Below are positions 1 to 55,872 of a stretch of DNA of 55,872 nucleotides, piece after piece; the stretch's first letter is position 1; each line of letters starts with the position of its first letter. This DNA is from Pseudomonadota bacterium (lineage in GTDB: Bacteria; Desulfobacterota; Syntrophia; Syntrophales; UBA5619). The position numbers and the translations under genes were made by a program. The DNA is taken from NCBI GenBank assembly GCA_018827585.1, contig JAHJXP010000008.1, positions 1 to 55,872 on the forward strand, in the 5' to 3' direction. The notes under the pieces were generated by a model. The model was not told where the DNA came from and did not search any database. It saw nothing but the letters and a program-made list of their open reading frames with translations.

Positions 1-176
1 AGACGCTTTTCGTCATTGACGGATCGCAGCCCACGCTCGAGAAGTCCTCGCGAAATATCCCGGATGTGAAGATGGTCAGATCAGAGGGGATCAATGTCTA
101 CGACCTGCTGAAATACGATCATGTTGTGCTTTTGGAACCCGCCATCAAGAAAATTGAAGGGGCTTTGATATCATAA
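1..176 (+). CDS. rplD: 50S ribosomal protein L4, 3' end (partial at window edge)
   Basis: Open frame ending TAA at 174-176, which overlaps the rplW ATG (TAATG). The C-terminal ...INVYDLLKYDHVVLLEPAIKKIEGAL is L4-like, and the position upstream of rplW fits. Confidence 0.75.
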   Translation, partial: TLFVIDGSQPTLEKSSRNIPDVKMVRSEGINVYDLLKYDHVVLLEPAIKKIEGALIS

Positions 177-463
177 TGGAACTGCATCAGATCATAAGAA
201 AGGCGCTGATCACCGAGAAGAGCACCCTTGCCCGTGACGCTGCGAACCAGTACAACTTTGAGGTGAACACGGGTGCGAACAAGATCGAGATCGGGCGGGC
301 CGTCGAGAAGCTCTTCAAGGTAAAGGTGACGGACGTGCGGGTCATGAATGTCCGCGGCAAGAAAAAAAGGACGGGGAAGACCATAGGCGAAAAGCGCTCC
401 TGGAAGAAGGCGGTTGTGACCCTGGCGCCCGGTAACCGAATTGAAACGATGGAAGGCGCATAA
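176..463 (+). CDS. rplW: 50S ribosomal protein L23
   Basis: 95-aa ORF, MELHQIIRKALITEKS...NFEVNTGANKIEIGRAVEKLFKVKV, typical L23. Synteny fits. Confidence 0.95.
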   Translation: MELHQIIRKALITEKSTLARDAANQYNFEVNTGANKIEIGRAVEKLFKVKVTDVRVMNVRGKKKRTGKTIGEKRSWKKAVVTLAPGNRIETMEGA

Positions 464-480
464 ACCGTCTTAATATTGAC

Positions 481-638
481 GCTTTCGTAAAAAGTCGCAA
501 AAACCGAATTCAGGGCGGCTTCGTAAAAAGGCCGAAGGCAAGGCGAGCGAACCCTGAGGAATGAGGCGTACATAGGCGTACACCGCAATGACGAAGGGTG
601 AAGCGTAACGCAGCATCCGGGCTTTTTACGAAGCCGCC
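481..638 (+). repeat. Structured intergenic repeat, copy A (5' CGTAAAAAG module at 486-494, 125-nt core 514-638)
   Basis: The core starts GGCGGCTTCGTAAAAAG and ends CTTTTTACGAAGCCGCC, giving a 17-bp closing stem. It is about 90% identical by hand alignment to the cores at 2212-2336 and 3972-4096. Confidence 0.85.
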
Positions 639-671
639 AATATCAACCCAGCAGGGATGAGGGATAAGGGG

Positions 672-1493
672 ATGGGAATTAAAAAGTACAAACCGACGTC
701 GCCGGGCAGAAGGTTTCAGACCTGTTCGGATTTTGAAGAGATCACCAGAACGGGACCCGAGAAAAGTCTTTTACGCCCGCTGAAAAGGACGGGGGGGCGC
801 AACAACTACGGGAGGATGACCAGCCGCCACATAGGCGGGGGGCACAAGCGCCGGTACCGGCTGATCGATTTCCGGAGGGACAAGCAAGACATTCAGGCCC
901 GCGTGGGATCAATCGAATACGACCCGAACCGGTCGTCGCGGATCGCCCTGCTGAATTATGCCGACGGTGAGAAAAGATACATCATCGCCCCGGTCAAGAT
1001 GGCGGTGGGCGACGCCGTGGTCAGCGGGGAAAATGCCGACATCAAACCGGGAAATACCGTGCCTCTGAAGAATATTCCCCTGGGGACCCTAATCCACAAT
1101 CTGGAGCTGAAGGTGGGCCGGGGGGGTCAGCTGATCAGGGCGGCGGGCGCCTACGGGCAGTTGATGGCCAAGGAGGCGGGCTACGCCCAGGTTCGACTTC
1201 CTTCCGGAGAGGTCAGAAAGGTCTTTCTGGAATGTAAGGCCACCATCGGTCAAGTCGGCAACATCGATCATGAGAACCTGAGCATCGGCAAGGCGGGACG
1301 GTCGCGCTGGCTCGGGCGGCGACCCAAGGTCAGGGGCGTGGCCATGAACCCCGTTGACCATCCGATGGGCGGCGGCGAAGGAAAGTCGTCCGGTGGGCGT
1401 CATCCCTGTACGCCCTGGGGCGTGCCGACGAAGGGACACAAGACCCGCACCAACAAAAGTAGCGATAAATACATCGTAAAGAGAAGAGGTTAA
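672..1493 (+). CDS. rplB: 50S ribosomal protein L2
   Basis: The ORF track frame starts at 657, but the L2 N-terminus [14 protein letters not shown] starts at ATG 672, preceded by a purine-rich SD. The C-terminal GGGEGK...HPCTPWG motif is present. Confidence 0.95.
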
Positions 1494-1496
1494 AAG

Positions 1497-1778
1497 GTGG
1501 CACGTTCAGTTAAGAAAGGTGCGTATATCGAGGAAAGTCTTCTTGAGAAGGTCAGAAGGCAGGAAGCCGCGGGAGGGAAGGCGGTCATCAAGACCTGGTC
1601 GCGCCGTTCCACAATCACCCCGGAATTGATCGGACAGACCTTTGCGGTGCACAACGGCAAGAAATTCATCCCCATCTTCGTGACCGAAAATATGGTGGGT
1701 CACAAGTTAGGTGAATTCGCGCCGACAAGGACATTTTACAGCCACGCCGGAGACCGCAAGACGAAGCTGCGCAAGTAG
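1497..1778 (+). CDS. rpsS: 30S ribosomal protein S19
   Basis: [16 protein letters not shown]...[29 protein letters not shown]. Confidence 0.95.
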
Positions 1779-1837
1779 CAGCGGGCTGCATAGGGGTGGA
1801 CGGGGGGCTATCTCCCATCGGCGGTTTGGAGTAAGTT

Positions 1838-2170
1838 ATGGAAGCAAGAGCAGTTGCCAAGTATATAAGGATGTCGCCACAGAAGGTGCGCCTGGTGGTG
1901 GATCTGGTCAGAGGGAAAAGGGTTGAGGAAGCGAAGCAGATCCTCCTTTTCACGAGAAAATATGCGGCCGGTCCCGTCAGCAAGGCGCTCAATTCTGCGC
2001 TGGCCAATGCAAAGCAGAACCCCAATATCGATGAAAAAATCCTGTTCGTGAAGGAGATCTTCGTCGATCAGGGTCCGTCCCTCAAAAGATGGAGGGCGAG
2101 GGCCCAGGGAAGGGCCGCGGCAATAAAAAAACGGATGAGTCATATCACCGTGGTCCTGGATGAGCAGTAA
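1838..2170 (+). CDS. rplV: 50S ribosomal protein L22
   Basis: MEARAVAKYIRMSPQKVRLVVDLVRGK..., classical L22. Confidence 0.95.
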   Translation: MEARAVAKYIRMSPQKVRLVVDLVRGKRVEEAKQILLFTRKYAAGPVSKALNSALANAKQNPNIDEKILFVKEIFVDQGPSLKRWRARAQGRAAAIKKRMSHITVVLDEQ

Positions 2171-2180
2171 TATTTGGTGG

Positions 2181-2336
2181 ACTCGTAAAATCTTAGAAGC
2201 CATGAAAAAGGGGCGGCTTCGTAAAAAGGCCGCAGGCAAGGCGCGCGAACCCAGAGGAGTGAGGCGTACTTTGGCGTACGCTGCAACGACGAAGGGTGAA
2301 GCGCAACGCAGCATCCGGGCTTTTTACGAAGCCGTC
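2181..2336 (+). repeat. Structured intergenic repeat, copy B (5' module CGTAAAA at 2184-2190, core 2212-2336)
   Basis: Same 125-nt core architecture as copy A. The closing stem is GGCGGCTTCGTAAAAAG / CTTTTTACGAAGCCGTC, with one G.U pair. Confidence 0.85.
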
Positions 2337-2357
2337 AAGACTTGAGGAGGTGGCAGA

Positions 2358-3005
2358 TTGGGGCAGAAGGTTAACCCGATCGGGTTGAGGTTGGGCGGTG
2401 TGAAGACGTGGCGCTCCCTGTGGTTCGCGGAAAAGAATTATTGCGAGCTGCTCCACGAGGATATCAAGATCAGGAAATTCCTCAAGGAGAAGCTCTACCA
2501 CGCGGGCATCTCCCGGATAGAAATCGAAAGGGCCTCCAATAAGGCCAAGGTGAATATCCACGCTGCCCGACCCGGGATCATCATCGGGAAAAAGGGGTCC
2601 GAGATTGAAAAATTGAAGAAGGACCTCGAGGCGATCACCAAAAGCGAAATGATCATCAATATCCTTGAGGTCCGCAAGCCGGAGATTGATGCCCAGCTGG
2701 TGGCGGAAAATGTCGCCCAGCAGTTGGAGCGACGGGTTGCTTTCCGCCGGGCGATGAAGAAATGTGTGACCGCCGCGATGAAGTTCGGGGCAAAGGGGAT
2801 CCGGGTGAACTGCGGCGGCCGGTTGGGCGGGGCGGAAATGGCCAGATCGGAGTGGTATCGGGAGGGCCGGGTGCCCCTCCATACGCTGAGGGCCGATATC
2901 GATTGCGGTTTTACCGAAGCGAAGACGGCATACGGCCTGATCGGAGTAAAGGTGCTGATATTCCACGGCGAGGTGTTGCCGGTAAAGAGAGAGATTGCAA
3001 AATAA
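2358..3005 (+). CDS. rpsC: 30S ribosomal protein S3
   Basis: [24 protein letters not shown]... with KH domain sequence. Confidence 0.95.
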
Positions 3006-3073
3006 GTGCTTTTCGCGAGGGCCGGCGTCCCGGAAGGTGACGAGGACAAGCGGGCAGAACAGGGGTTTTAAAG

Positions 3074-3496
3074 ATGTTGATGCCGAAAAGGGTTAAATTC
3101 AGGAAACTGCAGAGGGGCCGCATGAGCGGGAAGGCCACCCGGGGGAACACCGTGGCTTTCGGCGAATACGCCCTGCAGGCGACCGAGTGCGGCTGGATCA
3201 CGGCAAGGCAGATCGAAGCGGCGCGGGTGGCGATGACGCGCCACGTCAAGCGCGGGGGGAAGATCTGGATCAGAATATTCCCGCACAAGTCCGTGACGAA
3301 AAAACCCGCCGAGACCCGTATGGGAAAGGGAAAGGGCGCTCCGGAAGAGTGGGTGGCGGTGATCAAGCCGGGAGTAGTCCTCTACGAGATAGAGGGGGTT
3401 TCGAAGGAGATCGCCAAAGAGGCCTTCAACCTGGCGGCCCACAAGCTGCCCATCGGAACAAAGTTTCTTGCAAGGGAGATGTCTGATGAAAATTAA
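3074..3496 (+). CDS. rplP: 50S ribosomal protein L16
   Basis: [25 protein letters not shown]... Confidence 0.95.
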
Positions 3497-3677
3497 GGAG
3501 ATCAGAGATCTTAGCATCGGAGAGTTGCAGCAGAAGAACAGGGAACTCGTGGAAGATTACTTCAAGCTCCGCCTTCGTCACGCCTCGGGACAACTGGATT
3601 CTCCTGCCATGCTGGGCCGCGTTCGCAGGGATATTGCCCGTATCAAGACGGTCCTGGTCGAAAAGGAGGAAAAGTAG
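3486..3677 (+). CDS. rpmC: 50S ribosomal protein L29
   Basis: [37 protein letters not shown]. The start was moved to the internal ATG at 3486, which overlaps the rplP end. Confidence 0.9.
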
Positions 3678-3934
3678 TGGAGCAGCGCGGCAACAAAAAT
3701 ACCATCAAGGGTGTGGTGGTCAGCAACAAAATGGACAAGACGATCGTGGTGCGGGCGGAAAGGCTCGTGAAACACGCCGTGTTTCACAAATACATCAAGC
3801 GTTATGTGAAATACAAGGCCCATGACGAGCAGAACAGCTGTCAGATAGGCGATAAGGTTCTCATCATAGAATCGCGTCCCCTGAGCAGGGATAAACGGTG
3901 GCGGATGCTGAAGATTCTGGGGAAGGCAAAGTAG
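3677..3934 (+). CDS. rpsQ: 30S ribosomal protein S17
   Basis: GTG start overlapping the rpmC stop. ...[32 protein letters not shown]... Confidence 0.93.
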
Positions 3935-3937
3935 ACG

Positions 3938-4096
3938 CACCCGTAAAAAGTCATAAAAGCTTTGAACTGGGGGCGGTTTCGTAAAAAGGCCGCAGGCAAG
4001 GCGCGCGAGACCCGAGGAGTGAGGCGTACTTTGGCGTACGCCGCAACGACGAGGGATGAAGCGCAACGAGGCATCCGGCTTTTTTACGAAGCCGTC
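3938..4096 (+). repeat. Structured intergenic repeat, copy C (5' module 3942-3950, core 3972-4096)
   Basis: 125-nt core, with closing stem GGCGGTTTCGTAAAAAG / CTTTTTTACGAAGCCGTC and central hairpin GCGTAC-TTTGGC-GTACGC. Confidence 0.85.
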
Positions 4097-4189
4097 AAAG
4101 TAGGGCGAACAATGGCGCGGGGTTGCTGTGGCTCGGCGGTTAGAGCTTCGGTCCACGGGTTGGGGACCGCTGCGCAGTGGGGTATTGAT

Positions 4190-4558
4190 ATGATTCAGAT
4201 GCAGACCGTGTTGAATGTGGCGGACAATTCAGGCGCCAAGAAGGTGGCGTGCATCAAGGTTCTCGGCGGGTCAAAGAGACGGTATGCCAGCCTTGGCGAC
4301 GTCATTGTCATCGCCGTAAAGGAGGCTCTGCCGAACTCGAAGGTGAAGAAGGGCGATGTGATGAAGGCGGTGGTCGTCCGGACGGCAAAAGAGGTAAGAA
4401 GACCGGACGGTTCTTACCTGAAATTCGACGACAATTCCGCCGTTCTCATCACGAACCAGATGGAGCCGATAGGAACGAGAATCTTTGGACCGGTGGCGCG
4501 GGAGCTAAGGGCAAAACAGTTCATGAAGATCGTATCGCTGGCGCCGGAAGTGTTGTAA
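4190..4558 (+). CDS. rplN: 50S ribosomal protein L14
   Basis: The L14 N-terminus [18 protein letters not shown] begins at ATG 4190. The longer track ORF from 3962 reads through repeat copy C and is rejected. Confidence 0.93.
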
Positions 4559-4590
4559 ATTAAAGACAGGGAAACGGCAGAGGAACAGAA

Positions 4591-4911
4591 ATGCTGGAAA
4601 AGCGACTGAAAAAAGGGGACACCGTAAAGGTCATCGCCGGGAAAGAGAAAGGCAAGACGGGCAAGATCCTAAGCACGATTGCCGATCGGCAGCGGGTCAT
4701 CGTGGAGAAGATGAATCTTATCAAAAGGCACAAGAAACCCGATGCCAAGGGCAAGGGCGGCATCGTAGAGAAGGAAGGTTCGATACACGTCTCCAACGTG
4801 ATGTATCTGTGCAGTAAATGCGGGACCGGGGTCCGGATCGGATACAAGATCCTGGACGATGGAAAAAAGATGCGTGTCTGCGGTAAATGTCACGAGATTT
4901 TGGATACATAG
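4591..4911 (+). CDS. rplX: 50S ribosomal protein L24 (carries a CxxC...CxxC motif)
   Basis: KOW region [20 protein letters not shown]. Cysteines are at residues 74, 77, 97 and 100. Confidence 0.93.
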
Positions 4912-4922
4912 GCTGGGAAAAG

Positions 4923-5462
4923 ATGGCAAGACTAAAAGAATACTATACCAAGGAAGTCGTTCCGGCGCTCACCAGGGAATTCGGCTATAAGAACCCGATG
5001 GAAGTCCCAAAAATGGTGAAGATCGTCATCAACATGGGACTCGGAGATGCTATTCAGAATATAAAGGTCCTGGACAACGCGGTGGAAGAGTTGACCAGGA
5101 TCGCGGGCCAGAAGCCGATCGTCACGAAGGCGAGGAAATCCATCGCGACCTTCAAGCTTCGCCAGGGGATGTCGATAGGCTGCTGCGTGACCCTCAGAAG
5201 AGAGCGGATGTACGAGTTCTTCGACAGATTGATCGGCGCGGCCATTCCCCGAATCCGCGATTTCCGAGGGATCTCCGCAAAGTCGTTCGACGGCAGGGGT
5301 AATTTCTCTCTGGGACTCAAGGAGCAAATCATCTTTCCGGAGATCGAATACGACAAAGTGGACAAGATCAGGGGCATGAACATCGCCATCGTCACCACGG
5401 CCAAAACGGACGACGAGGCGCGGCAGCTTTTGAAGCTTATGGGAATGCCGTTCAGGAACTGA
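4923..5462 (+). CDS. rplE: 50S ribosomal protein L5
   Basis: [30 protein letters not shown]... The start is at the internal ATG 4923 of the track ORF. Confidence 0.93.
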
Positions 5463-5494
5463 AAGCGGCGGGATATATCTCTGGAGGATTAAGA

Positions 5495-5680
5495 GTGGCA
5501 AAGACATCCTTGATTGTAAAGGCCGGCAGAAAACCAAAGTTTTCGGTGAGGAGCTACAACCGGTGTCCGCTGTGCGGAAGACCGAGGGCCTATTATCGTA
5601 AATTTGATATGTGCAGAATATGCCTGAGAAATCTTTCTCTGAAAGGGGAAATTCCGGGCGTAATCAAATCAAGCTGGTAG
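5495..5680 (+). CDS. rpsN: 30S ribosomal protein S14, type Z (zinc-binding short form)
   Basis: 61 aa, with [20 protein letters not shown] providing four Cys. Confidence 0.93.
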
Positions 5681-5696
5681 AAAGAGGAGCAGTAAT

Positions 5697-6098
5697 ATGG
5701 GGATGACCGATCCGATCGCAGACATGCTCACCAGGATCAGAAACGCCAACCGCGTTCATTTCAAGAGCGTGGATGTGTTGAGCTCGCGAATCAATCTGAA
5801 CATAGCCAAGGTGTTGAAGAAATCCGGCTACATCGGCGGGTATGACATCAAGAAGGATTTGCGCGGGCACGAGGTATTGAGGATATATCTGAAATACCCG
5901 GATGCCAAAAGGACCGTGATTACTGATATTCAGAGGGTCAGCAAACCAGGAAGAAGGGTTTATGTGAGAAGCGAAAAGATTCCTGCGGTGCTCAACGGCT
6001 ACGGAGTCTCCATCCTCTCCACCTCCAAGGGGGTGATGACCGATAAGGAGGCCAGGGAATTGAGCCTCGGGGGAGAAATACTCTGCAATGTGTGGTAA
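5697..6098 (+). CDS. rpsH: 30S ribosomal protein S8
   Basis: [18 protein letters not shown]... Confidence 0.95.
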
Positions 6099-6179
6099 AG
6101 GTCATACATCACCCATGACCTATTGCCATTAACCTGATTTGATAATTTTGATTGGTTTGGGAAATCGGGAGAACGCTTC

Positions 6180-6719
6180 ATGTCGAGAATCGGTAAAATG
6201 CCCGTGGAAATTCCTCCCGGGGTGAAAATCACCCGGGATGAGTCCGTCATCAGGGTCGAGGGCCCCAGGGGAAGGCTTTTCATGGAAGCCCCGAAGGGCA
6301 TCGATGTCATTCTGGGCGAAAGGTTGGTGGAGATCAAAAGGCCGTCCGACGGGAGAAAAGAGAGGGCCTCGCATGGCCTGGTCAGGACCCTGGTGGCGAA
6401 CATGGTCAAGGGGGTCAGCAGCGGGTTTGAAAAGGGACTGGAGATATCCGGGGTCGGATACCGTGCGGAAGTCACCGGGGATAAGCTGAAACTTACGATC
6501 GGGTTTTCCGCGCCGGTCCAGTATCCGATTCCCGAAGGCATCCAGGTCAAGGTCGATAAGCAGGTAAACATCATGGTGTCCGGAATCGACAAGCAGTTGG
6601 TGGGCCAGGTGGCGGCGGAGATACGGGGCCTGAAAAGGCCGGAGCCGTATAAGGGCAAGGGCATCAAGTATGCGGGCGAGAAGATCAGGCGCAAGGTCGG
6701 CAAATCGGTGGGTGCGTAA
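6180..6719 (+). CDS. rplF: 50S ribosomal protein L6
   Basis: MSRIGKMPVEIPPGVKIT... Confidence 0.95.
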   Translation: MSRIGKMPVEIPPGVKITRDESVIRVEGPRGRLFMEAPKGIDVILGERLVEIKRPSDGRKERASHGLVRTLVANMVKGVSSGFEKGLEISGVGYRAEVTGDKLKLTIGFSAPVQYPIPEGIQVKVDKQVNIMVSGIDKQLVGQVAAEIRGLKRPEPYKGKGIKYAGEKIRRKVGKSVGA

Positions 6720-6722
6720 AAA

Positions 6723-6862
6723 ACAAAGTGCTGAGTGCTGAGTGGGGGCGTTTTGACACTCAGTGCTCCGCACTCAGTGCTCCGCACTCAGTACTCAGCA
6801 CTCAGTACTCAGCACTTTGTACTCAGCACTCAGTACTCAGTGCTCCGCACTCAGCACTTTGT
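6723..6862 (+). repeat. Inverted arm (6723-6742) plus a tandem array of 15 heptanucleotides, consensus ACTCAGY (6758-6862)
   Basis: Read directly as ACTCAGT GCTCCGC ACTCAGT GCTCCGC ACTCAGT ACTCAGC ACTCAGT ACTCAGC ACTTTGT ACTCAGC ACTCAGT ACTCAGT GCTCCGC ACTCAGC ACTTTGT. The upstream ACAAAGTGCTGAGTGCTGAGTG is the reverse complement of the unit pairs. Confidence 0.9.
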
Positions 6863-6876
6863 AATGAGGTAGGACA

Positions 6877-7242
6877 TTGGCAACGAAGAGAATTGAAAAG
6901 ATCAGGACCAAGAGGAAGAAGAGGGTCAGAGGGAAGATCTCCGGGACCGAGAAGAGACCGCGCCTGTCCGTGTTCAGGTCTGCCGCGCATATCTATGTTC
7001 AGGCCATTGCCGATGATTCGGGAAGGACTCTGGCCGAGGCGTCGACACTGAGCAAGGAGTTGGAGGGTTCTCTCGGCGCCCCGAAAAAGATCGATTCGGC
7101 AAGAGCGGTGGGGGCGCTTTTGGCAAGGCGGCTGCAGGCCATAGGCATTGACGGGGCCGTCTTCGATCGCGGCAGATTCCTCTATCACGGCCGGGTAAAA
7201 TCCCTGGCCGACGGCGCGAGAGAAGCGGGCCTGAAGTTTTGA
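6877..7242 (+). CDS. rplR: 50S ribosomal protein L18
   Basis: TTG start. ...[27 protein letters not shown]... Confidence 0.93.
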
Positions 7243-7280
7243 GCCTGCGATTCGACAATCGATAGCGAAGGGAACGATCG

Positions 7281-7781
7281 TTGAAAATGAAGAATATGGA
7301 AGAAGTGGAACTTCTCGACAGGGTGATTGCGATAAACAGGACGGCCAAAGTTGTAAAAGGCGGCCGCCGCTTCCGGTTCAGCGCCATCGTCGTGGTGGGC
7401 GACGGGAAAGGGTCGGTCGGCGCCGGCCTGGGCAAGGCCCATGAGGTGCCGGAGGCGATTCGCAAGGGCATGGAGAAGGCCAAGAAAAACATGATCAGGG
7501 TGGCGGTCGAAAACAGGACGATTCCTTACAGCGTCATCGGTCATTACGGCGCTGGAAAAGTCCTTCTCAAGCCCGCTTCCGAAGGGACCGGACTTATAGC
7601 CGGCGGGGCGGTCCGGGCCGTCCTGGAAGTGGCCGGGGTCCAGAACATCCTGACGAAGTGCCTCGGATCGCATAACCCGCACAACCTGGTCAAGGCGACC
7701 ATCGAGGGGCTGGGACAGTTGAAGGCGCCGGCGGACATATCCGCGGCCAGAGGCAGGGGCATTGCTGAAATTAGCGCTTAG
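7281..7781 (+). CDS. rpsE: 30S ribosomal protein S5
   Basis: ...[39 protein letters not shown]... Confidence 0.95.
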
Positions 7782-7792
7782 AGGGGTTAGTT

Positions 7793-7990
7793 GTGGGAAA
7801 AAAGCTGAAAATTACACTGGTGAAAAGTTTCATCGGACGGCCTGAGGCTCAGCGCAAGGTTTTGCGCGGCATGGGATTGGGGAAGGTAAACAGGACTGTC
7901 CTGCTGAACGATACGCCTGAAATACGCGGTATGATCCGGAAGGTCGTTCACCTGGTGGCTGCCGTAGAAGTTGAGGAGAGCGGGAAATGA
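7793..7990 (+). CDS. rpmD: 50S ribosomal protein L30
   Basis: [29 protein letters not shown]... Confidence 0.93.
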
Positions 7991-8430
7991 ATCTGGGAAC
8001 ACTCAAACCGCCGGAAGGCTCGCGGAAGAAGCGGAAGAGGGTGGGGCGCGGCGACGGATCGGGACACGGCGGGACGGCGGGAAAAGGGGCAAAGGGCCAG
8101 AACGCCCGCTCCGGCCACAGCGTCAGGCCCAATTTCGAGGGAGGGCAGATGCCCCTCTCTCGGAGATTGCCCAAACGGGGATTCAAAAATCCCATGCGGC
8201 GGATCATCGCCACGGTGAATATCACGGAGTTGAAACGCTTTCCCGAGGGATCGGTCGTCGACCGTGAGACATTGCTGTCGGCGGGGCTGGTGAAGCGGAA
8301 GGCGGACGGGATCAAGGTATTGGGAAAGGGGGAGATCGGCTTTCCTCTCTCCGTGAAGGTGGATAGGGTCAGCCGGGGGGCGCGGCAGAAGATCGAGGCC
8401 GCCGGCGGTACAGTTGTCGAGGTCATTTGA
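7987..8430 (+). CDS. rplO: 50S ribosomal protein L15
   Basis: ATGA overlap with rpm[35 protein letters not shown]... Confidence 0.95.
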
Positions 8431-9739
8431 CTTGTTAGAAGGCTTAAAAAATATCTCCAAGATACCGGAGCTCCAGAAGCGGATACTCTTTACGTTTCTC
8501 CTGCTGGCGGTCTATCGGATGGGCGCCCATGTCCCGACGCCGGGCATCGACACGGCGGCGCTGGCGGCCTTTTTCGAGCAGGCGAAGGGGTCTCTTCTGG
8601 GACTCTTTGACATGTTTGCCGGGGGGGCGCTGAGCAATCTGTCGGTCTTTGCGCTGGGGATCATGCCCTACATCAGCGCCTCGATCATCCTGCAGCTTCT
8701 GACGGTGGCCGTCCCCTACCTGGAAAAGCTCTCCAAAGAGGGGGAGGCGGGCAGGAGAAAGATCACCCAGTACACCCGTTACGGGACGGTGGTTCTCAGC
8801 CTGATCCAGGGATTTGGAATTTCCATCGGGCTGGAAAACATGGCGGGTCCCACGGGGGCCTCCATAGTCATCACTACCGGCTGGGCATTCCGGCTGATGA
8901 CGGTGATCACCCTGACAGCGGGGACCGCGTTTATCATGTGGCTGGGCGAGCAGATCACCGAAAAGGGGATAGGCAACGGCATCTCCCTGATCATCTTCGC
9001 CGGGATCGTGGTCCGCGGCCCGGAGGCGATCATCAATACCTTCCGCCTTCTGTTTTCGGGCGAGATGGGGATTTTCTTCATCCTCATCCTGATCGTGATG
9101 ATGGTCCTGATCATCGGCGTGATCGTCTTTGTCGAGAGCGGGCAGAGAAGGATCCCCGTGCAGTACGCCAAGCGGGTCATCGGGAGGAAGATGTACGGCG
9201 GCCAGACGACCCACCTGCCGCTGAAGGTCAATTCGGCCGGCGTCATCCCGCCGATCTTCGCCTCATCGATCATCATGTTTCCGGCGACGATCGCGAATTT
9301 CATCCCCCATCCCTGGATGAAATCTGTAGCCGACGCGCTGATCCCGGGGCGGATAGGATATGAACTGCTCTACGTGGCCTTTATCATCTTCTTCTGCTTC
9401 TTCTATACGGCAGTGACCTTCAATCCGGTGGACGTGGCCGACAATATGAGGAAATACGGGGGTTACGTTCCCGGCATCAGGCCGGGCAAGAAGACCGCCG
9501 AATATATCGACGAGATCCTGACGAAGCTGACGTTCGGGGGAGCTCTTTACGTCTCCGCCGTCTGCGTCCTTCCCAGCATTCTGATCAGCTCCTTCAACGT
9601 CCCCTTCTACTTTGGGGGAACGGCCCTGCTGATTGTCGTGGGCGTCGCCCTGGACACGGCCGGACAGATCGAGACCCATCTGCTGACAAGGCAGTATGAA
9701 GGTTTCATGAAGAAGGGCAAGATAGCCAGAAGACGGTGA
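8414..9739 (+). CDS. secY: Preprotein translocase subunit SecY
   Basis: 441-aa multi-TM protein, ...[30 protein letters not shown]... The start is uncertain: the track start at 8414 overlaps rplO, and an in-frame TTG at 8432 just after the rplO stop is equally plausible. Confidence 0.93.
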
Positions 9740-9780
9740 TGGATAAGGGAGCATGACCGCCGGAAAATCGGATCATTGAC

Positions 9781-10530
9781 ATGGTCATCCTGAAATTGCC
9801 GGAGGAGATTGAGAAGCTGCGGACGAGCAATCTGATCGTAGCGGAGATCCTGGAAGAGTTGCGGGAAAGGATCAGGCCGGGCGTCACGACCCGCGAACTG
9901 GACAGCCTCTCCGAAGGGCTGTCGCGCAAAAGTCGGGTCAGGCCCGCGTTCAAGGGATACCGGGGTTACCCCTTCGCCCTCTGCACCTCGGTGAACGGCG
10001 AGGTGGTTCACGGGATGCCGTCGGACAGGCCGCTCGTCGCCGGAGACATCCTGAGTCTCGACTTTGGCGTGGACTACAGGGGTTATTTCGGCGATGCCGC
10101 CATCACCGTACCGGTGGGGGCCGTCTCCGCCGAAGCGCGGAAACTGATGAAGGCGACCGAAGAGGGTCTTTACAACGCGATCCGGCAGGCGCAGGCAGGC
10201 AACCGCCTGGGAGACGTTTCAGCCGCCGTCCAGGAGCGCGTCGAAGCGGACGGCTTTTCAGTCGTCAGGGATTTTGTCGGGCACGGCATCGGCAGAAGCC
10301 TTCATGAAGAGCCGCAGATCCCCAATTATGGCGTGCGGGGAAGAGGGATAGAGCTGAGGCCGGGAATGGTCCTGGCCATAGAGCCGATGGTCAATGAGGG
10401 AAGTTACCGGGTGAAGATTCTGCCGGACGGGTGGACCGTGGTCACCGAGGACGGGAAGCTGTCGGCGCACTTTGAACATTCCGTAGCGATTACGGAAAAC
10501 GGGCCGGATATCCTCAGCCTGCTTCGGTGA
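9781..10530 (+). CDS. map: Type I methionine aminopeptidase
   Basis: 249 aa with the ...GYRGYPFALCTSVNGEVVHG...DFGVDYRGYFGDAA...HGIGRSLHEEP... motifs. Confidence 0.93.
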   Translation: MVILKLPEEIEKLRTSNLIVAEILEELRERIRPGVTTRELDSLSEGLSRKSRVRPAFKGYRGYPFALCTSVNGEVVHGMPSDRPLVAGDILSLDFGVDYRGYFGDAAITVPVGAVSAEARKLMKATEEGLYNAIRQAQAGNRLGDVSAAVQERVEADGFSVVRDFVGHGIGRSLHEEPQIPNYGVRGRGIELRPGMVLAIEPMVNEGSYRVKILPDGWTVVTEDGKLSAHFEHSVAITENGPDILSLLR

Positions 10531-10578
10531 AGGGCGGGAACCGGCGATAAAGAAGCATCGGGCTTCAGAGCGGGAATT

Positions 10579-10797
10579 ATGGCGAAGGAAGAAGCGATAG
10601 AGGTTGAAGGCCGGGTGATCGAACCCCTGCCCAATGCCATGTTTCGTGTGGAACTGGAAAACGGTCATCGCGTTTTGGCCCATATTTCCGGGAAGATGAG
10701 GATGCATTTTATCAAGATTCTTCCGGGCGACAAGGTCACGGTTGAGTTGTCTCCCTATGACCTGACCCGGGGAAGGATCGTTTACAGGACTAAATAG
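10579..10797 (+). CDS. infA: Translation initiation factor IF-1
   Basis: [41 protein letters not shown]... Confidence 0.95.
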
Positions 10798-10852
10798 CGA
10801 AGGCGGCCGGCGCCTCCGCGCCATGCCGTCGGCGGATAGGGGAGTGATGATC

Positions 10853-10966
10853 GTGAAAGTACGTTCTTCGGTCAAGAAAATATGCGAAAAGTGCAAGATC
10901 GTCAAAAGGCGTGGCGTGGTGCGTGTGATTTGCGAGAATCCGAAACATAAGCAGCGTCAGGGATAG
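10853..10966 (+). CDS. rpmJ: 50S ribosomal protein L36 (zinc form)
   Basis: Not in the ORF track because it is under 60 aa. Hand translation from GTG 10853 gives [37 protein letters not shown], with stop TAG at 10964-10966. Confidence 0.9.
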
Positions 10967-10993
10967 GGATTCAGATTTTCAGGAGGTTGTCAG

Positions 10994-11362
10994 GTGGCAC
11001 GAATTGCAGGTGTGGATTTACCCAAAAACAAAAGGATGGAGATCGCCCTGACCTATATCTATGGAATCGGGCGGGCAAAATCGCAAGAGATCCTTCGCGA
11101 AGCCGGCGTCAGCCCCGACACGAAAACGGATCAGCTTGCCGATGCGGAGATTACCTCCATCAGGAATGTTATCGACAGGGAACAGAAGGTGGAAGGGGAT
11201 CTGCGTCGGGAAGTGTCCATGTCCATCAAGAGGTTGATGGACGTCGGGACCTACCGCGGATTGCGGCACCGAAAAGGACTCCCCGTAAGGGGCCAGCGAA
11301 CGAGCACCAACGCCAGGACAAGAAAAGGACCGAGAAGGTCGATTGCCGGCAAGAAGAAATAG
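10994..11362 (+). CDS. rpsM: 30S ribosomal protein S13
   Basis: [26 protein letters not shown]... Confidence 0.95.
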
Positions 11363-11383
11363 GGGAACGTATTCGGAGGACCA

Positions 11384-11776
11384 ATGGCAAAGCCAGTCAG
11401 GAAAACAGGGAAGAAGAAGGAAAAGAAAAATATCTCCGAGGGGATAGCTCACATTCAGTCGACCTTTAACAATACGATAGTGACGATTACCGATCTGAGC
11501 GGGAACGTCATTGCCTGGGCTTCCGCCGGGATGCAAGGGTTCAAGGGATCGAGGAAAAGCACCCCTTTTGCGGCGCAGATGGCGGCGGAGGATGCCGTGA
11601 AGAAGGCAAGGGAACACGGGGTGAGATCCGTTCAGGTCTACGTCAAGGGACCGGGATCAGGGCGGGAATCGGCCCTGCGATCTCTGCAGCTGGCAGGGCT
11701 CAGGATCAGCCTGATCCGCGACGTGACCCCGATTCCCCACAACGGGTGCCGTCCGCCCAAACGCCGCCGGGTGTAA
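11384..11776 (+). CDS. rpsK: 30S ribosomal protein S11
   Basis: ...[30 protein letters not shown]... Confidence 0.95.
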
Positions 11777-11833
11777 AACAACGAACAACAATCGATGAAC
11801 GTTGATAATTGATCACTGATCAGGGAGGCATTT

Positions 11834-12460
11834 TTGGCAAGGTATAGAGAATCCACATGCAGGTTGTGCCGGAGAGAAGGTTTGAAGCTGTTTCTCAAAG
11901 GGGACAGGCGCTATAGTGAAAAATGCGCCTTCGAAAGGCGGAGTTATGCGCCGGGAGATCACGGCCAGATGCGGAAGAAATTCTCCGATTACGGCGTCCA
12001 GTTGAGAGAGAAACAGAAGCTAAAGAGGTTGTACGGCCTGCTGGAAAAACAGTTCCGGGGATATTTCGAAAAAGCAGACCGGCAAAAAGGGATTACCGGC
12101 ACCAACCTCCTCATTTTCCTGGAGAGAAGACTGGACAATATGGTCTTCAGGATGGGCTTTGCCAATTCACGCACGGAGGCGAGACAGCTTGTCAGGCATA
12201 ACCATTTTACGGTCAGCGGAAAGCCGGTCAACATCCCCTCCTATCTGATCAGGCTTGGCGACGAGGTCCAGGTCCGCGAGGGGAGCCGGAAGGTCGAGAA
12301 GATCGTCGAGGCCATGGAAACCGTAGCCAGGCGGGGTGTTCCTCAATGGCTGGAAATCGATAAGACAAACTTCAGGGGCGTCGTGAAGACGCTTCCTACC
12401 CGTGAAGAATTGACGATGCCGGTAAAGGAACAGCTGATCGTGGAGCTTTATTCCAAGTAG
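11834..12460 (+). CDS. rpsD: 30S ribosomal protein S4
   Basis: [25 protein letters not shown]... with an S4 domain. Confidence 0.95.
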
Positions 12461-12497
12461 CAACCAACCAGGTATCCGAAGGGCAGGGAAATAAATT

Positions 12498-13514
12498 ATG
12501 CAGAGAAACTGGCGCAGTTTGATACAACCGAAAAGAGTGGAGATCGACGAGGCGACCCATACCCGTTTTTACGGGGAGTTCAGCTGTCAGCCGCTGGAGC
12601 GCGGCTTCGGCATCACCCTGGGAAATGCGCTGCGGAGGATCCTCCTCTCTTCCATTCAGGGAGCGGCCATCGTTTCCGTGAAATTTGACGGGGTCCTTCA
12701 TGAATTTTCCACGATCCCCGGGGTAAAAGAGGACGTCACGGATATCATCCTGAATCTCAAAGGCGTGCGGCTGAAGCTTCATCAGGGCGTGCCGCGGACC
12801 ATTCAAATCGATGCCTCCCGGGAAGGGGCCATCACCGCGGCGGATATCATCACCGACGGGACGGTGGAGATCCTCAACCCGGACCACTATATCGGCACGC
12901 TGGTGGACGACGCCTCCCTCAAGGCGGAATTGGTCGTCAAGATGGGCAAGGGCTATGTTCCCGCCCAGAAGGAAAGGGATCCGGAGCAGCCCGAGGGCAC
13001 CATCAACATCGATGCGATCTACTCTCCGATCAAAAAAGTCAATTATACCGTGACCTATGCCAGGGTGGGCCAGGTTGCGGACTACGACCGCCTGATTCTT
13101 GAGGTATGGACCGACGGGAGCGTTCTTCCCGAGGATGCCGTGGCCTATGCGGCAAAGATCCTCAAGGAGCAGTTGGACCCCTTCATCAATTTCTCTGAGA
13201 TTGAGGAAGAGGAGGAAGAACGCGATATCCCCAAGGAGGAAGATATCAACGACGTCCTCCTGCGGCATGTGGATGATCTGGAACTCTCCGTCCGTTCGGC
13301 AAATTGTCTCAAGAACGCAGGCATCAATCTGATCGGGGAACTCGTTCTGAAGACGGAAGCGGAAATGCTCAAGACAAAGAATTTCGGCCGAAAATCGTTG
13401 ACTGAAATAAAGGAGATCCTGACTGATTCCGGTCTCGGCTTCGGCATGAAGCTGGATTTCCCTCCGTGGAACAAGGCCGAAAAACCGGAAGAGGCTGCTG
13501 CCGATGCCGAATAA
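12498..13514 (+). CDS. rpoA: DNA-directed RNA polymerase alpha subunit
   Basis: 338 aa. ...[18 protein letters not shown]... and the C-terminal domain ...[23 protein letters not shown]... Confidence 0.95.
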
Positions 13515-13546
13515 CGATTCAGTGATAACCCGGAAAAAGGTTCAAT

Positions 13547-13575
13547 GCAGCAGATGGATTTTTTGCGAAGCCGTC
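13547..13575 (+). repeat. Solo 3'-end fragment of the structured repeat
   Basis: GCAGCAGATGGATTTTTTGCGAAGCCGTC aligns to the last ~30 nt of the cores (GCAGCATCCGGGCTTTTTACGAAGCCGTC). No 5' arm is present. Confidence 0.6.
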
Positions 13576-13605
13576 AGATTTGTCTGCGGGAAAGGGTGAT
13601 ATTCG

Positions 13606-14007
13606 ATGGGACAGGGTAAATTTGGCAGCAAGTTAGGGAGAACGACGAGCCATCGCAAGGCCATGCTTAGAACGATGGTGACCTCCCTTTTGAAACATGA
13701 GAGGATCAAGACCACTGAAATCAAGGCGAAAGAGCTCAGGAAAGTGGCAGAGAAGATGATCACGCTCGGCAAGAGGGGCGATCTCCATGCGCGGAGACAG
13801 GCCGCCGGGTATGTCCGGGATCGGGAGATGGTGGGAAAGCTCTTCGGGGAGCTGTCCGCAAGGTACCGGGAGAGAGCGGGCGGCTATACGCGGATCGTCA
13901 AGACCGGTTACCGCGTAGGCGACAACGCCCACATGTCCGTCATAGAATTCGTTCGCGATGCGGAGGCGGAGAAGGAAAAGAAGAAATCACCGGCCGCGAA
14001 GAAATAA
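13606..14007 (+). CDS. rplQ: 50S ribosomal protein L17
   Basis: ...[29 protein letters not shown]... Confidence 0.95.
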
Positions 14008-14016
14008 TACATGTGT

Positions 14017-14050
14017 AGGGCGGGAGGAGTTCACCCCGCCCTCTTTTTTT
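14017..14050 (+). terminator. Rho-independent terminator after rplQ
   Basis: AGGGCGGG (14017-14024) pairs with CCCGCCCT (14035-14042), followed by a T7 run at 14044-14050. Confidence 0.8.
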
Positions 14051-14066
14051 ACCTGAATTTCCCCCC

Positions 14067-14094
14067 TTGTATTTTTAATCAGAAACGATATAGT
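14067..14094 (+). promoter_or_regulatory. Candidate sigma70-type promoter for the 86-aa gene
   Basis: TTGTAT (14067-14072), 16-nt spacer, TATAGT (14089-14094). Confidence 0.35.
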
Positions 14095-14161
14095 TGCTCC
14101 CGCAAGCGTTAGCGCTGAGCGGTCTTTTGTCCGATAATGTCATGCGGAAGGAGGTCCGGTT

Positions 14162-14422
14162 ATGGCTGAACGGAAGGTCGGGGAGGTGGTCAAGTATTTC
14201 GTAAAACCGGGAGTTGCAGCCGTCAAGATCACCGACGGGGAGGTCGGGATCGGGGATACCCTCAAGTTCACGGGACATACCACGGATGTTACCATGCCTC
14301 TCGATTCCATAGAGGTCAATAATCAGAAAGTGCTCCGTGCGGCTGCCGGCGACTATGTCGGCATCAAGGTTGTTGACCGCGTCCGTCCCGGCGATGAGGT
14401 CTTCAAGATAACGGCAGATTAG
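14162..14422 (+). CDS. Small protein resembling EF-Tu domain 2 (translation elongation factor-like beta-barrel)
   Basis: 86 aa. ...GVAAVKITDGEVGIGDTLKFTGHTTDVTMPLDSIEVNNQKVLRAAAGDYVGIKV... resembles the GTP_EFTU_D2 barrel. A good SD (GGAAGGAGG) lies upstream. Confidence 0.55.
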   Translation: MAERKVGEVVKYFVKPGVAAVKITDGEVGIGDTLKFTGHTTDVTMPLDSIEVNNQKVLRAAAGDYVGIKVVDRVRPGDEVFKITAD

Positions 14423-14544
14423 GCGCGCCGGCTGCAGGGGGCTGTGCCCCGGTTTGCCAACGGCAGGCGTACCCGCAGCCGCGGGGATGAGCCGGCGCAG
14501 TTATACTGTTGCCTGTTTGCGTGATCCGTGAATGAAGGGTGGCG

Positions 14545-14755
14545 ACCTCGTAAAAAGTCTTAAAAGTCGCGAAAAGGAGACGACTTCGTAAAAAGGCCCC
14601 CGGCCTTCGCCGGGGCAGGCTCCGGCAAGGCGCGCAAGTACCCTCCCTCAGGAATGAGGCGTACTGTGGCGTACGCCGCAATAAGCCTGCCCCTGCGGAA
14701 GCAGGGGAAGGATGAAGCTTTAGCGCAGCATCCGGACTTTTTTTACGAAGTCGTC
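14545..14755 (+). repeat. Structured intergenic repeat, copy D (5' module 14549-14557, expanded 177-nt core 14579-14755)
   Basis: It has the same ends, with compensatory changes GACGACTTCGTAAAAAG / CTTTTTTTACGAAGTCGTC. It has the same central hairpin and two inserted hairpins, at 14598-14615 and 14690-14707. Confidence 0.85.
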
Positions 14756-14769
14756 AAGGGTGGCGGAGA

Positions 14770-15550
14770 ATGGAAATCAGGGTGTTGGGTTGCCATGGTT
14801 CACAGATCGCCGGATACGGCCTTACGGGTTTTCTGATCGACTCGAAGACCCTGCTCGATGCCGGAGCGGTGACGTCGGCCCTGACACTCGAAGAGCAGGC
14901 CGGTGTTGAGAATATCCTGCTCACCCACGCCCATCTGGATCACATCCGGGAGCTTGCCTCCCTGGTTGACAATATCGGCTATTTCAACCGGGACCATCCG
15001 CTGACGGTCGTCGCCCCCCCCCTTTGTGATCGAGATGCTCAGGAAGCACATCTTCAACGGCGTCATCTGGCCCGATTTTTCCGTCATCCCCAGTGCAAAG
15101 AAGCCGGCTATGCGGTATCTCGCCATCCGACCGGGCGAAAAGCTGCAAATCGGCCGACTCAGCGCCACCGCCATCCCGGTCAATCACAAGGTGGAGACGG
15201 TCGCCTATGTAGTGGAAACGGGGGATGAAGGCGGCAAGGTCGCCGCAGTCTTTGTCGGGGACACCGGACCGACGGACGAGATCTGGCGGGTGGCGGGGCG
15301 GGTGGACGGCATCCGGGCCATTTTTATCGAGACCTCGCTGCCGGAAGAGATGAGGGACGTAGCCGAACTGAGCGGCCACCTGACCCCTGCGGGTCTCGCC
15401 GGTGAACTGGATAAACTGGGGCCGTTTCCCCACGGGATCTACCTCTACCACATGAAAGTCCAGTATCGCGAGGAGATAAGGCGCGAGATCGACCGGTTGG
15501 GCATCCCCAATATTCACATCCTGCAAGACGGTCAGGTGATCCGGATCTGA
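14770..15550 (+). pseudogene. Class II 3',5'-cyclic-nucleotide phosphodiesterase-like MBL-fold hydrolase, interrupted by a +1 frameshift in a C9 tract
   Basis: Two overlapping ORFs (14770..15228 and 15026..15550) together make one roughly 260-aa protein. It has the LLTHAHLDHI metal motif and ...LRKHIFNGVIWPDFSVIP... Removing one C from C9 (15014-15022) restores ...LTVVAPPFVIEMLRKHIF... Confidence 0.8.
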
Positions 15551-15557
15551 GCCCGTC

Positions 15558-16853
15558 GTGACTCTCAAGGCACAATCAACCATGACCTACCGGGATACAC
15601 TCAAATATCTCTCCAGTCTCAACAGAATGGGCATCCGCCTCGGGCTTGATCCGATCCGCTCCCTGCTGGAGCGGCTTGACAATCCCCAGAACAGCTTTCC
15701 TTCGGTGCTGATCGCCGGGACAAACGGCAAGGGGTCGGTGGCGGCGATGACGGCCGCAATCCTCTCCGCCGGCGGATTCAGAACCGGACTTTACACCTCT
15801 CCGGACCTGATCGATTTCCGGGAACGGATCCGGATCGACGGGAGGATGATCGGCCGCAGGGAAGTGTGCATCTGTGCGGAACAGGTAAAAGGGCAAATCA
15901 GTGAGGACATGAGCTATTTCGAATTTCTGACCGCGATGGCCTTCCTCCACTTTCGGCGGCGGCAGGTGGATATCGCCGTTCTGGAGATCGGAATGGGGGG
16001 GAGATTGGACGCCACCAATGTCGTCTCTCCCCTCGTCTCGATCATCACCAACATCTCCCTTGACCACCGGGAGTATCTCGGAGGCACGCTGGCCGAGATC
16101 GCCCGGGAAAAAGGGGGGATCATCAGGGAAAGAGGGATCTGCCTGACCGCGGCCCGGCAGAAACTGGTCATAGAAACCCTGGCGGCAATCTGCCGGGAAC
16201 GAGGGGCTGCGCTCTACAGGTTGGGGAAGGATATCCGCACGACGATCCACCGGGACGGGACATTTTCCTACCGAGGCATCGGGCAACGTCATGAGCGCCT
16301 TATCTGCCCGCTCGCGGGGAGGCATCAGTTCAAAAATGCCGCTCTGGCGCTGGGCGCCGTCGAGCTGCTTGGAGACGCCGGTTACTCCGTGCCGGGGCGG
16401 GCCATTTCCGAAGGCCTGAAGCGGACGCGCTGGGAAGGACGTCTGGAGGTCCTCCGGCGTGCGCCGCTGCTGCTTGTGGATGGCGCCCATAATCCGGCGG
16501 GGGTGGCCGTCCTCTGCCGGGCGTTGGAAAGAGATTTTCCCCGCCGCCGGTTGTTTCTGATCTTCGGCGTCATGGGCGATAAGGACTACCTGAGGATGGC
16601 CAAGAGGCTCTTCCCCCTGGCCGACAGGGTGTTTCTTACCTGTCCGTACAGCGAACGGGTCCTCCCCCCCGCTGCCCTGCTGCCGGCGGCCAGGCGTTTC
16701 CATCCGGCAGTCGAAGTCGTCGAAAACCCCGGCGACGCCCTGCAGCGCGCCCTATCGCTGGCCGGAAAAGAGGACCTCGTCTGCGCCGCCGGCTCCCTGT
16801 ATCTGGTGGGAGAAATTAAAAAAAGCCATGGGGCAATGATCGACGATGAATGA
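15558..16853 (+). CDS. folC: Folylpolyglutamate synthase / dihydrofolate synthase
   Basis: ...VLIAGTNGKGSVAAM... P-loop of the Mur ligase family. The start could instead be the in-frame ATG at 15582. Confidence 0.88.
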   Translation: MTLKAQSTMTYRDTLKYLSSLNRMGIRLGLDPIRSLLERLDNPQNSFPSVLIAGTNGKGSVAAMTAAILSAGGFRTGLYTSPDLIDFRERIRIDGRMIGRREVCICAEQVKGQISEDMSYFEFLTAMAFLHFRRRQVDIAVLEIGMGGRLDATNVVSPLVSIITNISLDHREYLGGTLAEIAREKGGIIRERGICLTAARQKLVIETLAAICRERGAALYRLGKDIRTTIHRDGTFSYRGIGQRHERLICPLAGRHQFKNAALALGAVELLGDAGYSVPGRAISEGLKRTRWEGRLEVLRRAPLLLVDGAHNPAGVAVLCRALERDFPRRRLFLIFGVMGDKDYLRMAKRLFPLADRVFLTCPYSERVLPPAALLPAARRFHPAVEVVENPGDALQRALSLAGKEDLVCAAGSLYLVGEIKKSHGAMIDDE

Positions 16854-16856
16854 TCT

Positions 16857-19085
16857 ATGAGGTGCGGAAAGTTGCAAAGACTCAGAAGGGCCTTTCCTTT
16901 AGCGATCCTGCTTTTGACCTGCACGGCGGTTTCCCCTCTCTGGGCCCTGCAGACTGATTTTCGCGGGGGGCCGGTCACCATCGAGGCGGACAGCATTGCC
17001 TATGAAGGCGATACAGACATTTTCAGGGCGCGGGGAAAGGTGCTGATTGTTTTTACCGGGGGGGTTCTGAAGGCCGACGTTGTCACCCTGAACCGCTCTA
17101 CGAACGAGGCCCTCGCCGAGGGGGATGTCCTTCTCCGGAGCGATCAGGATGTGCTTGAGGGCGAAAGGGCGTTCTTCGACATCGCGGCTAAGACCGGATG
17201 GGTTGAGGCGGGGAAGATGTTCATCGCCCGGAACCATTTCTACATTCGGGGGGAAAGGATCGAGAAGAAGGGGGAGGCGACCTACCGGATAGAAAACGCC
17301 ACGGTGACCAGCTGCGACGGGGATAAGCCCGACTGGCGCCTGGCGGGGCGGGAGCTGGAACTGACCGTCGACGGCTACGGGACCCTCAAGGACGGCCGTT
17401 TTCTGGTCCGGGATTTGCCCCTCCTCTACTTGCCCTATTTCATCTTTCCCGCCAAGACGACGCGCCAAACCGGCCTGCTGTTCCCCCGCTTTTCCTATTC
17501 CCGCGACAAGAACGGTCTGGACGTCGAGCTGCCCTTCTACTGGGCCATTTCCGGCAGCGCCGACGCAACCTTCTACCAGCGCTACCTGGAGAAGCGCGGC
17601 TTCAAGGAGGGCGTGGAGCTCCGTTATTTTCCGAGTGAGGAGTCGTTTGGCGTCTTTTACGGCGATTTTATCAACGACCGTCTGCGGATCACCGAAACCG
17701 CCGGGGTCATGAGCCGCGACTGGCAGGAAGACCGGAACCGCTGGTCCTATTATCTCAACCAGGAAACGGTCCTCGCCCCCGGTTTCTCAATCCGGAGCGA
17801 CATCCGCCGGGTTTCGGACCGCTGGTATTTCCGGGACTTTTCCTCATTCAATTATTACATGGACCACTATTCCCAGAATCCCGATGAGCGGTTCCGGCGC
17901 GTCTCCTTTCTGGGGGACGGATCCCTCGGGTCGCTGGACTCCACGGTCCGGATGGTCAAGGACTGGCCCTTCTATAATTTTACTGCCCTTGCCCGTTACA
18001 CCGACGATTTTTCCTCCGCCGGCAATAAAGCCACCCTCCAGAAATATCCGGAGGCGATCCTGACGGGGTTCAGGCGCCCGCTCTTCGATACGCCGCTGCA
18101 GATGGAATTTACCGCCGGATACGATCACTATTACCGTCAGGAGGGACAGAGGGGTCATCTCTGGGAGCTGAACCCGACCCTCTATCTGCCGCCGCTCGAC
18201 CTGGGCCCCTATGCCCGGGTGGCGCCTTGGGCCGGATTCCGGGGGAGCGCTTGGGAACGGACCGATTCCGGGACGGATGCCGGCGACAAGCACGGCTATC
18301 GCCAGGTATTTCCGTTCGGCGCCTCCCTCTCTACCGAAATCGCCAGGGTTTTCGTTGTCGGGAGCCCCGAGAAGGTCGGGGTGGAAAAGATCAGACACGC
18401 GATCAGGCCGGAGATCTTTTATAACTACAACTATGTCCCCGACAACGCCTCTCAGGAACGGGGCCCCGACTTCCTGGCGAGGTATGGGTTCCAGAACAGC
18501 CTGACCTACGCACTCACCAATACGATCGTCTTCCGAAAGAGAGGAGCGGACGGAAAGATCAGCTACCAACAGATGATGCGCCTCATGCTGGCTCAGACTT
18601 ACGACATCCGGGAGAGCAGCAGGGAGGTCACCGGTGTCGGCAGCGACATCCGTCGTCCCTTGAGCGATGTCACCGTGGAACTCGATCTGACACCGATCCC
18701 GAATTTCTCTCTGGCGGCGCGAAACCTCTATAGTGTGAATTACAGCGCCTGGCAAGCGAGCAATTATGATCTGACCGTTTACGACAACAGGGGGGATCAC
18801 CTCTCCTTGGGGTACCGCAATACGCAGTCGCTGGGGTACAACTATAAACAGACTGTCTTGGAGGAGCTTAATCTCTATCTGAAGGCATCCGTGACCTCAT
18901 CGCTGGATGCGATCTATATCCTGAGGAAAAATCTGCTGGACCGCAAGACCATCGAATCCACATACGGGATCAAATACAGAAAGCAGTGCTGGAACGTCGA
19001 GCTGAACATGACCGAGCGGGAGGACGACCGGACGATGATGGTCGTTTTTTCGCTCTACGGGTTAGGAAAGGTGGGCGTGTGGTAG
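16857..19085 (+). CDS. lptD: LPS-assembly outer membrane protein LptD
   Basis: 742 aa with a signal peptide (MRCGKLQRLRRAFPLAILLLTCTAVSPLWA). It has an OstA-like N-terminal domain and a long beta-barrel-like, aromatic-rich C-terminal part. Confidence 0.85.
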   Translation: MRCGKLQRLRRAFPLAILLLTCTAVSPLWALQTDFRGGPVTIEADSIAYEGDTDIFRARGKVLIVFTGGVLKADVVTLNRSTNEALAEGDVLLRSDQDVLEGERAFFDIAAKTGWVEAGKMFIARNHFYIRGERIEKKGEATYRIENATVTSCDGDKPDWRLAGRELELTVDGYGTLKDGRFLVRDLPLLYLPYFIFPAKTTRQTGLLFPRFSYSRDKNGLDVELPFYWAISGSADATFYQRYLEKRGFKEGVELRYFPSEESFGVFYGDFINDRLRITETAGVMSRDWQEDRNRWSYYLNQETVLAPGFSIRSDIRRVSDRWYFRDFSSFNYYMDHYSQNPDERFRRVSFLGDGSLGSLDSTVRMVKDWPFYNFTALARYTDDFSSAGNKATLQKYPEAILTGFRRPLFDTPLQMEFTAGYDHYYRQEGQRGHLWELNPTLYLPPLDLGPYARVAPWAGFRGSAWERTDSGTDAGDKHGYRQVFPFGASLSTEIARVFVVGSPEKVGVEKIRHAIRPEIFYNYNYVPDNASQERGPDFLARYGFQNSLTYALTNTIVFRKRGADGKISYQQMMRLMLAQTYDIRESSREVTGVGSDIRRPLSDVTVELDLTPIPNFSLAARNLYSVNYSAWQASNYDLTVYDNRGDHLSLGYRNTQSLGYNYKQTVLEELNLYLKASVTSSLDAIYILRKNLLDRKTIESTYGIKYRKQCWNVELNMTEREDDRTMMVVFSLYGLGKVGVW

Positions 19086-19134
19086 CCGCTGGGGGGAGAG
19101 GCTTATCCCTTTTCAATTATTTGCAGGTTTTCCC

Positions 19135-19163
19135 TTGACAAAGAGGGCAAAGTTGCGTATCTA
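19135..19163 (+). promoter_or_regulatory. Candidate sigma70 promoter for rplM-rpsI
   Basis: TTGACA (19135-19140), 17-nt spacer, TATCTA (19158-19163), about 35 nt upstream of the rplM ATG. Confidence 0.45.
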
Positions 19164-19198
19164 CCGAAACTCAAATTCATGTGCACTTGGTGACAACG

Positions 19199-19627
19199 AT
19201 GAAAACCTACCAGGCAAAAAAGGAAGATGTCACCCGCGACTGGGTTCTCGTGGATGCAGAGAACAGGGTCCTGGGGAGGCTTGCCAGCGGGATCGCCCAT
19301 CGGCTGCGGGGCAAGCACAAGGCCATTTTCGCCCCCTATATCGATACGGGCGATTTCGTGATCGTGGTCAACGCCGAAAAGATCAGCCTTACCGGCAAGA
19401 AAACGACGGACAAGGTCTATTACCATCACACCGGCTATCCGGGGGGGATAAAGTCCATCACGGCGGGAAAGATGCTCCGAGAGAAGCCGGAAGAGCTGCT
19501 GCGCTCGGCCGTCAAGGGGATGCTCCCCAAGAATACGCTGGGAAGGGCCATGCTCAAGAAGCTGAAGATCTATGCCGGGAGCGACCATCCGCACGAGGCG
19601 CAGTGCCCGAGCATTCTTGAGCTGTAA
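19199..19627 (+). CDS. rplM: 50S ribosomal protein L13
   Basis: [30 protein letters not shown]... from the internal ATG at 19199. Confidence 0.93.
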
Positions 19628-19667
19628 TTTGTGATCCGGGGATGGATATCGGGATGTGGAGAGGGAT

Positions 19668-20060
19668 ATGACGGAAAAACGCTTTTACGCGACGGGAAAG
19701 AGAAAGAGCGCCATTGCCAGGGTCTACATGAAGGAAGGCACGGGCGTCCTGCAGGTGAACAAGAGGAGCTTTGACGATTACTTTCCGAGGGAAAGCCTGA
19801 AGATGCTCATTCAGCAGCCCCTGGAGACGACGGGGAAAAAGGGCCTCTTCGATCTCTATGTCAATGTGGGCGGGGGCGGCATAGCCGGCCAGGCGGGCGC
19901 CGTCAAACACGGCATCGCCAAGGCCCTGGTGGAATATGACGCGGAACTCAGGACGGCCCTGAAAAAAGCCGGTTTCCTGACCCGCGATTCCCGCATCAAG
20001 GAGAGAAAGAAATACGGACAGCCCGGGGCCAGGAAACGGTTCCAATTCTCAAAGAGATAG
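19668..20060 (+). CDS. rpsI: 30S ribosomal protein S9
   Basis: [21 protein letters not shown]...[27 protein letters not shown] lies upstream of ATG 19668. Confidence 0.93.
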
Positions 20061-20066
20061 ATCATG

Positions 20067-20098
20067 GGGAGGCGGCCGGCCTCCCTTTTTTTTGCCAA
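20067..20098 (+). terminator. Rho-independent terminator after rpsI
   Basis: GGGAGGC-GGCCG-GCCTCCC followed by T8. Confidence 0.8.
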
Positions 20099-20136
20099 GC
20101 ATGACGCTCTCGCAACAAGCCGATTTTATCCTGTGT

Positions 20137-20208
20137 TGTCATTCCGTACTTGATACGGGATCCAGTGGATTCAAGTAGTTCCGGACTTCGGTTTTCACCG
20201 GAGTGACA
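20137..20208. repeat. 72-nt element bounded by a 10-bp inverted repeat, with nested hairpins
   Basis: TGTCATTCCG (20137-20146) pairs with CGGAGTGACA (20199-20208). An internal stem ATTCCGTA-CTTGA-TACGGGAT sits at 20141-20161. Confidence 0.6.
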
Positions 20209-20299
20209 GGTTTGGGGAGGGGGCTTTTTACATAGTCTTCAGGCATGGGTTTACGGCTTTTTTTGTGGTTGTTCTTTTTGAGAGGTCAGGGGGAACGCG

Positions 20300-21337
20300 A
20301 TGATACGGGTGGGTGTTTACGGGGGGAGCGGATATACCGGGCAGGAACTGCTGCGATTGCTGGTCGGCCACCCGGAGGTGACGGTCGTGGCGGCCACCTC
20401 CCGGAGGTTTGCGGGGGTCCCGGTTGCGGAAGTCTATCCCGTCTTTTCGGGGCTCACGGATCTCGTTTATACAGACGCCTCGCCCGAGGAGGTCGCCGGG
20501 AAGGCCGATTTTATCTTTCTGGCCCTTCCCCATGGGGTCTCCATGGAATTTGCGCCCGTTTTTATCCGGGCCGGGCGAAAGGTCGTCGATCTCAGCGCGG
20601 ATTTCCGCCTCCGGGATGCGGCCCTGTATGAGGCATGGTACGGCCGGCACACTTCCCCCGAAACGCTCGGGGAGGCGGTCTACGGCCTGCCGGAGCTTTA
20701 CCGGGATCAGATCCGCAAGACCTGCCTGGTCGCCAATCCGGGCTGTTATCCGACCAGCATCATCCTGGGCCTGGCGCCCCTCCTGAACTCGCGGTGGATT
20801 GACCCCTCGTCCGTCATCGCCGACTCGAAGTCGGGCGTCAGCGGGGCGGGCCGGGAACCTCAGATCGCCTCCCTCTACTGCGAGGTGGCGGGCGGGTTCA
20901 AGGCCTACAAGGTCGGCGGGCACCGGCATACCCCGGAGATCGAACAGGAGCTCAGTCTGCTTGCAGAAAAGGAGGTCCGGATTTCCTTTACGCCGCACCT
21001 CCTGCCGGTGAAGCGGGGTATCCTGAGCACGATCTATGCGACGCTCGCGCGGGAGGCGACCGCCCAGGAGGCGACGGACCTGTATCGGGAGTTTTACCGG
21101 GAAGAGCCTTTTGTGCGGGTCTGCCGGAGCGGTCAGTTCCCCAACCTCTCCTCCGTCGTCGGGTCGAACTACTGCGATATCGGCGTGACCGTCGATAAGA
21201 GGACCGGGCGGATCGTCGTCGTCGCAGCGATCGACAACCTGATCAAGGGGGCTTCCGGTCAGGCGATACAGAACATGAATATCATGTCCGGTTTCCGGGA
21301 AGAGACGGGTCTGCCCCGTATCGCCCTTTTCCCCTGA
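20300..21337 (+). CDS. argC: N-acetyl-gamma-glutamyl-phosphate reductase
   Basis: [27 protein letters not shown]...ANPGCYPTS... Confidence 0.92.
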
Positions 21338-21353
21338 AGGCCCGGGAGGAGCG

Positions 21354-22811
21354 ATGCCGCTGAGAATATTCAACACCCAGACCAGGAAAAAAGAGGAATT
21401 CCATCCCCTCAAGGAGGGGATGGCCGGCGTATACGTTTGCGGGATAACCGCGTACGACGTCTGCCATGTGGGGCACGCCCGTTCGGCGGTCGTCTTTGAT
21501 GTCATCACCCGGTACCTCCGCTACCGCGGTTGCGAGGTGACCTACGTAAAGAACTTCACCGATGTCGACGACAAGATCATCGAGAGGGCGCGCCGCGAGA
21601 AGGCCGGGATTGACGCGATCGCCGAGAGGTACATCCGCGAGCACGACGAGGATATGGAGGCCCTCGGCGTCGCCAGACCCACAGTCGCGCCCCGGGCGAC
21701 GGAGCATATCGACGGGATGATCCGCCTGATTGAGGTGCTCATCGCCAAAGGGCTGGCCTATGCGGCGGACGGAGATGTCTTCTACACGGTGGAGAAATTC
21801 CCGGAGTACGGGAAACTCTCCGGCCGGGGGCTCGAGGACATGCTGGCCGGCGCCCGCGTCGATGTCAACGAGAAAAAACGCAACCCCCTCGACTTCGCCC
21901 TCTGGAAGGCGAGCCGGGAAGGGGAACCGTGGTGGGAAAGCCCCTGGGGCAGGGGCAGGCCGGGATGGCACCTGGAGTGCTCCGTCATGAGCCAGCGGTA
22001 TCTGGGGGAGACCTTCGACATCCACGGCGGGGGCGAGGACCTGATCTTCCCCCACCACGAGAATGAAATCGCCCAGTCGGAAGGCGCCACCGGCAAGCCC
22101 CTCGCCCGCTACTGGGTCCACAACGGATTTGTGCGGGTGAACAGCGAAAAGATGTCGAAATCACTCGGCAACTTTTTTACCATCCGCGACATCCTCAGTC
22201 AGTTTCATCCCGAGGTCCTGCGGCTCTTCATGCTGCAGAGCCATTACCGGAGCCCAGTCGATTTTTCCGATGCCGCCCTAAGCGAGGCGAGGCAGGGGAT
22301 GTCCCGGTTCTATTCGACGCTCAAGACGCTCAAGGACCTCCCCGGCCCGGAGACGGATGCCTCCGCCGGTCTCGCGGAGGATCGCGAGCCGGCCGGGCAG
22401 ATCCAGGCGCTCCGGGAGCGCTTCCTCGAGGCGATGGACGACGATTTCAACACGGCCCGGGCGATCGGCCATCTCTTTGAGACCGTGCGTCTGATCAACG
22501 CCTCGCTGGCAGGGAAAAAGAGGGCCGTTTCTCGGGCCGTCCTCTCTCAGGCGGAGGAAACGATCCGGGAAATAGGCGCCGTGCTGGGTCTTTTCCGGGA
22601 GGAAGCCGACGCCTACCTGCGTCTGGACCGGGAGCGGGAGGCGGCGAAGCGGGGCCTGTCCGTCGAACGGATCGAGCGCCTTATTGCGGAGCGGCGCGCG
22701 GCGCGGGACGCGAAGGCCTGGCAGAGGGCCGACGAGATCCGGAAGGACCTGGCCTCTCAGGGGGTGATCCTCAGCGACACCCATACCGCCACGACCTGGG
22801 CCATCGCGTAG
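21354..22811 (+). CDS. cysS: Cysteine--tRNA ligase
   Basis: HIGH-type CHVGHARS and KMSKSLGN motifs. 485 aa. Confidence 0.93.
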   Translation: MPLRIFNTQTRKKEEFHPLKEGMAGVYVCGITAYDVCHVGHARSAVVFDVITRYLRYRGCEVTYVKNFTDVDDKIIERARREKAGIDAIAERYIREHDEDMEALGVARPTVAPRATEHIDGMIRLIEVLIAKGLAYAADGDVFYTVEKFPEYGKLSGRGLEDMLAGARVDVNEKKRNPLDFALWKASREGEPWWESPWGRGRPGWHLECSVMSQRYLGETFDIHGGGEDLIFPHHENEIAQSEGATGKPLARYWVHNGFVRVNSEKMSKSLGNFFTIRDILSQFHPEVLRLFMLQSHYRSPVDFSDAALSEARQGMSRFYSTLKTLKDLPGPETDASAGLAEDREPAGQIQALRERFLEAMDDDFNTARAIGHLFETVRLINASLAGKKRAVSRAVLSQAEETIREIGAVLGLFREEADAYLRLDREREAAKRGLSVERIERLIAERRAARDAKAWQRADEIRKDLASQGVILSDTHTATTWAIA

Positions 22812-22817
22812 CGTGGT

Positions 22818-23456
22818 TTGGGGAGGGGAAATACGAAGAAGGCCCTTATGAATGCAGAGCGGATCATGATCCCTTCCGAAGAGGAGTGCCGGCAACTTGT
22901 CGTTGGGATGGGGATGATGGAACACATTGTCGCCCATTCGCTGCAGGTCTGCCGGGTTTCCCTCCTTCTGGCCGACCACCTGGAACATTCCAGCCTGAAT
23001 CGGGAGTTGATCCGGGCGGCGGCGCTGCTCCATGACATCACTAAGACGAGGAGTTTACGGACCCGGGAAGACCACGCCGAAACGGGGGCGCGCCTGGTTA
23101 TGGAGCTGGGTTATCCTGAGGTGGGCCGTATCGTCGGCCAGCATGTCCATCTGGAGAGCTGCTTCGCCTCCGCGACCCCCACGGAAGCCGAGATCGTCAA
23201 CTATGCCGACAAGCGGGTCCTCCACGAGAGGATCGTGCCGCTCAGCGAGCGCATGGGATACATCCTGGAGAAGTACGGCCGCACGCCGGAGCGAAAGCGG
23301 GAGCTTCTCCTTCTCTGGGAGAAAACGGAAGAGCTCGAGAAGCGGCTTTTCGACCGCCTCCCCTTTGCCCCCGGCGACATCGGCCGCCTGCTTGAAAAAA
23401 ACCGCGGTCAGCGCCCTAATTCTTCCTTGAGCAGCCCTGCCATAAGCCTTTCATAA
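22818..23456 (+). CDS. HD/HDIG-domain metal-dependent phosphohydrolase
   Basis: ...HSLQVCRVSLLLADHL...AALLHDITK...ADKRV... The start may be the downstream ATG (MNAERIM). Confidence 0.7.
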   Translation: MGRGNTKKALMNAERIMIPSEEECRQLVVGMGMMEHIVAHSLQVCRVSLLLADHLEHSSLNRELIRAAALLHDITKTRSLRTREDHAETGARLVMELGYPEVGRIVGQHVHLESCFASATPTEAEIVNYADKRVLHERIVPLSERMGYILEKYGRTPERKRELLLLWEKTEELEKRLFDRLPFAPGDIGRLLEKNRGQRPNSSLSSPAISLS

Positions 23457-23637
23457 AAGACCGGCGCGAATCTGTTTAGCCAATAGGTCAGTTTTCCTGC
23501 CGGGGATATAACGAGCAGGCGCCTTCGCGCGCGAATCTCCTGGAAAGGGAGGCCCCGATTCCACTGGCGGCGCCGGTGACCGCGACGACCTTGCCCGATA
23601 AGCCCGCCCTCTTCTGCACGGCCGCCTGATCGTTCAT
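23408..23637 (-). pseudogene. Short-chain dehydrogenase/reductase remnant (N-terminal Rossmann segment joined out of frame to a C-terminal tail)
   Basis: From ATG 23635-23637 (ATGA overlap with the BASS stop) it reads MNDQAAVQKRAGLSGKVVAVTGAASGIGASLSRRFAREGA, then stops after 9 more codons. The next frame continues LLVISPAGKLTYWLNRFAPVFYERLMAGLLKEELGR*, which looks like an SDR C-terminal tail. The roughly 200-aa catalytic middle is missing. Confidence 0.5.
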
Positions 23638-24575
23638 GGCGCCGCGCCTTCGACCGCGGGCCGTGGTTCCGCGGGAAGCGGCCGGCGGGAAAAGAGATAG
23701 GCGGCGGTCAAGCCGGAAATGATGTGCCATATCCCCCACCAGGCGACCAGAATGGCCATGCCGCCGAGGCCGCCGAAGAAATTGAAAACCAAAACCAGCC
23801 CCAGCCCGGAATTCTGGATGCCGACCTCGATGGAGACCGCCCGGACATCCGCCTCCGCCAGGCGGAAAAGACGCCCGGACCAGTAGCCGATGTTCAAGGC
23901 CATGCCGTTATGGATCAGGACGGCGAAAAGGACCAGGCCCACATAGTTGAGGAAATGCTGCCAGTTGACCGCCAGGGCCGCGGCGACGATGCCGATGAAA
24001 AAGATCAGCGAGAATATCTTGAACGGGCGGCGGATCCTGTCGGCCAGTGCGGGGAAGGAGCGGGAGATCAGCAGTCCGACAATGAGCGGTATGCCCAGGA
24101 TCACAAAAACTGTGACGAAAACATCCAGCGGACTGAGGCTGACCTCTCTGAGGATGCTTGCCGTGTCCGGATTCAGACTGCCCCACAGCGACAGGTTCAA
24201 AGGCGTCATGACGATGGCGGCGACGGTGGAAACCGCCGTCATGCTCACCGAAATGGCGCAATTGCCGCGGGCCAGATAGGTGATGATGTTGGAGAGGTTC
24301 CCCCCCGGACAGGCCGCCACCAGAATCATGCCCAGCGAGATGGACGGGGGCAGTTGCATGATCAGGGTCAGCGCAAACGTGAAGGCCGGCAGGAGGACGA
24401 ACTGCGCCATAAGACCGATAAGCGGGGCCTTGGGGGCAACCAGGATGCGCCTGAAGTCGGCGAACTTCATCTCCAGCGCAACCCCCAGCATCATCAAGCC
24501 GATGGCCGCATTGATGACCAGCAAGCCCTGGGGACTGAAATTGAGCCGAACCTGATCGATCGCCGCGATGTCCAT
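23634..24575 (-). CDS. Bile acid:sodium symporter (BASS) family transporter
   Basis: 313-aa polytopic protein. ...LVAACPGGNLSNIITYLARGNCAISVSMTAVST... is the family signature region. Confidence 0.8.
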   Translation of the reverse strand: MDIAAIDQVRLNFSPQGLLVINAAIGLMMLGVALEMKFADFRRILVAPKAPLIGLMAQFVLLPAFTFALTLIMQLPPSISLGMILVAACPGGNLSNIITYLARGNCAISVSMTAVSTVAAIVMTPLNLSLWGSLNPDTASILREVSLSPLDVFVTVFVILGIPLIVGLLISRSFPALADRIRRPFKIFSLIFFIGIVAAALAVNWQHFLNYVGLVLFAVLIHNGMALNIGYWSGRLFRLAEADVRAVSIEVGIQNSGLGLVLVFNFFGGLGGMAILVAWWGIWHIISGLTAAYLFSRRPLPAEPRPAVEGAAP

Positions 24576-24673
24576 GCCGGGGTCCCCCCTTTTCTATGGA
24601 GAATGACGGTTTCCGGTGATTTCCAGGGTCCCTGCATCCGTCCGGGAGCGCCGGGCGGGACAAGGCCCCGCTT

Positions 24674-25075
24674 TTATGAATCCCACCCTTTCATTTTCAC
24701 CGCCGCGTTCTCAACCGCGCTGAGGATCTCGTCCGGGGTAAACGGTTTGGGGATGAAGTCCGTCGCGCCGAGTTTCATGGCCTCGACGGCGGTATGGACG
24801 GTGGAGAAACCGGTGATGACGATGATCGCGGTTTCGGGGTGTTTGTTTTTGATTTTGACAATAAGTTCGATCCCCGGCAATCCCGGCATCTTGAGATCGG
24901 TGAGCACGATGTCGAAGGACTCAGTTTCAAGAAGGCGCAACGCCTCGTCGGCGGAAGAAACGGTTCTTACGTCGTATTTGATATCATACTTTGAACGCTT
25001 TTCCGTGAAAATGTCAACGCAGCTCCTCTGGACGACGATTTCATCATCGACTATCAGCAACTTTATCCGGTTCAT
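24674..25075 (-). CDS. Stand-alone response-regulator receiver protein (CheY-like)
   Basis: 133 aa. LLIVDDE...DIVLTDLKMPGLPG...ATDFIPKPF. The start abuts the kinase stop. Confidence 0.9.
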   Translation of the reverse strand: MNRIKLLIVDDEIVVQRSCVDIFTEKRSKYDIKYDVRTVSSADEALRLLETESFDIVLTDLKMPGLPGIELIVKIKNKHPETAIIVITGFSTVHTAVEAMKLGATDFIPKPFTPDEILSAVENAAVKMKGWDS

Positions 25076-26782
25076 TTAGGTTTCTCCATGGGCGGGCAGC
25101 GAGATCGTGAAGGTCGAACCCTCGCCAAGTTTGCTCTGCACTTTGATATTTCCGTTATGACGTTTTATTATGCCGTGACAGATCGAAAGACCGAGCCCCG
25201 TGCCGACGCTCGGGTCTTTGGTCGTGAAGAAGGGATCAAAAAGGCGCTCGATGTTTTCCTGGGGTATCCCGTAGCCGGTGTCGGAAAACGAGACCTCGAC
25301 GAAGTGGCGGTCCTCGGCCACGGTGGATTTCACCACGTTTCTGCGGGATTCAATGGTCAGCACGCCCCTGCTGTTCATCGCGTCCGCGGCGTTGATCATG
25401 AGGTTCATGAACACCTGGTATATCTGGCCCCGGTCGATTTTGACCCTGGGCAGCGACGGGTCGAGACTTTTCACTATCGATATGTTGTGGAACGATTCCT
25501 GATTCCCCAGCAGACCGACCGCGCGTTCCACAACCTCGTTGATATGGGTCGGCACCTTCTCGGGGGCGGTCTGCCGCGAGAACTCGAGCAGCGCGGTGAT
25601 GATGTTGCGGCAGCGTTTCGTTTCCTCTACGATGGTTTCGAGCCAGGCCTTTTCCTTGGGGCTGTCGATCCTGTCGAGAAGAAGGGAGCTGTAGCTGAGC
25701 ACCGCGGTGAGCGGGTTGTTGATCTCGTGCGCGATCCCGGCGGAAAGTTTGCCGAGAGAGGCCAGTTTCACCGAACGCACGATTTTCAGGTGCGTCTCAT
25801 CGCTGATCCGGTCGTAAATTTCCGGAAAGGACGATCCCGATCCGTTCTGCTTTTTTTGGCCGGCCTGCCTTTTGCCGCCGTTTTCCACGGGTTCATCCTC
25901 TCTCCCGATCAATTCGGCGTCGTACATCAGAAGGTTCCCGTACTCGATCTCCCCGCGGAATTTTTCGATCATTTTATTAAAGGAACTGGACAGTTTGCCT
26001 AATTCATCGCCGGTAAAGACCGGGATTTTGACATCGAATTCCCCCCGGGAGACGGCCTTGAGGCCTTCGATCAGCGCATTGATCGGCCGCATCAGGATAA
26101 ACAGGATGATCGCCGCGAGCGCCGTTATTATCAGATAAAACACCATCATGTGCCGCCTGTTGGACGCGATCTTCTTATTGACGCTGTCGAGCGAGAGCGT
26201 TATGTCGAACACGCCGAGGACCTTCTGCGCGATCGGGTGCACCGTATGGCACCTAACAGAACAGCCCTCCTCATTGTAGATCGCATGGATCATGCTGATT
26301 ACCTTGCGGCTCCCGTCTTTGGCCGCGGTGATCCGGGTGCGGAGGTCCCTGGCGAGCGCTTCGCGCGGCTTATCCCCCGCGTGGCAGAGGGCGCATTGCC
26401 CCGCGGTCTTGGCGATGACGCGTCCTCTCTCGTCCGGCGCCGTGCTCTCCCGGACGACCCCTTTTTTATCGATCAGTTTTATCGCTTCTATCCCCTCTGT
26501 TTTCGCCGCGATATATGCGATGATTTCCTGTATTTTTTCCTTTCTGTTCTCCAGCATGGAGGTTCGCGTTGCGTATTCGATGGCCTGCGCGATATTGTCC
26601 GCCCCGGTGAGCACCTCGTCGATGAGCTGCTGCTCCTGAACCCGGACGGCGTAGTAGGCCGTGACGGCAGCGAACAGGATCAGCACGCCGCTGATGAAAG
26701 CGAACAGCTTGAAGCCGAGGCTCCGGTAGTAAGGTTTCAGCAGCCCCAGGCGACGCTTGAAGGATTCAAGTCTTTTCGACAC
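25076..26782 (-). CDS. Sensor histidine kinase with periplasmic CxxCH/CxxxCH domain, HAMP, HisKA and HATPase
   Basis: Two TM segments flank a roughly 160-aa domain containing CALCH (26381-26395) and CSVRCH (26246-26263). H-box is AHEINNPLTAV. N and G boxes are ...NLMINAADAM... and ...DTGYGIP...GTGLGL... Confidence 0.88.
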   Translation of the reverse strand: MSKRLESFKRRLGLLKPYYRSLGFKLFAFISGVLILFAAVTAYYAVRVQEQQLIDEVLTGADNIAQAIEYATRTSMLENRKEKIQEIIAYIAAKTEGIEAIKLIDKKGVVRESTAPDERGRVIAKTAGQCALCHAGDKPREALARDLRTRITAAKDGSRKVISMIHAIYNEEGCSVRCHTVHPIAQKVLGVFDITLSLDSVNKKIASNRRHMMVFYLIITALAAIILFILMRPINALIEGLKAVSRGEFDVKIPVFTGDELGKLSSSFNKMIEKFRGEIEYGNLLMYDAELIGREDEPVENGGKRQAGQKKQNGSGSSFPEIYDRISDETHLKIVRSVKLASLGKLSAGIAHEINNPLTAVLSYSSLLLDRIDSPKEKAWLETIVEETKRCRNIITALLEFSRQTAPEKVPTHINEVVERAVGLLGNQESFHNISIVKSLDPSLPRVKIDRGQIYQVFMNLMINAADAMNSRGVLTIESRRNVVKSTVAEDRHFVEVSFSDTGYGIPQENIERLFDPFFTTKDPSVGTGLGLSICHGIIKRHNGNIKVQSKLGEGSTFTISLPAHGET

Positions 26783-29498
26783 GTACGGCGCACACCTTTA
26801 ATTCGGGTATTTTTGCGATCGGGTCAAGGGCGTCGTTGGTGAGCCGGTTGACCGGAGATTCGCTGAAGTGGAATGAGGTGAAGACGACGCCCGGAGGAAC
26901 GCGCTCCGTGATCCCGGCGCGGGTCGTGATGCTGCCGCGGCGCGAGAAAACCGCGACCCGGTCGCCGTCGGCAATGCCGATCCCGGTCGCGTCGGCGGGA
27001 TTCATTTCGAGGATCGCCTCCGGCGCGAGCGTGTTGAGACTCCGGCAGCGGCGCGTCATCGACCCGGTATGATAGTGATACTGCACCCTGCCGGTGGTGA
27101 GCACCAGCGGATATTCGGCGTCGGGCTGTTCCGCGGGGGGGAGGTGTTTGACCGGCGTCAGCAGGCCCTTGCCGCGCTTGAATCCCCCGGCGTGCAGAAA
27201 CGGCGTCCCCGGATGGTCGATATTCGGGCACGGCCATTGCAGTCCGCCTTCGCGTTCGATGCGGGCGTAACTGATCCCTGCATAAGATGGAACCACCCGC
27301 CTGATTTCGTTGAATATCTGCTCGGGAGACGAGTAGTCGAACCGAACGCCCATGAGCTGAGCGAGGCGCTGAATGATCCGCCAGTCCGGGAAGCTGTTCC
27401 CGACCGGCTCGATGGCGGCGCGCACGAGCTGCACGCGGCGCTCGGTGTTGGTGAAGGTGCCGTCTTTCTCCGCCCAGGAGGCGCCCGGCAGCACGACATG
27501 CGCCAGCCGCGCGGTCTCCGTCAAAAAGATGTCCTCTACGACGAGGAAGTCGAGTTTGCGCAGGGCCTCTTCCGCGTGGCCGGCGTTCGCATCGGAGATG
27601 ACGGGGTTTTCGCCCAGGATATACAGGCCCCGCACCTTGCCTTCATGGGCGGCCGGCATGATTTCGGTTGCGGTCAGCCCGGGTGTGTCCGGGAGCTTGT
27701 CGGCGCCCCAGGCGGCGGCGAACGTTTTCCTCGCCTCCGGATCCGCAACCGGCGCATAGCCGGGCAGCACGTTCGGCAGGGCGCCCATGTCGCAGGCGCC
27801 CTGGACGTTGTTCTGACCGCGCAGCGGATTGACGCCGGTCCCCCACCGGCCTACGTTGCCGGTGACCATCGCGAGGTTCGCAATGGCTTTGACATTGTCC
27901 GTTCCGGTGATGTGCTGGGTGATCCCCATGGCGTACAGGAAGGAGGCGCGGTCCGCGCGGCCGATCAGTTCGGCTGCTGCCCTGATTTCGGCGGCCGGGA
28001 TTCCGGTGATCTCCTCGACCCGTTCCGGCGGATAATTCTCAAGCTCGGCGGCAAGTTCCGCAAAGCCTTCGCACCTTTCCTCAATGAAATTTTTGTCGTG
28101 CAGGTTCTTCTTGACGATCCAGTGCAGCAAGCCGTTGAGCCACGCGATGTCGGTGCCCGGCCGCTGGCGCAGCCAGTAATTGGCCTGGTCGACGAGATCG
28201 ATTCGCCGCGGGTCGACGACGATCAGCTTGGCGGTGCCCCGCTCGACCGCCCGCTTGATGGAATGGGCTATGATCGGATGATTCTCGGTGGTGTTGGTCC
28301 CGGTTATGAGAATGACGTCGGCGTCCTCGATCTCGGCGATCGAGTTGGTCATCGCCCCGTTTCCGAACACGGTGGCCAGACCGGCCACGGTGGAGGAGTG
28401 TCAAAGCCGGGCGCAGTGGTCGACATTGTTCGTGCCGAAGACCTGCCTCGCCAGCCTCTGAAAAAGATAGTTTTCCTCATTCGTGCATCTGGCGCTGGAC
28501 AGAGCGGCAAGCGCTTGCGGGCCGTGGTTGTCGCGGATGCGGCGGAACTCGCGGGCCACCAGCGTCAGGGCGGTTGTCCAGGTCGTCTCCTCGAGTTCGC
28601 CGGCCGCGTTGCGGACCAGCGGCCGCGACAGCCTGTCGGGGCTGTGAATGAAGGTGTAGCCGAACCTGCCCTTGGAGCAGAGCCGGCCGCGATTCACTCC
28701 GACGTCGTCCCGCGTGGTCACGCCGACAACGCGGCCGCCCACGACATTGAGATCGAGCTGGCACCCCACGCCGCAGTAGGTGCAGGTGGTCTGCGTCTTT
28801 GTGGTTTCCCACGGCTTGCCCTTCGCGCTGCCCATCCGCTCCTCGATGGCGTTCACCGGGCAGATCCTCATGCACTCGCCGCAGGAAATGCAGCGCGATT
28901 GCGATTCGCGGTCGGCCATGACCGGTTCGACGACGGTGTGGGCGCCGGCGCCGTTCATGGTTATCGCGCCCAGTCCGCGAATCTCCGCACACACCTTCAC
29001 GCACCTGCCGCAGAGGATGCAGCGGCGCGGATGGTAGTCCAGTATCGGCGTGGAAAACGCCTTCCACGGGAATTCGACCGTCTTGAGGAGGTACTCGCTG
29101 AAATCGAACGTCGTGAGGTCGTACTCGTACGCCATGTCCTGAAGCCGGCAATCGCCGTTGAGAGGGCAGGGCGTGCAATTCAGCGGGTGATGGGCGAGGA
29201 TCATCTTGATCACTTCGCGCCGGAGATTGAACAGTCCCTCGGAGCGCGTTGTGATCGCCATGCCCGCGAGCGCCTGAGTGTTGCAGGCGGTGGCCGGTCT
29301 GTCGACGCCCGCGACGGAAACGAGGCAGACGCGGCACGAGCCGATAGGCGCGAGAGACGGGTGGTGGCAGAGGGTGGGTATCCGCGCCCCCGCTTTTTGC
29401 GCCGCGTCCAGTATTGTCGAGCCTTCCGGCACGCCGACGGGCGTCCCGTCTATTGTCACCGCAATGATTTTCTTCTCCGCCGCGGTCGTTGTCGTCAT
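26766..29498 (-). CDS. fdhA: Formate dehydrogenase alpha subunit, selenocysteine-containing (in-frame TGA at 28401-28403)
   Basis: Track ORFs 28401..29546 and 26766..28388 are one gene, reading ...[30 protein letters not shown]..., the canonical FDH active-site context. The N-terminus has 2Fe-2S and 4Fe-4S Cys clusters. The start was set at MTTTTAAEKK (ATG 29496-29498), 2 nt after the fdhB-like stop. Confidence 0.88.
28372..28403 (-). promoter_or_regulatory. UGA(Sec) codon plus putative bacterial SECIS hairpin
   Basis: The mRNA reads UGA CAC UCC UCC ACC GUGGCC-GGUCU-GGCCAC. That is a 6-bp stem with a GGUCU loop starting about 12 nt after the UGA, and the apical loop resembles my memory of E. 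coli fdhF. Confidence 0.7.
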
Positions 29499-29500
29499 CT

Positions 29501-31465
29501 TCACTCTTCCGTCACGAACATGGCTATCCGGTAACAGCGGAGGCACCTTTCCGCCTCGCGGATTGCCTCTTTGGGCATGTAGCCGCCCTCGATTTCATCG
29601 AAGTCGCCCATGCGCTCCTCGACCGGTCTGGGCTCGAGGTGACGCCGCGGTTTATTGCCGACCCTGTTCACCGGCGATTGAGGCAGGTCCATCGCCTTGA
29701 GCATCCTGAAGATCCGTTCGCTCTCGGGCGGTCCCATCGTTTCGCCCCGCAGGTAAAGATCGATCGAATGCGCGGCGTGGATGCCATGGCCCATGGCGTC
29801 GATCAGCGCCTTGGGCCCCGTCACGCAATCGCCGCCGGAGAATATTCCCTCCCGGCTGCTCATGAGCGTGTTTTCATCCACCTCCACCGTGCCCCATTTC
29901 GTTGTTTTAATCGGCATATCGCCGCTGATGAGCGAAAGATCGGTTGCCTGTCCGATCGCCGGGATGACGATGTCGCAGGCAAACAGGAATTCGGAGCCCT
30001 TGACCTCGACCGGGCGCCGGCGGCCCGAGGCGTCCGGTTCCCCGAGTTCCATCCTGATGCACGTGATGCCCGTGACCTTTCCGTCGCTAACTTCCAGCCT
30101 GATTGGATGCGTGAGGAAATGGATTTCGACGCCTTCGAGTTTGGCGTCCCGGATCTCCTCGTTGTCGGCGGGCATTTCTTTTTCGGTCCGCCGGTAGACG
30201 ATGCTCACTTGGGGGTAGCCGAGCCGCCGGGCGCTGCGGGCGCAGTCCATCGCCACATTCCCGCCGCCGACGACGACCACGTGTTTCCCTTCGGGCGGCG
30301 TGAACTCGCCTCTCGGATGCAGGAGATTGAGGTCCCTGAGGAACGTCACGCCCGCGACAAGTCCGCTCGGCTTGGCCTCCTCGCCCTCCATCCCGATCAT
30401 CTTGCTGCCGTGGGCGCCGATGGCCATCAGGACAGCGTCGTATTCGGAGCGGAGCTGTTTGAGCGTGACGTCGCGCCCGATCCGGACGCCGTAATGGAAT
30501 TCCACCCCTTCGGCGGCGATCCGGTTCACTTCCGTATTGATGATCTCACGGGGCAGGCGGTAGTCGGGGATGCCGACCGCGCTCATTCCGCCCGGCTCCC
30601 GGAGTTCCTCGAACACCTTGACGCCGTAGCCTTTCCGCCTCAGGAAAAATGCTGCGGTCAGGCCGCACGGCCCGGCGCCGATGATCGCGATTTTCTTGTC
30701 CGAACTCAGCGGGGTCGGTTCAACCGACCGGAGCCGGGTCATCGCGTAGGAAAAGATCTGGTCGTTTACGAAGCGTTTGAGGTATTTGATGGAAATCGGT
30801 TCGTCCAGTTCCGCCCGGCGGCAGACGAACTCGCACGGCCTGACGCAGACGCGGCCGCAGATCCCCGCCAGCGGGTTCTTGCGTCCGATGATTGCGAGGC
30901 TTTCGAAGTAATTGCCGCTCCGGATCGCGTCGACATAGCTCGGGATGTCGAGATGCGCGGGGCAGGCCTCGATGCAGGGCGCGGTGGCGATCGAATGATA
31001 CGCCCCGCGCGGAACGGGCCGCCGTTCCCGGACGGCCTGCTCGAAGACCTCGGGCATGGTCTTCATGGCCTTCAGGAGCGCGCTCATGGAGGTGTGTCCG
31101 AGTTCGCACAGCGATGAATCCCGGATCACCAGCGCAAGTTTGCGGATCTCCTCAAGGTCCTGTTCCCGTCCGAAGCCGTCCGCTATCGAGCCGAGCTTGT
31201 CGGCCATTATCTTTGTGCCGATCCGGCACGGGGTGCAGTAGCCGCAGCTTTCTTCCTGCACTTTCTGGACGTACGCCCTGAACATGTCGACGACGGGCGC
31301 CTCGCGGTCGAAAATGAAAAAACCGTCCCAGCCGATAAAGGCCCGGAGACGATTGTCCTTCTCGAGTTCATCGAGACCGGGATACCCGTCCTCGATAAGG
31401 CGTTTCGGGGTGTTCCGATTGTCGATCAGGTCGTCCTGCCAGCAACCGATGATCACTTTAGCCAC
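29501..31465 (-). CDS. FDH-associated NAD(P)H oxidoreductase subunit: NuoF C-terminal (4Fe-4S) module fused to a GltD-like FAD/NAD(P) module
   Basis: 654 aa. It has ...EESCGYCTPCRIGT... (NuoF-type cluster), then ...CIEACPAHLDIPSYV...CGRVCVRPCE... and KKIAIIGAGPCGLTAAFFL (GltD-like). The architecture resembles the SfrB / NADP-FDH beta type (from memory). Confidence 0.75.
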   Translation of the reverse strand: MAKVIIGCWQDDLIDNRNTPKRLIEDGYPGLDELEKDNRLRAFIGWDGFFIFDREAPVVDMFRAYVQKVQEESCGYCTPCRIGTKIMADKLGSIADGFGREQDLEEIRKLALVIRDSSLCELGHTSMSALLKAMKTMPEVFEQAVRERRPVPRGAYHSIATAPCIEACPAHLDIPSYVDAIRSGNYFESLAIIGRKNPLAGICGRVCVRPCEFVCRRAELDEPISIKYLKRFVNDQIFSYAMTRLRSVEPTPLSSDKKIAIIGAGPCGLTAAFFLRRKGYGVKVFEELREPGGMSAVGIPDYRLPREIINTEVNRIAAEGVEFHYGVRIGRDVTLKQLRSEYDAVLMAIGAHGSKMIGMEGEEAKPSGLVAGVTFLRDLNLLHPRGEFTPPEGKHVVVVGGGNVAMDCARSARRLGYPQVSIVYRRTEKEMPADNEEIRDAKLEGVEIHFLTHPIRLEVSDGKVTGITCIRMELGEPDASGRRRPVEVKGSEFLFACDIVIPAIGQATDLSLISGDMPIKTTKWGTVEVDENTLMSSREGIFSGGDCVTGPKALIDAMGHGIHAAHSIDLYLRGETMGPPESERIFRMLKAMDLPQSPVNRVGNKPRRHLEPRPVEERMGDFDEIEGGYMPKEAIREAERCLRCYRIAMFVTEE

Positions 31466-31489
31466 GATCGAGACCCCTTGACAGCAAAA

Positions 31490-32116
31490 TCACCATATCT
31501 CTCTTTCAAGCCTTCTCACCATCGCCATCATCTGTTTTTCATTCAGCCGGCCGACGTTTTCCTCGATCCAGCGCACATCCCCGAGGGCTATGGCGCTCTT
31601 CGCTTCCGGGCTTATGTGGTAGTCTTTCAGGGCGTCTGCCCCTTCAACGTAGAGCCGGTCGAAGAAATCGGGATCATCGACCGTGCGGTCGAGAATCTGC
31701 AGGACGAGCGTTTCCCGCATCGCCTTCTTCGGGTTCTGTTTGCCGATGGCGTCGAAGACCGCATCCCGGAGTTCCTTGGGCGTGAACGGCTTGGGGATGT
31801 AGTCGTATGCCCCGAGCTTCATCACCTCGCGGGCCGTGTCCATGGACGGATATCCGGTGATGACGACCACGGTGAGGCCGGGATTGCTTTTCCGCAAGCG
31901 GCGTATCACCTCGACCCCGTTGAGTTCGGGCATCATGATGTCGGTGACGAACAGGTCCACGTCCCCGCCGCCTGCGATTGCGAAACATTCCTGCACGGAC
32001 GTCGTCGTCATTACCTCGAACCCCGTGCCGTCGAGGATGTCCCTGCACGTTCTGAGGATCACCTCCTCATCGTCCAGGACCAGGATCTTTTTTACCTTCT
32101 CTTCCATGGCGGTCAT
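31490..32116 (-). CDS. Receiver-domain protein with an uncharacterised ~85-aa C-terminal domain
   Basis: The N-terminal ILVLDDEEV...DLFVTDIMMPELNG...AYDYIPKPF is a receiver. I cannot assign the C-terminal DPDFFDRLYVEGADALKDYHISPEAKSAIALGDVRWIEENVG... to a family. Confidence 0.75.
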   Translation of the reverse strand: MTAMEEKVKKILVLDDEEVILRTCRDILDGTGFEVMTTTSVQECFAIAGGGDVDLFVTDIMMPELNGVEVIRRLRKSNPGLTVVVITGYPSMDTAREVMKLGAYDYIPKPFTPKELRDAVFDAIGKQNPKKAMRETLVLQILDRTVDDPDFFDRLYVEGADALKDYHISPEAKSAIALGDVRWIEENVGRLNEKQMMAMVRRLEREIW

Positions 32117-32178
32117 TGCTCTTTCCCCTGTTTTCGAACAACATTTGATTGATGAGAAGTTGTTTTTTTTGCAGGGAA

Positions 32179-32207
32179 AAGATACGGATAACGATCCTGC
32201 ATGTCAA
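32179..32207 (-). promoter_or_regulatory. Candidate sigma70 promoter of the receiver-fdhBA-kinase operon
   Basis: On the minus strand: TTGACA (32202-32207), 17-nt spacer, TATCTT (32179-32184). Confidence 0.4.
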
Positions 32208-32255
32208 GAAGTATCTGCACCAATTTACGGTAACGGATTTCCCGGGCGCCATCTC

Positions 32256-33797
32256 TCAACCGCCCTCCTGTTGCCGGCATCCCTCTTCCGCGGATGCGGT
32301 TCGGAAGGGGGCGTTTATGACCCTTGCCCCGGCCTTCCCGAGCTTCAGGCAATGGTCGATGCAGGGGATCATCTCCTCCTCGTGGTGCGTGACGTAGATC
32401 AGGCCGGTCGCCGTCCGCCTCCCGATGTTCTGAAGGAGTGCAAGCACCATCTCCCGGTTGGCCCGGTCCAGTCCCTGACAGGGCTCGTCCAGGAGCAACA
32501 GCTCCGGCGACTTGACCATCGCCCGGACGATGAGCGCCAGTCGCTTCTCCCCATAGGAGAGGTGACTGAACGTCTTGTATGCCATGTCCTGCAGGCCGAG
32601 GCATTCCAGCCACCGGTCGGCAAGGGCTTCCTGTTCGGGGTTCGTTTGCCGGTAGAGGCCGATCGAATCGAAGAAGCCGGAAAGGACGACCTCCCGGACG
32701 GGCGCCTGTCGCCGGTACCGGAACTGCAGCTCGGGCGAGACCAGCCCGATCCGGCGCCGGATCTCCCAGATGCTCTCCCCTTCGCCCCTCTTTTTCCCGA
32801 AGAGAAAGACCTCGTTGGCGTAGACCTGCAGATTGTCTCCAGTGATCAGGCCCAGGAGCGTGGTTTTGCCCGAGCCGTTCGGTCCGACGACGGCCCAGTG
32901 TTCGCCGCGCCGGACGGTCCAGTTGAGGCCCTCGATGACGACGAGGTCCCCGTAGGCGACATGGATGTTCTTCATCTCCACAAGGGGACCGGCGGCGGGC
33001 GGCGTTGCGGTCCGTTCGTCCGGCGCCGGCAGAGGCCTTTCCTGAAGGATCTGCGGCAATCCGGCAAGAGTTTTCATCCGGGCGGGCGTGATGACCGCGC
33101 TCCGCGTCCCGGCATGGACGACCCGGCCGTCCTGGATGACCAGCAGGTGCGAGACGCCCGGGATCACCTCCTCGATCCGATGCGTGACCAGGATCATCTG
33201 CGTCCCTTTTTCCATCATCTCCGTAATGGAGGAGGCCAGGGATTTCCGGCTTTCCACGTCCAGACCGGCGAACGGGTCGTCCAGGATCAGGATCTTCGGA
33301 GAGGGGAGGAGGGCGCGGGCGATGAAGAGCTTGCGAGTCTCCCCGTTGGACAGGGTGCGGATGCCGTGGCCGAGCAGGGTGCGGAGCTTCAGGGTGTCCA
33401 CCAGGCGGTCGAAGGCGGCCTGGTTCCCGTCGTTCTCCCGGAGCAGATCCCCCGCTGTCAGGGAATGTCCCTTCCCGCCGCTGAAAAAACGGGCCTCCTC
33501 GAGACGATCTTCGCGCAGGAGGATCTGTTCCTGGAGTTCGAAGGAGACGTAGCCGATCTTCTCTCCCCGCGCTTCCGGCTCGTGGCGGGTGAGTTTCCCC
33601 CGGACATGCGGCACCTCGCCCTTGATCGCCCTGGCCAGCGCCGATTTCCCGGATCCGTTGGGTCCCAGGATGGCCCAGTTTTCCCCGGCGCGGATCTCCC
33701 AGGAGGTTCCGGGGAGGAGCATTTTCCCTCCGAGACGCAGGGTGACGTCCTCCAGTGTGATAAGGCGTTTGTTCTGTTTATCCGAATAGAAATCCAA
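32256..33797 (-). CDS. Duplicated ABC ATPase, ModF-like (no membrane domain)
   Basis: 513 aa with two Walker A sites (GPNGSGKSALARAI and GPNGSGKTTLLGLI) and two signature motifs. TTG start with a GGGAGGA SD. Confidence 0.7.
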   Translation of the reverse strand: MDFYSDKQNKRLITLEDVTLRLGGKMLLPGTSWEIRAGENWAILGPNGSGKSALARAIKGEVPHVRGKLTRHEPEARGEKIGYVSFELQEQILLREDRLEEARFFSGGKGHSLTAGDLLRENDGNQAAFDRLVDTLKLRTLLGHGIRTLSNGETRKLFIARALLPSPKILILDDPFAGLDVESRKSLASSITEMMEKGTQMILVTHRIEEVIPGVSHLLVIQDGRVVHAGTRSAVITPARMKTLAGLPQILQERPLPAPDERTATPPAAGPLVEMKNIHVAYGDLVVIEGLNWTVRRGEHWAVVGPNGSGKTTLLGLITGDNLQVYANEVFLFGKKRGEGESIWEIRRRIGLVSPELQFRYRRQAPVREVVLSGFFDSIGLYRQTNPEQEALADRWLECLGLQDMAYKTFSHLSYGEKRLALIVRAMVKSPELLLLDEPCQGLDRANREMVLALLQNIGRRTATGLIYVTHHEEEMIPCIDHCLKLGKAGARVINAPFRTASAEEGCRQQEGG

Positions 33798-33971
33798 AAG
33801 GTTGTAATCCTCCCGTTCTTCTGGTAGAGTGCGCGCCGTCGGGATCGTCCGGCACGGGCCGCTTATGGATAGCAGAAAACAAAAAAAATGCCACTATTTT
33901 CTGAACTGCTTTCCGGGCAATATCATAATCGGCTGCCGCCTGCGGCGGCGCCTTGAGGAGGGTGAAGGAGG

Positions 33972-34886
33972 ATGAACAAGCGTGTGGTGTATCTCGGCGG
34001 GGAGTACCGTCCCTGGGACGAGGCGAAGGTCCATATCATGTGTCACAGCTTCGGTCGGGGATCGGCTATTTTCGAGGTGATCGGGTTTCACGGGACCGGG
34101 AGCGGGCCGGCCGTTTTCCGTCTTGACGAGTATGTCTCCCGTTTCTTCAGATCGGCCTCCCTGCTCGAAATGGATCCGCCCCTCACCCCGGAAGGGCTGC
34201 AGGAGGCTATCCTGCAAACGGTGAAGCGCAGCGGTCTCCGGAGCGGCTTCATCAAGGTGTTCGGCTTCTACCCGGAGATCTCCTTCAAGATCCTGCCCCC
34301 TCAGCAGAGATTTCAGGTCGCCGTCTTCGTGTTTTCCCCGGAGGAGGCGCTCGGCGATCAGCAGGAATCGGTGAACGGCAGTGTGACCGCGTGCGTTTCG
34401 CGCTGGCGCCGGCTGGACCCCCAGACGGTCCCCGTCGAGGCCAAGGTGGCGGCCAACTATGTCAACGGGATGGCGGCCCGGATGGAATCGCGGGAACGGG
34501 GCTTCGATTACGCCGTCCTGCTCGATACGCAGGGGTTCCTTGCCGAGGGGGGGACCGAATCGCTCTTCCTCGTCCGGGAGGGCCGGCTTCTCACGCCGTC
34601 CCTGGGGACGGTGCTCCAGAGCGTCACGCGGAAATCCCTTCTGGCGGTTGCGGAGGAGATGGGGATTGAGACGTTCGCCGGCCGCCTGAGCCCGGGGCTT
34701 TTGGAGGAAGCGGAGGAGATATTCTTCTCCGGCACGTCGGCCAAACTCCTCCCCGTCCGGCAGGCGGGAGACCGAGTCCTGGAGGATGTCCCCGGACCGG
34801 TCACGCGGAGACTCGCCGAACGGATGGCGACGATCACCTCCGGTCGCGACAGCCGGTTTCAGGAATGGCTCTTTCCCGCCTCCTGA
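33972..34886 (+). CDS. Class IV (branched-chain/D-amino-acid) aminotransferase
   Basis: 304 aa. ...EAKVAANYVNGMAARMESRERGFDYAVLLDTQGFLAEGGTESLFLV... is the fold-type IV pattern. Confidence 0.8.
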   Translation: MNKRVVYLGGEYRPWDEAKVHIMCHSFGRGSAIFEVIGFHGTGSGPAVFRLDEYVSRFFRSASLLEMDPPLTPEGLQEAILQTVKRSGLRSGFIKVFGFYPEISFKILPPQQRFQVAVFVFSPEEALGDQQESVNGSVTACVSRWRRLDPQTVPVEAKVAANYVNGMAARMESRERGFDYAVLLDTQGFLAEGGTESLFLVREGRLLTPSLGTVLQSVTRKSLLAVAEEMGIETFAGRLSPGLLEEAEEIFFSGTSAKLLPVRQAGDRVLEDVPGPVTRRLAERMATITSGRDSRFQEWLFPAS

Positions 34887-34969
34887 CACTCATCCGTTCA
34901 TCTCCGCCCGTATCCTGATCAGCTCGGCGGCGATGCTTACGGCGATCTCGGCGGGGATCAGAATGCAAA

Positions 34970-34992
34970 GCGGGTTGCACAGTGCAACCCGC
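34970..34992. terminator. Bidirectional terminator hairpin between convergent genes
   Basis: GCGGGTTGCAC-A-GTGCAACCCGC is an 11-bp perfect inverted repeat, with T-rich sequence on both sides. Confidence 0.65.
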
Positions 34993-35001
34993 CGGTTGTT
35001 T

Positions 35002-35703
35002 CTATTCTTCCTGCCGCCGGTCCTTCCAGGACAGGAAGGCCTGCCTGATCGTCGCCACTGCCCCTTCCACCCCGAGTTTTCCGGTATTGACGACGAGGTC
35101 GTAGTGGATGGGATCCGCCCAGTCGGCGTGAAAGTGTTTGCGCATGAAGGCCGACCGGTCGCCGTCCGTCTTGAAGACGTACCGTTCCGAGGTCTCGAAA
35201 TCGGCGCCGGAATCCCGCATGACGTTGCTGATCCTGATTTCCCGGGGGGCGATGAGGCGAACATGGAACGTCTCCTCGGGGGGGAGGATGAAGTTGGCGC
35301 CCCGGCCTACGACGATGGTGTTGCCCTGCTTGCCGATGGTTCCGATGACCCTGGTCAGGTGGTGAAGGTACTCGTCGGGCCAGAGATGGCGCGTGCGGAA
35401 TAGAGAGGTCAGCCAGAGGTCCCGCATCGTGACGTCCTTCTCGTCCAGGGAGGCGATCACCTTTTCGCTCATGTCCGCCTGTTCGGCGATCTGCTGGATG
35501 ATCTGGGCGCCGATGAGGTCCATGCCCAAATCCCTGGCCAGGCGCCGGGCGATCTCGCTGCCGCCGCTTCCCGCTTCCCGGGACACGGTGATCACGGGAC
35601 CGGGCTTGACGTCCTCCCGCTTCCGTTCGGTCTTCATGCTGTGCCACTTGGACAGTTGCTCTTCCACGAGGCGGTCCAGCGAACGACTCGGTGTTCTTGG
35701 CAT
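35002..35703 (-). CDS. Cytidylate kinase-like family P-loop protein
   Basis: ...VITVSREAGSGGSEIARRLARDLGMDLIG... is typical of the cytidylate-kinase-like (non-Cmk) family. Confidence 0.7.
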   Translation of the reverse strand: MPRTPSRSLDRLVEEQLSKWHSMKTERKREDVKPGPVITVSREAGSGGSEIARRLARDLGMDLIGAQIIQQIAEQADMSEKVIASLDEKDVTMRDLWLTSLFRTRHLWPDEYLHHLTRVIGTIGKQGNTIVVGRGANFILPPEETFHVRLIAPREIRISNVMRDSGADFETSERYVFKTDGDRSAFMRKHFHADWADPIHYDLVVNTGKLGVEGAVATIRQAFLSWKDRRQEE

Positions 35704-35750
35704 AGGCGATCTCCTTCACCGGAAAAAGGATTTTCCCTTTCCCTTGCGCC

Positions 35751-37223
35751 TCATTCCTTCAATGTCACCACCTTCATGGTGTTGGTGGTGCCGGTCCTCC
35801 AGAGGGGCAGGCCCATCGTGATGACTACCCTGTCTCCGGGTCTGAGGTCCTCCCGCTTGAGCAGTTGCCGTTCCACCCGGTCCACCATCACATCGGAAGA
35901 ATCCGTCCGGGAGACGCGCAGGGCGTCCACCCCGCGCAGCAGGCCCAGGCGGCGGGCATTATGCAGGTCCGAGGTGACGCCGAGCACGGGCGTATTGGCC
36001 GCCAGGCGGCTCACCATGCGGGCGCTGCCGCCGCCCTCCGTAAAGACCACGATCAGTTTGGCGGCGATGTCCTCCGCCGTCCGGCAGGCGGCGAAGGCCA
36101 GGGAGACATCCGTGTTTGCGGTTAGCTTCTCGTTGAGGCAATCGGCAAAGCGTCCCAGGCGGGGCCGGTAATGGTTGTCAGCGTCCTCGGCGATGCGGGC
36201 GAGCCATCGCACCGCTTCCAGGGGATGCCTGCCGACGGCGCTCTCGGCGCTCAGCATGACGGCGTCCGTCCCGTCCCAGATGGCGTTGGCCACGTCGCTG
36301 GCTTCGGCGCGGGTCGGCTGGGGATTCTCGATCATGCTCTCCAGCATCTGGGTGGCCGTGATGACGGGCTTGAGGGCCATTTTTGCCTTCCGGATGATGT
36401 GCTTCTGCAGGGCCGGCACCCTCTCGACGCCGCATTCCACCCCCAGGTCTCCCCGCGCCACCATGACGCCCCAGGCGACCTCCAGGATTTCATCAAGATT
36501 TTCCAGGGCCTTGGGGTGTTCGATCTTGGCGATGATGGTCTGGTGGCCTCCCAGCTCGCGGATGCGGTCCTCCAGGGCGCGGATGTCCTCGGCCCTGCGT
36601 ACGAAGCTCTGGGCGAAGAGGTCGACATCCTGGGAGACGCCCCAGCGGATGTCGTCGATGTCCTTCGGGGTGATGGGGTCGAAGGCGATATCCAGACCGA
36701 TAGGGAGGACGCCTTTGCGGGATTTGAGGACGCCGCCCGTGAGGACCCTGCTTTCGATGAGTCCCGGGAAGACCTGCACCACTTCCAGTTTGAGAGCGCC
36801 GTCGTCCATAAACCAGATCTGGCCGGTCTTGGCGCCTTTAAAGAGTTCAGGATGGGGCAGGGGGGCGGTCCACGGATATCCTTCCGGGGCGGGCTTTTCC
36901 GGGGCATAGAGCGCGCCGATGGCGCCGTCCGCCAATTCCTGATTCGCTTCCATCACGCCGATCCGCCACTTGGGACCCTGAAGATCCAGGAGCACCGGGA
37001 TCTCCCGGCCCAATTCCCGCGCCGTCTCCCGGATCAGGGCGAGCGTCCGGGTCCGTTCATCCATCGGGGAGTGACCGGCGTTGATGCGGATTACATCAGC
37101 CAGGGCGAGGCATTCCCGCAGGGGGCCTCCTGCGAGAAGGGCCGGCCCGACCGTGATCACCAGCTTGGTCTTGCGCACCTTTTCCTCCCGTCTTTCCAGA
37201 GTCGTTTCCGCCCCCGCCTTCAA
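35751..37223 (-). CDS. pyk: Pyruvate kinase
   Basis: ...TKLVITVGPA...IRINAGHS...LLDLQGPKWRIG...MVARGDLGVE...VITATQMLESM... Confidence 0.92.
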   Translation of the reverse strand: MKAGAETTLERREEKVRKTKLVITVGPALLAGGPLRECLALADVIRINAGHSPMDERTRTLALIRETARELGREIPVLLDLQGPKWRIGVMEANQELADGAIGALYAPEKPAPEGYPWTAPLPHPELFKGAKTGQIWFMDDGALKLEVVQVFPGLIESRVLTGGVLKSRKGVLPIGLDIAFDPITPKDIDDIRWGVSQDVDLFAQSFVRRAEDIRALEDRIRELGGHQTIIAKIEHPKALENLDEILEVAWGVMVARGDLGVECGVERVPALQKHIIRKAKMALKPVITATQMLESMIENPQPTRAEASDVANAIWDGTDAVMLSAESAVGRHPLEAVRWLARIAEDADNHYRPRLGRFADCLNEKLTANTDVSLAFAACRTAEDIAAKLIVVFTEGGGSARMVSRLAANTPVLGVTSDLHNARRLGLLRGVDALRVSRTDSSDVMVDRVERQLLKREDLRPGDRVVITMGLPLWRTGTTNTMKVVTLKE

Positions 37224-37340
37224 TGGGATAGATTCCGGCGGGAATCAAGTCATATCACAGGCTTTATGAACTCCCATTCTCGCGGGACGCAAAAGGAAAA
37301 CACAGGTCTGATAATAAGAAAGCCTTCTTCTCCTTAGCGC

Positions 37341-37370
37341 AGTATAAAGAAAGGTGTTCTTTAGTGTCAA
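37341..37370 (-). promoter_or_regulatory. Candidate sigma70 promoter for pyk
   Basis: On the minus strand: TTGACA (37365-37370), 18-nt spacer, TATACT (37341-37346). Confidence 0.45.
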
Positions 37371-37408
37371 TCATATTCGGAGGCGCCGGCCGGGACCTTC
37401 GGGCTGGC

Positions 37409-37930
37409 TCAGAACTGCGCGACCTTGCCGATGATCTCCTTCATGATCTCCGTCGTGCCGCCGCCGATGCTCAGGACCCGTGAATCGCGGTAGAGCCGCT
37501 CGACGAGATACTCTTTCGCATAACCGTAACCGCCGTGGAGTTGAACGGCGTCGTAGACCACCCGGTCGCAGGCCTGGCAGGCGAAGTTCTTGGCCATCGA
37601 GACCTCCTTTACGGCCTCCTTTCCCGCCTCCATCCGGGCGGCGACCCGGTAGTTGAACTCCCGGGCGACCTCCACGAGCGTGGCCATGTCGGCAAGCTTG
37701 TGGCGGGTCACCTGGAAACCGGCAAGGGTCCTGCCGAAGGCCTCCCGGCTCTTGGCGTATCTGAGCGACCCCTCCAGCGCCAGTGCCGCCACGGAGTGGG
37801 CCATGACGGCCAGCGCCAGGCGTTCGTTCTGGAAATTGGCCATGATCCCGGCAAACCCCTGGCCCTCGCCGCCGAGGAGGTTCTCCGCGGGCACCCGGCA
37901 GTCGACGAAGGAGAGCTCCGCCGTGTCCGA
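37409..37930 (-). pseudogene. Acyl-CoA dehydrogenase, C-terminal ~170 aa only (5'-truncated paralogue)
   Basis: ACAD homology starts abruptly at ...ASDTAELSFVDCRVPAENLLGGEGQGF... and runs to the normal C-terminus ...LSIGGGTTEIMKEIIGKVAQF. The N-terminal and middle domains are absent, and only about 70 nt separate it from the upstream ACAD stop. Confidence 0.7.
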
Positions 37931-38001
37931 GGCGGTTGGGTCGCGGGGTCGGCCCGTTCGGACAATTTGTCAGGCGGCGTCGGCGCAGTGCGGGCGGGCC
38001 C

Positions 38002-39159
38002 TCAGGCCGCCTTGAACCTATCCAGGCTGTCTTTGGCGATAAAGGCCCTCTGCATCTCCGAGGTTCCCCAGGCGATCTCGGCGAACCGGGCGTCGCGATA
38101 CAGGCGTTCCACCGCCGTTCCTTTCAGGTAACCGTGACCGCCGTGGACCTGCATGGCCAGAGAGGCGATTTTTCCGGCCGCCTCGCTCGTGAAGAGCTTC
38201 GCGCACGAGACGAGAACGGCGCTTTCCGGCTCGCCCTGCGCCATCGCCCAGGCGGCCCGGCAGATTATCATCCGGCCCAAGTCGTTGAAGGTGAACATGA
38301 TCGCAAGCTTCGCGCCGACCCCCTCGAAAAGGCCGATCGGCTTCCCGAAGGCCTTCTTTGCCTTGGCGTGGCGCGTCGACTCTTCCATGCAGGCCATGCC
38401 GATTCCCACGGACATGGCCGCGAGCGCGAGATTGACCTCCTGCATGATCAGGCGCACCTGGCCGTAACCGTTGCCTGCGGCGGACCCAAGGACGGCATCC
38501 TCCCCGACCGCGCAGTTCTCCATGCGGATTGCGGAGGTCAGGGCGCCGCGAAGGCCCATCGTTTCGACCGCCGGTCCGATCCGGATCCCTTCCGCAGACC
38601 GGTCGACCAGAAAGAGGGTCATCCCTCCCTCCATACCGGCGTTTCGTTCCGTCCAGGCGAGGATCAGAAAGGCGTCGGCGAGGGGCGCATTTGTCACGAG
38701 GTCCTTCTCGCCGTTGAGGACCCAGAGGCCCTCCCGTTTTTCCGCCGTGGTCGCCGCCCCTCCCAGGTCCGATCCCGCCTCCGCCTCCGTGCAGGCGAAG
38801 GCGCCGATCCTCTCGCCCGCGGCGAGGGGAGGAAGATGGATCTCCCGCTGGCCGTCCGTGCCGAAACGCTTTACGGCCCTTCCGAAGGCGGTCGCCGAGG
38901 ACATGGCCGCAAGAAATGTCGCGGGGCAGGCCCGGGCCAGCTCCTCTCCGGCGACGCACTTCCCGAGCGGGTCGTCGCCGAGGGCAAGCTCCAGGTAACC
39001 GGTGCGGGCGAGCTTTTCCATATTGGCCTTCATCCGGGCGGCGGCCTCTTCGCGCGGCGCTTCATCCAGGAGGGCGGCGCCGGGCCCGATCTCCCCCCGG
39101 CAGAACTTCCCTATCTCCGCTTGCAGCGTCTTGTGCGCGTCCGAAAGTTCGTAGTCCAT
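38002..39159 (-). CDS. Acyl-CoA dehydrogenase family protein (divergent)
   Basis: 385 aa. ...GAFACTEAEAGSD...VHGGHGYLKGTAVERLYRDARFAEIAWGTSEMQ... The canonical YEGT Glu position is W. Confidence 0.8.
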   Translation of the reverse strand: MDYELSDAHKTLQAEIGKFCRGEIGPGAALLDEAPREEAAARMKANMEKLARTGYLELALGDDPLGKCVAGEELARACPATFLAAMSSATAFGRAVKRFGTDGQREIHLPPLAAGERIGAFACTEAEAGSDLGGAATTAEKREGLWVLNGEKDLVTNAPLADAFLILAWTERNAGMEGGMTLFLVDRSAEGIRIGPAVETMGLRGALTSAIRMENCAVGEDAVLGSAAGNGYGQVRLIMQEVNLALAAMSVGIGMACMEESTRHAKAKKAFGKPIGLFEGVGAKLAIMFTFNDLGRMIICRAAWAMAQGEPESAVLVSCAKLFTSEAAGKIASLAMQVHGGHGYLKGTAVERLYRDARFAEIAWGTSEMQRAFIAKDSLDRFKAA

Positions 39160-39171
39160 CGCTTTGTCTCC

Positions 39172-40320
39172 TTACATCATCATGAAGCGGGCGACGATCA
39201 TCCGCATGATGTCCGAGGTCCCCCCTCCCAGTTGGCCGAGCTTCGCGTCCCTGAGGATCCTTTCGACGGGATACTCGTGGATGTAGCCGTAGCCGCCGAA
39301 GAGGTCCACCCCCTCCGATGCCGTTTCGAAGCCCCGGTCGCCGACGTACATCTTGTTCACGGCGGCGGTGAGCGGATTGAGCGCCACGCCGCTGTCCTTG
39401 GAGGCGGCAATCCGGTAGACGGCGAGCCTGGCGGCCTCGATGTAGACCTTCATATCGGCGATCCGGTTCTGGATGGACTGGAACTCCCGGATGGGCCGGT
39501 TGAAGGCCCACCGCTGGTTCGCATAGCGGGCGCAACTCTCCAGCATGAAGGTGTGGCCGCCGAGGAAAGGGGCGATTAGGGTGCTGCGGTCCCACTCCAC
39601 GCCTCCCAGGGCGATCAGCCAGCCGTTGCCCTCGCCTCCCAGGCAGTTCTCGGCGGGGACCTCGCAGTCCTCGAGGAACACCTCCGAGGTTGCCGAGGTG
39701 CGGCAGCCCATCTTGTGCATCGGTTTGCCGGTGGAGATCCCCGGGAAGCCCCGCTCCACGATGAAGGTCGTGATCCCCTTGTGCTTCTTCGCCTTGTCGA
39801 GGGTCGCGAAGATGATGAAGATCTCGGAGAGGGGGGCGTTGGTGATGAAGGTCTTCGAGCCGTTGAGGATGTATCTGTCCCCCCTGCGCACCGCCGTGGT
39901 GGTCAGAGCCGCGGCGTCGGAGCCGCAGCCCGGTTCGGTGAGCCCCATGCAGCCGATCCATTCCCCGGTCGCCAGCTTCGGCAGGTACTTCTCCTTCTGT
40001 TCCTCCGTCCCGTGCTGCAGGATATTGGCGGCGCAGAGGTAGGTGTGCGCGCCCCAGGCCAGGATATGGCCGCCGTCCACTCCGGCATGGCCTGCTGCCT
40101 CGCCGGCGAGGCAGCAGGTGACAAAGTCCGCCCCCGCCCCGCCGTACCTCTCCGGGACGGGAAGGCCCAGGAGTCCCATCTCGCCCAATTTCCGCCAGAT
40201 ATGGAAGCTGAATTCGCCCTTCAGATCGGCCTCTTCGCTGAAAGGGGCGATCTGATCCTTCGCGAACCGATAGACGGCATCCCGGAACATCCTCTGTTCG
40301 TCGGTGATCGAAAAATCCAT
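39172..40320 (-). CDS. Acyl-CoA dehydrogenase (isovaleryl/short-branched type suggested)
   Basis: 382 aa. ...GCMGLTEPGCGSD...FGGYGYIHEYPVERILRDAKLGQLGGGTSDIMR... G replaces the catalytic Glu of the YEGT motif, as I recall for IVD-type enzymes. Confidence 0.8.
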   Translation of the reverse strand: MDFSITDEQRMFRDAVYRFAKDQIAPFSEEADLKGEFSFHIWRKLGEMGLLGLPVPERYGGAGADFVTCCLAGEAAGHAGVDGGHILAWGAHTYLCAANILQHGTEEQKEKYLPKLATGEWIGCMGLTEPGCGSDAAALTTTAVRRGDRYILNGSKTFITNAPLSEIFIIFATLDKAKKHKGITTFIVERGFPGISTGKPMHKMGCRTSATSEVFLEDCEVPAENCLGGEGNGWLIALGGVEWDRSTLIAPFLGGHTFMLESCARYANQRWAFNRPIREFQSIQNRIADMKVYIEAARLAVYRIAASKDSGVALNPLTAAVNKMYVGDRGFETASEGVDLFGGYGYIHEYPVERILRDAKLGQLGGGTSDIMRMIVARFMMM

Positions 40321-40341
40321 AAAGGGCTCCTTTGTTGATTT

Positions 40342-41229
40342 TCAGACATGAACCAGGCCCAGCCGCTCTCTGCATTCCTCCGTCGTGGCCGCCAGCCGGC
40401 CCTGATCGCGGATCATCCGGGCGGCCTTTTCCACCAGATCGCCGTTGCTTTTGGCCATCTCCTCCGGCGAGACGTAGAAATTGTCCTCCAGGCCCACCCG
40501 GACATTGCCGCCCAGGGCGATGGCCGCCGCCGCCATCCGCCACTGGTCGTCGCTGATGCCGATCACCTGCCAGTCGCTCTGCGGCGGAAGCAGGCGGACC
40601 TGCTGGACCAGGTTTTCCACCGTCGGCGGAATGCCGCCGAGGACCCCCATGATGAGGCTGTACTGATAAGGCGGCGAGATGAGCCCCATGTCGATGAGAG
40701 GGAAGCTGTTGCCGACATGGCCCGAATCGAAGCATTCCATCTCCGGCTTGACCCCGCACTCCTTCATGGCCGAGACCAGGGCGATGATTTCGGCGAAGGG
40801 GTTGGGGAAGACGAAGTCGAAGACGAACCTCTTCTTCAGAGGGTTGTACTTGGCGTAGTTCATGGAGCCCATGTTCAGGGCGGCGATCGCCGGCCGGACG
40901 GCCTTCACGGGGGCTATTTTCGCGTCCACCGTGATGCCGATGGCGCCGGTGGAAAAGTTGATGATGATCGGGCACGCCGCCGTCACGGCGTCATAGATGT
41001 TCCGGTAATCGGCTACATCGTAAGACGGGGTTCCGTCCGGCTTTCGCGCATGGATATGGACGACGGCGGCCCCGGCCTCATAGGCCCTTTTCGCCTCGGC
41101 GGCATATTCTTCCGGGGTGTAGGGAATGGCCGGGCACTGGGCGCGGTTGGCCACCACCCCGGAGAGGGCGCAGGTGATCATGCAGGGACGTTCGAAATTG
41201 AAGTTGTCCTTGATCCATAATGAGCTCAC
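40342..41229 (-). CDS. BKACE family (3-keto-5-aminohexanoate cleavage enzyme-like, DUF849) protein
   Basis: 295 aa. ...MITCALSGVVANRAQCPAIPYTPEEYAAEAKRAYEAGAAVVHIHAR... is characteristic of BKACE TIM barrels. Confidence 0.75.
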   Translation of the reverse strand: MSSLWIKDNFNFERPCMITCALSGVVANRAQCPAIPYTPEEYAAEAKRAYEAGAAVVHIHARKPDGTPSYDVADYRNIYDAVTAACPIIINFSTGAIGITVDAKIAPVKAVRPAIAALNMGSMNYAKYNPLKKRFVFDFVFPNPFAEIIALVSAMKECGVKPEMECFDSGHVGNSFPLIDMGLISPPYQYSLIMGVLGGIPPTVENLVQQVRLLPPQSDWQVIGISDDQWRMAAAAIALGGNVRVGLEDNFYVSPEEMAKSNGDLVEKAARMIRDQGRLAATTEECRERLGLVHV

Positions 41230-41247
41230 GGCAGCCTCCTTTCTGGT

Positions 41248-42021
41248 TCATCTCCCCTTGAAGACCGGTTTCCTCTTTTCAAGGAAAGCGGCGATCCCCT
41301 CCGCGGCATCCTGCGTGGCGATAACCTGGATCAGCTGTTCGCTGAGATAATCCAGCGCCTCTTCGAACGGCAGATCGGCCATTTTGTAGAACGCCCTTTT
41401 CCCCATGGCAATCCCCAGCGGGCTCTTCTCCGCGAGGCCGCTGAGGCATTCCTCCACCGCCTCATCGAGTTTTTCCGGCGGGACCGCCCTGGTGATGAGG
41501 CCAATCCGCTCCGCCTCGGAGGCGGTGACGCGCCTTCCCGTCAGGACCATCTCCATGGCCTTTTTTCTTCCCACATGGCGATACAGCAAAGCCCCGACCA
41601 TCATGGGGAAGATCCCGACGTTCACCTCGGGGGCGCCGAAGGTGGCGTCGTCCCGGGCGATGACGATGTCGCAGGAGAGCATGAGCCCCATCCCGCCGGC
41701 CAGACAGGGGCCGTTCACCCTGGCCACGAGGGGCTTGCCCGCGCGGCCTATTCTCTTGAGGAGCTGGGCGTAATGGCGCGCCCCCGCCGCGATGTCTCCC
41801 CCCGCGGAAAGGGTTGAGGCTAGGTCGGCGCCGCTGCAGAAGGCCTTCTCGCCCGCGCCGGTGAAGCACAGGGCGTGAACCGCCGGATCCGCTTCGGCCT
41901 CGTCCAGGCGGTTCATGATCTCCGCGATCATCTCCCGGCTGATCGCGTTGCGCCGCGACTCGCGGTTGATCGTCAGCCAGGCCGTTTCTCCTTTGATCCG
42001 GTAGAGAAGTTCAGGCTCCAT
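41248..42021 (-). CDS. Enoyl-CoA hydratase/isomerase (crotonase) family protein
   Basis: 257 aa. ...FCSGADL...NGPCLAGGMGLMLSCDIVIA...FGAPEVNVGIFP... Confidence 0.88.
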   Translation of the reverse strand: MEPELLYRIKGETAWLTINRESRRNAISREMIAEIMNRLDEAEADPAVHALCFTGAGEKAFCSGADLASTLSAGGDIAAGARHYAQLLKRIGRAGKPLVARVNGPCLAGGMGLMLSCDIVIARDDATFGAPEVNVGIFPMMVGALLYRHVGRKKAMEMVLTGRRVTASEAERIGLITRAVPPEKLDEAVEECLSGLAEKSPLGIAMGKRAFYKMADLPFEEALDYLSEQLIQVIATQDAAEGIAAFLEKRKPVFKGR

Positions 42022-42538
42022 TTTGTTCCTCCCCGGCCGGCTCGATCTCCAGGAGGATCTCTCCGGGCATCACCTGGGCGCCTGTGGCCGTATTGATCTT
42101 CTTAATCGTGCCCCGATGCGGGGCGGTCAGGGTGGTCTCCATCTTCATGGCCGAAAGAACGATCAGGGCCTGCCCCCTGTTGACCATCTCGCCCTCGGCG
42201 ACCAGGATGCGCATCACCGCGGCCGGCATGGGCGGAGTCACCTGCCGGGATTGATCGTCAGGCCCGCCCCGTCGCCGGGGACGCCGGTCGGCGGCGCCGA
42301 GATCCTCGACAATGAAGAGTTCGCCGTCGATGAAAATCTGGGTCTCGCTTCCCTGCGTTGCCAGATACGCCGGGATCAGCTTCCCGTTGACGTCGAGGAG
42401 CCACTCATGGTCGTTTACGGGCGTCCACCGGAAGCGATACTCCTGCCTGTCCAGGCGGGCCAGGTGACCCTCGCCGGAAGGCAGGGGGGCGACGGTCAGC
42501 GATTTTGGTTCTTTGTTGACGAGCAGGGGGAATTCCAT
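42011..42538 (-). CDS. Biotin carboxyl carrier domain protein (separate C-terminal part of an MccA-like alpha subunit)
   Basis: ...GQALIVLSAMKMETTLTAP... is a biotinyl-lysine motif. It has its own strong SD (AAGGAGG), 5 nt before the ATG. Confidence 0.85.
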   Translation of the reverse strand: MEFPLLVNKEPKSLTVAPLPSGEGHLARLDRQEYRFRWTPVNDHEWLLDVNGKLIPAYLATQGSETQIFIDGELFIVEDLGAADRRPRRRGGPDDQSRQVTPPMPAAVMRILVAEGEMVNRGQALIVLSAMKMETTLTAPHRGTIKKINTATGAQVMPGEILLEIEPAGEEQNGA

Positions 42539-42548
42539 TTTATCCTCC

Positions 42549-44039
42549 TTACAGTGACCACGCGCCCAGGGTTTCCCAGGGCGACGGAAAACGGTCCCGC
42601 TCCCGACCCGCCTCGGTCAGGTTGCCTCCGCCGGGTGCAATCCGGAAGGCCGCATAGGCGAGGCAGGCCAGGTCGGCCCGTCCCGGGGGCGGCCTCCAAC
42701 CGGCGAAGCCCTCGTCGATCAGGAGGGTATGGGTTTCCCCCCTGCGGAAGAAATCGGATTTGATCACATCCAGAAGAAAAGGCACAGGGGTTCTGATCCC
42801 CAAAATGACGTACTCTCTCAGGGCGCGGACCATCCGTTCGACCGCCTTTGGTCTGTCTTCGGCATGGACGATCAATTTGCTCAGGATGGGGTCGTAGGCC
42901 GCAGGGACCGCAAAGCCTCCGTAGATGCCGGAGTCCACCCTGACCCCCGGACCGGCCGGTTCCTTGAGATAGAGGATCTTTCCCGGCGAGGGGATGAAGG
43001 CCCTTTCGGGATCTTCGGCGTAGATCCGGCATTCGATGGCATGGCCCCGGGCCTTGATTTCCTCTTGCCGGTACGAGAGGGGTTCCCCGGCGGCAATCCG
43101 GATCTGCTCCCGGACCAGGTCGATGCCGGTGATCATCTCGGTTACGGGATGCTCCACCTGGAGCCGGGTGTTGACCTCCAGAAAATAGAACCGTCCCCGG
43201 TCGTCCAGGAGAAATTCCACCGTACCCGCGTTGACGTAGCCGGCCGCGCGGGCGGCTTTGATCGCCGCCTGCCCCATGGCCTCGCGGAGCCCCGGGTTCA
43301 GGGCGGGCGAGGGGGACTCTTCGATGATCTTCTGGTGGCGCCGCTGGAGGGAGCACTCCCGCTCGAAGAGGTGCACCGTATTGCCGTGGGCGTCGGCCAG
43401 GACCTGGATCTCGACGTGGCGCGGCCTTTCCAGGAATTTTTCCAGATAGACGGCGCCGTCGCCGAAGGCGCTGTGGGCCTCGCTTGCCGCCTCGGCAAAG
43501 GCGTCTTTCATGCCCTCCGGGCCGGAGACGACCCGCATCCCTTTGCCTCCCCCCCCGGCGACGGCCTTCAGAAGCACCGGGTAGCCTATCTCCCGGGCGT
43601 GTTCGGAAAGCTCGGCCACGTTGCTCGCGGGTTCGGTCATGCCGGGAATGACCGGCACGGCCCCCTTGAGCATGATGGCCCGGGCGGCGGTCTTGTCCCC
43701 GAGGGATTTGATCACAGCGGAAGGCGGGCCGATGAACCGGATCCCCTCTGCTTCGCACCTCTCCGCAAAGGAGGCGTTTTCCGCCAGGAACCCGTAGCCG
43801 GGATGGATCGCCCCGGCGCCGCTCTCCCGCGCAGCCGCGATGATCTTTTCTATGTTCAGGTAGCTATCCTGCGGTTCCGCAGGGCCGATGCCGACGGCCT
43901 CGTCGGCGCATTGCACGTGCAAGGCGTTCCGGTCCGCCTCCGAATGGACGGCCACCGTGGGGATTCCCATCTCCCGGCAGGTCCTCATGATCCTGACGGC
44001 GATTTCGCCTCTGTTGGCGACCATTATCTTCTCGAACAT
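42549..44039 (-). CDS. Biotin carboxylase subunit of an acyl-CoA carboxylase
   Basis: 496 aa. MFEKIMVANRGEIAVRIMRTCREMGI...LLKAVAGGGGKGMRVV...EMITGIDLV... Confidence 0.9.
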   Translation of the reverse strand: MFEKIMVANRGEIAVRIMRTCREMGIPTVAVHSEADRNALHVQCADEAVGIGPAEPQDSYLNIEKIIAAARESGAGAIHPGYGFLAENASFAERCEAEGIRFIGPPSAVIKSLGDKTAARAIMLKGAVPVIPGMTEPASNVAELSEHAREIGYPVLLKAVAGGGGKGMRVVSGPEGMKDAFAEAASEAHSAFGDGAVYLEKFLERPRHVEIQVLADAHGNTVHLFERECSLQRRHQKIIEESPSPALNPGLREAMGQAAIKAARAAGYVNAGTVEFLLDDRGRFYFLEVNTRLQVEHPVTEMITGIDLVREQIRIAAGEPLSYRQEEIKARGHAIECRIYAEDPERAFIPSPGKILYLKEPAGPGVRVDSGIYGGFAVPAAYDPILSKLIVHAEDRPKAVERMVRALREYVILGIRTPVPFLLDVIKSDFFRRGETHTLLIDEGFAGWRPPPGRADLACLAYAAFRIAPGGGNLTEAGRERDRFPSPWETLGAWSL

Positions 44040-44049
44040 GACCGCCTCC

Positions 44050-45666
<1,617 letters not shown>

Positions 45667-45810
45667 GTGTCGCCTTTCCCGGGGAATTTTAAGGATCATT
45701 ACGGACAGGAAGGTGTCGATGGCGCCGAGAAAGACAGAGGCCAGGCAGCGGGGCCGGATGTCATCTCGGAGAAAGCCCTTCATCTGTCCTTCCAAGATGA
45801 TTTCCTGCTA
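45667..45810 (-). pseudogene. Possible TetR-family regulator remnant (C-terminal ~45 aa only), in frame with the carboxyltransferase
   Basis: Translation after an in-frame TAG gives QEIILEGQMKGFLRDDIRPRCLASVFLGAIDTFLSVMILK. This matches the usual TetR ligand-domain pattern (..eGq..G.fR.Didp...a..l.Ga.d..). No HTH part is present. Confidence 0.4.
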
Positions 45811-45949
45811 ACAGATACTGATTAACATGTCAATCTATGTCTGCCCTGCATGGATTGAATCCCTGGTTGTCTGCGATGGGGGAAACATCCGGCAGAATAC
45901 CTTGCCTGATGCAAGGGGAAGCGTGATTGCCTGCGAAACGGGGCATACA

Positions 45950-45985
45950 CAAAAAAACGCCCCGCGAGCTGTGCCCGCGGGGCGT
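45950..45985 (-). terminator. Terminator downstream of metK (hairpin usable in both directions)
   Basis: ACGCCCCGCG (45957-45966) pairs with CGCGGGGCGT (45976-45985). It is flanked by A7 on the plus strand (U7 on the metK transcript) and TTTCTTTGT on the other side. Confidence 0.8.
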
Positions 45986-46016
45986 TTCTTTGTGCAAAGG
46001 GGGAAAGCCGATCCGG

Positions 46017-47198
46017 TTACTTTCCCGCTTCCCTCTTCAAGGCCTTCACCATGTCCGTTTTTTCCCAAGGGTAGCCGTTGAGGAAGAGAGTCCGCGGGAT
46101 CAGGCGATAGATGTCGCCCTTGAGGAGGTCGAAGCGCCGGATCATCCCCGCCGGCGTCAGGTCAAAGAGCCTTCCGACGATCTCCTCCAACTTCTTGTCG
46201 GCGATCTTGCCCGTGCCGAAGGTGTTCACGTAGATCGAGAAGGGCTTCGCGATGCCGATCGCGTAGGCCAGCTGCACCGAGCACTTTTTCGCGAGGCCGG
46301 CGGCGACGATGTTTTTCGCGACGTGGCGCGAACCGAAGGCGGCGGAGCAGTCCACCTTTTCCGGAGACTTGTTGACGACGGCGCCGCCCCCAAGCTGGGC
46401 GCCGGGGTAGCCGCCGTAGAACTGAACGACCAGTTTCCTGCCGGTCACGCCGGAATCGGCGGCGCTGCACGAGTTGACCGCTCGCCACTCCCCGGTCGGA
46501 TTGAAGAGGAATTCCGTCTTCTTGTCCACCCAGTCCTTCAGGCAGTCGAAGGCGATCTTCCTGGCCTTCCTTTCAATCGCGCCGTGGCCTTTTCTCTTCA
46601 CGTAGCGGTAATCGATGGCGTTGGACATCAGGACCTTGGCCAGCCGGACCGGGGCGCCCGTTTCGTCGTCGTAGACCACCGAGACCTGTCCCTTTCCGTC
46701 CGGGGCGAAGACAGGATCGCCACAGTTCTCGAACGCCCGCATCAAGCGGTTGACGAGGACGTAGGGGAGCGGCAGGAGTTCCGGGGTTTCGTCGCAGGCG
46801 AAGCCGTACATGATCCCCTGGTCGCCGGCGCCGATTTCCTTGTGCTTTCCGTCATCCGCCCGCGTGCCCATGTTGATGTCGGGCGACTGGGGGATGATGG
46901 CGTTGAGCACCCCGAGGGAGTTGCCGTTGAGGCCCAATGCCGCGTCGTTGTAGCCGAGACCGAGGACCGTCTCCCGAACGCACTTGTCCAGGTCGATGTA
47001 GGTCCTCGTACTGACCTCGCCGCCGACGACGCATAGTCCCTTGCCGAGGAAGACCTCGACGCCGCAGTGGGGCATCGTGTTGATGTCCATGCCTATTTTG
47101 TGTTCCTTGTCCAGGATGGCGGCGATGATGTGGGCCGCGATCATGTCCGCCACGATGTCCGGATGTCCCGCCTTGACGCTTTCCGATGAAATCTGCAT
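46017..47198 (-). CDS. metK: S-adenosylmethionine synthetase
   Basis: MQISSESVKAGHPDIVADMIA...GAGDQGIMYGFACDETPELLPLP... The start is ATG 47196-47198 with a GGGAGA SD. The track ORF start at 47246 is rejected. Confidence 0.9.
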   Translation of the reverse strand: MQISSESVKAGHPDIVADMIAAHIIAAILDKEHKIGMDINTMPHCGVEVFLGKGLCVVGGEVSTRTYIDLDKCVRETVLGLGYNDAALGLNGNSLGVLNAIIPQSPDINMGTRADDGKHKEIGAGDQGIMYGFACDETPELLPLPYVLVNRLMRAFENCGDPVFAPDGKGQVSVVYDDETGAPVRLAKVLMSNAIDYRYVKRKGHGAIERKARKIAFDCLKDWVDKKTEFLFNPTGEWRAVNSCSAADSGVTGRKLVVQFYGGYPGAQLGGGAVVNKSPEKVDCSAAFGSRHVAKNIVAAGLAKKCSVQLAYAIGIAKPFSIYVNTFGTGKIADKKLEEIVGRLFDLTPAGMIRRFDLLKGDIYRLIPRTLFLNGYPWEKTDMVKALKREAGK

Positions 47199-47212
47199 AT
47201 GTGTTTTCTCCC

Positions 47213-47307
47213 AATAAAAAACCCGCGCCAAAGCGCGGGCTGACAATCATTTTCTCCGGCACTTTAGCACATTTATATAGCGGAGCAATTGACCTTAAAT
47301 TCCCGCT
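47213..47307 (-). promoter_or_regulatory. Candidate SAM-II-like riboswitch aptamer (47262-47307) plus intrinsic terminator (47213-47240) in the metK leader
   Basis: Leader RNA: AGCGGGAAUUUAAGGUCAAUUGCUCCGCUAUAUAAAUGUGCUAAAG. P1 would be AGCGG/CCGCU, the loop holds AUUUAA and AUUGC, and the 3' tail is AUAAAUGUGCUAAAG. This closely parallels the published SAM-II aptamer as I remember it. It is followed by GCCCGCGC-UUUG-GCGCGGGU-UUUUAUU directly before the SD. Confidence 0.5.
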
Positions 47308-47315
47308 TGAGCGCT

Positions 47316-47344
47316 TTCATATGCGATCAAACCGGGAAAGTCAA
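47316..47344 (-). promoter_or_regulatory. Candidate sigma70 promoter for metK
   Basis: On the minus strand: TTGACT (47339-47344), 17-nt spacer, TATGAA (47316-47321). A 12/13-bp inverted repeat GCAAATTGGTGAC...GTCACAATTTGC abuts the -35 at 47345-47380. Confidence 0.4.
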
Positions 47345-47530
47345 GCAAATTGTGACGACGTCGCAAAGTCACCAATTTGCAAAATTTTCACATATTTTCT
47401 TGATATGTTGATTTCCTCAGGTAGAATTCCGCCTGAACTCTGAGTGTTAATGCGTTTTCAATTTCATCGGATGGGATGCTGCCGGGGTCGATAATTGGAG
47501 TAGTCTCTTGTCTGAAATAGAGGAACGCCC

Positions 47531-47602
47531 ATGAAAAAAACCCTTTCTGCCTCCCGGGGATTCACTTTAATAGAAATGCTGATGGTGATCGCGATCATAT
47601 AA
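47531..47602 (+). pseudogene. Prepilin-type N-terminal fragment (23 codons, then stop)
   Basis: MKKTLSASRGFTLIEMLMVIAII* is the complete G/FTLIE cleavage-methylation motif and hydrophobic helix, with no globular domain. SD GAGGAA lies upstream. It sits in an AT-rich patch. Confidence 0.6.
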
Positions 47603-47693
47603 GAAAGATTAGTCTATTGCACCTTGGTACTAATTTTGATTTATTTATGTTAGACAGGCAAAAACAAGGATCGCCCAAAGGGGGTGGGTTTAC

Positions 47694-49295
47694 TTGGAAT
47701 ATGACCAGCGGGACCCGGGGGAATCTCGATTGAACGACAATCTTGCGTCGATCGCCGAAGGCATATTTGATTGCCTCGGAAACGCATTTCCGGTGTGCTG
47801 CTGGAGCGATGAATTCCATTATTTCCCCCAAATCATCCCGCCGCAGGGGGTCTGGACCGGGTGGGACAACTTTAAGCCGGGTAAAATCGCGGAGGTGAGT
47901 GCGCACCTCTCTTCCTCGGAGCGCGCCATCGGTCTGATCTCCCAAAAAACAGAGGACGAGGAGATTCTCGCCGATGCGGAAACCCTAAAGCGGATGGCGC
48001 GAACGCTCAGGGAACAGCTTGTTGAAGTCCGCTTCCACGAAACGCAGCCGACGTTTCATCTGACGGTCATGTGCACGGCCCTTGCCGCCTCCCTGGGGGA
48101 CTCCGACCGCCGGGCATGGAGCATCCGGGCAGAGACCCTTCCCACTTTTTTAGGACAGGCCCAGGAAGTACTCATCGACATGCCGCGACTCTTCCGGGAC
48201 CTGGGTCTGGAGATGATCCGGGACATCGCGGCGTGGCTGCACTCCCTCGCAATGGAACAGAATGAACTCGATCCCGTCTTTTCCGCCCTCGAGCGGTTCG
48301 GTGATTTTTTGAAGAATGCCCGGACGAGGGGCGATTTTCTGCTGCCCCCGGAGATCGTCGAGCGGATCATCCGGGAACACCTCGGGTGCGGGGTCGGCTC
48401 GGACGATCTCCGCCATGCGATCACGGAAGAAATCGCCGAGACGGGCGGGATCATGAAAGAGGCGGGCGAAACACTCTTCCCCGGCGCCGGCTGGAGGGAG
48501 GCGATCCGGAAGATCCCCGTCCCGGATGTCTCCGCCGGGGGCCTGCCGGCGATGTACCGGAAAGAGGCGGAGAATCTCCTCGGCCATTGCCTCGCCCGCG
48601 GCATCGTGCCGGAGGACCTTTCCGAGACAAGCCCCCTTCGGGTCTCGCCGCTTCCCTTGTACCTCAGGGCAATCCGGGTGGCCTCCGCCTACAGCTTCAC
48701 GCCCGCCAATCCGTCGCAGAAGGGGACGTTCTACATCGTCCCCCCGGAAGGACCATGGAACGACAACCGGGAGGAGCTCGCAGAGTACCGGATGCTGACC
48801 GCCCATGAAACCTACCCCGGCCACCACCTCCTCGACGCCTGGCGATGGCACCATGTCTCTGTGTTGCGACGCCCGGTGGAGAATCCGCTCTTTTACGAGG
48901 GGTGGGCCTGCTTCGCCGAGGAACTCATGCGGGAGACCGGCTACTTTTCCGGGCCGGCGGATATCCTTCTCCTTGCCAAGAGAAGATACCGGAGGGCTAT
49001 CCGCGGTTTGGTCGATCTCGACCTGCAAACGGGAAAACTCTCTCGTCGCGCCGCCGCCCAGCTTCTCGTCGAGGGGGGCTTCCCGGCGGATGCGGCTGCA
49101 TCCGTCGTCCCGAAATACGCACTGAGGCCGGGGTACCAGGTGTGCTACACCTTCGGGCTCAGGCGTTTTCTTGATCTGTACCGCAGGTACGGAACGGCTG
49201 ATGCGAAGGGATTTGTCGAAGGGGTCCTGTCCGGCGGGGAGATCGGATTCGACCTCCTGGGAAAAAGCCTGCGCAGGCGCTTCGGGCAATCTTGA
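47694..49295 (+). CDS. DUF885 family protein (putative metallopeptidase-like)
   Basis: 533 aa. ...EYRMLTAHETYPGHHLLDAW... matches the DUF885 HExxPGHH signature as I recall it. TTG start, and the N-terminus is uncertain. Confidence 0.65.
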   Translation: MEYDQRDPGESRLNDNLASIAEGIFDCLGNAFPVCCWSDEFHYFPQIIPPQGVWTGWDNFKPGKIAEVSAHLSSSERAIGLISQKTEDEEILADAETLKRMARTLREQLVEVRFHETQPTFHLTVMCTALAASLGDSDRRAWSIRAETLPTFLGQAQEVLIDMPRLFRDLGLEMIRDIAAWLHSLAMEQNELDPVFSALERFGDFLKNARTRGDFLLPPEIVERIIREHLGCGVGSDDLRHAITEEIAETGGIMKEAGETLFPGAGWREAIRKIPVPDVSAGGLPAMYRKEAENLLGHCLARGIVPEDLSETSPLRVSPLPLYLRAIRVASAYSFTPANPSQKGTFYIVPPEGPWNDNREELAEYRMLTAHETYPGHHLLDAWRWHHVSVLRRPVENPLFYEGWACFAEELMRETGYFSGPADILLLAKRRYRRAIRGLVDLDLQTGKLSRRAAAQLLVEGGFPADAAASVVPKYALRPGYQVCYTFGLRRFLDLYRRYGTADAKGFVEGVLSGGEIGFDLLGKSLRRRFGQS

Positions 49296-49342
49296 CGCAG
49301 GCGAGCGCACTAAAAATGATGCTCTCGTAAAAAGCGAAATTT

Positions 49343-49379
49343 CCCCTCCCCCGGCGGGAGGGGATTAAGGGGAGGGGGG
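49343..49379 (+). promoter_or_regulatory. Mutually exclusive hairpins involving the SD of the ATP-grasp-like gene
   Basis: CCCCTCCCCC (49343-49352) can pair either with GGGAGGGG (49356-49363) or with the SD-like GGGGAGGGGGG (49369-49379), which lies 6 nt before ATG 49385. Confidence 0.4.
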
Positions 49380-49384
49380 AATGA

Positions 49385-50776
49385 ATGGAGAATTTTCTCG
49401 GCTGCCACTCGGAATGGAATCTGGGAAGTCCCGGAGGCTGGGATTACCAGCGCATTACCCAGGTGATCGGCAAGGAGGTGTGGAAACGGTTCAATGAAAT
49501 CAGGAAGATTGAGGTGGATCTGGATTTCGACCATCCTCTCCTCTATCCGATCGATGGATTTGTGCAGATGCTCCTCGATGCCCATCGCACGAGGGAGGGG
49601 AGAAATCCCGGGATCATCGCCGTCGTTGCTGAGGAAGAGACCCTCGAAGACGTCACCGAGAACAGAAATCTCGCCGCAAGACTCAGCGAAATACCGGGAA
49701 TAACGGGGGTCCTCACGGCGCCCCACGAGCTGGAGCTGAAAAACGGCAGGGTATGCCACAGAGGCAAACCCATCTCCCTGCTCTTTGTCGACTTCAACAC
49801 CGACACCCTCCTTTCCCTGCACCGCAGGCAGGACCTTTCTCCCCTGCTGATGGCGGTGCGGGAAGGGCGGGTCATCAATCCCCGCGGCACCGGACCGATC
49901 AACGTCAAGAGCGTCTTCGAGCTCATCACCGGCCCCCACCGGGACCGTTTTCACCCGGAAACCGTCAGCCGCACGCCGTGGACCCGCAAGTTCCATCCCC
50001 GGAAGACGGAAGGGCCGCGAGGGGAGGCCATCGCCGACCTTGTCGAGTGGACGCGGAAACACTGGGACTCGCTGGTCCTCAAACCCGAGCGCGGTTACTC
50101 GGGAAAGGGGGTGCGGGTGGGAGGGGTCCACGGAAACGTCGGGGAAACGATTGAGCTCGCGCTGAATGCGGGCGACTACATCGTCCAGGAGAAGGTCCCC
50201 CTTTATCTCTGGGGGGAGGACAATCCCGTTGCGGATAGGGAGCGCGAGGAAACCGCCCTCGTCCGCTTTCAGACCGATTTCCGCTGCCTGTTCGGCCCGC
50301 AGCGGATTTTCGGGTTTCTCGTGAGGTTCGGGGGGATTCCCACCAACGTCGGAAGCGGAGGGGGCGTGCAGCCGCTCGCCGTATTGCGCTCGGACATGAC
50401 GGTGCGGGAGGCGGTGGACAGGATCAACGAGGCCATCCTCTCCATCGGCTACGGGGACCTGCTCGAGATCGTCGGGATGCAGGAAAAGATGGCTTTAGAC
50501 CACAGGTTCACCTATCTTCTCGGCCCGATCAGGATGGCACTCAGGCCGCGGGTGTTGAGGCCCGGTCACATAGACGCCCTGCGCGCCTATTGCAGCGCCG
50601 TCTGGTCCGATTGTCTGACCCTCGAAAAGATGTGGCTTTCAGGGGAAATCGATTCATTCGTAAACATCGAAGCCGAAGAACTCGCGATCGCCCGTTCCCA
50701 GGTTTGGGGCGGGTCCCCCGCCATTTTCGCAGCGGACGGGCTCTTCAGTTTCGGGGCGCACCCGGAGGGGCCATGA
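49385..50776 (+). CDS. ATP-grasp superfamily-like protein (glutathionylspermidine-synthase-like / circularly permuted type), function unknown
   Basis: 463 aa. ...SLVLKPERGYSGKGVRVGG...YIVQEKV... and the preceding ...LLFVDFNTDTLL...INPRGTGPINVKSVFELI... resemble the ATP-grasp/GspS layout. The assignment is tentative. Confidence 0.4.
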   Translation: MENFLGCHSEWNLGSPGGWDYQRITQVIGKEVWKRFNEIRKIEVDLDFDHPLLYPIDGFVQMLLDAHRTREGRNPGIIAVVAEEETLEDVTENRNLAARLSEIPGITGVLTAPHELELKNGRVCHRGKPISLLFVDFNTDTLLSLHRRQDLSPLLMAVREGRVINPRGTGPINVKSVFELITGPHRDRFHPETVSRTPWTRKFHPRKTEGPRGEAIADLVEWTRKHWDSLVLKPERGYSGKGVRVGGVHGNVGETIELALNAGDYIVQEKVPLYLWGEDNPVADREREETALVRFQTDFRCLFGPQRIFGFLVRFGGIPTNVGSGGGVQPLAVLRSDMTVREAVDRINEAILSIGYGDLLEIVGMQEKMALDHRFTYLLGPIRMALRPRVLRPGHIDALRAYCSAVWSDCLTLEKMWLSGEIDSFVNIEAEELAIARSQVWGGSPAIFAADGLFSFGAHPEGP

Positions 50777-51552
50777 ATATCGAAGTGAACCCGGAATGGT
50801 GGAAGGAGCTTTTCGACGAAGTCTATCTCGTCACCGATGCGCGCTCGGTATGCGATGAGGATGTGACCCGCCGGGAGATCGATCTCCTCCGGGAATTGAT
50901 CCCGCTTTCCCCGGAACACGAAATCCTCGATCTTTGCGGCGGCCACGGAAGGCACAGCATGGAACTGCACAGCCGCGGGTTCAAAAAGTGCACCGTCCTG
51001 GACTACTCGCAGTTTCTCATCGACCGAGGAAGGAGGGAAGCGGGCAGGTTGGGGATGGAGATCACATTTCTCCAGGGAGACGCCAGGGCGACCGGCCTTC
51101 CCCCGGAAAGCTTCGACCATGTGCTGATCCTCGGCAATTCTCTCGGATACATCGCCTCCCCGGAGGGTGACCGGGCGATCCTCTCCGAAGCGATGCGCCT
51201 GGTAAAGCGCGGAGGCCGGCTCCTCATCGACATCGTCAACGGCGCCACCCTCAAAAGCAGGTTTAATCCCCTTGCCTGGCATGAGATCGGCGACGATATC
51301 GTGGTCTGCCGGAACAGGAGTCTGGACGGGGATATGGTCTATGCGCGGGAGATGGTGATCAGCAAGAAGAGCGGGCTTATCAGGGACAACTGCTATTCAT
51401 TGAGGATCTACGAACCGGACTCGATGCGGCGCCTCCTGGCTCAAATCGGGTTTTCCGGCGTCACGGTCTTAGGCGATTTTTCGCCCTTCCACAAAATAGG
51501 GGATTACGGTTTCATGAACTCCCGCATGATCGTCACCGCGCAGAAGCCATAA
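50773..51552 (+). CDS. Class I SAM-dependent methyltransferase
   Basis: Start ATG 50773 overlaps the upstream stop (ATGA). Motif I is ILDLCGGHGRHSMEL, with post-I and post-II motifs following. The track ORF start at 50590 is rejected. Confidence 0.8.
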   Translation: MNIEVNPEWWKELFDEVYLVTDARSVCDEDVTRREIDLLRELIPLSPEHEILDLCGGHGRHSMELHSRGFKKCTVLDYSQFLIDRGRREAGRLGMEITFLQGDARATGLPPESFDHVLILGNSLGYIASPEGDRAILSEAMRLVKRGGRLLIDIVNGATLKSRFNPLAWHEIGDDIVVCRNRSLDGDMVYAREMVISKKSGLIRDNCYSLRIYEPDSMRRLLAQIGFSGVTVLGDFSPFHKIGDYGFMNSRMIVTAQKP

Positions 51553-51672
51553 GACAGCGTCGATCATGCGCCGGTCGCTTCGGTGCCGGCGGGGATTCTC
51601 GCCAACTCGAGAAACATGAATAATTGCCAACGGCGCGATTCCATACATCGGCAAATAAATCGGCAAAAAGCA

Positions 51673-51699
51673 TTGCATTAAATTTGATCATAGTATAAT
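51673..51699 (+). promoter_or_regulatory. Candidate promoter for the Fic gene
   Basis: TTGCAT (51673-51678), a short 15-nt spacer, then a perfect TATAAT (51694-51699), in an AT-rich spacer. Confidence 0.35.
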
Positions 51700-51768
51700 C
51701 TTCCACGTAATCACGGATTATTTACAGACTATCTAACGGTAAAAATATCGGCAATTAGAGGCAACAAC

Positions 51769-52983
51769 ATGCGCTCTCAAATCCACCGAATGACTCCTCT
51801 CCTGCCCGAAGAGGCGGACGAGCTTCAAGACCTTGCCCTGGACGTGATCCAGAAATCCGCTGCGCTCGGCAACAGACAGCATCCCGTGACGCTCAACACG
51901 CTTCGGGAACTGCTCAGGATCATCAACAGCTACTATTCCAATCTAATTGAGGGGCATAACACCCATCCTCATGACATTGTCCGCGCCATGCAGAAAGAGT
52001 ACGATTCAGAACCGGCCAAGCGCAATCTTCAACTGGAAAGCGTTGCCCATATCAACGTCCAGAACGATATGGAGAAGAAACTGCGGGAAGAGTCGGAAGT
52101 CAACATTGCCGGCCGGGAATTTCTCTGTTACATCCACCGTGAGTTCTACCGGCAACTGCCTGAGGAATTCCGGGTCGTGAAGAATCCTGAAATGGGCGGG
52201 GAAAACATGGTCATGCCGGGAGAGCTCCGCAAAGAGTCCGTCAAGGTGGGATATCACGAGCCGCCGGGGCATGGCTTACTCAAGGCTTTTCTCGACCGTT
52301 TCGGCGAATTTTATGCGCCGGACAGGCATCATGGTGCGCCGAAGCTTGTTGCAGCCGCCGCGGCCCACCATCGGCTTATGTGGGTTCATCCATTCCTCGA
52401 TGGCAACGGTCGGGTGACGCGCCTCTTCACCGAGGCATACTTTCACCGGATTCCCGTTCACGGTTTGGGACTCTGGTCGGCAAGCCGAGGGCTGGCCCGC
52501 GGGAACGTCGATTACAAATCTGCCCTTGCCCGGGCCGATGCACCCCGTCGGAACGACCTGGACGGCAGGGGAAATCTGTCCAATGAAGGGCTGATTTATT
52601 TTTGCCGCTTCTTTCTTGAGGTGTGCCTCGACCAGGTGGAATATATGGGGGGCTTGCTGCGGTTGGAACAACTGGTTGAACGCATCAGACGGTACGTCGA
52701 TCTACGCGGTGCAGGCATGATCCCCGGACCGGCGGGGAAGAAGGCGCTTAAAATTGAGTCGGCCAGGATGCTCCAGGAGGTCTTGGTGCAGGGAGAGGCG
52801 GCCCGGGGATCTGTCATTGCAGCGTCAGGTCTGAAAGAACGGACAGGAAGAACTCTCTTAGGGCAACTCATCGAGGAGGGGTTGCTGGTTTCGGACACGC
52901 CGAAAGGCGATGTCCGAATGGGATTTCCGATTCATGCCGCGGGATGGTTCTTCCCAGACCTGTATCCCGCTTTATCTCGGTAA
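51769..52983 (+). CDS. Fic family protein (AMPylase-type motif) with an N-terminal inhibitory-helix motif
   Basis: Fic core HPFLDGNGRVTR is at 52387-52422. SNLIEG, which fits (S/T)xxxE(G/N), is at 51937-51954. 404 aa. Confidence 0.85.
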   Translation: MRSQIHRMTPLLPEEADELQDLALDVIQKSAALGNRQHPVTLNTLRELLRIINSYYSNLIEGHNTHPHDIVRAMQKEYDSEPAKRNLQLESVAHINVQNDMEKKLREESEVNIAGREFLCYIHREFYRQLPEEFRVVKNPEMGGENMVMPGELRKESVKVGYHEPPGHGLLKAFLDRFGEFYAPDRHHGAPKLVAAAAAHHRLMWVHPFLDGNGRVTRLFTEAYFHRIPVHGLGLWSASRGLARGNVDYKSALARADAPRRNDLDGRGNLSNEGLIYFCRFFLEVCLDQVEYMGGLLRLEQLVERIRRYVDLRGAGMIPGPAGKKALKIESARMLQEVLVQGEAARGSVIAASGLKERTGRTLLGQLIEEGLLVSDTPKGDVRMGFPIHAAGWFFPDLYPALSR

Positions 52984-53053
52984 AGAAGAGGGGGATCAAG
53001 CGGCTTTCAGACACCACTGATATGCTTCCATACATTACATGATAAAAAACCCC

Positions 53054-53086
53054 TTGACTAAAATGTCATAATGTTATAGCATAACA
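53054..53086 (+). promoter_or_regulatory. Candidate promoter with overlapping 15-bp palindrome (possible operator for the HTH domain)
   Basis: TTGACT (53054-53059), 17 nt, TAGCAT (53077-53082). The palindrome TGTTAT-AGC-ATAACA at 53072-53086 covers the -10. Confidence 0.4.
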
Positions 53087-53106
53087 ACCAACAATGGGAG
53101 GTTGTC

Positions 53107-55575
53107 ATGCTTGATAGTAAAGATATAAGCAGGGTCGTCAAAGAACTCAGGAATCAACTGAACCTCAGCCAAGAAGAATTAGCGGCAAAACTGGGCGTCT
53201 CCTTTGCCACGGTAAACCGCTGGGAAAACGAGAAGATCACACCCAGAGGCAAAGCCAGAGAGGCCATTTTGAAGTTGATAGAAGCATCGGACCTTGATCA
53301 GAAGGCTCTGGAGAATGCCGGGGACATTGGCGGCAATCATAAAAAGCGCCGCCGGAAATTATCCAAAGAAGACGTCCTCAGCACAAAATCCATGGAACAG
53401 ATGCTATGGAGCGCCGCCTGTTCCATCCGCGGCGAAAAGGACGCACCGAAGTTCAAGGATTATATTCTGCCCCTTGTTTTTATCAAACGCCTGTCCGACG
53501 TCTTTGAAGATGAAATTGAGCGGCTGGCCGAAACCTATGGCGACGAAGAAACGGCGCTAACCATCATCGAAGCCGACCACCAACTGGTCCGGTTTTATAT
53601 TCCTGCCGAGGCGCGCTGGCCGGTGGTCAGCGGTCGCGAAAAATTCAAATGGCCTGAAGACCGCAAGCCCAAAACACTGGGCGAACAGCTCACCATGACC
53701 GTCCGCACTATCGCCAAGGCCAACCCATCCCTGACGGGCGTCATCGACATCGTGGATTACAATGAGACCCGCAGCGGGGAACGTGAAATCAGCGACACGG
53801 CTCTCTCCGGCGTGATTGAAACCCTGTCCGATCCCCGCTACCGATTAGGGCTGTATGATGTAGAGCCTGATTTCCTGGGTCGTGCCTATGAATATCTCCT
53901 GAGAAAATTTGCCGAAAGCCAGGGCCAGAGCGCCGGCGAGTTCTTCACGCCTACGGAAGTGGGGTGGCTGATGGCCTATATCCTGCGCCCCCGCCAGGGT
54001 GAAGAGGTTTACGATTTTGCCTGCGGTTCAGCGGGGCTCTTGATCAAGTGTGAACTAGCATTACAGGAACGGGAAATCAAGATTCAGCGGCCTCTTAAAC
54101 TCTACGGGCAGGAACTGACGGGGTCCAGTTACGCCATTGCCCGGATGAACATGGTGGTCCATGACATGGAAGGCGAGATCGTCCGCGGCAACTCCATGAC
54201 CAATCCGAAATTCAAAGACTCCGATTCCAGCCTGAAGAAATTCGATATCGTTGTGGCCAATCCCATGTGGAACCAGCCCTTTGATCAGTCCGTTTACGAA
54301 AATGATCCCTTTGATCGTTTTGAATCCCAGGGCGGCGTTACCACCGGCAAGGCCGACTGGGCATGGCTTCAGCATGCCGCCGCTTCGCTGAGTAACCACG
54401 GCCGCGCCGCCATCGTCCTCGACACGGGAGCCGTCACGCGGGGCAGCGGCAGCAAGAGCGAGGACAGGGAAAAGAAAATCCGCCAGTGGTTTGTCGAGCG
54501 CGACTGGATTGAGGGCGTCATCCTCCTGCCCGACAACCTTTTTTACAACACCACCGCCGCCGGAATCATCATCTTCTTCAACAAGGCGAAATCACTGGCG
54601 CGGCAGGGAAGGATTGTCCTGGTCAACGCCGGCCGCGAATTCAAGAAAGGCAAGCCCAAAAACTATATCCCCGATGAAAACATCCGCAAGATCGCCAATG
54701 CCTTCATCAAAGGGGAGGACGTCGAGAAGTTCGTCAAGGTCATCACGACGGCGGAGACAGCGGAAAACGATTTCAACCTGTCGCCATCGAGGTATGTGGA
54801 CTTTAATGAACAGGAGACCTACCGCCCGATCCAGGACATTCTCGAAGAGCTTGACACTATGAAACAGGTGACCACGTCTGTTGATGCGGATCTACAAGAA
54901 ATATTTATAGGATTGAATTCTCAATTAGAAATAATGAAGCAAGAAATACCAAATAATTGGGTTGAAACGCTCTTTCGAGACGTTGGCACGTTTTACGGCG
55001 GAGGCACACCATCCACAATGAATCCTGCATTCTGGAATGGACCAATTCAATGGACAACAAGTAAACGTTTAGGGGAGTCTCTTTATCTTGAGAGCGGTGA
55101 GCGCACCATATCGGATAATGCTCTTAAAGAAAGTTCAACAACGCTCATACCAAAAGGAAACCTTCTGGTGGGAACAAGGGTGGGAACTGGTAAAATTGTT
55201 GTTAATAGAATTGATATCGCAATAAGTCAGGATCTAACAGGTGTGATAGTTGACAAGAGCAAGTATCTTCCAGAATTCATTGCATATCAAATGCGTGCAC
55301 AACGAATTCAAGAATTTTTTCATAAACAGAAGCGGGGAGTAACAATACAAGGGATTTCAAGAGATGATTTAAAAGATTTTGTACTTTATATTCCGCCACT
55401 CCACGAACAGAAGAAAATTGCCGCCATTCTATCCAAAATTCAACGAGCAATCGAGATACATGCATCCATCATCGAGCGTACACGGGAACTGAACAAAACC
55501 ATGCTGAACAAGCTGATGACGGGCGAGATTAGAGTGAAGGATCTGGATATCGATGTATCCGAGGTGAGCACATGA
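53107..55575 (+). CDS. Fusion protein: XRE-type HTH, type I restriction-modification N6-adenine methyltransferase (HsdM), and a single-TRD specificity module (HsdS half)
   Basis: 822 aa. HTH is LNLSQEELAAKLGVSFATVNRWENEK. The HsdM part has FFTPTEV..., motif I DFACGSAGLL, motif IV VANPMWN, and ...FNLSPSRYV. From residue ~610, MKQEIPNNWVETLFRDVGTFYGGGTPST... is a TRD, and a C-terminal coiled conserved region (...HEQKKIAAILSKIQRAIE...) follows. Confidence 0.8.
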   Translation: MLDSKDISRVVKELRNQLNLSQEELAAKLGVSFATVNRWENEKITPRGKAREAILKLIEASDLDQKALENAGDIGGNHKKRRRKLSKEDVLSTKSMEQMLWSAACSIRGEKDAPKFKDYILPLVFIKRLSDVFEDEIERLAETYGDEETALTIIEADHQLVRFYIPAEARWPVVSGREKFKWPEDRKPKTLGEQLTMTVRTIAKANPSLTGVIDIVDYNETRSGEREISDTALSGVIETLSDPRYRLGLYDVEPDFLGRAYEYLLRKFAESQGQSAGEFFTPTEVGWLMAYILRPRQGEEVYDFACGSAGLLIKCELALQEREIKIQRPLKLYGQELTGSSYAIARMNMVVHDMEGEIVRGNSMTNPKFKDSDSSLKKFDIVVANPMWNQPFDQSVYENDPFDRFESQGGVTTGKADWAWLQHAAASLSNHGRAAIVLDTGAVTRGSGSKSEDREKKIRQWFVERDWIEGVILLPDNLFYNTTAAGIIIFFNKAKSLARQGRIVLVNAGREFKKGKPKNYIPDENIRKIANAFIKGEDVEKFVKVITTAETAENDFNLSPSRYVDFNEQETYRPIQDILEELDTMKQVTTSVDADLQEIFIGLNSQLEIMKQEIPNNWVETLFRDVGTFYGGGTPSTMNPAFWNGPIQWTTSKRLGESLYLESGERTISDNALKESSTTLIPKGNLLVGTRVGTGKIVVNRIDIAISQDLTGVIVDKSKYLPEFIAYQMRAQRIQEFFHKQKRGVTIQGISRDDLKDFVLYIPPLHEQKKIAAILSKIQRAIEIHASIIERTRELNKTMLNKLMTGEIRVKDLDIDVSEVST

Positions 55576-55872
55576 ATGAAGAATCCAGGGGAGAAATAGT
55601 TATCTATCGTACCAAAGATGGCAAGGCTGCCCTGGATGTCAGCCTCCGCGGAGAAACGCTTTGGTCGAATCAAACTCAGATGTCCGATCTGTTTGACAGA
55701 GACCGGTCCGTCATCACAAAGCACTTGAGCAATATTTTTAAGAGCGGGGAATTGGATAAGAAAAGCAATGTGCAAAAAATGCACATTGCCGGTTCCGACA
55801 AACCGGTCGCCTATTATAAAATGACTTTTGACGCAATAATTTTAAACACAATAATTTATATCTCTTTGAATG
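55572..55872 (+). CDS. RhuM-like protein, partial (runs to window end)
   Basis: ATGA overlap with the upstream stop. MNEESRGEIVIYRTKDGKAALDVSLRGETLWSNQTQMSDLFDRDRSVITKHLSNIFKSGELDKKSNVQKMH... matches the RhuM-family N-terminus as I remember it. The last ~20 codons are AT-rich and diverge. Confidence 0.6.
   Translation, partial: MNEESRGEIVIYRTKDGKAALDVSLRGETLWSNQTQMSDLFDRDRSVITKHLSNIFKSGELDKKSNVQKMHIAGSDKPVAYYKMTFDAIILNTIIYISLN

Follow-up and report, generated by a model that had tools for sequence, protein, structure and literature searches.

The S10/spc ribosomal-protein operon is normally compact, yet in the 55,872-nucleotide stretch of a Syntrophales genome analyzed here (the window) three of its spacers are roughly 190-250 nt long, raising the question of what occupies them. 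An original prediction placed a 125-nt hairpin-closed RNA-like element in each, and both the spacer lengths it gave (208, 187, and 255 nt) and the positions and lengths of the three cores, all on the + strand (514-638, 2212-2336, and 3972-4096), were verified. By position, the elements are necessarily co-transcribed within the operon, as had been proposed. Among the roles suggested for them was that of a non-autonomous selfish element, and this is the option favored by the evidence presented below: the hairpins are very likely copies of a non-autonomous transposable element (MITE) belonging to a large, apparently undescribed superfamily.

Results

The hairpin of copy A (514-638), in the rplW-rplB spacer, folds at -62.3 kcal/mol (z = -7.2) and scored 130 bits against the covariance model on the + strand vs 48 bits on the - strand. 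It is preceded by a left module (478-513, +) composed of a spacer and an outer left arm, GACGCTTTCGTAAAAAGTC, that directly repeats the left arm of the hairpin, and the unit is bounded by AATATT (472-477, +), which fits the family consensus AANNTT, and AATATC (639-644, +), identical at 5 of 6 positions. Copy B occupies the rplV-rpsC spacer on the same strand, with its left module (2176-2211; GGTGGACTCGTAAAATC plus spacer) and hairpin (2212-2336; 138 bits, -66.3 kcal/mol) lying between a degenerate left duplication, AATATTT (2169-2175), that overlaps the rplV stop codon, and a right duplication, AAGACT (2337-2342), after which the rpsC ribosome-binding site GAGGAGG is intact. Copy C, again on the + strand and in the rpsQ-rplN spacer, comprises a left module (3934-3971; GACGCACCCGTAAAAAGTC plus spacer) and a hairpin (3972-4096; 126 bits, -66.6 kcal/mol) with a 21-bp closing stem, flanked by exact repeats of AAAGTA at 3928-3933, where it includes the TA of the rpsQ stop codon TAG, and at 4097-4102.

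While the three copies reported for the operon are present, the window as a whole holds more. A fourth full copy, D (14535-14761, +), has a small gene (14162-14422) on one side and a metallo-beta-lactamase-fold gene on the other, with AAGGGT repeats at 14535-14540 and 14756-14761 enclosing a left module (14541-14578) and a 177-nt hairpin (14579-14755) that has two additional internal stems. The rpoA-rplQ spacer retains the 3' arm remnant of an older copy (13543-13575, +; 79% identity to the 3' end of copy B, repeat family D5). The left module is conserved in all four full copies, giving units of 161-215 nt, and the closing arms of the hairpins are 17-21 bp. A 21-nt arm motif occurs seven times in the window compared to no occurrences in 100 shuffles. 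The original prediction had also noted a third direct copy of CGTAAAAAG upstream of each core; this copy exists, but it is the element's own second left arm, an identity that had been overlooked, and it is an inverted match to the right arm as well.

Once the upstream CGTAAAAAG was recognized as part of the element, 6-bp target-site duplications became visible around copies A, C, and D, and these, together with dozens of duplications around relatives and clear empty sites, overturn the earlier statement that no such duplication could be seen. Exact 6-mer duplications bound 29 of 70 type-1 elements (with 24 more differing by one mismatch) and 15 of 50 type-2 elements, compared to 1.2% expected by chance. 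All 44 exact duplications begin with A, the reconstructed target is palindromic with the family-wide consensus yC|AANNTT|rA, and these AT-rich sites are frequently at, or directly after, stop codons. In Syntrophales relatives whose S3 protein is 93-94% identical, the corresponding spacers are empty and measure 48, 19, and 79-95 nt, with a single AAAGTA, and CAGTAAGACTTGAGG, exactly at the insertion junctions. Empty sites with one target copy were found in relatives L135-L139: the copy C site in L136 and L137 has one AAAGTA, and the copy B site reads CAGTAAGACTTGAGGAGG, with the right duplication of copy B aligning with the empty sites of L135-L137. The left duplication of copy B later diverged from AAGACT.

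Membership in the superfamily rests on the terminal inverted repeats GAYGGnTTCGTAAAAAG ... CTTTTTACGAAnCCRTC. This arm pair was found at more than 117 loci in other genomes, where identical arms bound several unrelated interiors; the elements occur in Desulfobacterota and a small number of other phyla and are common in sulfate-reducer-type bacteria. In type-1 members, among them the window copies, an outer left arm and a short spacer precede the part that forms the 125-nt hairpin, namely an inner left arm, the palindromic interior, and the right arm; the left module is also found in 51 of 73 type-1 relatives. MITEs are defined as non-coding elements of less than 500 bp with terminal inverted repeats, flanking direct repeats, and a stable stem-loop (PMC10969869). 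The elements described here are shorter than 500 bp, non-coding, and dispersed in multiple copies, with terminal inverted repeats, target-site duplications, and empty sites. No mention of the arm motif TTCGTAAAAAG was found in the microbial-repeat literature searched, nor was a description of the superfamily found in the literature on MITEs in Desulfobacterota or in ribosomal operons.

Each of the cores A-C folds as one long hairpin (-62 to -67 kcal/mol, z -6.4 to -7.2), and antisense folding is less stable (-51 to -61 kcal/mol), the sense strand being favored by 2-15 kcal/mol. The analysis confirmed the G·U stem pairs cited by the original prediction: copies B and C share G2·U124, and copy C also has U6·G120. 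Across the family, folding favors the top strand over the bottom one in 70 of 78 copies (mean energies -63.2 and -54.8 kcal/mol, respectively; p = 2e-13), 22 of 41 pairs have double changes with 95.5% of cells paired, and compensatory changes span the entire interior. The conserved hairpin originally proposed is supported, and its covariation is real and statistically strong. G·U cells outnumber A·C cells by 174 to 31 family-wide and by 54 to 26 among private deviations (p = 0.002), whereas the same mutation types are balanced in unpaired columns (21 vs 22). Among private changes, sense copies have the highest ratio (20:5), and the G·U excess holds in antisense copies too, independent of the direction of host transcription. 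The strand-directed folding bias seems to be intrinsic to the element. A purely double-stranded DNA transposon offers no obvious reason for either a strand-specific folding bias or compensatory changes throughout the interior, and both weigh against the MITE reading.

To assign orientation relative to flanking genes, we used gene calls from a codon-usage scorer that recovers all genes of the window. Eighteen copies are sense (3 of them from the window), 23 antisense, 11 convergent, and 2 divergent, so that outside the window, copies between co-directional genes are 15 sense vs 23 antisense. Across species, orientation to flanking genes is mixed, and it shows no relation to either GC skew (40 vs 37) or gene strand (39 vs 38) measured locally. 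Within the window, all four full copies and the remnant are sense, which is mildly unlikely (~0.02 for four copies, given a family sense fraction of ~0.39); this, along with the degenerate left duplication of copy B, counts against a MITE. The original prediction listed copies in both orientations, target-site duplications, and a lack of supported covariation as grounds for refuting it; most of this is borne out, as both orientations and duplications were found, the exception being the covariation, which is statistically strong.

All three operon insertions are present in the close strains L129-L133, and L134 carries copy B, the sole operon copy that it spans. Among strains, segregating sites amount to 7/485 (1.4%) in the elements, 45/2153 (2.1%) at third codon positions, and 20/683 (2.9%) in other spacers. 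These differences are not significant, and within the species the evolution of resident copies is close to neutral. Two apparent signs of constraint did not hold. Copy B differs from its counterpart in L134, a relative of 92% identity, at 1 position in 158 nt, vs 16.6% at third positions, yet this is uninformative about purifying selection: a sliding count identified 891-2390, genes included, as a near-identical mosaic tract in L134, and the near-identity of copy B is explained by this tract also covering the flanking genes. Likewise, constraint suggested by summed pairwise strain differences disappeared when each segregating site was counted once. The original interpretation is supported in part. 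The asymmetry of G·U over A·C is found family-wide, while selection through the sense host mRNA is not supported, given the orientations elsewhere, the G·U excess in antisense copies, and a within-species rate close to that of synonymous sites.

Searches against Rfam returned no match in the window at the gathering score, only noise in the region 400-4300 at E values up to 10, and no match in 12 other loci with family members, in agreement with the initial view that the element is not a named RNA family. A terminator scan of both strands of copies A-C called no terminator-like site, and their stems are followed by AAG, AAA, or AAT instead of a T run. Combined promoter and terminator scans of the elements found nothing beyond shuffle expectation, and no consensus promoter was detected in the left module, including its type-1 consensus. 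Metagenome annotations treat the sequence as a small basic protein gene, with 21 public predicted protein clusters containing it, and copies B and C have this frame uninterrupted. However, an in-frame stop interrupts copy A, no more than 18 of 76 copies have the frame open, element lengths of 120-137 nt are not divisible by 3, variation is lowest at the third codon position with no codon periodicity, and base pairing accounts for the variation; a coding role is effectively refuted.

As originally noted for the surroundings of the elements, no transposase could be linked to them. Genes lying between arms spaced 0.6-4 kb apart encode cytochromes, regulators, and similar proteins and no transposase; none was found among 489 flanking proteins, whose recurrent families, where checked, belong to ordinary metabolism and transport (e.g., ABC transporters and acyl-CoA dehydrogenases). 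BLAST against plasmids for an autonomous parent gave no informative match.

Discussion

Based on the data presented above, the element inserts through a staggered cut of constant 6-bp width at palindromic yC|AANNTT|rA sites, which leaves 6-bp direct repeats. In an ancestor of the Syntrophales species, three independent insertions entered the S10/spc operon, each landing behind a stop codon and ahead of the following ribosome-binding site, and additional copies inserted downstream. The combination of terminal inverted repeats, target-site duplications, and a palindromic target points to mobilization in trans by a DDE-type transposase; we infer this chemistry from the signature, no autonomous parent or transposase with these ends having been found. 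Conceivably, the parent IS resembles ISNCY/ISDol1 (6-7 bp duplications). The copies probably persist because coding sequences and ribosome-binding sites are undamaged and the element provides no terminator in this orientation. Within the polycistronic mRNA, each copy should form a very stable hairpin with a closing stem of 17-21 bp, which, by analogy with Correia elements, plausibly serves as a substrate for RNase III or as a decay barrier. Any such role would be a side effect and not the reason for the existence of the sequence.

It is also possible, though quite improbable, that the sense hairpins were recruited after insertion as processing or stabilizing signals of the S10/spc mRNA (RNase III or RNase E sites, decay barriers, or translation uncoupling) and are now maintained for that role. 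The uniformly sense orientation of the window copies and remnant, the retention of the insertions in L129-L133 and of copy B in L134, the better sense fold, and the high private G·U:A·C ratio of sense copies are all consistent with this, as is the documented cleavage of Correia-containing transcripts by RNase III at the terminal inverted repeats (PMC10969869). However, sister lineages operate the same operon without the elements, differences within the species accumulate at an about neutral rate, the mosaic tract accounts for the conservation of copy B in L134, and antisense copies elsewhere are equally tight between co-directional genes.

Alternatively, the life cycle passes through one strand of fixed polarity, either as top-strand single-stranded DNA folding in the style of IS200/IS605, REP, and attC elements during mobilization, or as a structured RNA made by the element itself and needed for its propagation, an explanation that we regard as unlikely. 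The superior top-strand fold, the covariation, the private G·U excess with its balanced unpaired control, and the presence of the bias whichever way the host transcribes the element all argue for it, and the extra left arm supplies a built-in polarity. Against it, the combination of terminal inverted repeats with duplications of a constant 6 bp at a palindromic target is the hallmark of transposition through double-stranded DNA, whether cut-and-paste or copy-and-paste, the correlation with GC skew or gene strand that lagging-strand-template targeting would predict is absent, the left module has no consensus promoter, and part of the bias may be inherited, since the copies are related by descent. 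To our knowledge, IS200/IS605, REP, and attC elements make no fixed target duplications. A combined form, in which the family propagates through or depends on a fixed-polarity single strand (a top-strand DNA hairpin or an element-encoded RNA) and yet makes 6-bp duplications, appears rather doubtful; the extra left arm would then be the polarity-setting signal, and we know of no described bacterial transposon class that joins these two properties.

As MITEs, the elements resemble Correia/NEMIS of Neisseria and ERIC/IRU of Enterobacteria, which are likewise non-coding, whole-length imperfect palindromes of ~100-200 bp with terminal inverted repeats and many dispersed copies, inserted intergenically, often beside gene ends, and co-transcribed into stable RNA hairpins. 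No sequence relationship to either was detected, the comparison with Correia covering its known features. Correia elements have a TA target duplication and 26-bp terminal inverted repeats, whereas the present family duplicates 6 bp at AANNTT; moreover, in contrast with both Correia and ERIC, its type-1 members are polar through the second direct left arm, and its hosts are Desulfobacterota and other anaerobes. REP/BIME and IS200/IS605-derived elements are likewise extragenic hairpins present in many copies, with a folding signal specific to one strand. They are shorter, lack both terminal inverted repeats and target-site duplications, have a replication-strand orientation bias, and are mobilized by Y1 transposases, while the present family has 6-bp duplications and no GC-skew or gene-strand orientation bias. 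Chunjie (Chen et al. 2008, cited in PMC10969869), a 178-235-bp element of Geobacter uraniireducens Rf4, is also a MITE in a former deltaproteobacterium, a likeness in element type and host group. The kind of element is already known, while the superfamily, with its arms, 6-bp duplication, and AANNTT target, is apparently undescribed, no account of it having been found in the literature searched.

Under the MITE reading, the anomalously long spacers of this S10/spc operon are explained by recent transposon insertion and not by a new ribosomal regulatory RNA. The superfamily is widespread in Desulfobacterota and neighboring anaerobe phyla, and it contributes spurious small ORFs to protein databases, including one annotated as an 'IS4 transposase'; gene callers may also be misled, as the rplN frame is open back through copy C. 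The window copies are natural test cases for how a hairpin of 125 nt and -65 kcal/mol can be tolerated within the cell's most highly expressed mRNA, and the strand-specific folding bias bears on how such elements move.

Hairpin elements in the ribosomal-protein operon

The window opens with a ribosomal-protein cluster lying entirely on the + strand (rplW, rplB, rpsS, rplV, rpsC, rplP, rpmC, rpsQ, rplN and onward). The three 125-nt cores that the original prediction placed in its spacers, copy A in rplW/rplB (514-638), copy B in rplV/rpsC (2212-2336) and copy C in rpsQ/rplN (3972-4096), were recovered at exactly those positions with an alignment identity of ~90%. Each core folds into a single long hairpin with a folding energy between -62 and -67 kcal/mol (z-scores -6.4 to -7.2), and the reverse complements fold more weakly than the forward strand. 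The list of copies was correct for these cores but incomplete, with copy D, a 177-nt variant carrying two extra internal stems (hairpin 14579-14755), and a remnant of the 3' arm in the rpoA/rplQ spacer (13543-13575) also present. A covariance-model search of the remaining 40 kb of the window found no further copy. None of 100 shuffles produced the 21-nt arm motif, of which the window itself holds seven occurrences.

Upstream of the conserved rplN start, the ATG at 4190, the frame is open through all of copy C as far as a TTG at 3962 (3962-4558), and ORF-based callers can therefore make the gene 76 codons longer. Directly after copy D lie two overlapping + strand ORFs (14770-15228 and 15026-15550) that look like a frameshifted or mis-assembled gene (14770-15550), the first of which, judged by eye, may encode a metallo-beta-lactamase-fold protein. 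A second, unrelated repeat enlarges another spacer of the same operon: rplF/rplR (6726-6875) holds 14.6 tandem copies of a 7-nt unit (CACTCAG/TACTCAG/TGCTCCG) and measures 157 nt, compared to about 52-100 nt in the related loci L136 and L138. An inverted unit copy, AAAGTGCTGAGTGCTGAGTG, precedes this array, so that the spacer can form a long hairpin.

Insertion with a six-base target-site duplication

The additional copy of CGTAAAAAG previously noted upstream of each core is present, but rather than a loose motif it belongs to a direct repeat of the complete left arm (GAYGnnCTCGTAAAAAGTC), which is followed by a short spacer. Once this left module was counted within the element, 6-bp flanking repeats appeared, contrary to the earlier statement that no target-site duplication (TSD) is visible. 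The repeats are exact for copy C (AAAGTA, 3928-3933 and 4097-4102) and copy D (AAGGGT, 14535-14540 and 14756-14761), and copy A has AATATT on the left and AATATC on the right. Copy B has AAGACT on the right and a decayed repeat, AATATTT, on the left.

All three operon insertions are present in close strains (L129-L133, 98-99.7% identity), while in Syntrophales relatives with S3 proteins 93-94% identical (L135-L139) the same spacers are only 48, 19 and 79-95 nt. Aligned relatives carry a single target copy at the end of rpsQ (...GGCAAAGTAGATTGC...) and between rplV and rpsC (...CAGTAAGACTTGAGGAGG...), indicating that the window contains a clean insertion plus a six-base duplication. Copy C inserted right on the rpsQ stop codon, and copy B between the rplV stop and the rpsC Shine-Dalgarno sequence, which is intact downstream of the element; the stretch from a stop codon to the following ribosome-binding site tolerates insertion.

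A superfamily with common arms and exchangeable interiors

Scanning a single genome of each species for the arm pair at a spacing of 80-110 nt returned at least 117 loci. Among the matches listed, hosts are mostly Thermodesulfobacteriota, including Syntrophales and Desulfobacterales, with Desulfosarcina cetonica JCM 12296 and D. variabilis Montpellier as named hosts and MAGs labelled Nitrospirae, Thermodesulfovibrio, Neomarinimicrobiota, Cloacimonas and Acidobacteriota as others. These arms enclose several unrelated interiors, either with the extra left arm (type 1, the window's kind) or as plain arm-interior-arm (type 2). An exact 6-mer TSD at the expected position was found for 29 of 70 type-1 elements, with 24 more differing by one mismatch, and for 15 of 50 type-2 elements, compared to 1.2% by chance. 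A is the first base of all 44 exact TSDs, and the target as reconstructed, yC/AANNTT/rA, is palindromic. The elements are mobile insertions that duplicate a fixed 6 bp of this palindrome. Because their ends read ...T/GA and TC/A..., a TGA is made at each junction, and many loci have a gene on the opposite strand that ends at precisely this point.

One copy, in L047 (6573-6743), repeats its left arm three times in tandem (26-nt period) rather than twice. Several 8-kb loci (also L046, L063 and L037) hold at least two copies, indicating that such genomes are dense with the family. A type-2 member lies beside GTTTCAA tandem repeats in a viral-classified contig (L008 5664-5796, IMG/VR contig IMGVR_UViG_3300008516_001899). 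Many type-2 interiors are GTCATTCCGGCGAAAGCCGGAATCCAG-type hairpins (e.g., L044 5561-5693), and a 37-nt stretch shows 86-89% identity to repeats in Neisseria gonorrhoeae and Azospirillum records (plasmid-collection hits H3 and H5). Very distant bacteria seem to have this smaller palindromic module in common.

The element, which the original prediction did not recognise as a named RNA family, matches none: Rfam searches of the window and of 12 other loci gave no match, whether at gathering score or with E relaxed to 10. In public metagenome predictions the translated hairpin matches spurious small ORFs (44-79 aa) that form at least 21 clusters (P0001-P0021; L001 10001-10156); their sequence, translated from the element, includes FYEAVK. 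One cluster bears the JGI name 'IS4 transposase' without a Pfam domain, and one cluster lies between leuA-like and yrdC-like genes. A protein-coding gene was rejected, as the frame is open in only 18 of 76 copies, lengths vary from 120 to 137 nt and variation is lowest at the third codon position; by consensus the element is neither a terminator nor a promoter. No transposase was found near the window copies, between distant arm pairs or in the set of 489 flanking proteins; those neighbours that recur and were checked are ABC transporters, acyl-CoA dehydrogenases, thiolases and similar. The elements have common arms and exchangeable interiors, are non-coding and lack a linked transposase.

Strand-specific folding and its origin

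In an alignment of 76 distinct type-1 hairpins, the copy B structure is kept in 95.5% of cells. Both sides have changed in 22 of 41 pairs, the observed values are reached by 0 of 500 shuffles, and sliding the partners lowers pairing to 34-45%. At arm position 6, different subfamilies carry C-G, U-A, A-U and G-C pairs. The preference for G·U that had been noticed in the window copies extends to the whole family (174 G·U cells vs 31 A·C cells). Private deviations, counted where a copy departs from a Watson-Crick pair that its three closest relatives all have, number 54 G·U vs 26 A·C (p = 0.002); in unpaired columns the corresponding mutation types show no imbalance (21 vs 22). The top strand is the better folder in 70 of 78 copies.

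The original prediction attributed this asymmetry to constraint on the host mRNA, a reading with which the sense orientation of all window copies agrees. Using a codon-usage gene caller that recovered every window gene, we sorted 78 type-1 copies, of which 18 are sense (3 from the window) and 23 antisense within co-directional gene pairs, 11 lie between convergent genes and 2 between divergent genes. Neither local GC skew (40 vs 37) nor the local gene strand (39 vs 38) shows any relation to element orientation. The G·U:A·C excess is 20:5 in sense copies and 14:8 in antisense copies, and the latter counts against a host-mRNA function, which would predict the opposite in antisense copies. Segregating sites among strains of the species occur at rates that are not distinguishable in elements (7/485), third codon positions (45/2153) and other spacers (20/683). 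The seemingly near-perfect conservation of copy B in a 92% relative is accounted for by a mosaic tract that also spans neighbouring genes. Locus L134 (ENA ERZ4902948 k141_951722), compared over window 791-3935, is near-identical across 891-2390 and 10-12% diverged from 2391 onward, reflecting either lineage recombination or chimeric assembly. Given the mixed orientation, the antisense G·U excess, the strain variation and the mosaic tract, the folding bias looks intrinsic to the element lineage and not imposed by the ribosomal operon. The shared orientation of the window copies may be due to chance (about 0.02-0.06) or to polar effects of the other orientation.

Relation to known elements and proposed mechanism

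The elements show all structural features of prokaryotic MITEs (small non-autonomous transposable elements) summarised in PMC10969869, apart from an identified parent IS. Correia and ERIC elements are among the closest analogues in behaviour, as is the Chunjie MITE of Geobacter, which likewise lies in an operon. We found no description of the arm sequence or the family in the literature searched, which covered Chunjie through PMC10969869. The elements constitute a MITE-type family, of a known kind, with the strand-specific folding constraint as an unexplained residue. Mobilisation would occur in trans by a DDE-type transposase recognising the arms, for which the duplicated left arm may provide an extra binding site. 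The operon copies would be passengers, transcribed and folding into hairpins with 17-21 bp closing stems; analogy with Correia elements (PMC10969869) makes it plausible that these serve as sites for RNase III or as barriers to decay.

Follow-up and report, generated by a model that had tools for sequence, protein, structure and literature searches.

The window considered here, a stretch of 55,872 nucleotides from a bacterium of the order Syntrophales, carries four full copies of one repeat, referred to as A, B, C and D, which are in register and all on the plus strand (Table 1). Copies A, B and C occupy spacers of a ribosomal protein operon. Copy D lies outside this operon, as an earlier note made from the sequence alone had described, and is bordered upstream by a small ORF with weak similarity to EF-Tu domain 2 and downstream by a split class-II phosphodiesterase / metallo-beta-lactamase gene (Pfam). 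It ends 14 nt upstream of ORF 14770-15228, the start side of the phosphodiesterase gene. The motif CTTCGTAAAAAG, allowing up to two mismatches, occurs 14 times in the window against 2.6 occurrences expected, which is far beyond chance. Two ORFs of the window, 2160-2345 and 3962-4558, run through copies of the repeat. Copy D is identical or nearly so in five public contigs of the same species, and the window sequence is matched by two groundwater MAGs (GCA_018827665.1 and GCA_018825885.1).

Copy D comprises 215 bp (14541-14755, plus strand), of which the core makes up 177 nt (14579-14755). The sequence bears out the 5' module, the closing stem, the central hairpin, the 177-nt core and the two 7-bp capped hairpins pointed out in the earlier note, except that the left end, placed there at 14545, is in fact 14541.

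Table 1. Copies and remnants of the element in the window, and the internal parts of copy D
Feature	Position	Strand	Sequence or remark
Copy A	478..638	+	between rplW and rplB; duplication AATATT (472-477) / AATATC (639-644)
Copy B	2176..2336	+	between rplV and rpsC; flanks ATATTT / AAGACT, duplication decayed
Copy C	3934..4096	+	between rpsQ and rplN; duplication AAAGTA at 3928-3933 and 4097-4102
Right-end-like fragment	13543..13576	+	between rpoA and rplQ
Copy D, left target-site duplication	14535..14540	+	AAGGGT; sits at the family-wide 6-bp offset
Copy D, outer-left terminal inverted repeat	14541..14557	+	GGCGACCTCGTAAAAAG; upstream consensus GAYGRMC+TCGTAAAAAG, 83 complete copies among the matches listed
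Copy D, 5' module	14549-14557	+	CGTAAAAAG; part of the outer-left terminal inverted repeat
Copy D, spacer between outer-left and inner-left repeat	14558..14578	+	poorly conserved by column conservation
Copy D, inner-left repeat, 5' arm of the long closing stem	14579..14596	+	GACGACTTCGTAAAAAGG; from folds and covariation of pairs 32-52/136-156
Copy D, 5' extra hairpin	14598..14615	+	CCCCGGC-CTTC-GCCGGGG; same module and site in L244, L267, L276 and L471
Copy D, CAGGCT	14616..14621	+	predicted to pair with AGCCTG 14684-14689, probability ~1.0 (base-pair probabilities)
Copy D, conserved core	14622..14683	+	holds GGCAAGGCGCGC and the central hairpin
Copy D, central hairpin	14658-14677	+	GGCGTAC-TGTGGC-GTACGCC
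Copy D, 3' insert	14684..14707	+	AGCCTG, then hairpin CCCCTGC-GGAA-GCAGGGG (14690-14707)
Copy D, GGATG...CATCC segment	14710..14733	+	predicted local hairpin in D; pairs across the rod in short copies
Copy D, right terminal inverted repeat, 3' arm of the closing stem	14737..14755	+	CTTTTTTTACGAAGTCGTC
Copy D, right target-site duplication	14756..14761	+	AAGGGT
Solo end of the element	49318

The outer boundaries of the repeat are marked by short direct duplications of the flanking DNA. Among the matches listed, 65 of 142 complete copies have flanks that agree at all six positions, compared with 1.1 on average and 6 at most when left and right flanks are randomly re-paired. When the boundary is slid base by base, the flanks match only 7 nt upstream of TCGTAAAAAG, exactly where the conserved GAYGRMC starts. 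The duplicated hexamer has the consensus A-W-N-N-W-T (or, more loosely, A-N4-T), and the duplication counts as 5 or 6 bp depending on whether the first A is assigned to it or to the element. In the window it is perfect for D and C (6/6), reduced to 5/6 for A and decayed for B. The hexamer around D belongs to a direct repeat of 10 nt in full (AAGGGTGGCG), the left copy of which extends to 14544. Two gene signals are kept at these insertions. At copy C, the duplication and the first G of the element together restore the rpsQ stop codon TAG (3932-3934), and the right duplication of D, together with GGCGGAG, likely holds the ribosome-binding site of the phosphodiesterase gene (AAGGGTGG..., start at 14770).

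The duplications enclose terminal inverted repeats of 17 bp, the left one (GAYGRMCTCGTAAAAAG) being the inverted complement of the right one (CTTTTTACGARGYCGTC); GAYGRMC plus TCGTAAAAAG on the left mirrors CTTTTTACGARGYCGTC on the right in at least 83 copies. The 5' module of the earlier note is therefore the outer-left terminal inverted repeat, and the right end pairs with an inner, second copy of the left repeat to make the closing stem. The length of the spacer that separates the two left repeats differs among subfamilies through deletions at model positions 14-24. Complete copies among the matches listed measure 134-215 bp, with a median of 162, and so stay below the limit of about 600 bp for a MITE. 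Read by eye, the consensus has TGA or TAA stops in all three plus-strand frames and is thus without coding capacity.

Copies were gathered by three pattern scans of public genomes, followed by nhmmer on every fetched locus, and at least 230 non-redundant copies were recovered in this way. A first scan with the central hairpin alone was unspecific, and only about a dozen of at least 110 loci were real. The third scan, aimed at insertions at the 5' site, mostly yielded a Desulfobacterales subfamily whose 5' spacer is shorter. The pattern used in a single metagenome scan is itself a generic inverted repeat and gave mostly noise plus one true copy, at locus L471. Carriers among the matches listed are Syntrophus, Smithella, Smithellaceae, other Syntrophales, Desulfobacterales, Desulfobulbales, Desulfuromonadales, Nitrospirae and other MAGs. 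Syntrophales carry the family in abundance, and it also occurs in other Desulfobacterota-type genomes; it has apparently not been described before. No published account of it was found in a literature scope that included the papers on the genomes of Geobacter, Pelobacter and Desulfobacterium but not ISfinder and the Syntrophus aciditrophicus genome paper; the sequence search of supplements was weak, as sequences are printed there with spaces.

The earlier note interpreted the repeat as a dedicated structured non-coding RNA and not as a repeat. Such an RNA could act in cis in the ribosomal protein operon or be a small RNA, and its copies would be paralogous genes. We consider this unlikely, and the genomic distribution contributes much to this judgement. 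Copies are typically found 5-30 nt from the neighbouring ORFs. Among the matches listed, those between co-directional ORFs point with transcription in 33 cases and against it in 34, and convergent gene pairs hold 36 copies, divergent pairs 15. A leader of ribosomal protein genes should keep a conserved orthologous position; the element is absent from all 80 rplB loci fetched, including the closest available relatives (77-83% L2 identity), namely a delta-proteobacterial MAG, Syntrophus aciditrophicus, Smithella and Smithellaceae. The three operon spacers measure 18-55, 12-20 and 43-79 nt in the five closest relatives (loci L330-L334) compared with 208, 187 and 255 nt in the window, and short spacers are present at all three sites in the 14 closest of the loci whose spacers were listed. 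Between rplV and rpsC, Syntrophus reads TAA-ATCTTTGAGGAGG without the element, and the window reads TAA-TATTT[element]AAGACTTGAGGAGG. The junction in Syntrophus is a textbook empty site. Moreover, unrelated interiors occur between the same termini (e.g., L164:28-160), and solo ends are also found.

The fold offers arguments for a structured RNA. From the alignment, the 125-nt core forms one long imperfect hairpin, or rod, in which a 21-bp closing stem is followed by the helices GC/GC, GCGC/GCGC and ATCCT/AGGAT and then by the central GGCGTAC hairpin. Covariation is strong in all helices. It was tabulated for 205 unique copies among the matches listed and compared with column shuffles and with partners slid by 1-3 columns. 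Standard pairs occupy 93.3% of the cells (shuffles 88.7%, slid partners 32-46%), 31 of 43 pairs are changed on both sides (shuffles about 18 and at most 23, slid partners 20-27) and 404 cells carry double changes (shuffles 97 and at most 116, slid partners 51-113). These figures make the compensatory changes real and general, and the element evolves under a pairing constraint. A cloverleaf-type fold, with local CAGG/CCTG and GGATG/CATCC pairings, was rejected, as it gains 0-1 compensatory changes against many in the competing pairs of the rod. In one Desulfobacterales subfamily, a mismatch of 3 nt within the closing stem has become fixed.

The stem ends and inner helices covary through G.U/G.T intermediates. 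Among the matches listed, pair 36/152 is G-C in 74 copies, G.U in 23 and A-U in 17, and pair 33/155 is A-U in 101 copies, G.U in 7 and G-C in 3. The family consensus of the stem ends is GACGGC...GCCGTC. From this, D departs at one pair, 36/152 (G-C to A-T), and copy A at the other, 33/155 (A-T to G-C), with G.T at the latter in copies B and C. The changes in the stem ends of D are compensatory and leave the ends fully complementary, as the earlier note had it; the direction it gave them is half reversed, since D and A each stand one pair away from the consensus.

The constraint may reach beyond the termini. The core is kept across orders, its interior being more conserved than is usual for a MITE, and the copy of a Spirochaetota MAG (L074) retains the core behind a closing stem that is different yet still complementary. 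This re-coded stem suggests that the core and not the termini alone is under constraint. Whether RNA or DNA is the pairing molecule cannot be read from covariation and fold, because both strands fold alike. The plus strand is far more stable than its shuffles (z = -5.1), but so is the minus strand (z = -5.7); the energies of the reverse and forward strands are -99.5 and -99.3 kcal/mol for D, and -103.7 and -107.9 kcal/mol for the alignment. An RNA would also be expected to favour G.U over A.C on its own strand. Inherited pair states do show such an excess on the plus strand (193 G.U to 91 A.C, about 2:1), but this stems from a few states common to subfamilies. Private deviations, present in at most three copies, number 37 G.U and 41 A.C, independently of the orientation to transcription. 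Neither orientation nor private changes thus single out one strand.

The hairpins that lengthen copy D can be followed through the family. Insertions of at least 5 nt cluster at sites 51-57, 67-80, 86-90 and 105-110 of the core model, with further clusters at 100 and 131-137 in the wider copy set, and at each of these sites the rod has an internal loop or its apical loop. Across the family, extra hairpins return to a few fixed sites. The 5' module occurs alone at L244 and L267, the 3' module alone at L010 and L089, and both together in D, L276 and L471. Module stems vary by lineage with local compensation (CCCCGGC/GCCGGGG, CCCCTGC/GCAGGGG, CCCCCGC/GCGGGGG). In D they follow model positions 51-54 and 109-110; the mirror of position 52 is 136, so that the symmetric placement suggested for them does not agree with the consensus fold. 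The copy at L471 is a double-hairpin form at an unrelated metagenomic locus with a duplication of its own, AAATAA, from which it follows that this form transposed as a unit.

The hairpins of D might instead be later, independent insertions of a separate small palindromic element nested in the repeat. Hairpins of the type CCCCGGC-GAAA-GCCGGGG do exist in a different element with the same termini (L164) and outside detected copies at L203 and L145. Nevertheless, such nesting is hardly conceivable for D, where the hairpins have no flanking duplication and where the same hairpins recur at the same two sites at unrelated loci (L471, L276, L244, L267, L010 and L089). Since copies at unrelated loci, with duplications of their own, carry them at the same two sites, the hairpins have travelled with the element. 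Contrary to the reading of the earlier note, they were thus not inserted at this locus and are modules inherited by a subfamily.

The two modules are related to each other. Taken together with its flank (CCCC...GGGGCAGGC), the 5' module repeats the 3' module (GCCTGCCCC...GGGG) in inverted form. Counted by eye, the identity is 19/23 in D and 22/23 in L276; for D, pattern matches confirm it no more closely than to 4 substitutions. The loops of the 5' module (CTTC, TTTC, CTCC) look like reverse complements of the GNRA-like loops of the 3' module (GGAA, GAAA, GAAG) more than like stable RNA tetraloops of their own. Within each copy bearing both inserts, the two loops are at most one base off exact complementarity, and CTTC and TTTC are the exact complements of GAAG and GAAA from other copies. 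Given these loops, the symmetry of the modules must have arisen at the DNA level. In the predicted ensemble of D, the inserts pair with each other in about 73% of structures (-96.6 kcal/mol) and form two local hairpins in about 27% (-95.7 kcal/mol). The modules also alter the predicted architecture of D, through the CAGGCT/AGCCTG pairing and the local GGATG...CATCC hairpin. A TTTTT run comes after the 5' hairpin on the minus strand, where the two resemble an intrinsic terminator. A terminator role on the plus strand is unlikely because three copies are located within an essential operon.

Growth of peripheral helices around a preserved core, in the manner of riboswitches or ribozymes, would account for hairpins that are added at four recurrent sites and whose stems are compensated locally. 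Indeed, the stems covary and the insertions return to the same sites with locally compensated hairpins, so that neither the independent mutation of stem ends nor the random scatter of insertions that would have weakened the structured-RNA reading was encountered. Such variation is, however, common to RNA and to palindromic mobile DNA and cannot separate them. The decision therefore falls to direct tests, and the duplications, random orientation, empty sites, unrelated interiors and folding of both strands all favour mobile DNA; a riboswitch- or ribozyme-like expansion is accordingly improbable.

Database and promoter searches speak against an RNA gene. At gathering thresholds Rfam has no match in the whole window, and at E<=10 only chance-level matches to unrelated models were obtained in window positions 1-16000. 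A promoter scan found no sigma-70-like promoter in or near D, and a candidate picked out by eye in the 5' module (TTGACG-N16/17-TAAAAG) was dropped, as the scan around D found no promoter. As for a parent element, neither a transposase nor an autonomous element with these termini was detected in 3.65 Mb of fetched loci; the search took in repeat pairs at distances of 0.4-4 kb, whether or not their flanks matched. In four of the five pairs with matching flanks (0.5-4 kb) the interior was read, and it consists of host genes or contains no ORF of at least 120 aa. The candidates rejected as parents enclose an acyl-CoA dehydrogenase and a dehydratase-like gene (L121), a mutase-like gene (L283), recR (L245) or no ORF (L313).

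Several families of short intergenic repeats are comparable. The ERIC or IRU sequences of enterobacteria are imperfect palindromes of about 127 bp, MITE-like and conserved across genera. They lie in transcribed intergenic regions in either orientation, are co-transcribed as RNA hairpins, and give rise to longer variants by insertions at a few fixed internal sites. The present element is similar in size, is likewise an imperfect palindrome over its whole length, is intergenic in either orientation and has longer variants with insertions at fixed sites. It differs in its host phylum, its duplication of about 6 bp (A-N4-T) and its extra outer-left repeat, and there is no sequence similarity. The Correia elements (CREE) of Neisseria are short and non-autonomous, with hundreds of copies near genes and hairpins that can be cleaved by RNase III; their duplication is TA, and they have an IHF site and ends that resemble promoters. 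Here the resemblance is that of a short non-autonomous element with terminal inverted repeats and a target duplication, but again the sequences are not similar, and the Correia duplication is TA. In ERIC and Correia transcripts, the hairpins are reported to be processed or to stabilise flanking segments.

Geobacter genomes have annotated multicopy 'short RNA elements' (e.g., the Gmet_R1005 family), which are about 110 nt long, contain the central palindrome GRCGTAGCGCTGCTACGCC and lie inside biosynthetic operons (PMC2700814). They too are delta-proteobacterial intergenic repeats with a central palindrome in operons, but they do not align with the present element by eye, their central palindrome is another one and they are without the TCGTAAAAAG termini. 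A further comparison is with the extragenic REP palindromes tagged by CGTC (PMC3733652). The present repeat could belong to this REP/BIME type, either mobile through a REP-associated tyrosine transposase or kept by its host, with the CGTC of its stem ends as the tag. It is palindromic and intergenic, resembles the tagged repeats in its GACG...CGTC ends, and like them is enriched between convergent and co-directional genes. Yet its unit of 125-215 nt is much longer than the 20-40 nt of a REP, its 17-bp terminal inverted repeats and 6-bp target duplication are absent from REPs, and its CGTC is base-paired within the stem, where a REP has an unpaired GTAG/CGTC tag. We therefore regard this assignment as very unlikely.

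Copy D thus very probably represents a lengthened member of a family of non-autonomous mobile DNA elements (MITEs). Duplications, terminal repeats, empty sites and unrelated interiors are all found, which leaves the parent element as the one sequence-level hallmark of a MITE that is missing. The unit is about 160 bp long (215 bp in D) and possesses 17-bp terminal inverted repeats and an extra inner-left repeat, the latter closing with the right end an imperfect palindrome of about 125 nt. Its termini would be recognised by a DDE-type transposase which, since the enzyme was not found, is presumably supplied in trans; the inner-left repeat may serve as a second binding site. A staggered cut by this transposase would leave the duplication of about 6 bp. 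Insertion usually falls in the handful of bases separating a stop codon from the ribosome-binding site that follows, with a preference for A/T-rich hexamers. The two G+C-rich hairpins of D come from a master copy with no local insertion involved, and the double-module form has transposed at least twice. Compensatory changes on both arms keep the palindrome. Because copies sit inside operons, they should be co-transcribed as long hairpins and, by analogy with the families described above, may alter mRNA processing or stabilise flanking segments.

It is rather unlikely, albeit worth considering, that the 125-nt rod itself is a functional structure made of RNA or single-stranded DNA. This residual chance derives from the conserved and compensated interior, from the re-coded stem of L074 and from the missing transposase. 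The rod could possibly be a portable module of RNA processing or stability, a long double-stranded substrate for enzymes of the RNase III type, that rewires expression where it lands, the three sites in the main ribosomal protein operon among them. Possibly also, a hairpin of single-stranded DNA is needed by an unconventional mechanism of transposition. If true, a function of the rod would explain why its interior is conserved and compensated across orders and why expansion hairpins are tolerated at four sites only.

The family shows that palindromic mobile DNA also yields compensatory stems and modular hairpins, and that these alone do not mark a structured RNA gene. Many syntrophic and sulfate-reducing Desulfobacterota carry it, and its insertions, three of them within the S10/spc ribosomal protein operon, are placed to the base between stop codons and ribosome-binding sites. 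For annotation, its recognition avoids spurious ORFs such as those at 2160-2345 and 3962-4558, and for assembly it makes the fragmentation of MAGs at repeats easier to interpret. Finally, the family offers a natural system in which to look at the tolerance of long transcribed hairpins in highly expressed operons.

The element, a palindromic mobile repeat read as a MITE, varies in its closing stem, which pairs the inner-left arm with the right end. In a copy from a Spirochaetota MAG the core is conserved while the closing stem has a different sequence with complementarity retained (GGCTGTTCAAAAATGC / GCGTTTTTCAACAGCC). A subfamily found in Desulfobacterales genomes has GATGGCAAAGTAAAAAG as its inner-left arm versus CTTTTTACGAAGCCATC as its right arm, and a fixed 3-nt mismatch (AAA opposite GAA) within the closing stem is common to many of its copies. 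The termini can also enclose something else: at the public locus L164 they flank an interior unrelated to the MITE core, which begins with a hairpin, CCCCGGC-GAAA-GCCGGGG, resembling the 5' module of copy D, and the flanks of this different element match at 4/6.

Features of the window and of fetched loci
Feature	Position	Setting or description	Sequence
rpsQ stop codon	window 3932-3934	made up of the final 2 nt of the left target duplication and the initial G of copy C	TAG
Tandem array	window 6743-6875	14-nt (7+7) units	CACTCAGTGCTCCG / CACTCAGTACTCAG
Fragment, ~55 nt	window 13515-13576	rpoA-rplQ gap	...CCCGGAAAAAGGTT + CAATGCAGCAGATGGATTTTTTGCGAAGCCGTC
Class-II phosphodiesterase / metallo-beta-lactamase gene	window 14770-15550	downstream of copy D	
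Solo terminal repeat	window 49318-49400	followed by G/C-rich hairpin (CCCCTCCCCCGGCGGGAGGGG...)	GATGCTCTCGTAAAAAG
Spirochaetota-MAG copy	L074:1703-1860	core conserved	GCAAGGCGCGCAAATCCTGAGGAATGAGGCGTAC...GACGAAGGATGCAGCGCAACGCGGCA
Different element, ~130 bp	L164:28-160	terminal repeats same as those of the MITE family	

Apparent partial pieces of the element also occur in the window. The rpoA-rplQ fragment looks, from its sequence, like an internally deleted copy; its right end is similar to the Desulfobacterales-type subfamily (GCAGATGG), and its flanks contain no clear target duplication. Arrangements similar to that of the solo terminal repeat, namely an end plus CCCTCCCCC, are seen at two public loci (L121 and L117), and all three may represent another element family with the same termini. 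The tandem array has an inverted partner at 6723-6744, and its Rfam matches are weak and at chance level.

At the left junction (3928-3934), copy C landed on the rpsQ stop codon, regenerating TAG. Mechanical ORFs at 2160-2345 and 3962-4558 traverse copies B and C, the latter ORF starting from a TTG within copy C and joining rplN; both are likely annotation artefacts due to the repeat. On the minus strand of 14598-14624, GCCTTTTTAC comes after the 5' hairpin of copy D, and the scan rates this site as intrinsic-terminator-like; it could act as a block on antisense transcription into the upstream gene. The phosphodiesterase gene consists of two overlapping frames (14770-15228 and 15026-15550), a split found in both public MAG assemblies of the window's species too.

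Finally, the element is present in seven stretches (L530-L536) of IMG/VR contigs classed as viral, one 50-kb contig carrying up to three copies. These stretches may belong to prophages or to the host genome. Should the copies on contigs classed as viral be real, they suggest a route for the spread of the element between orders.
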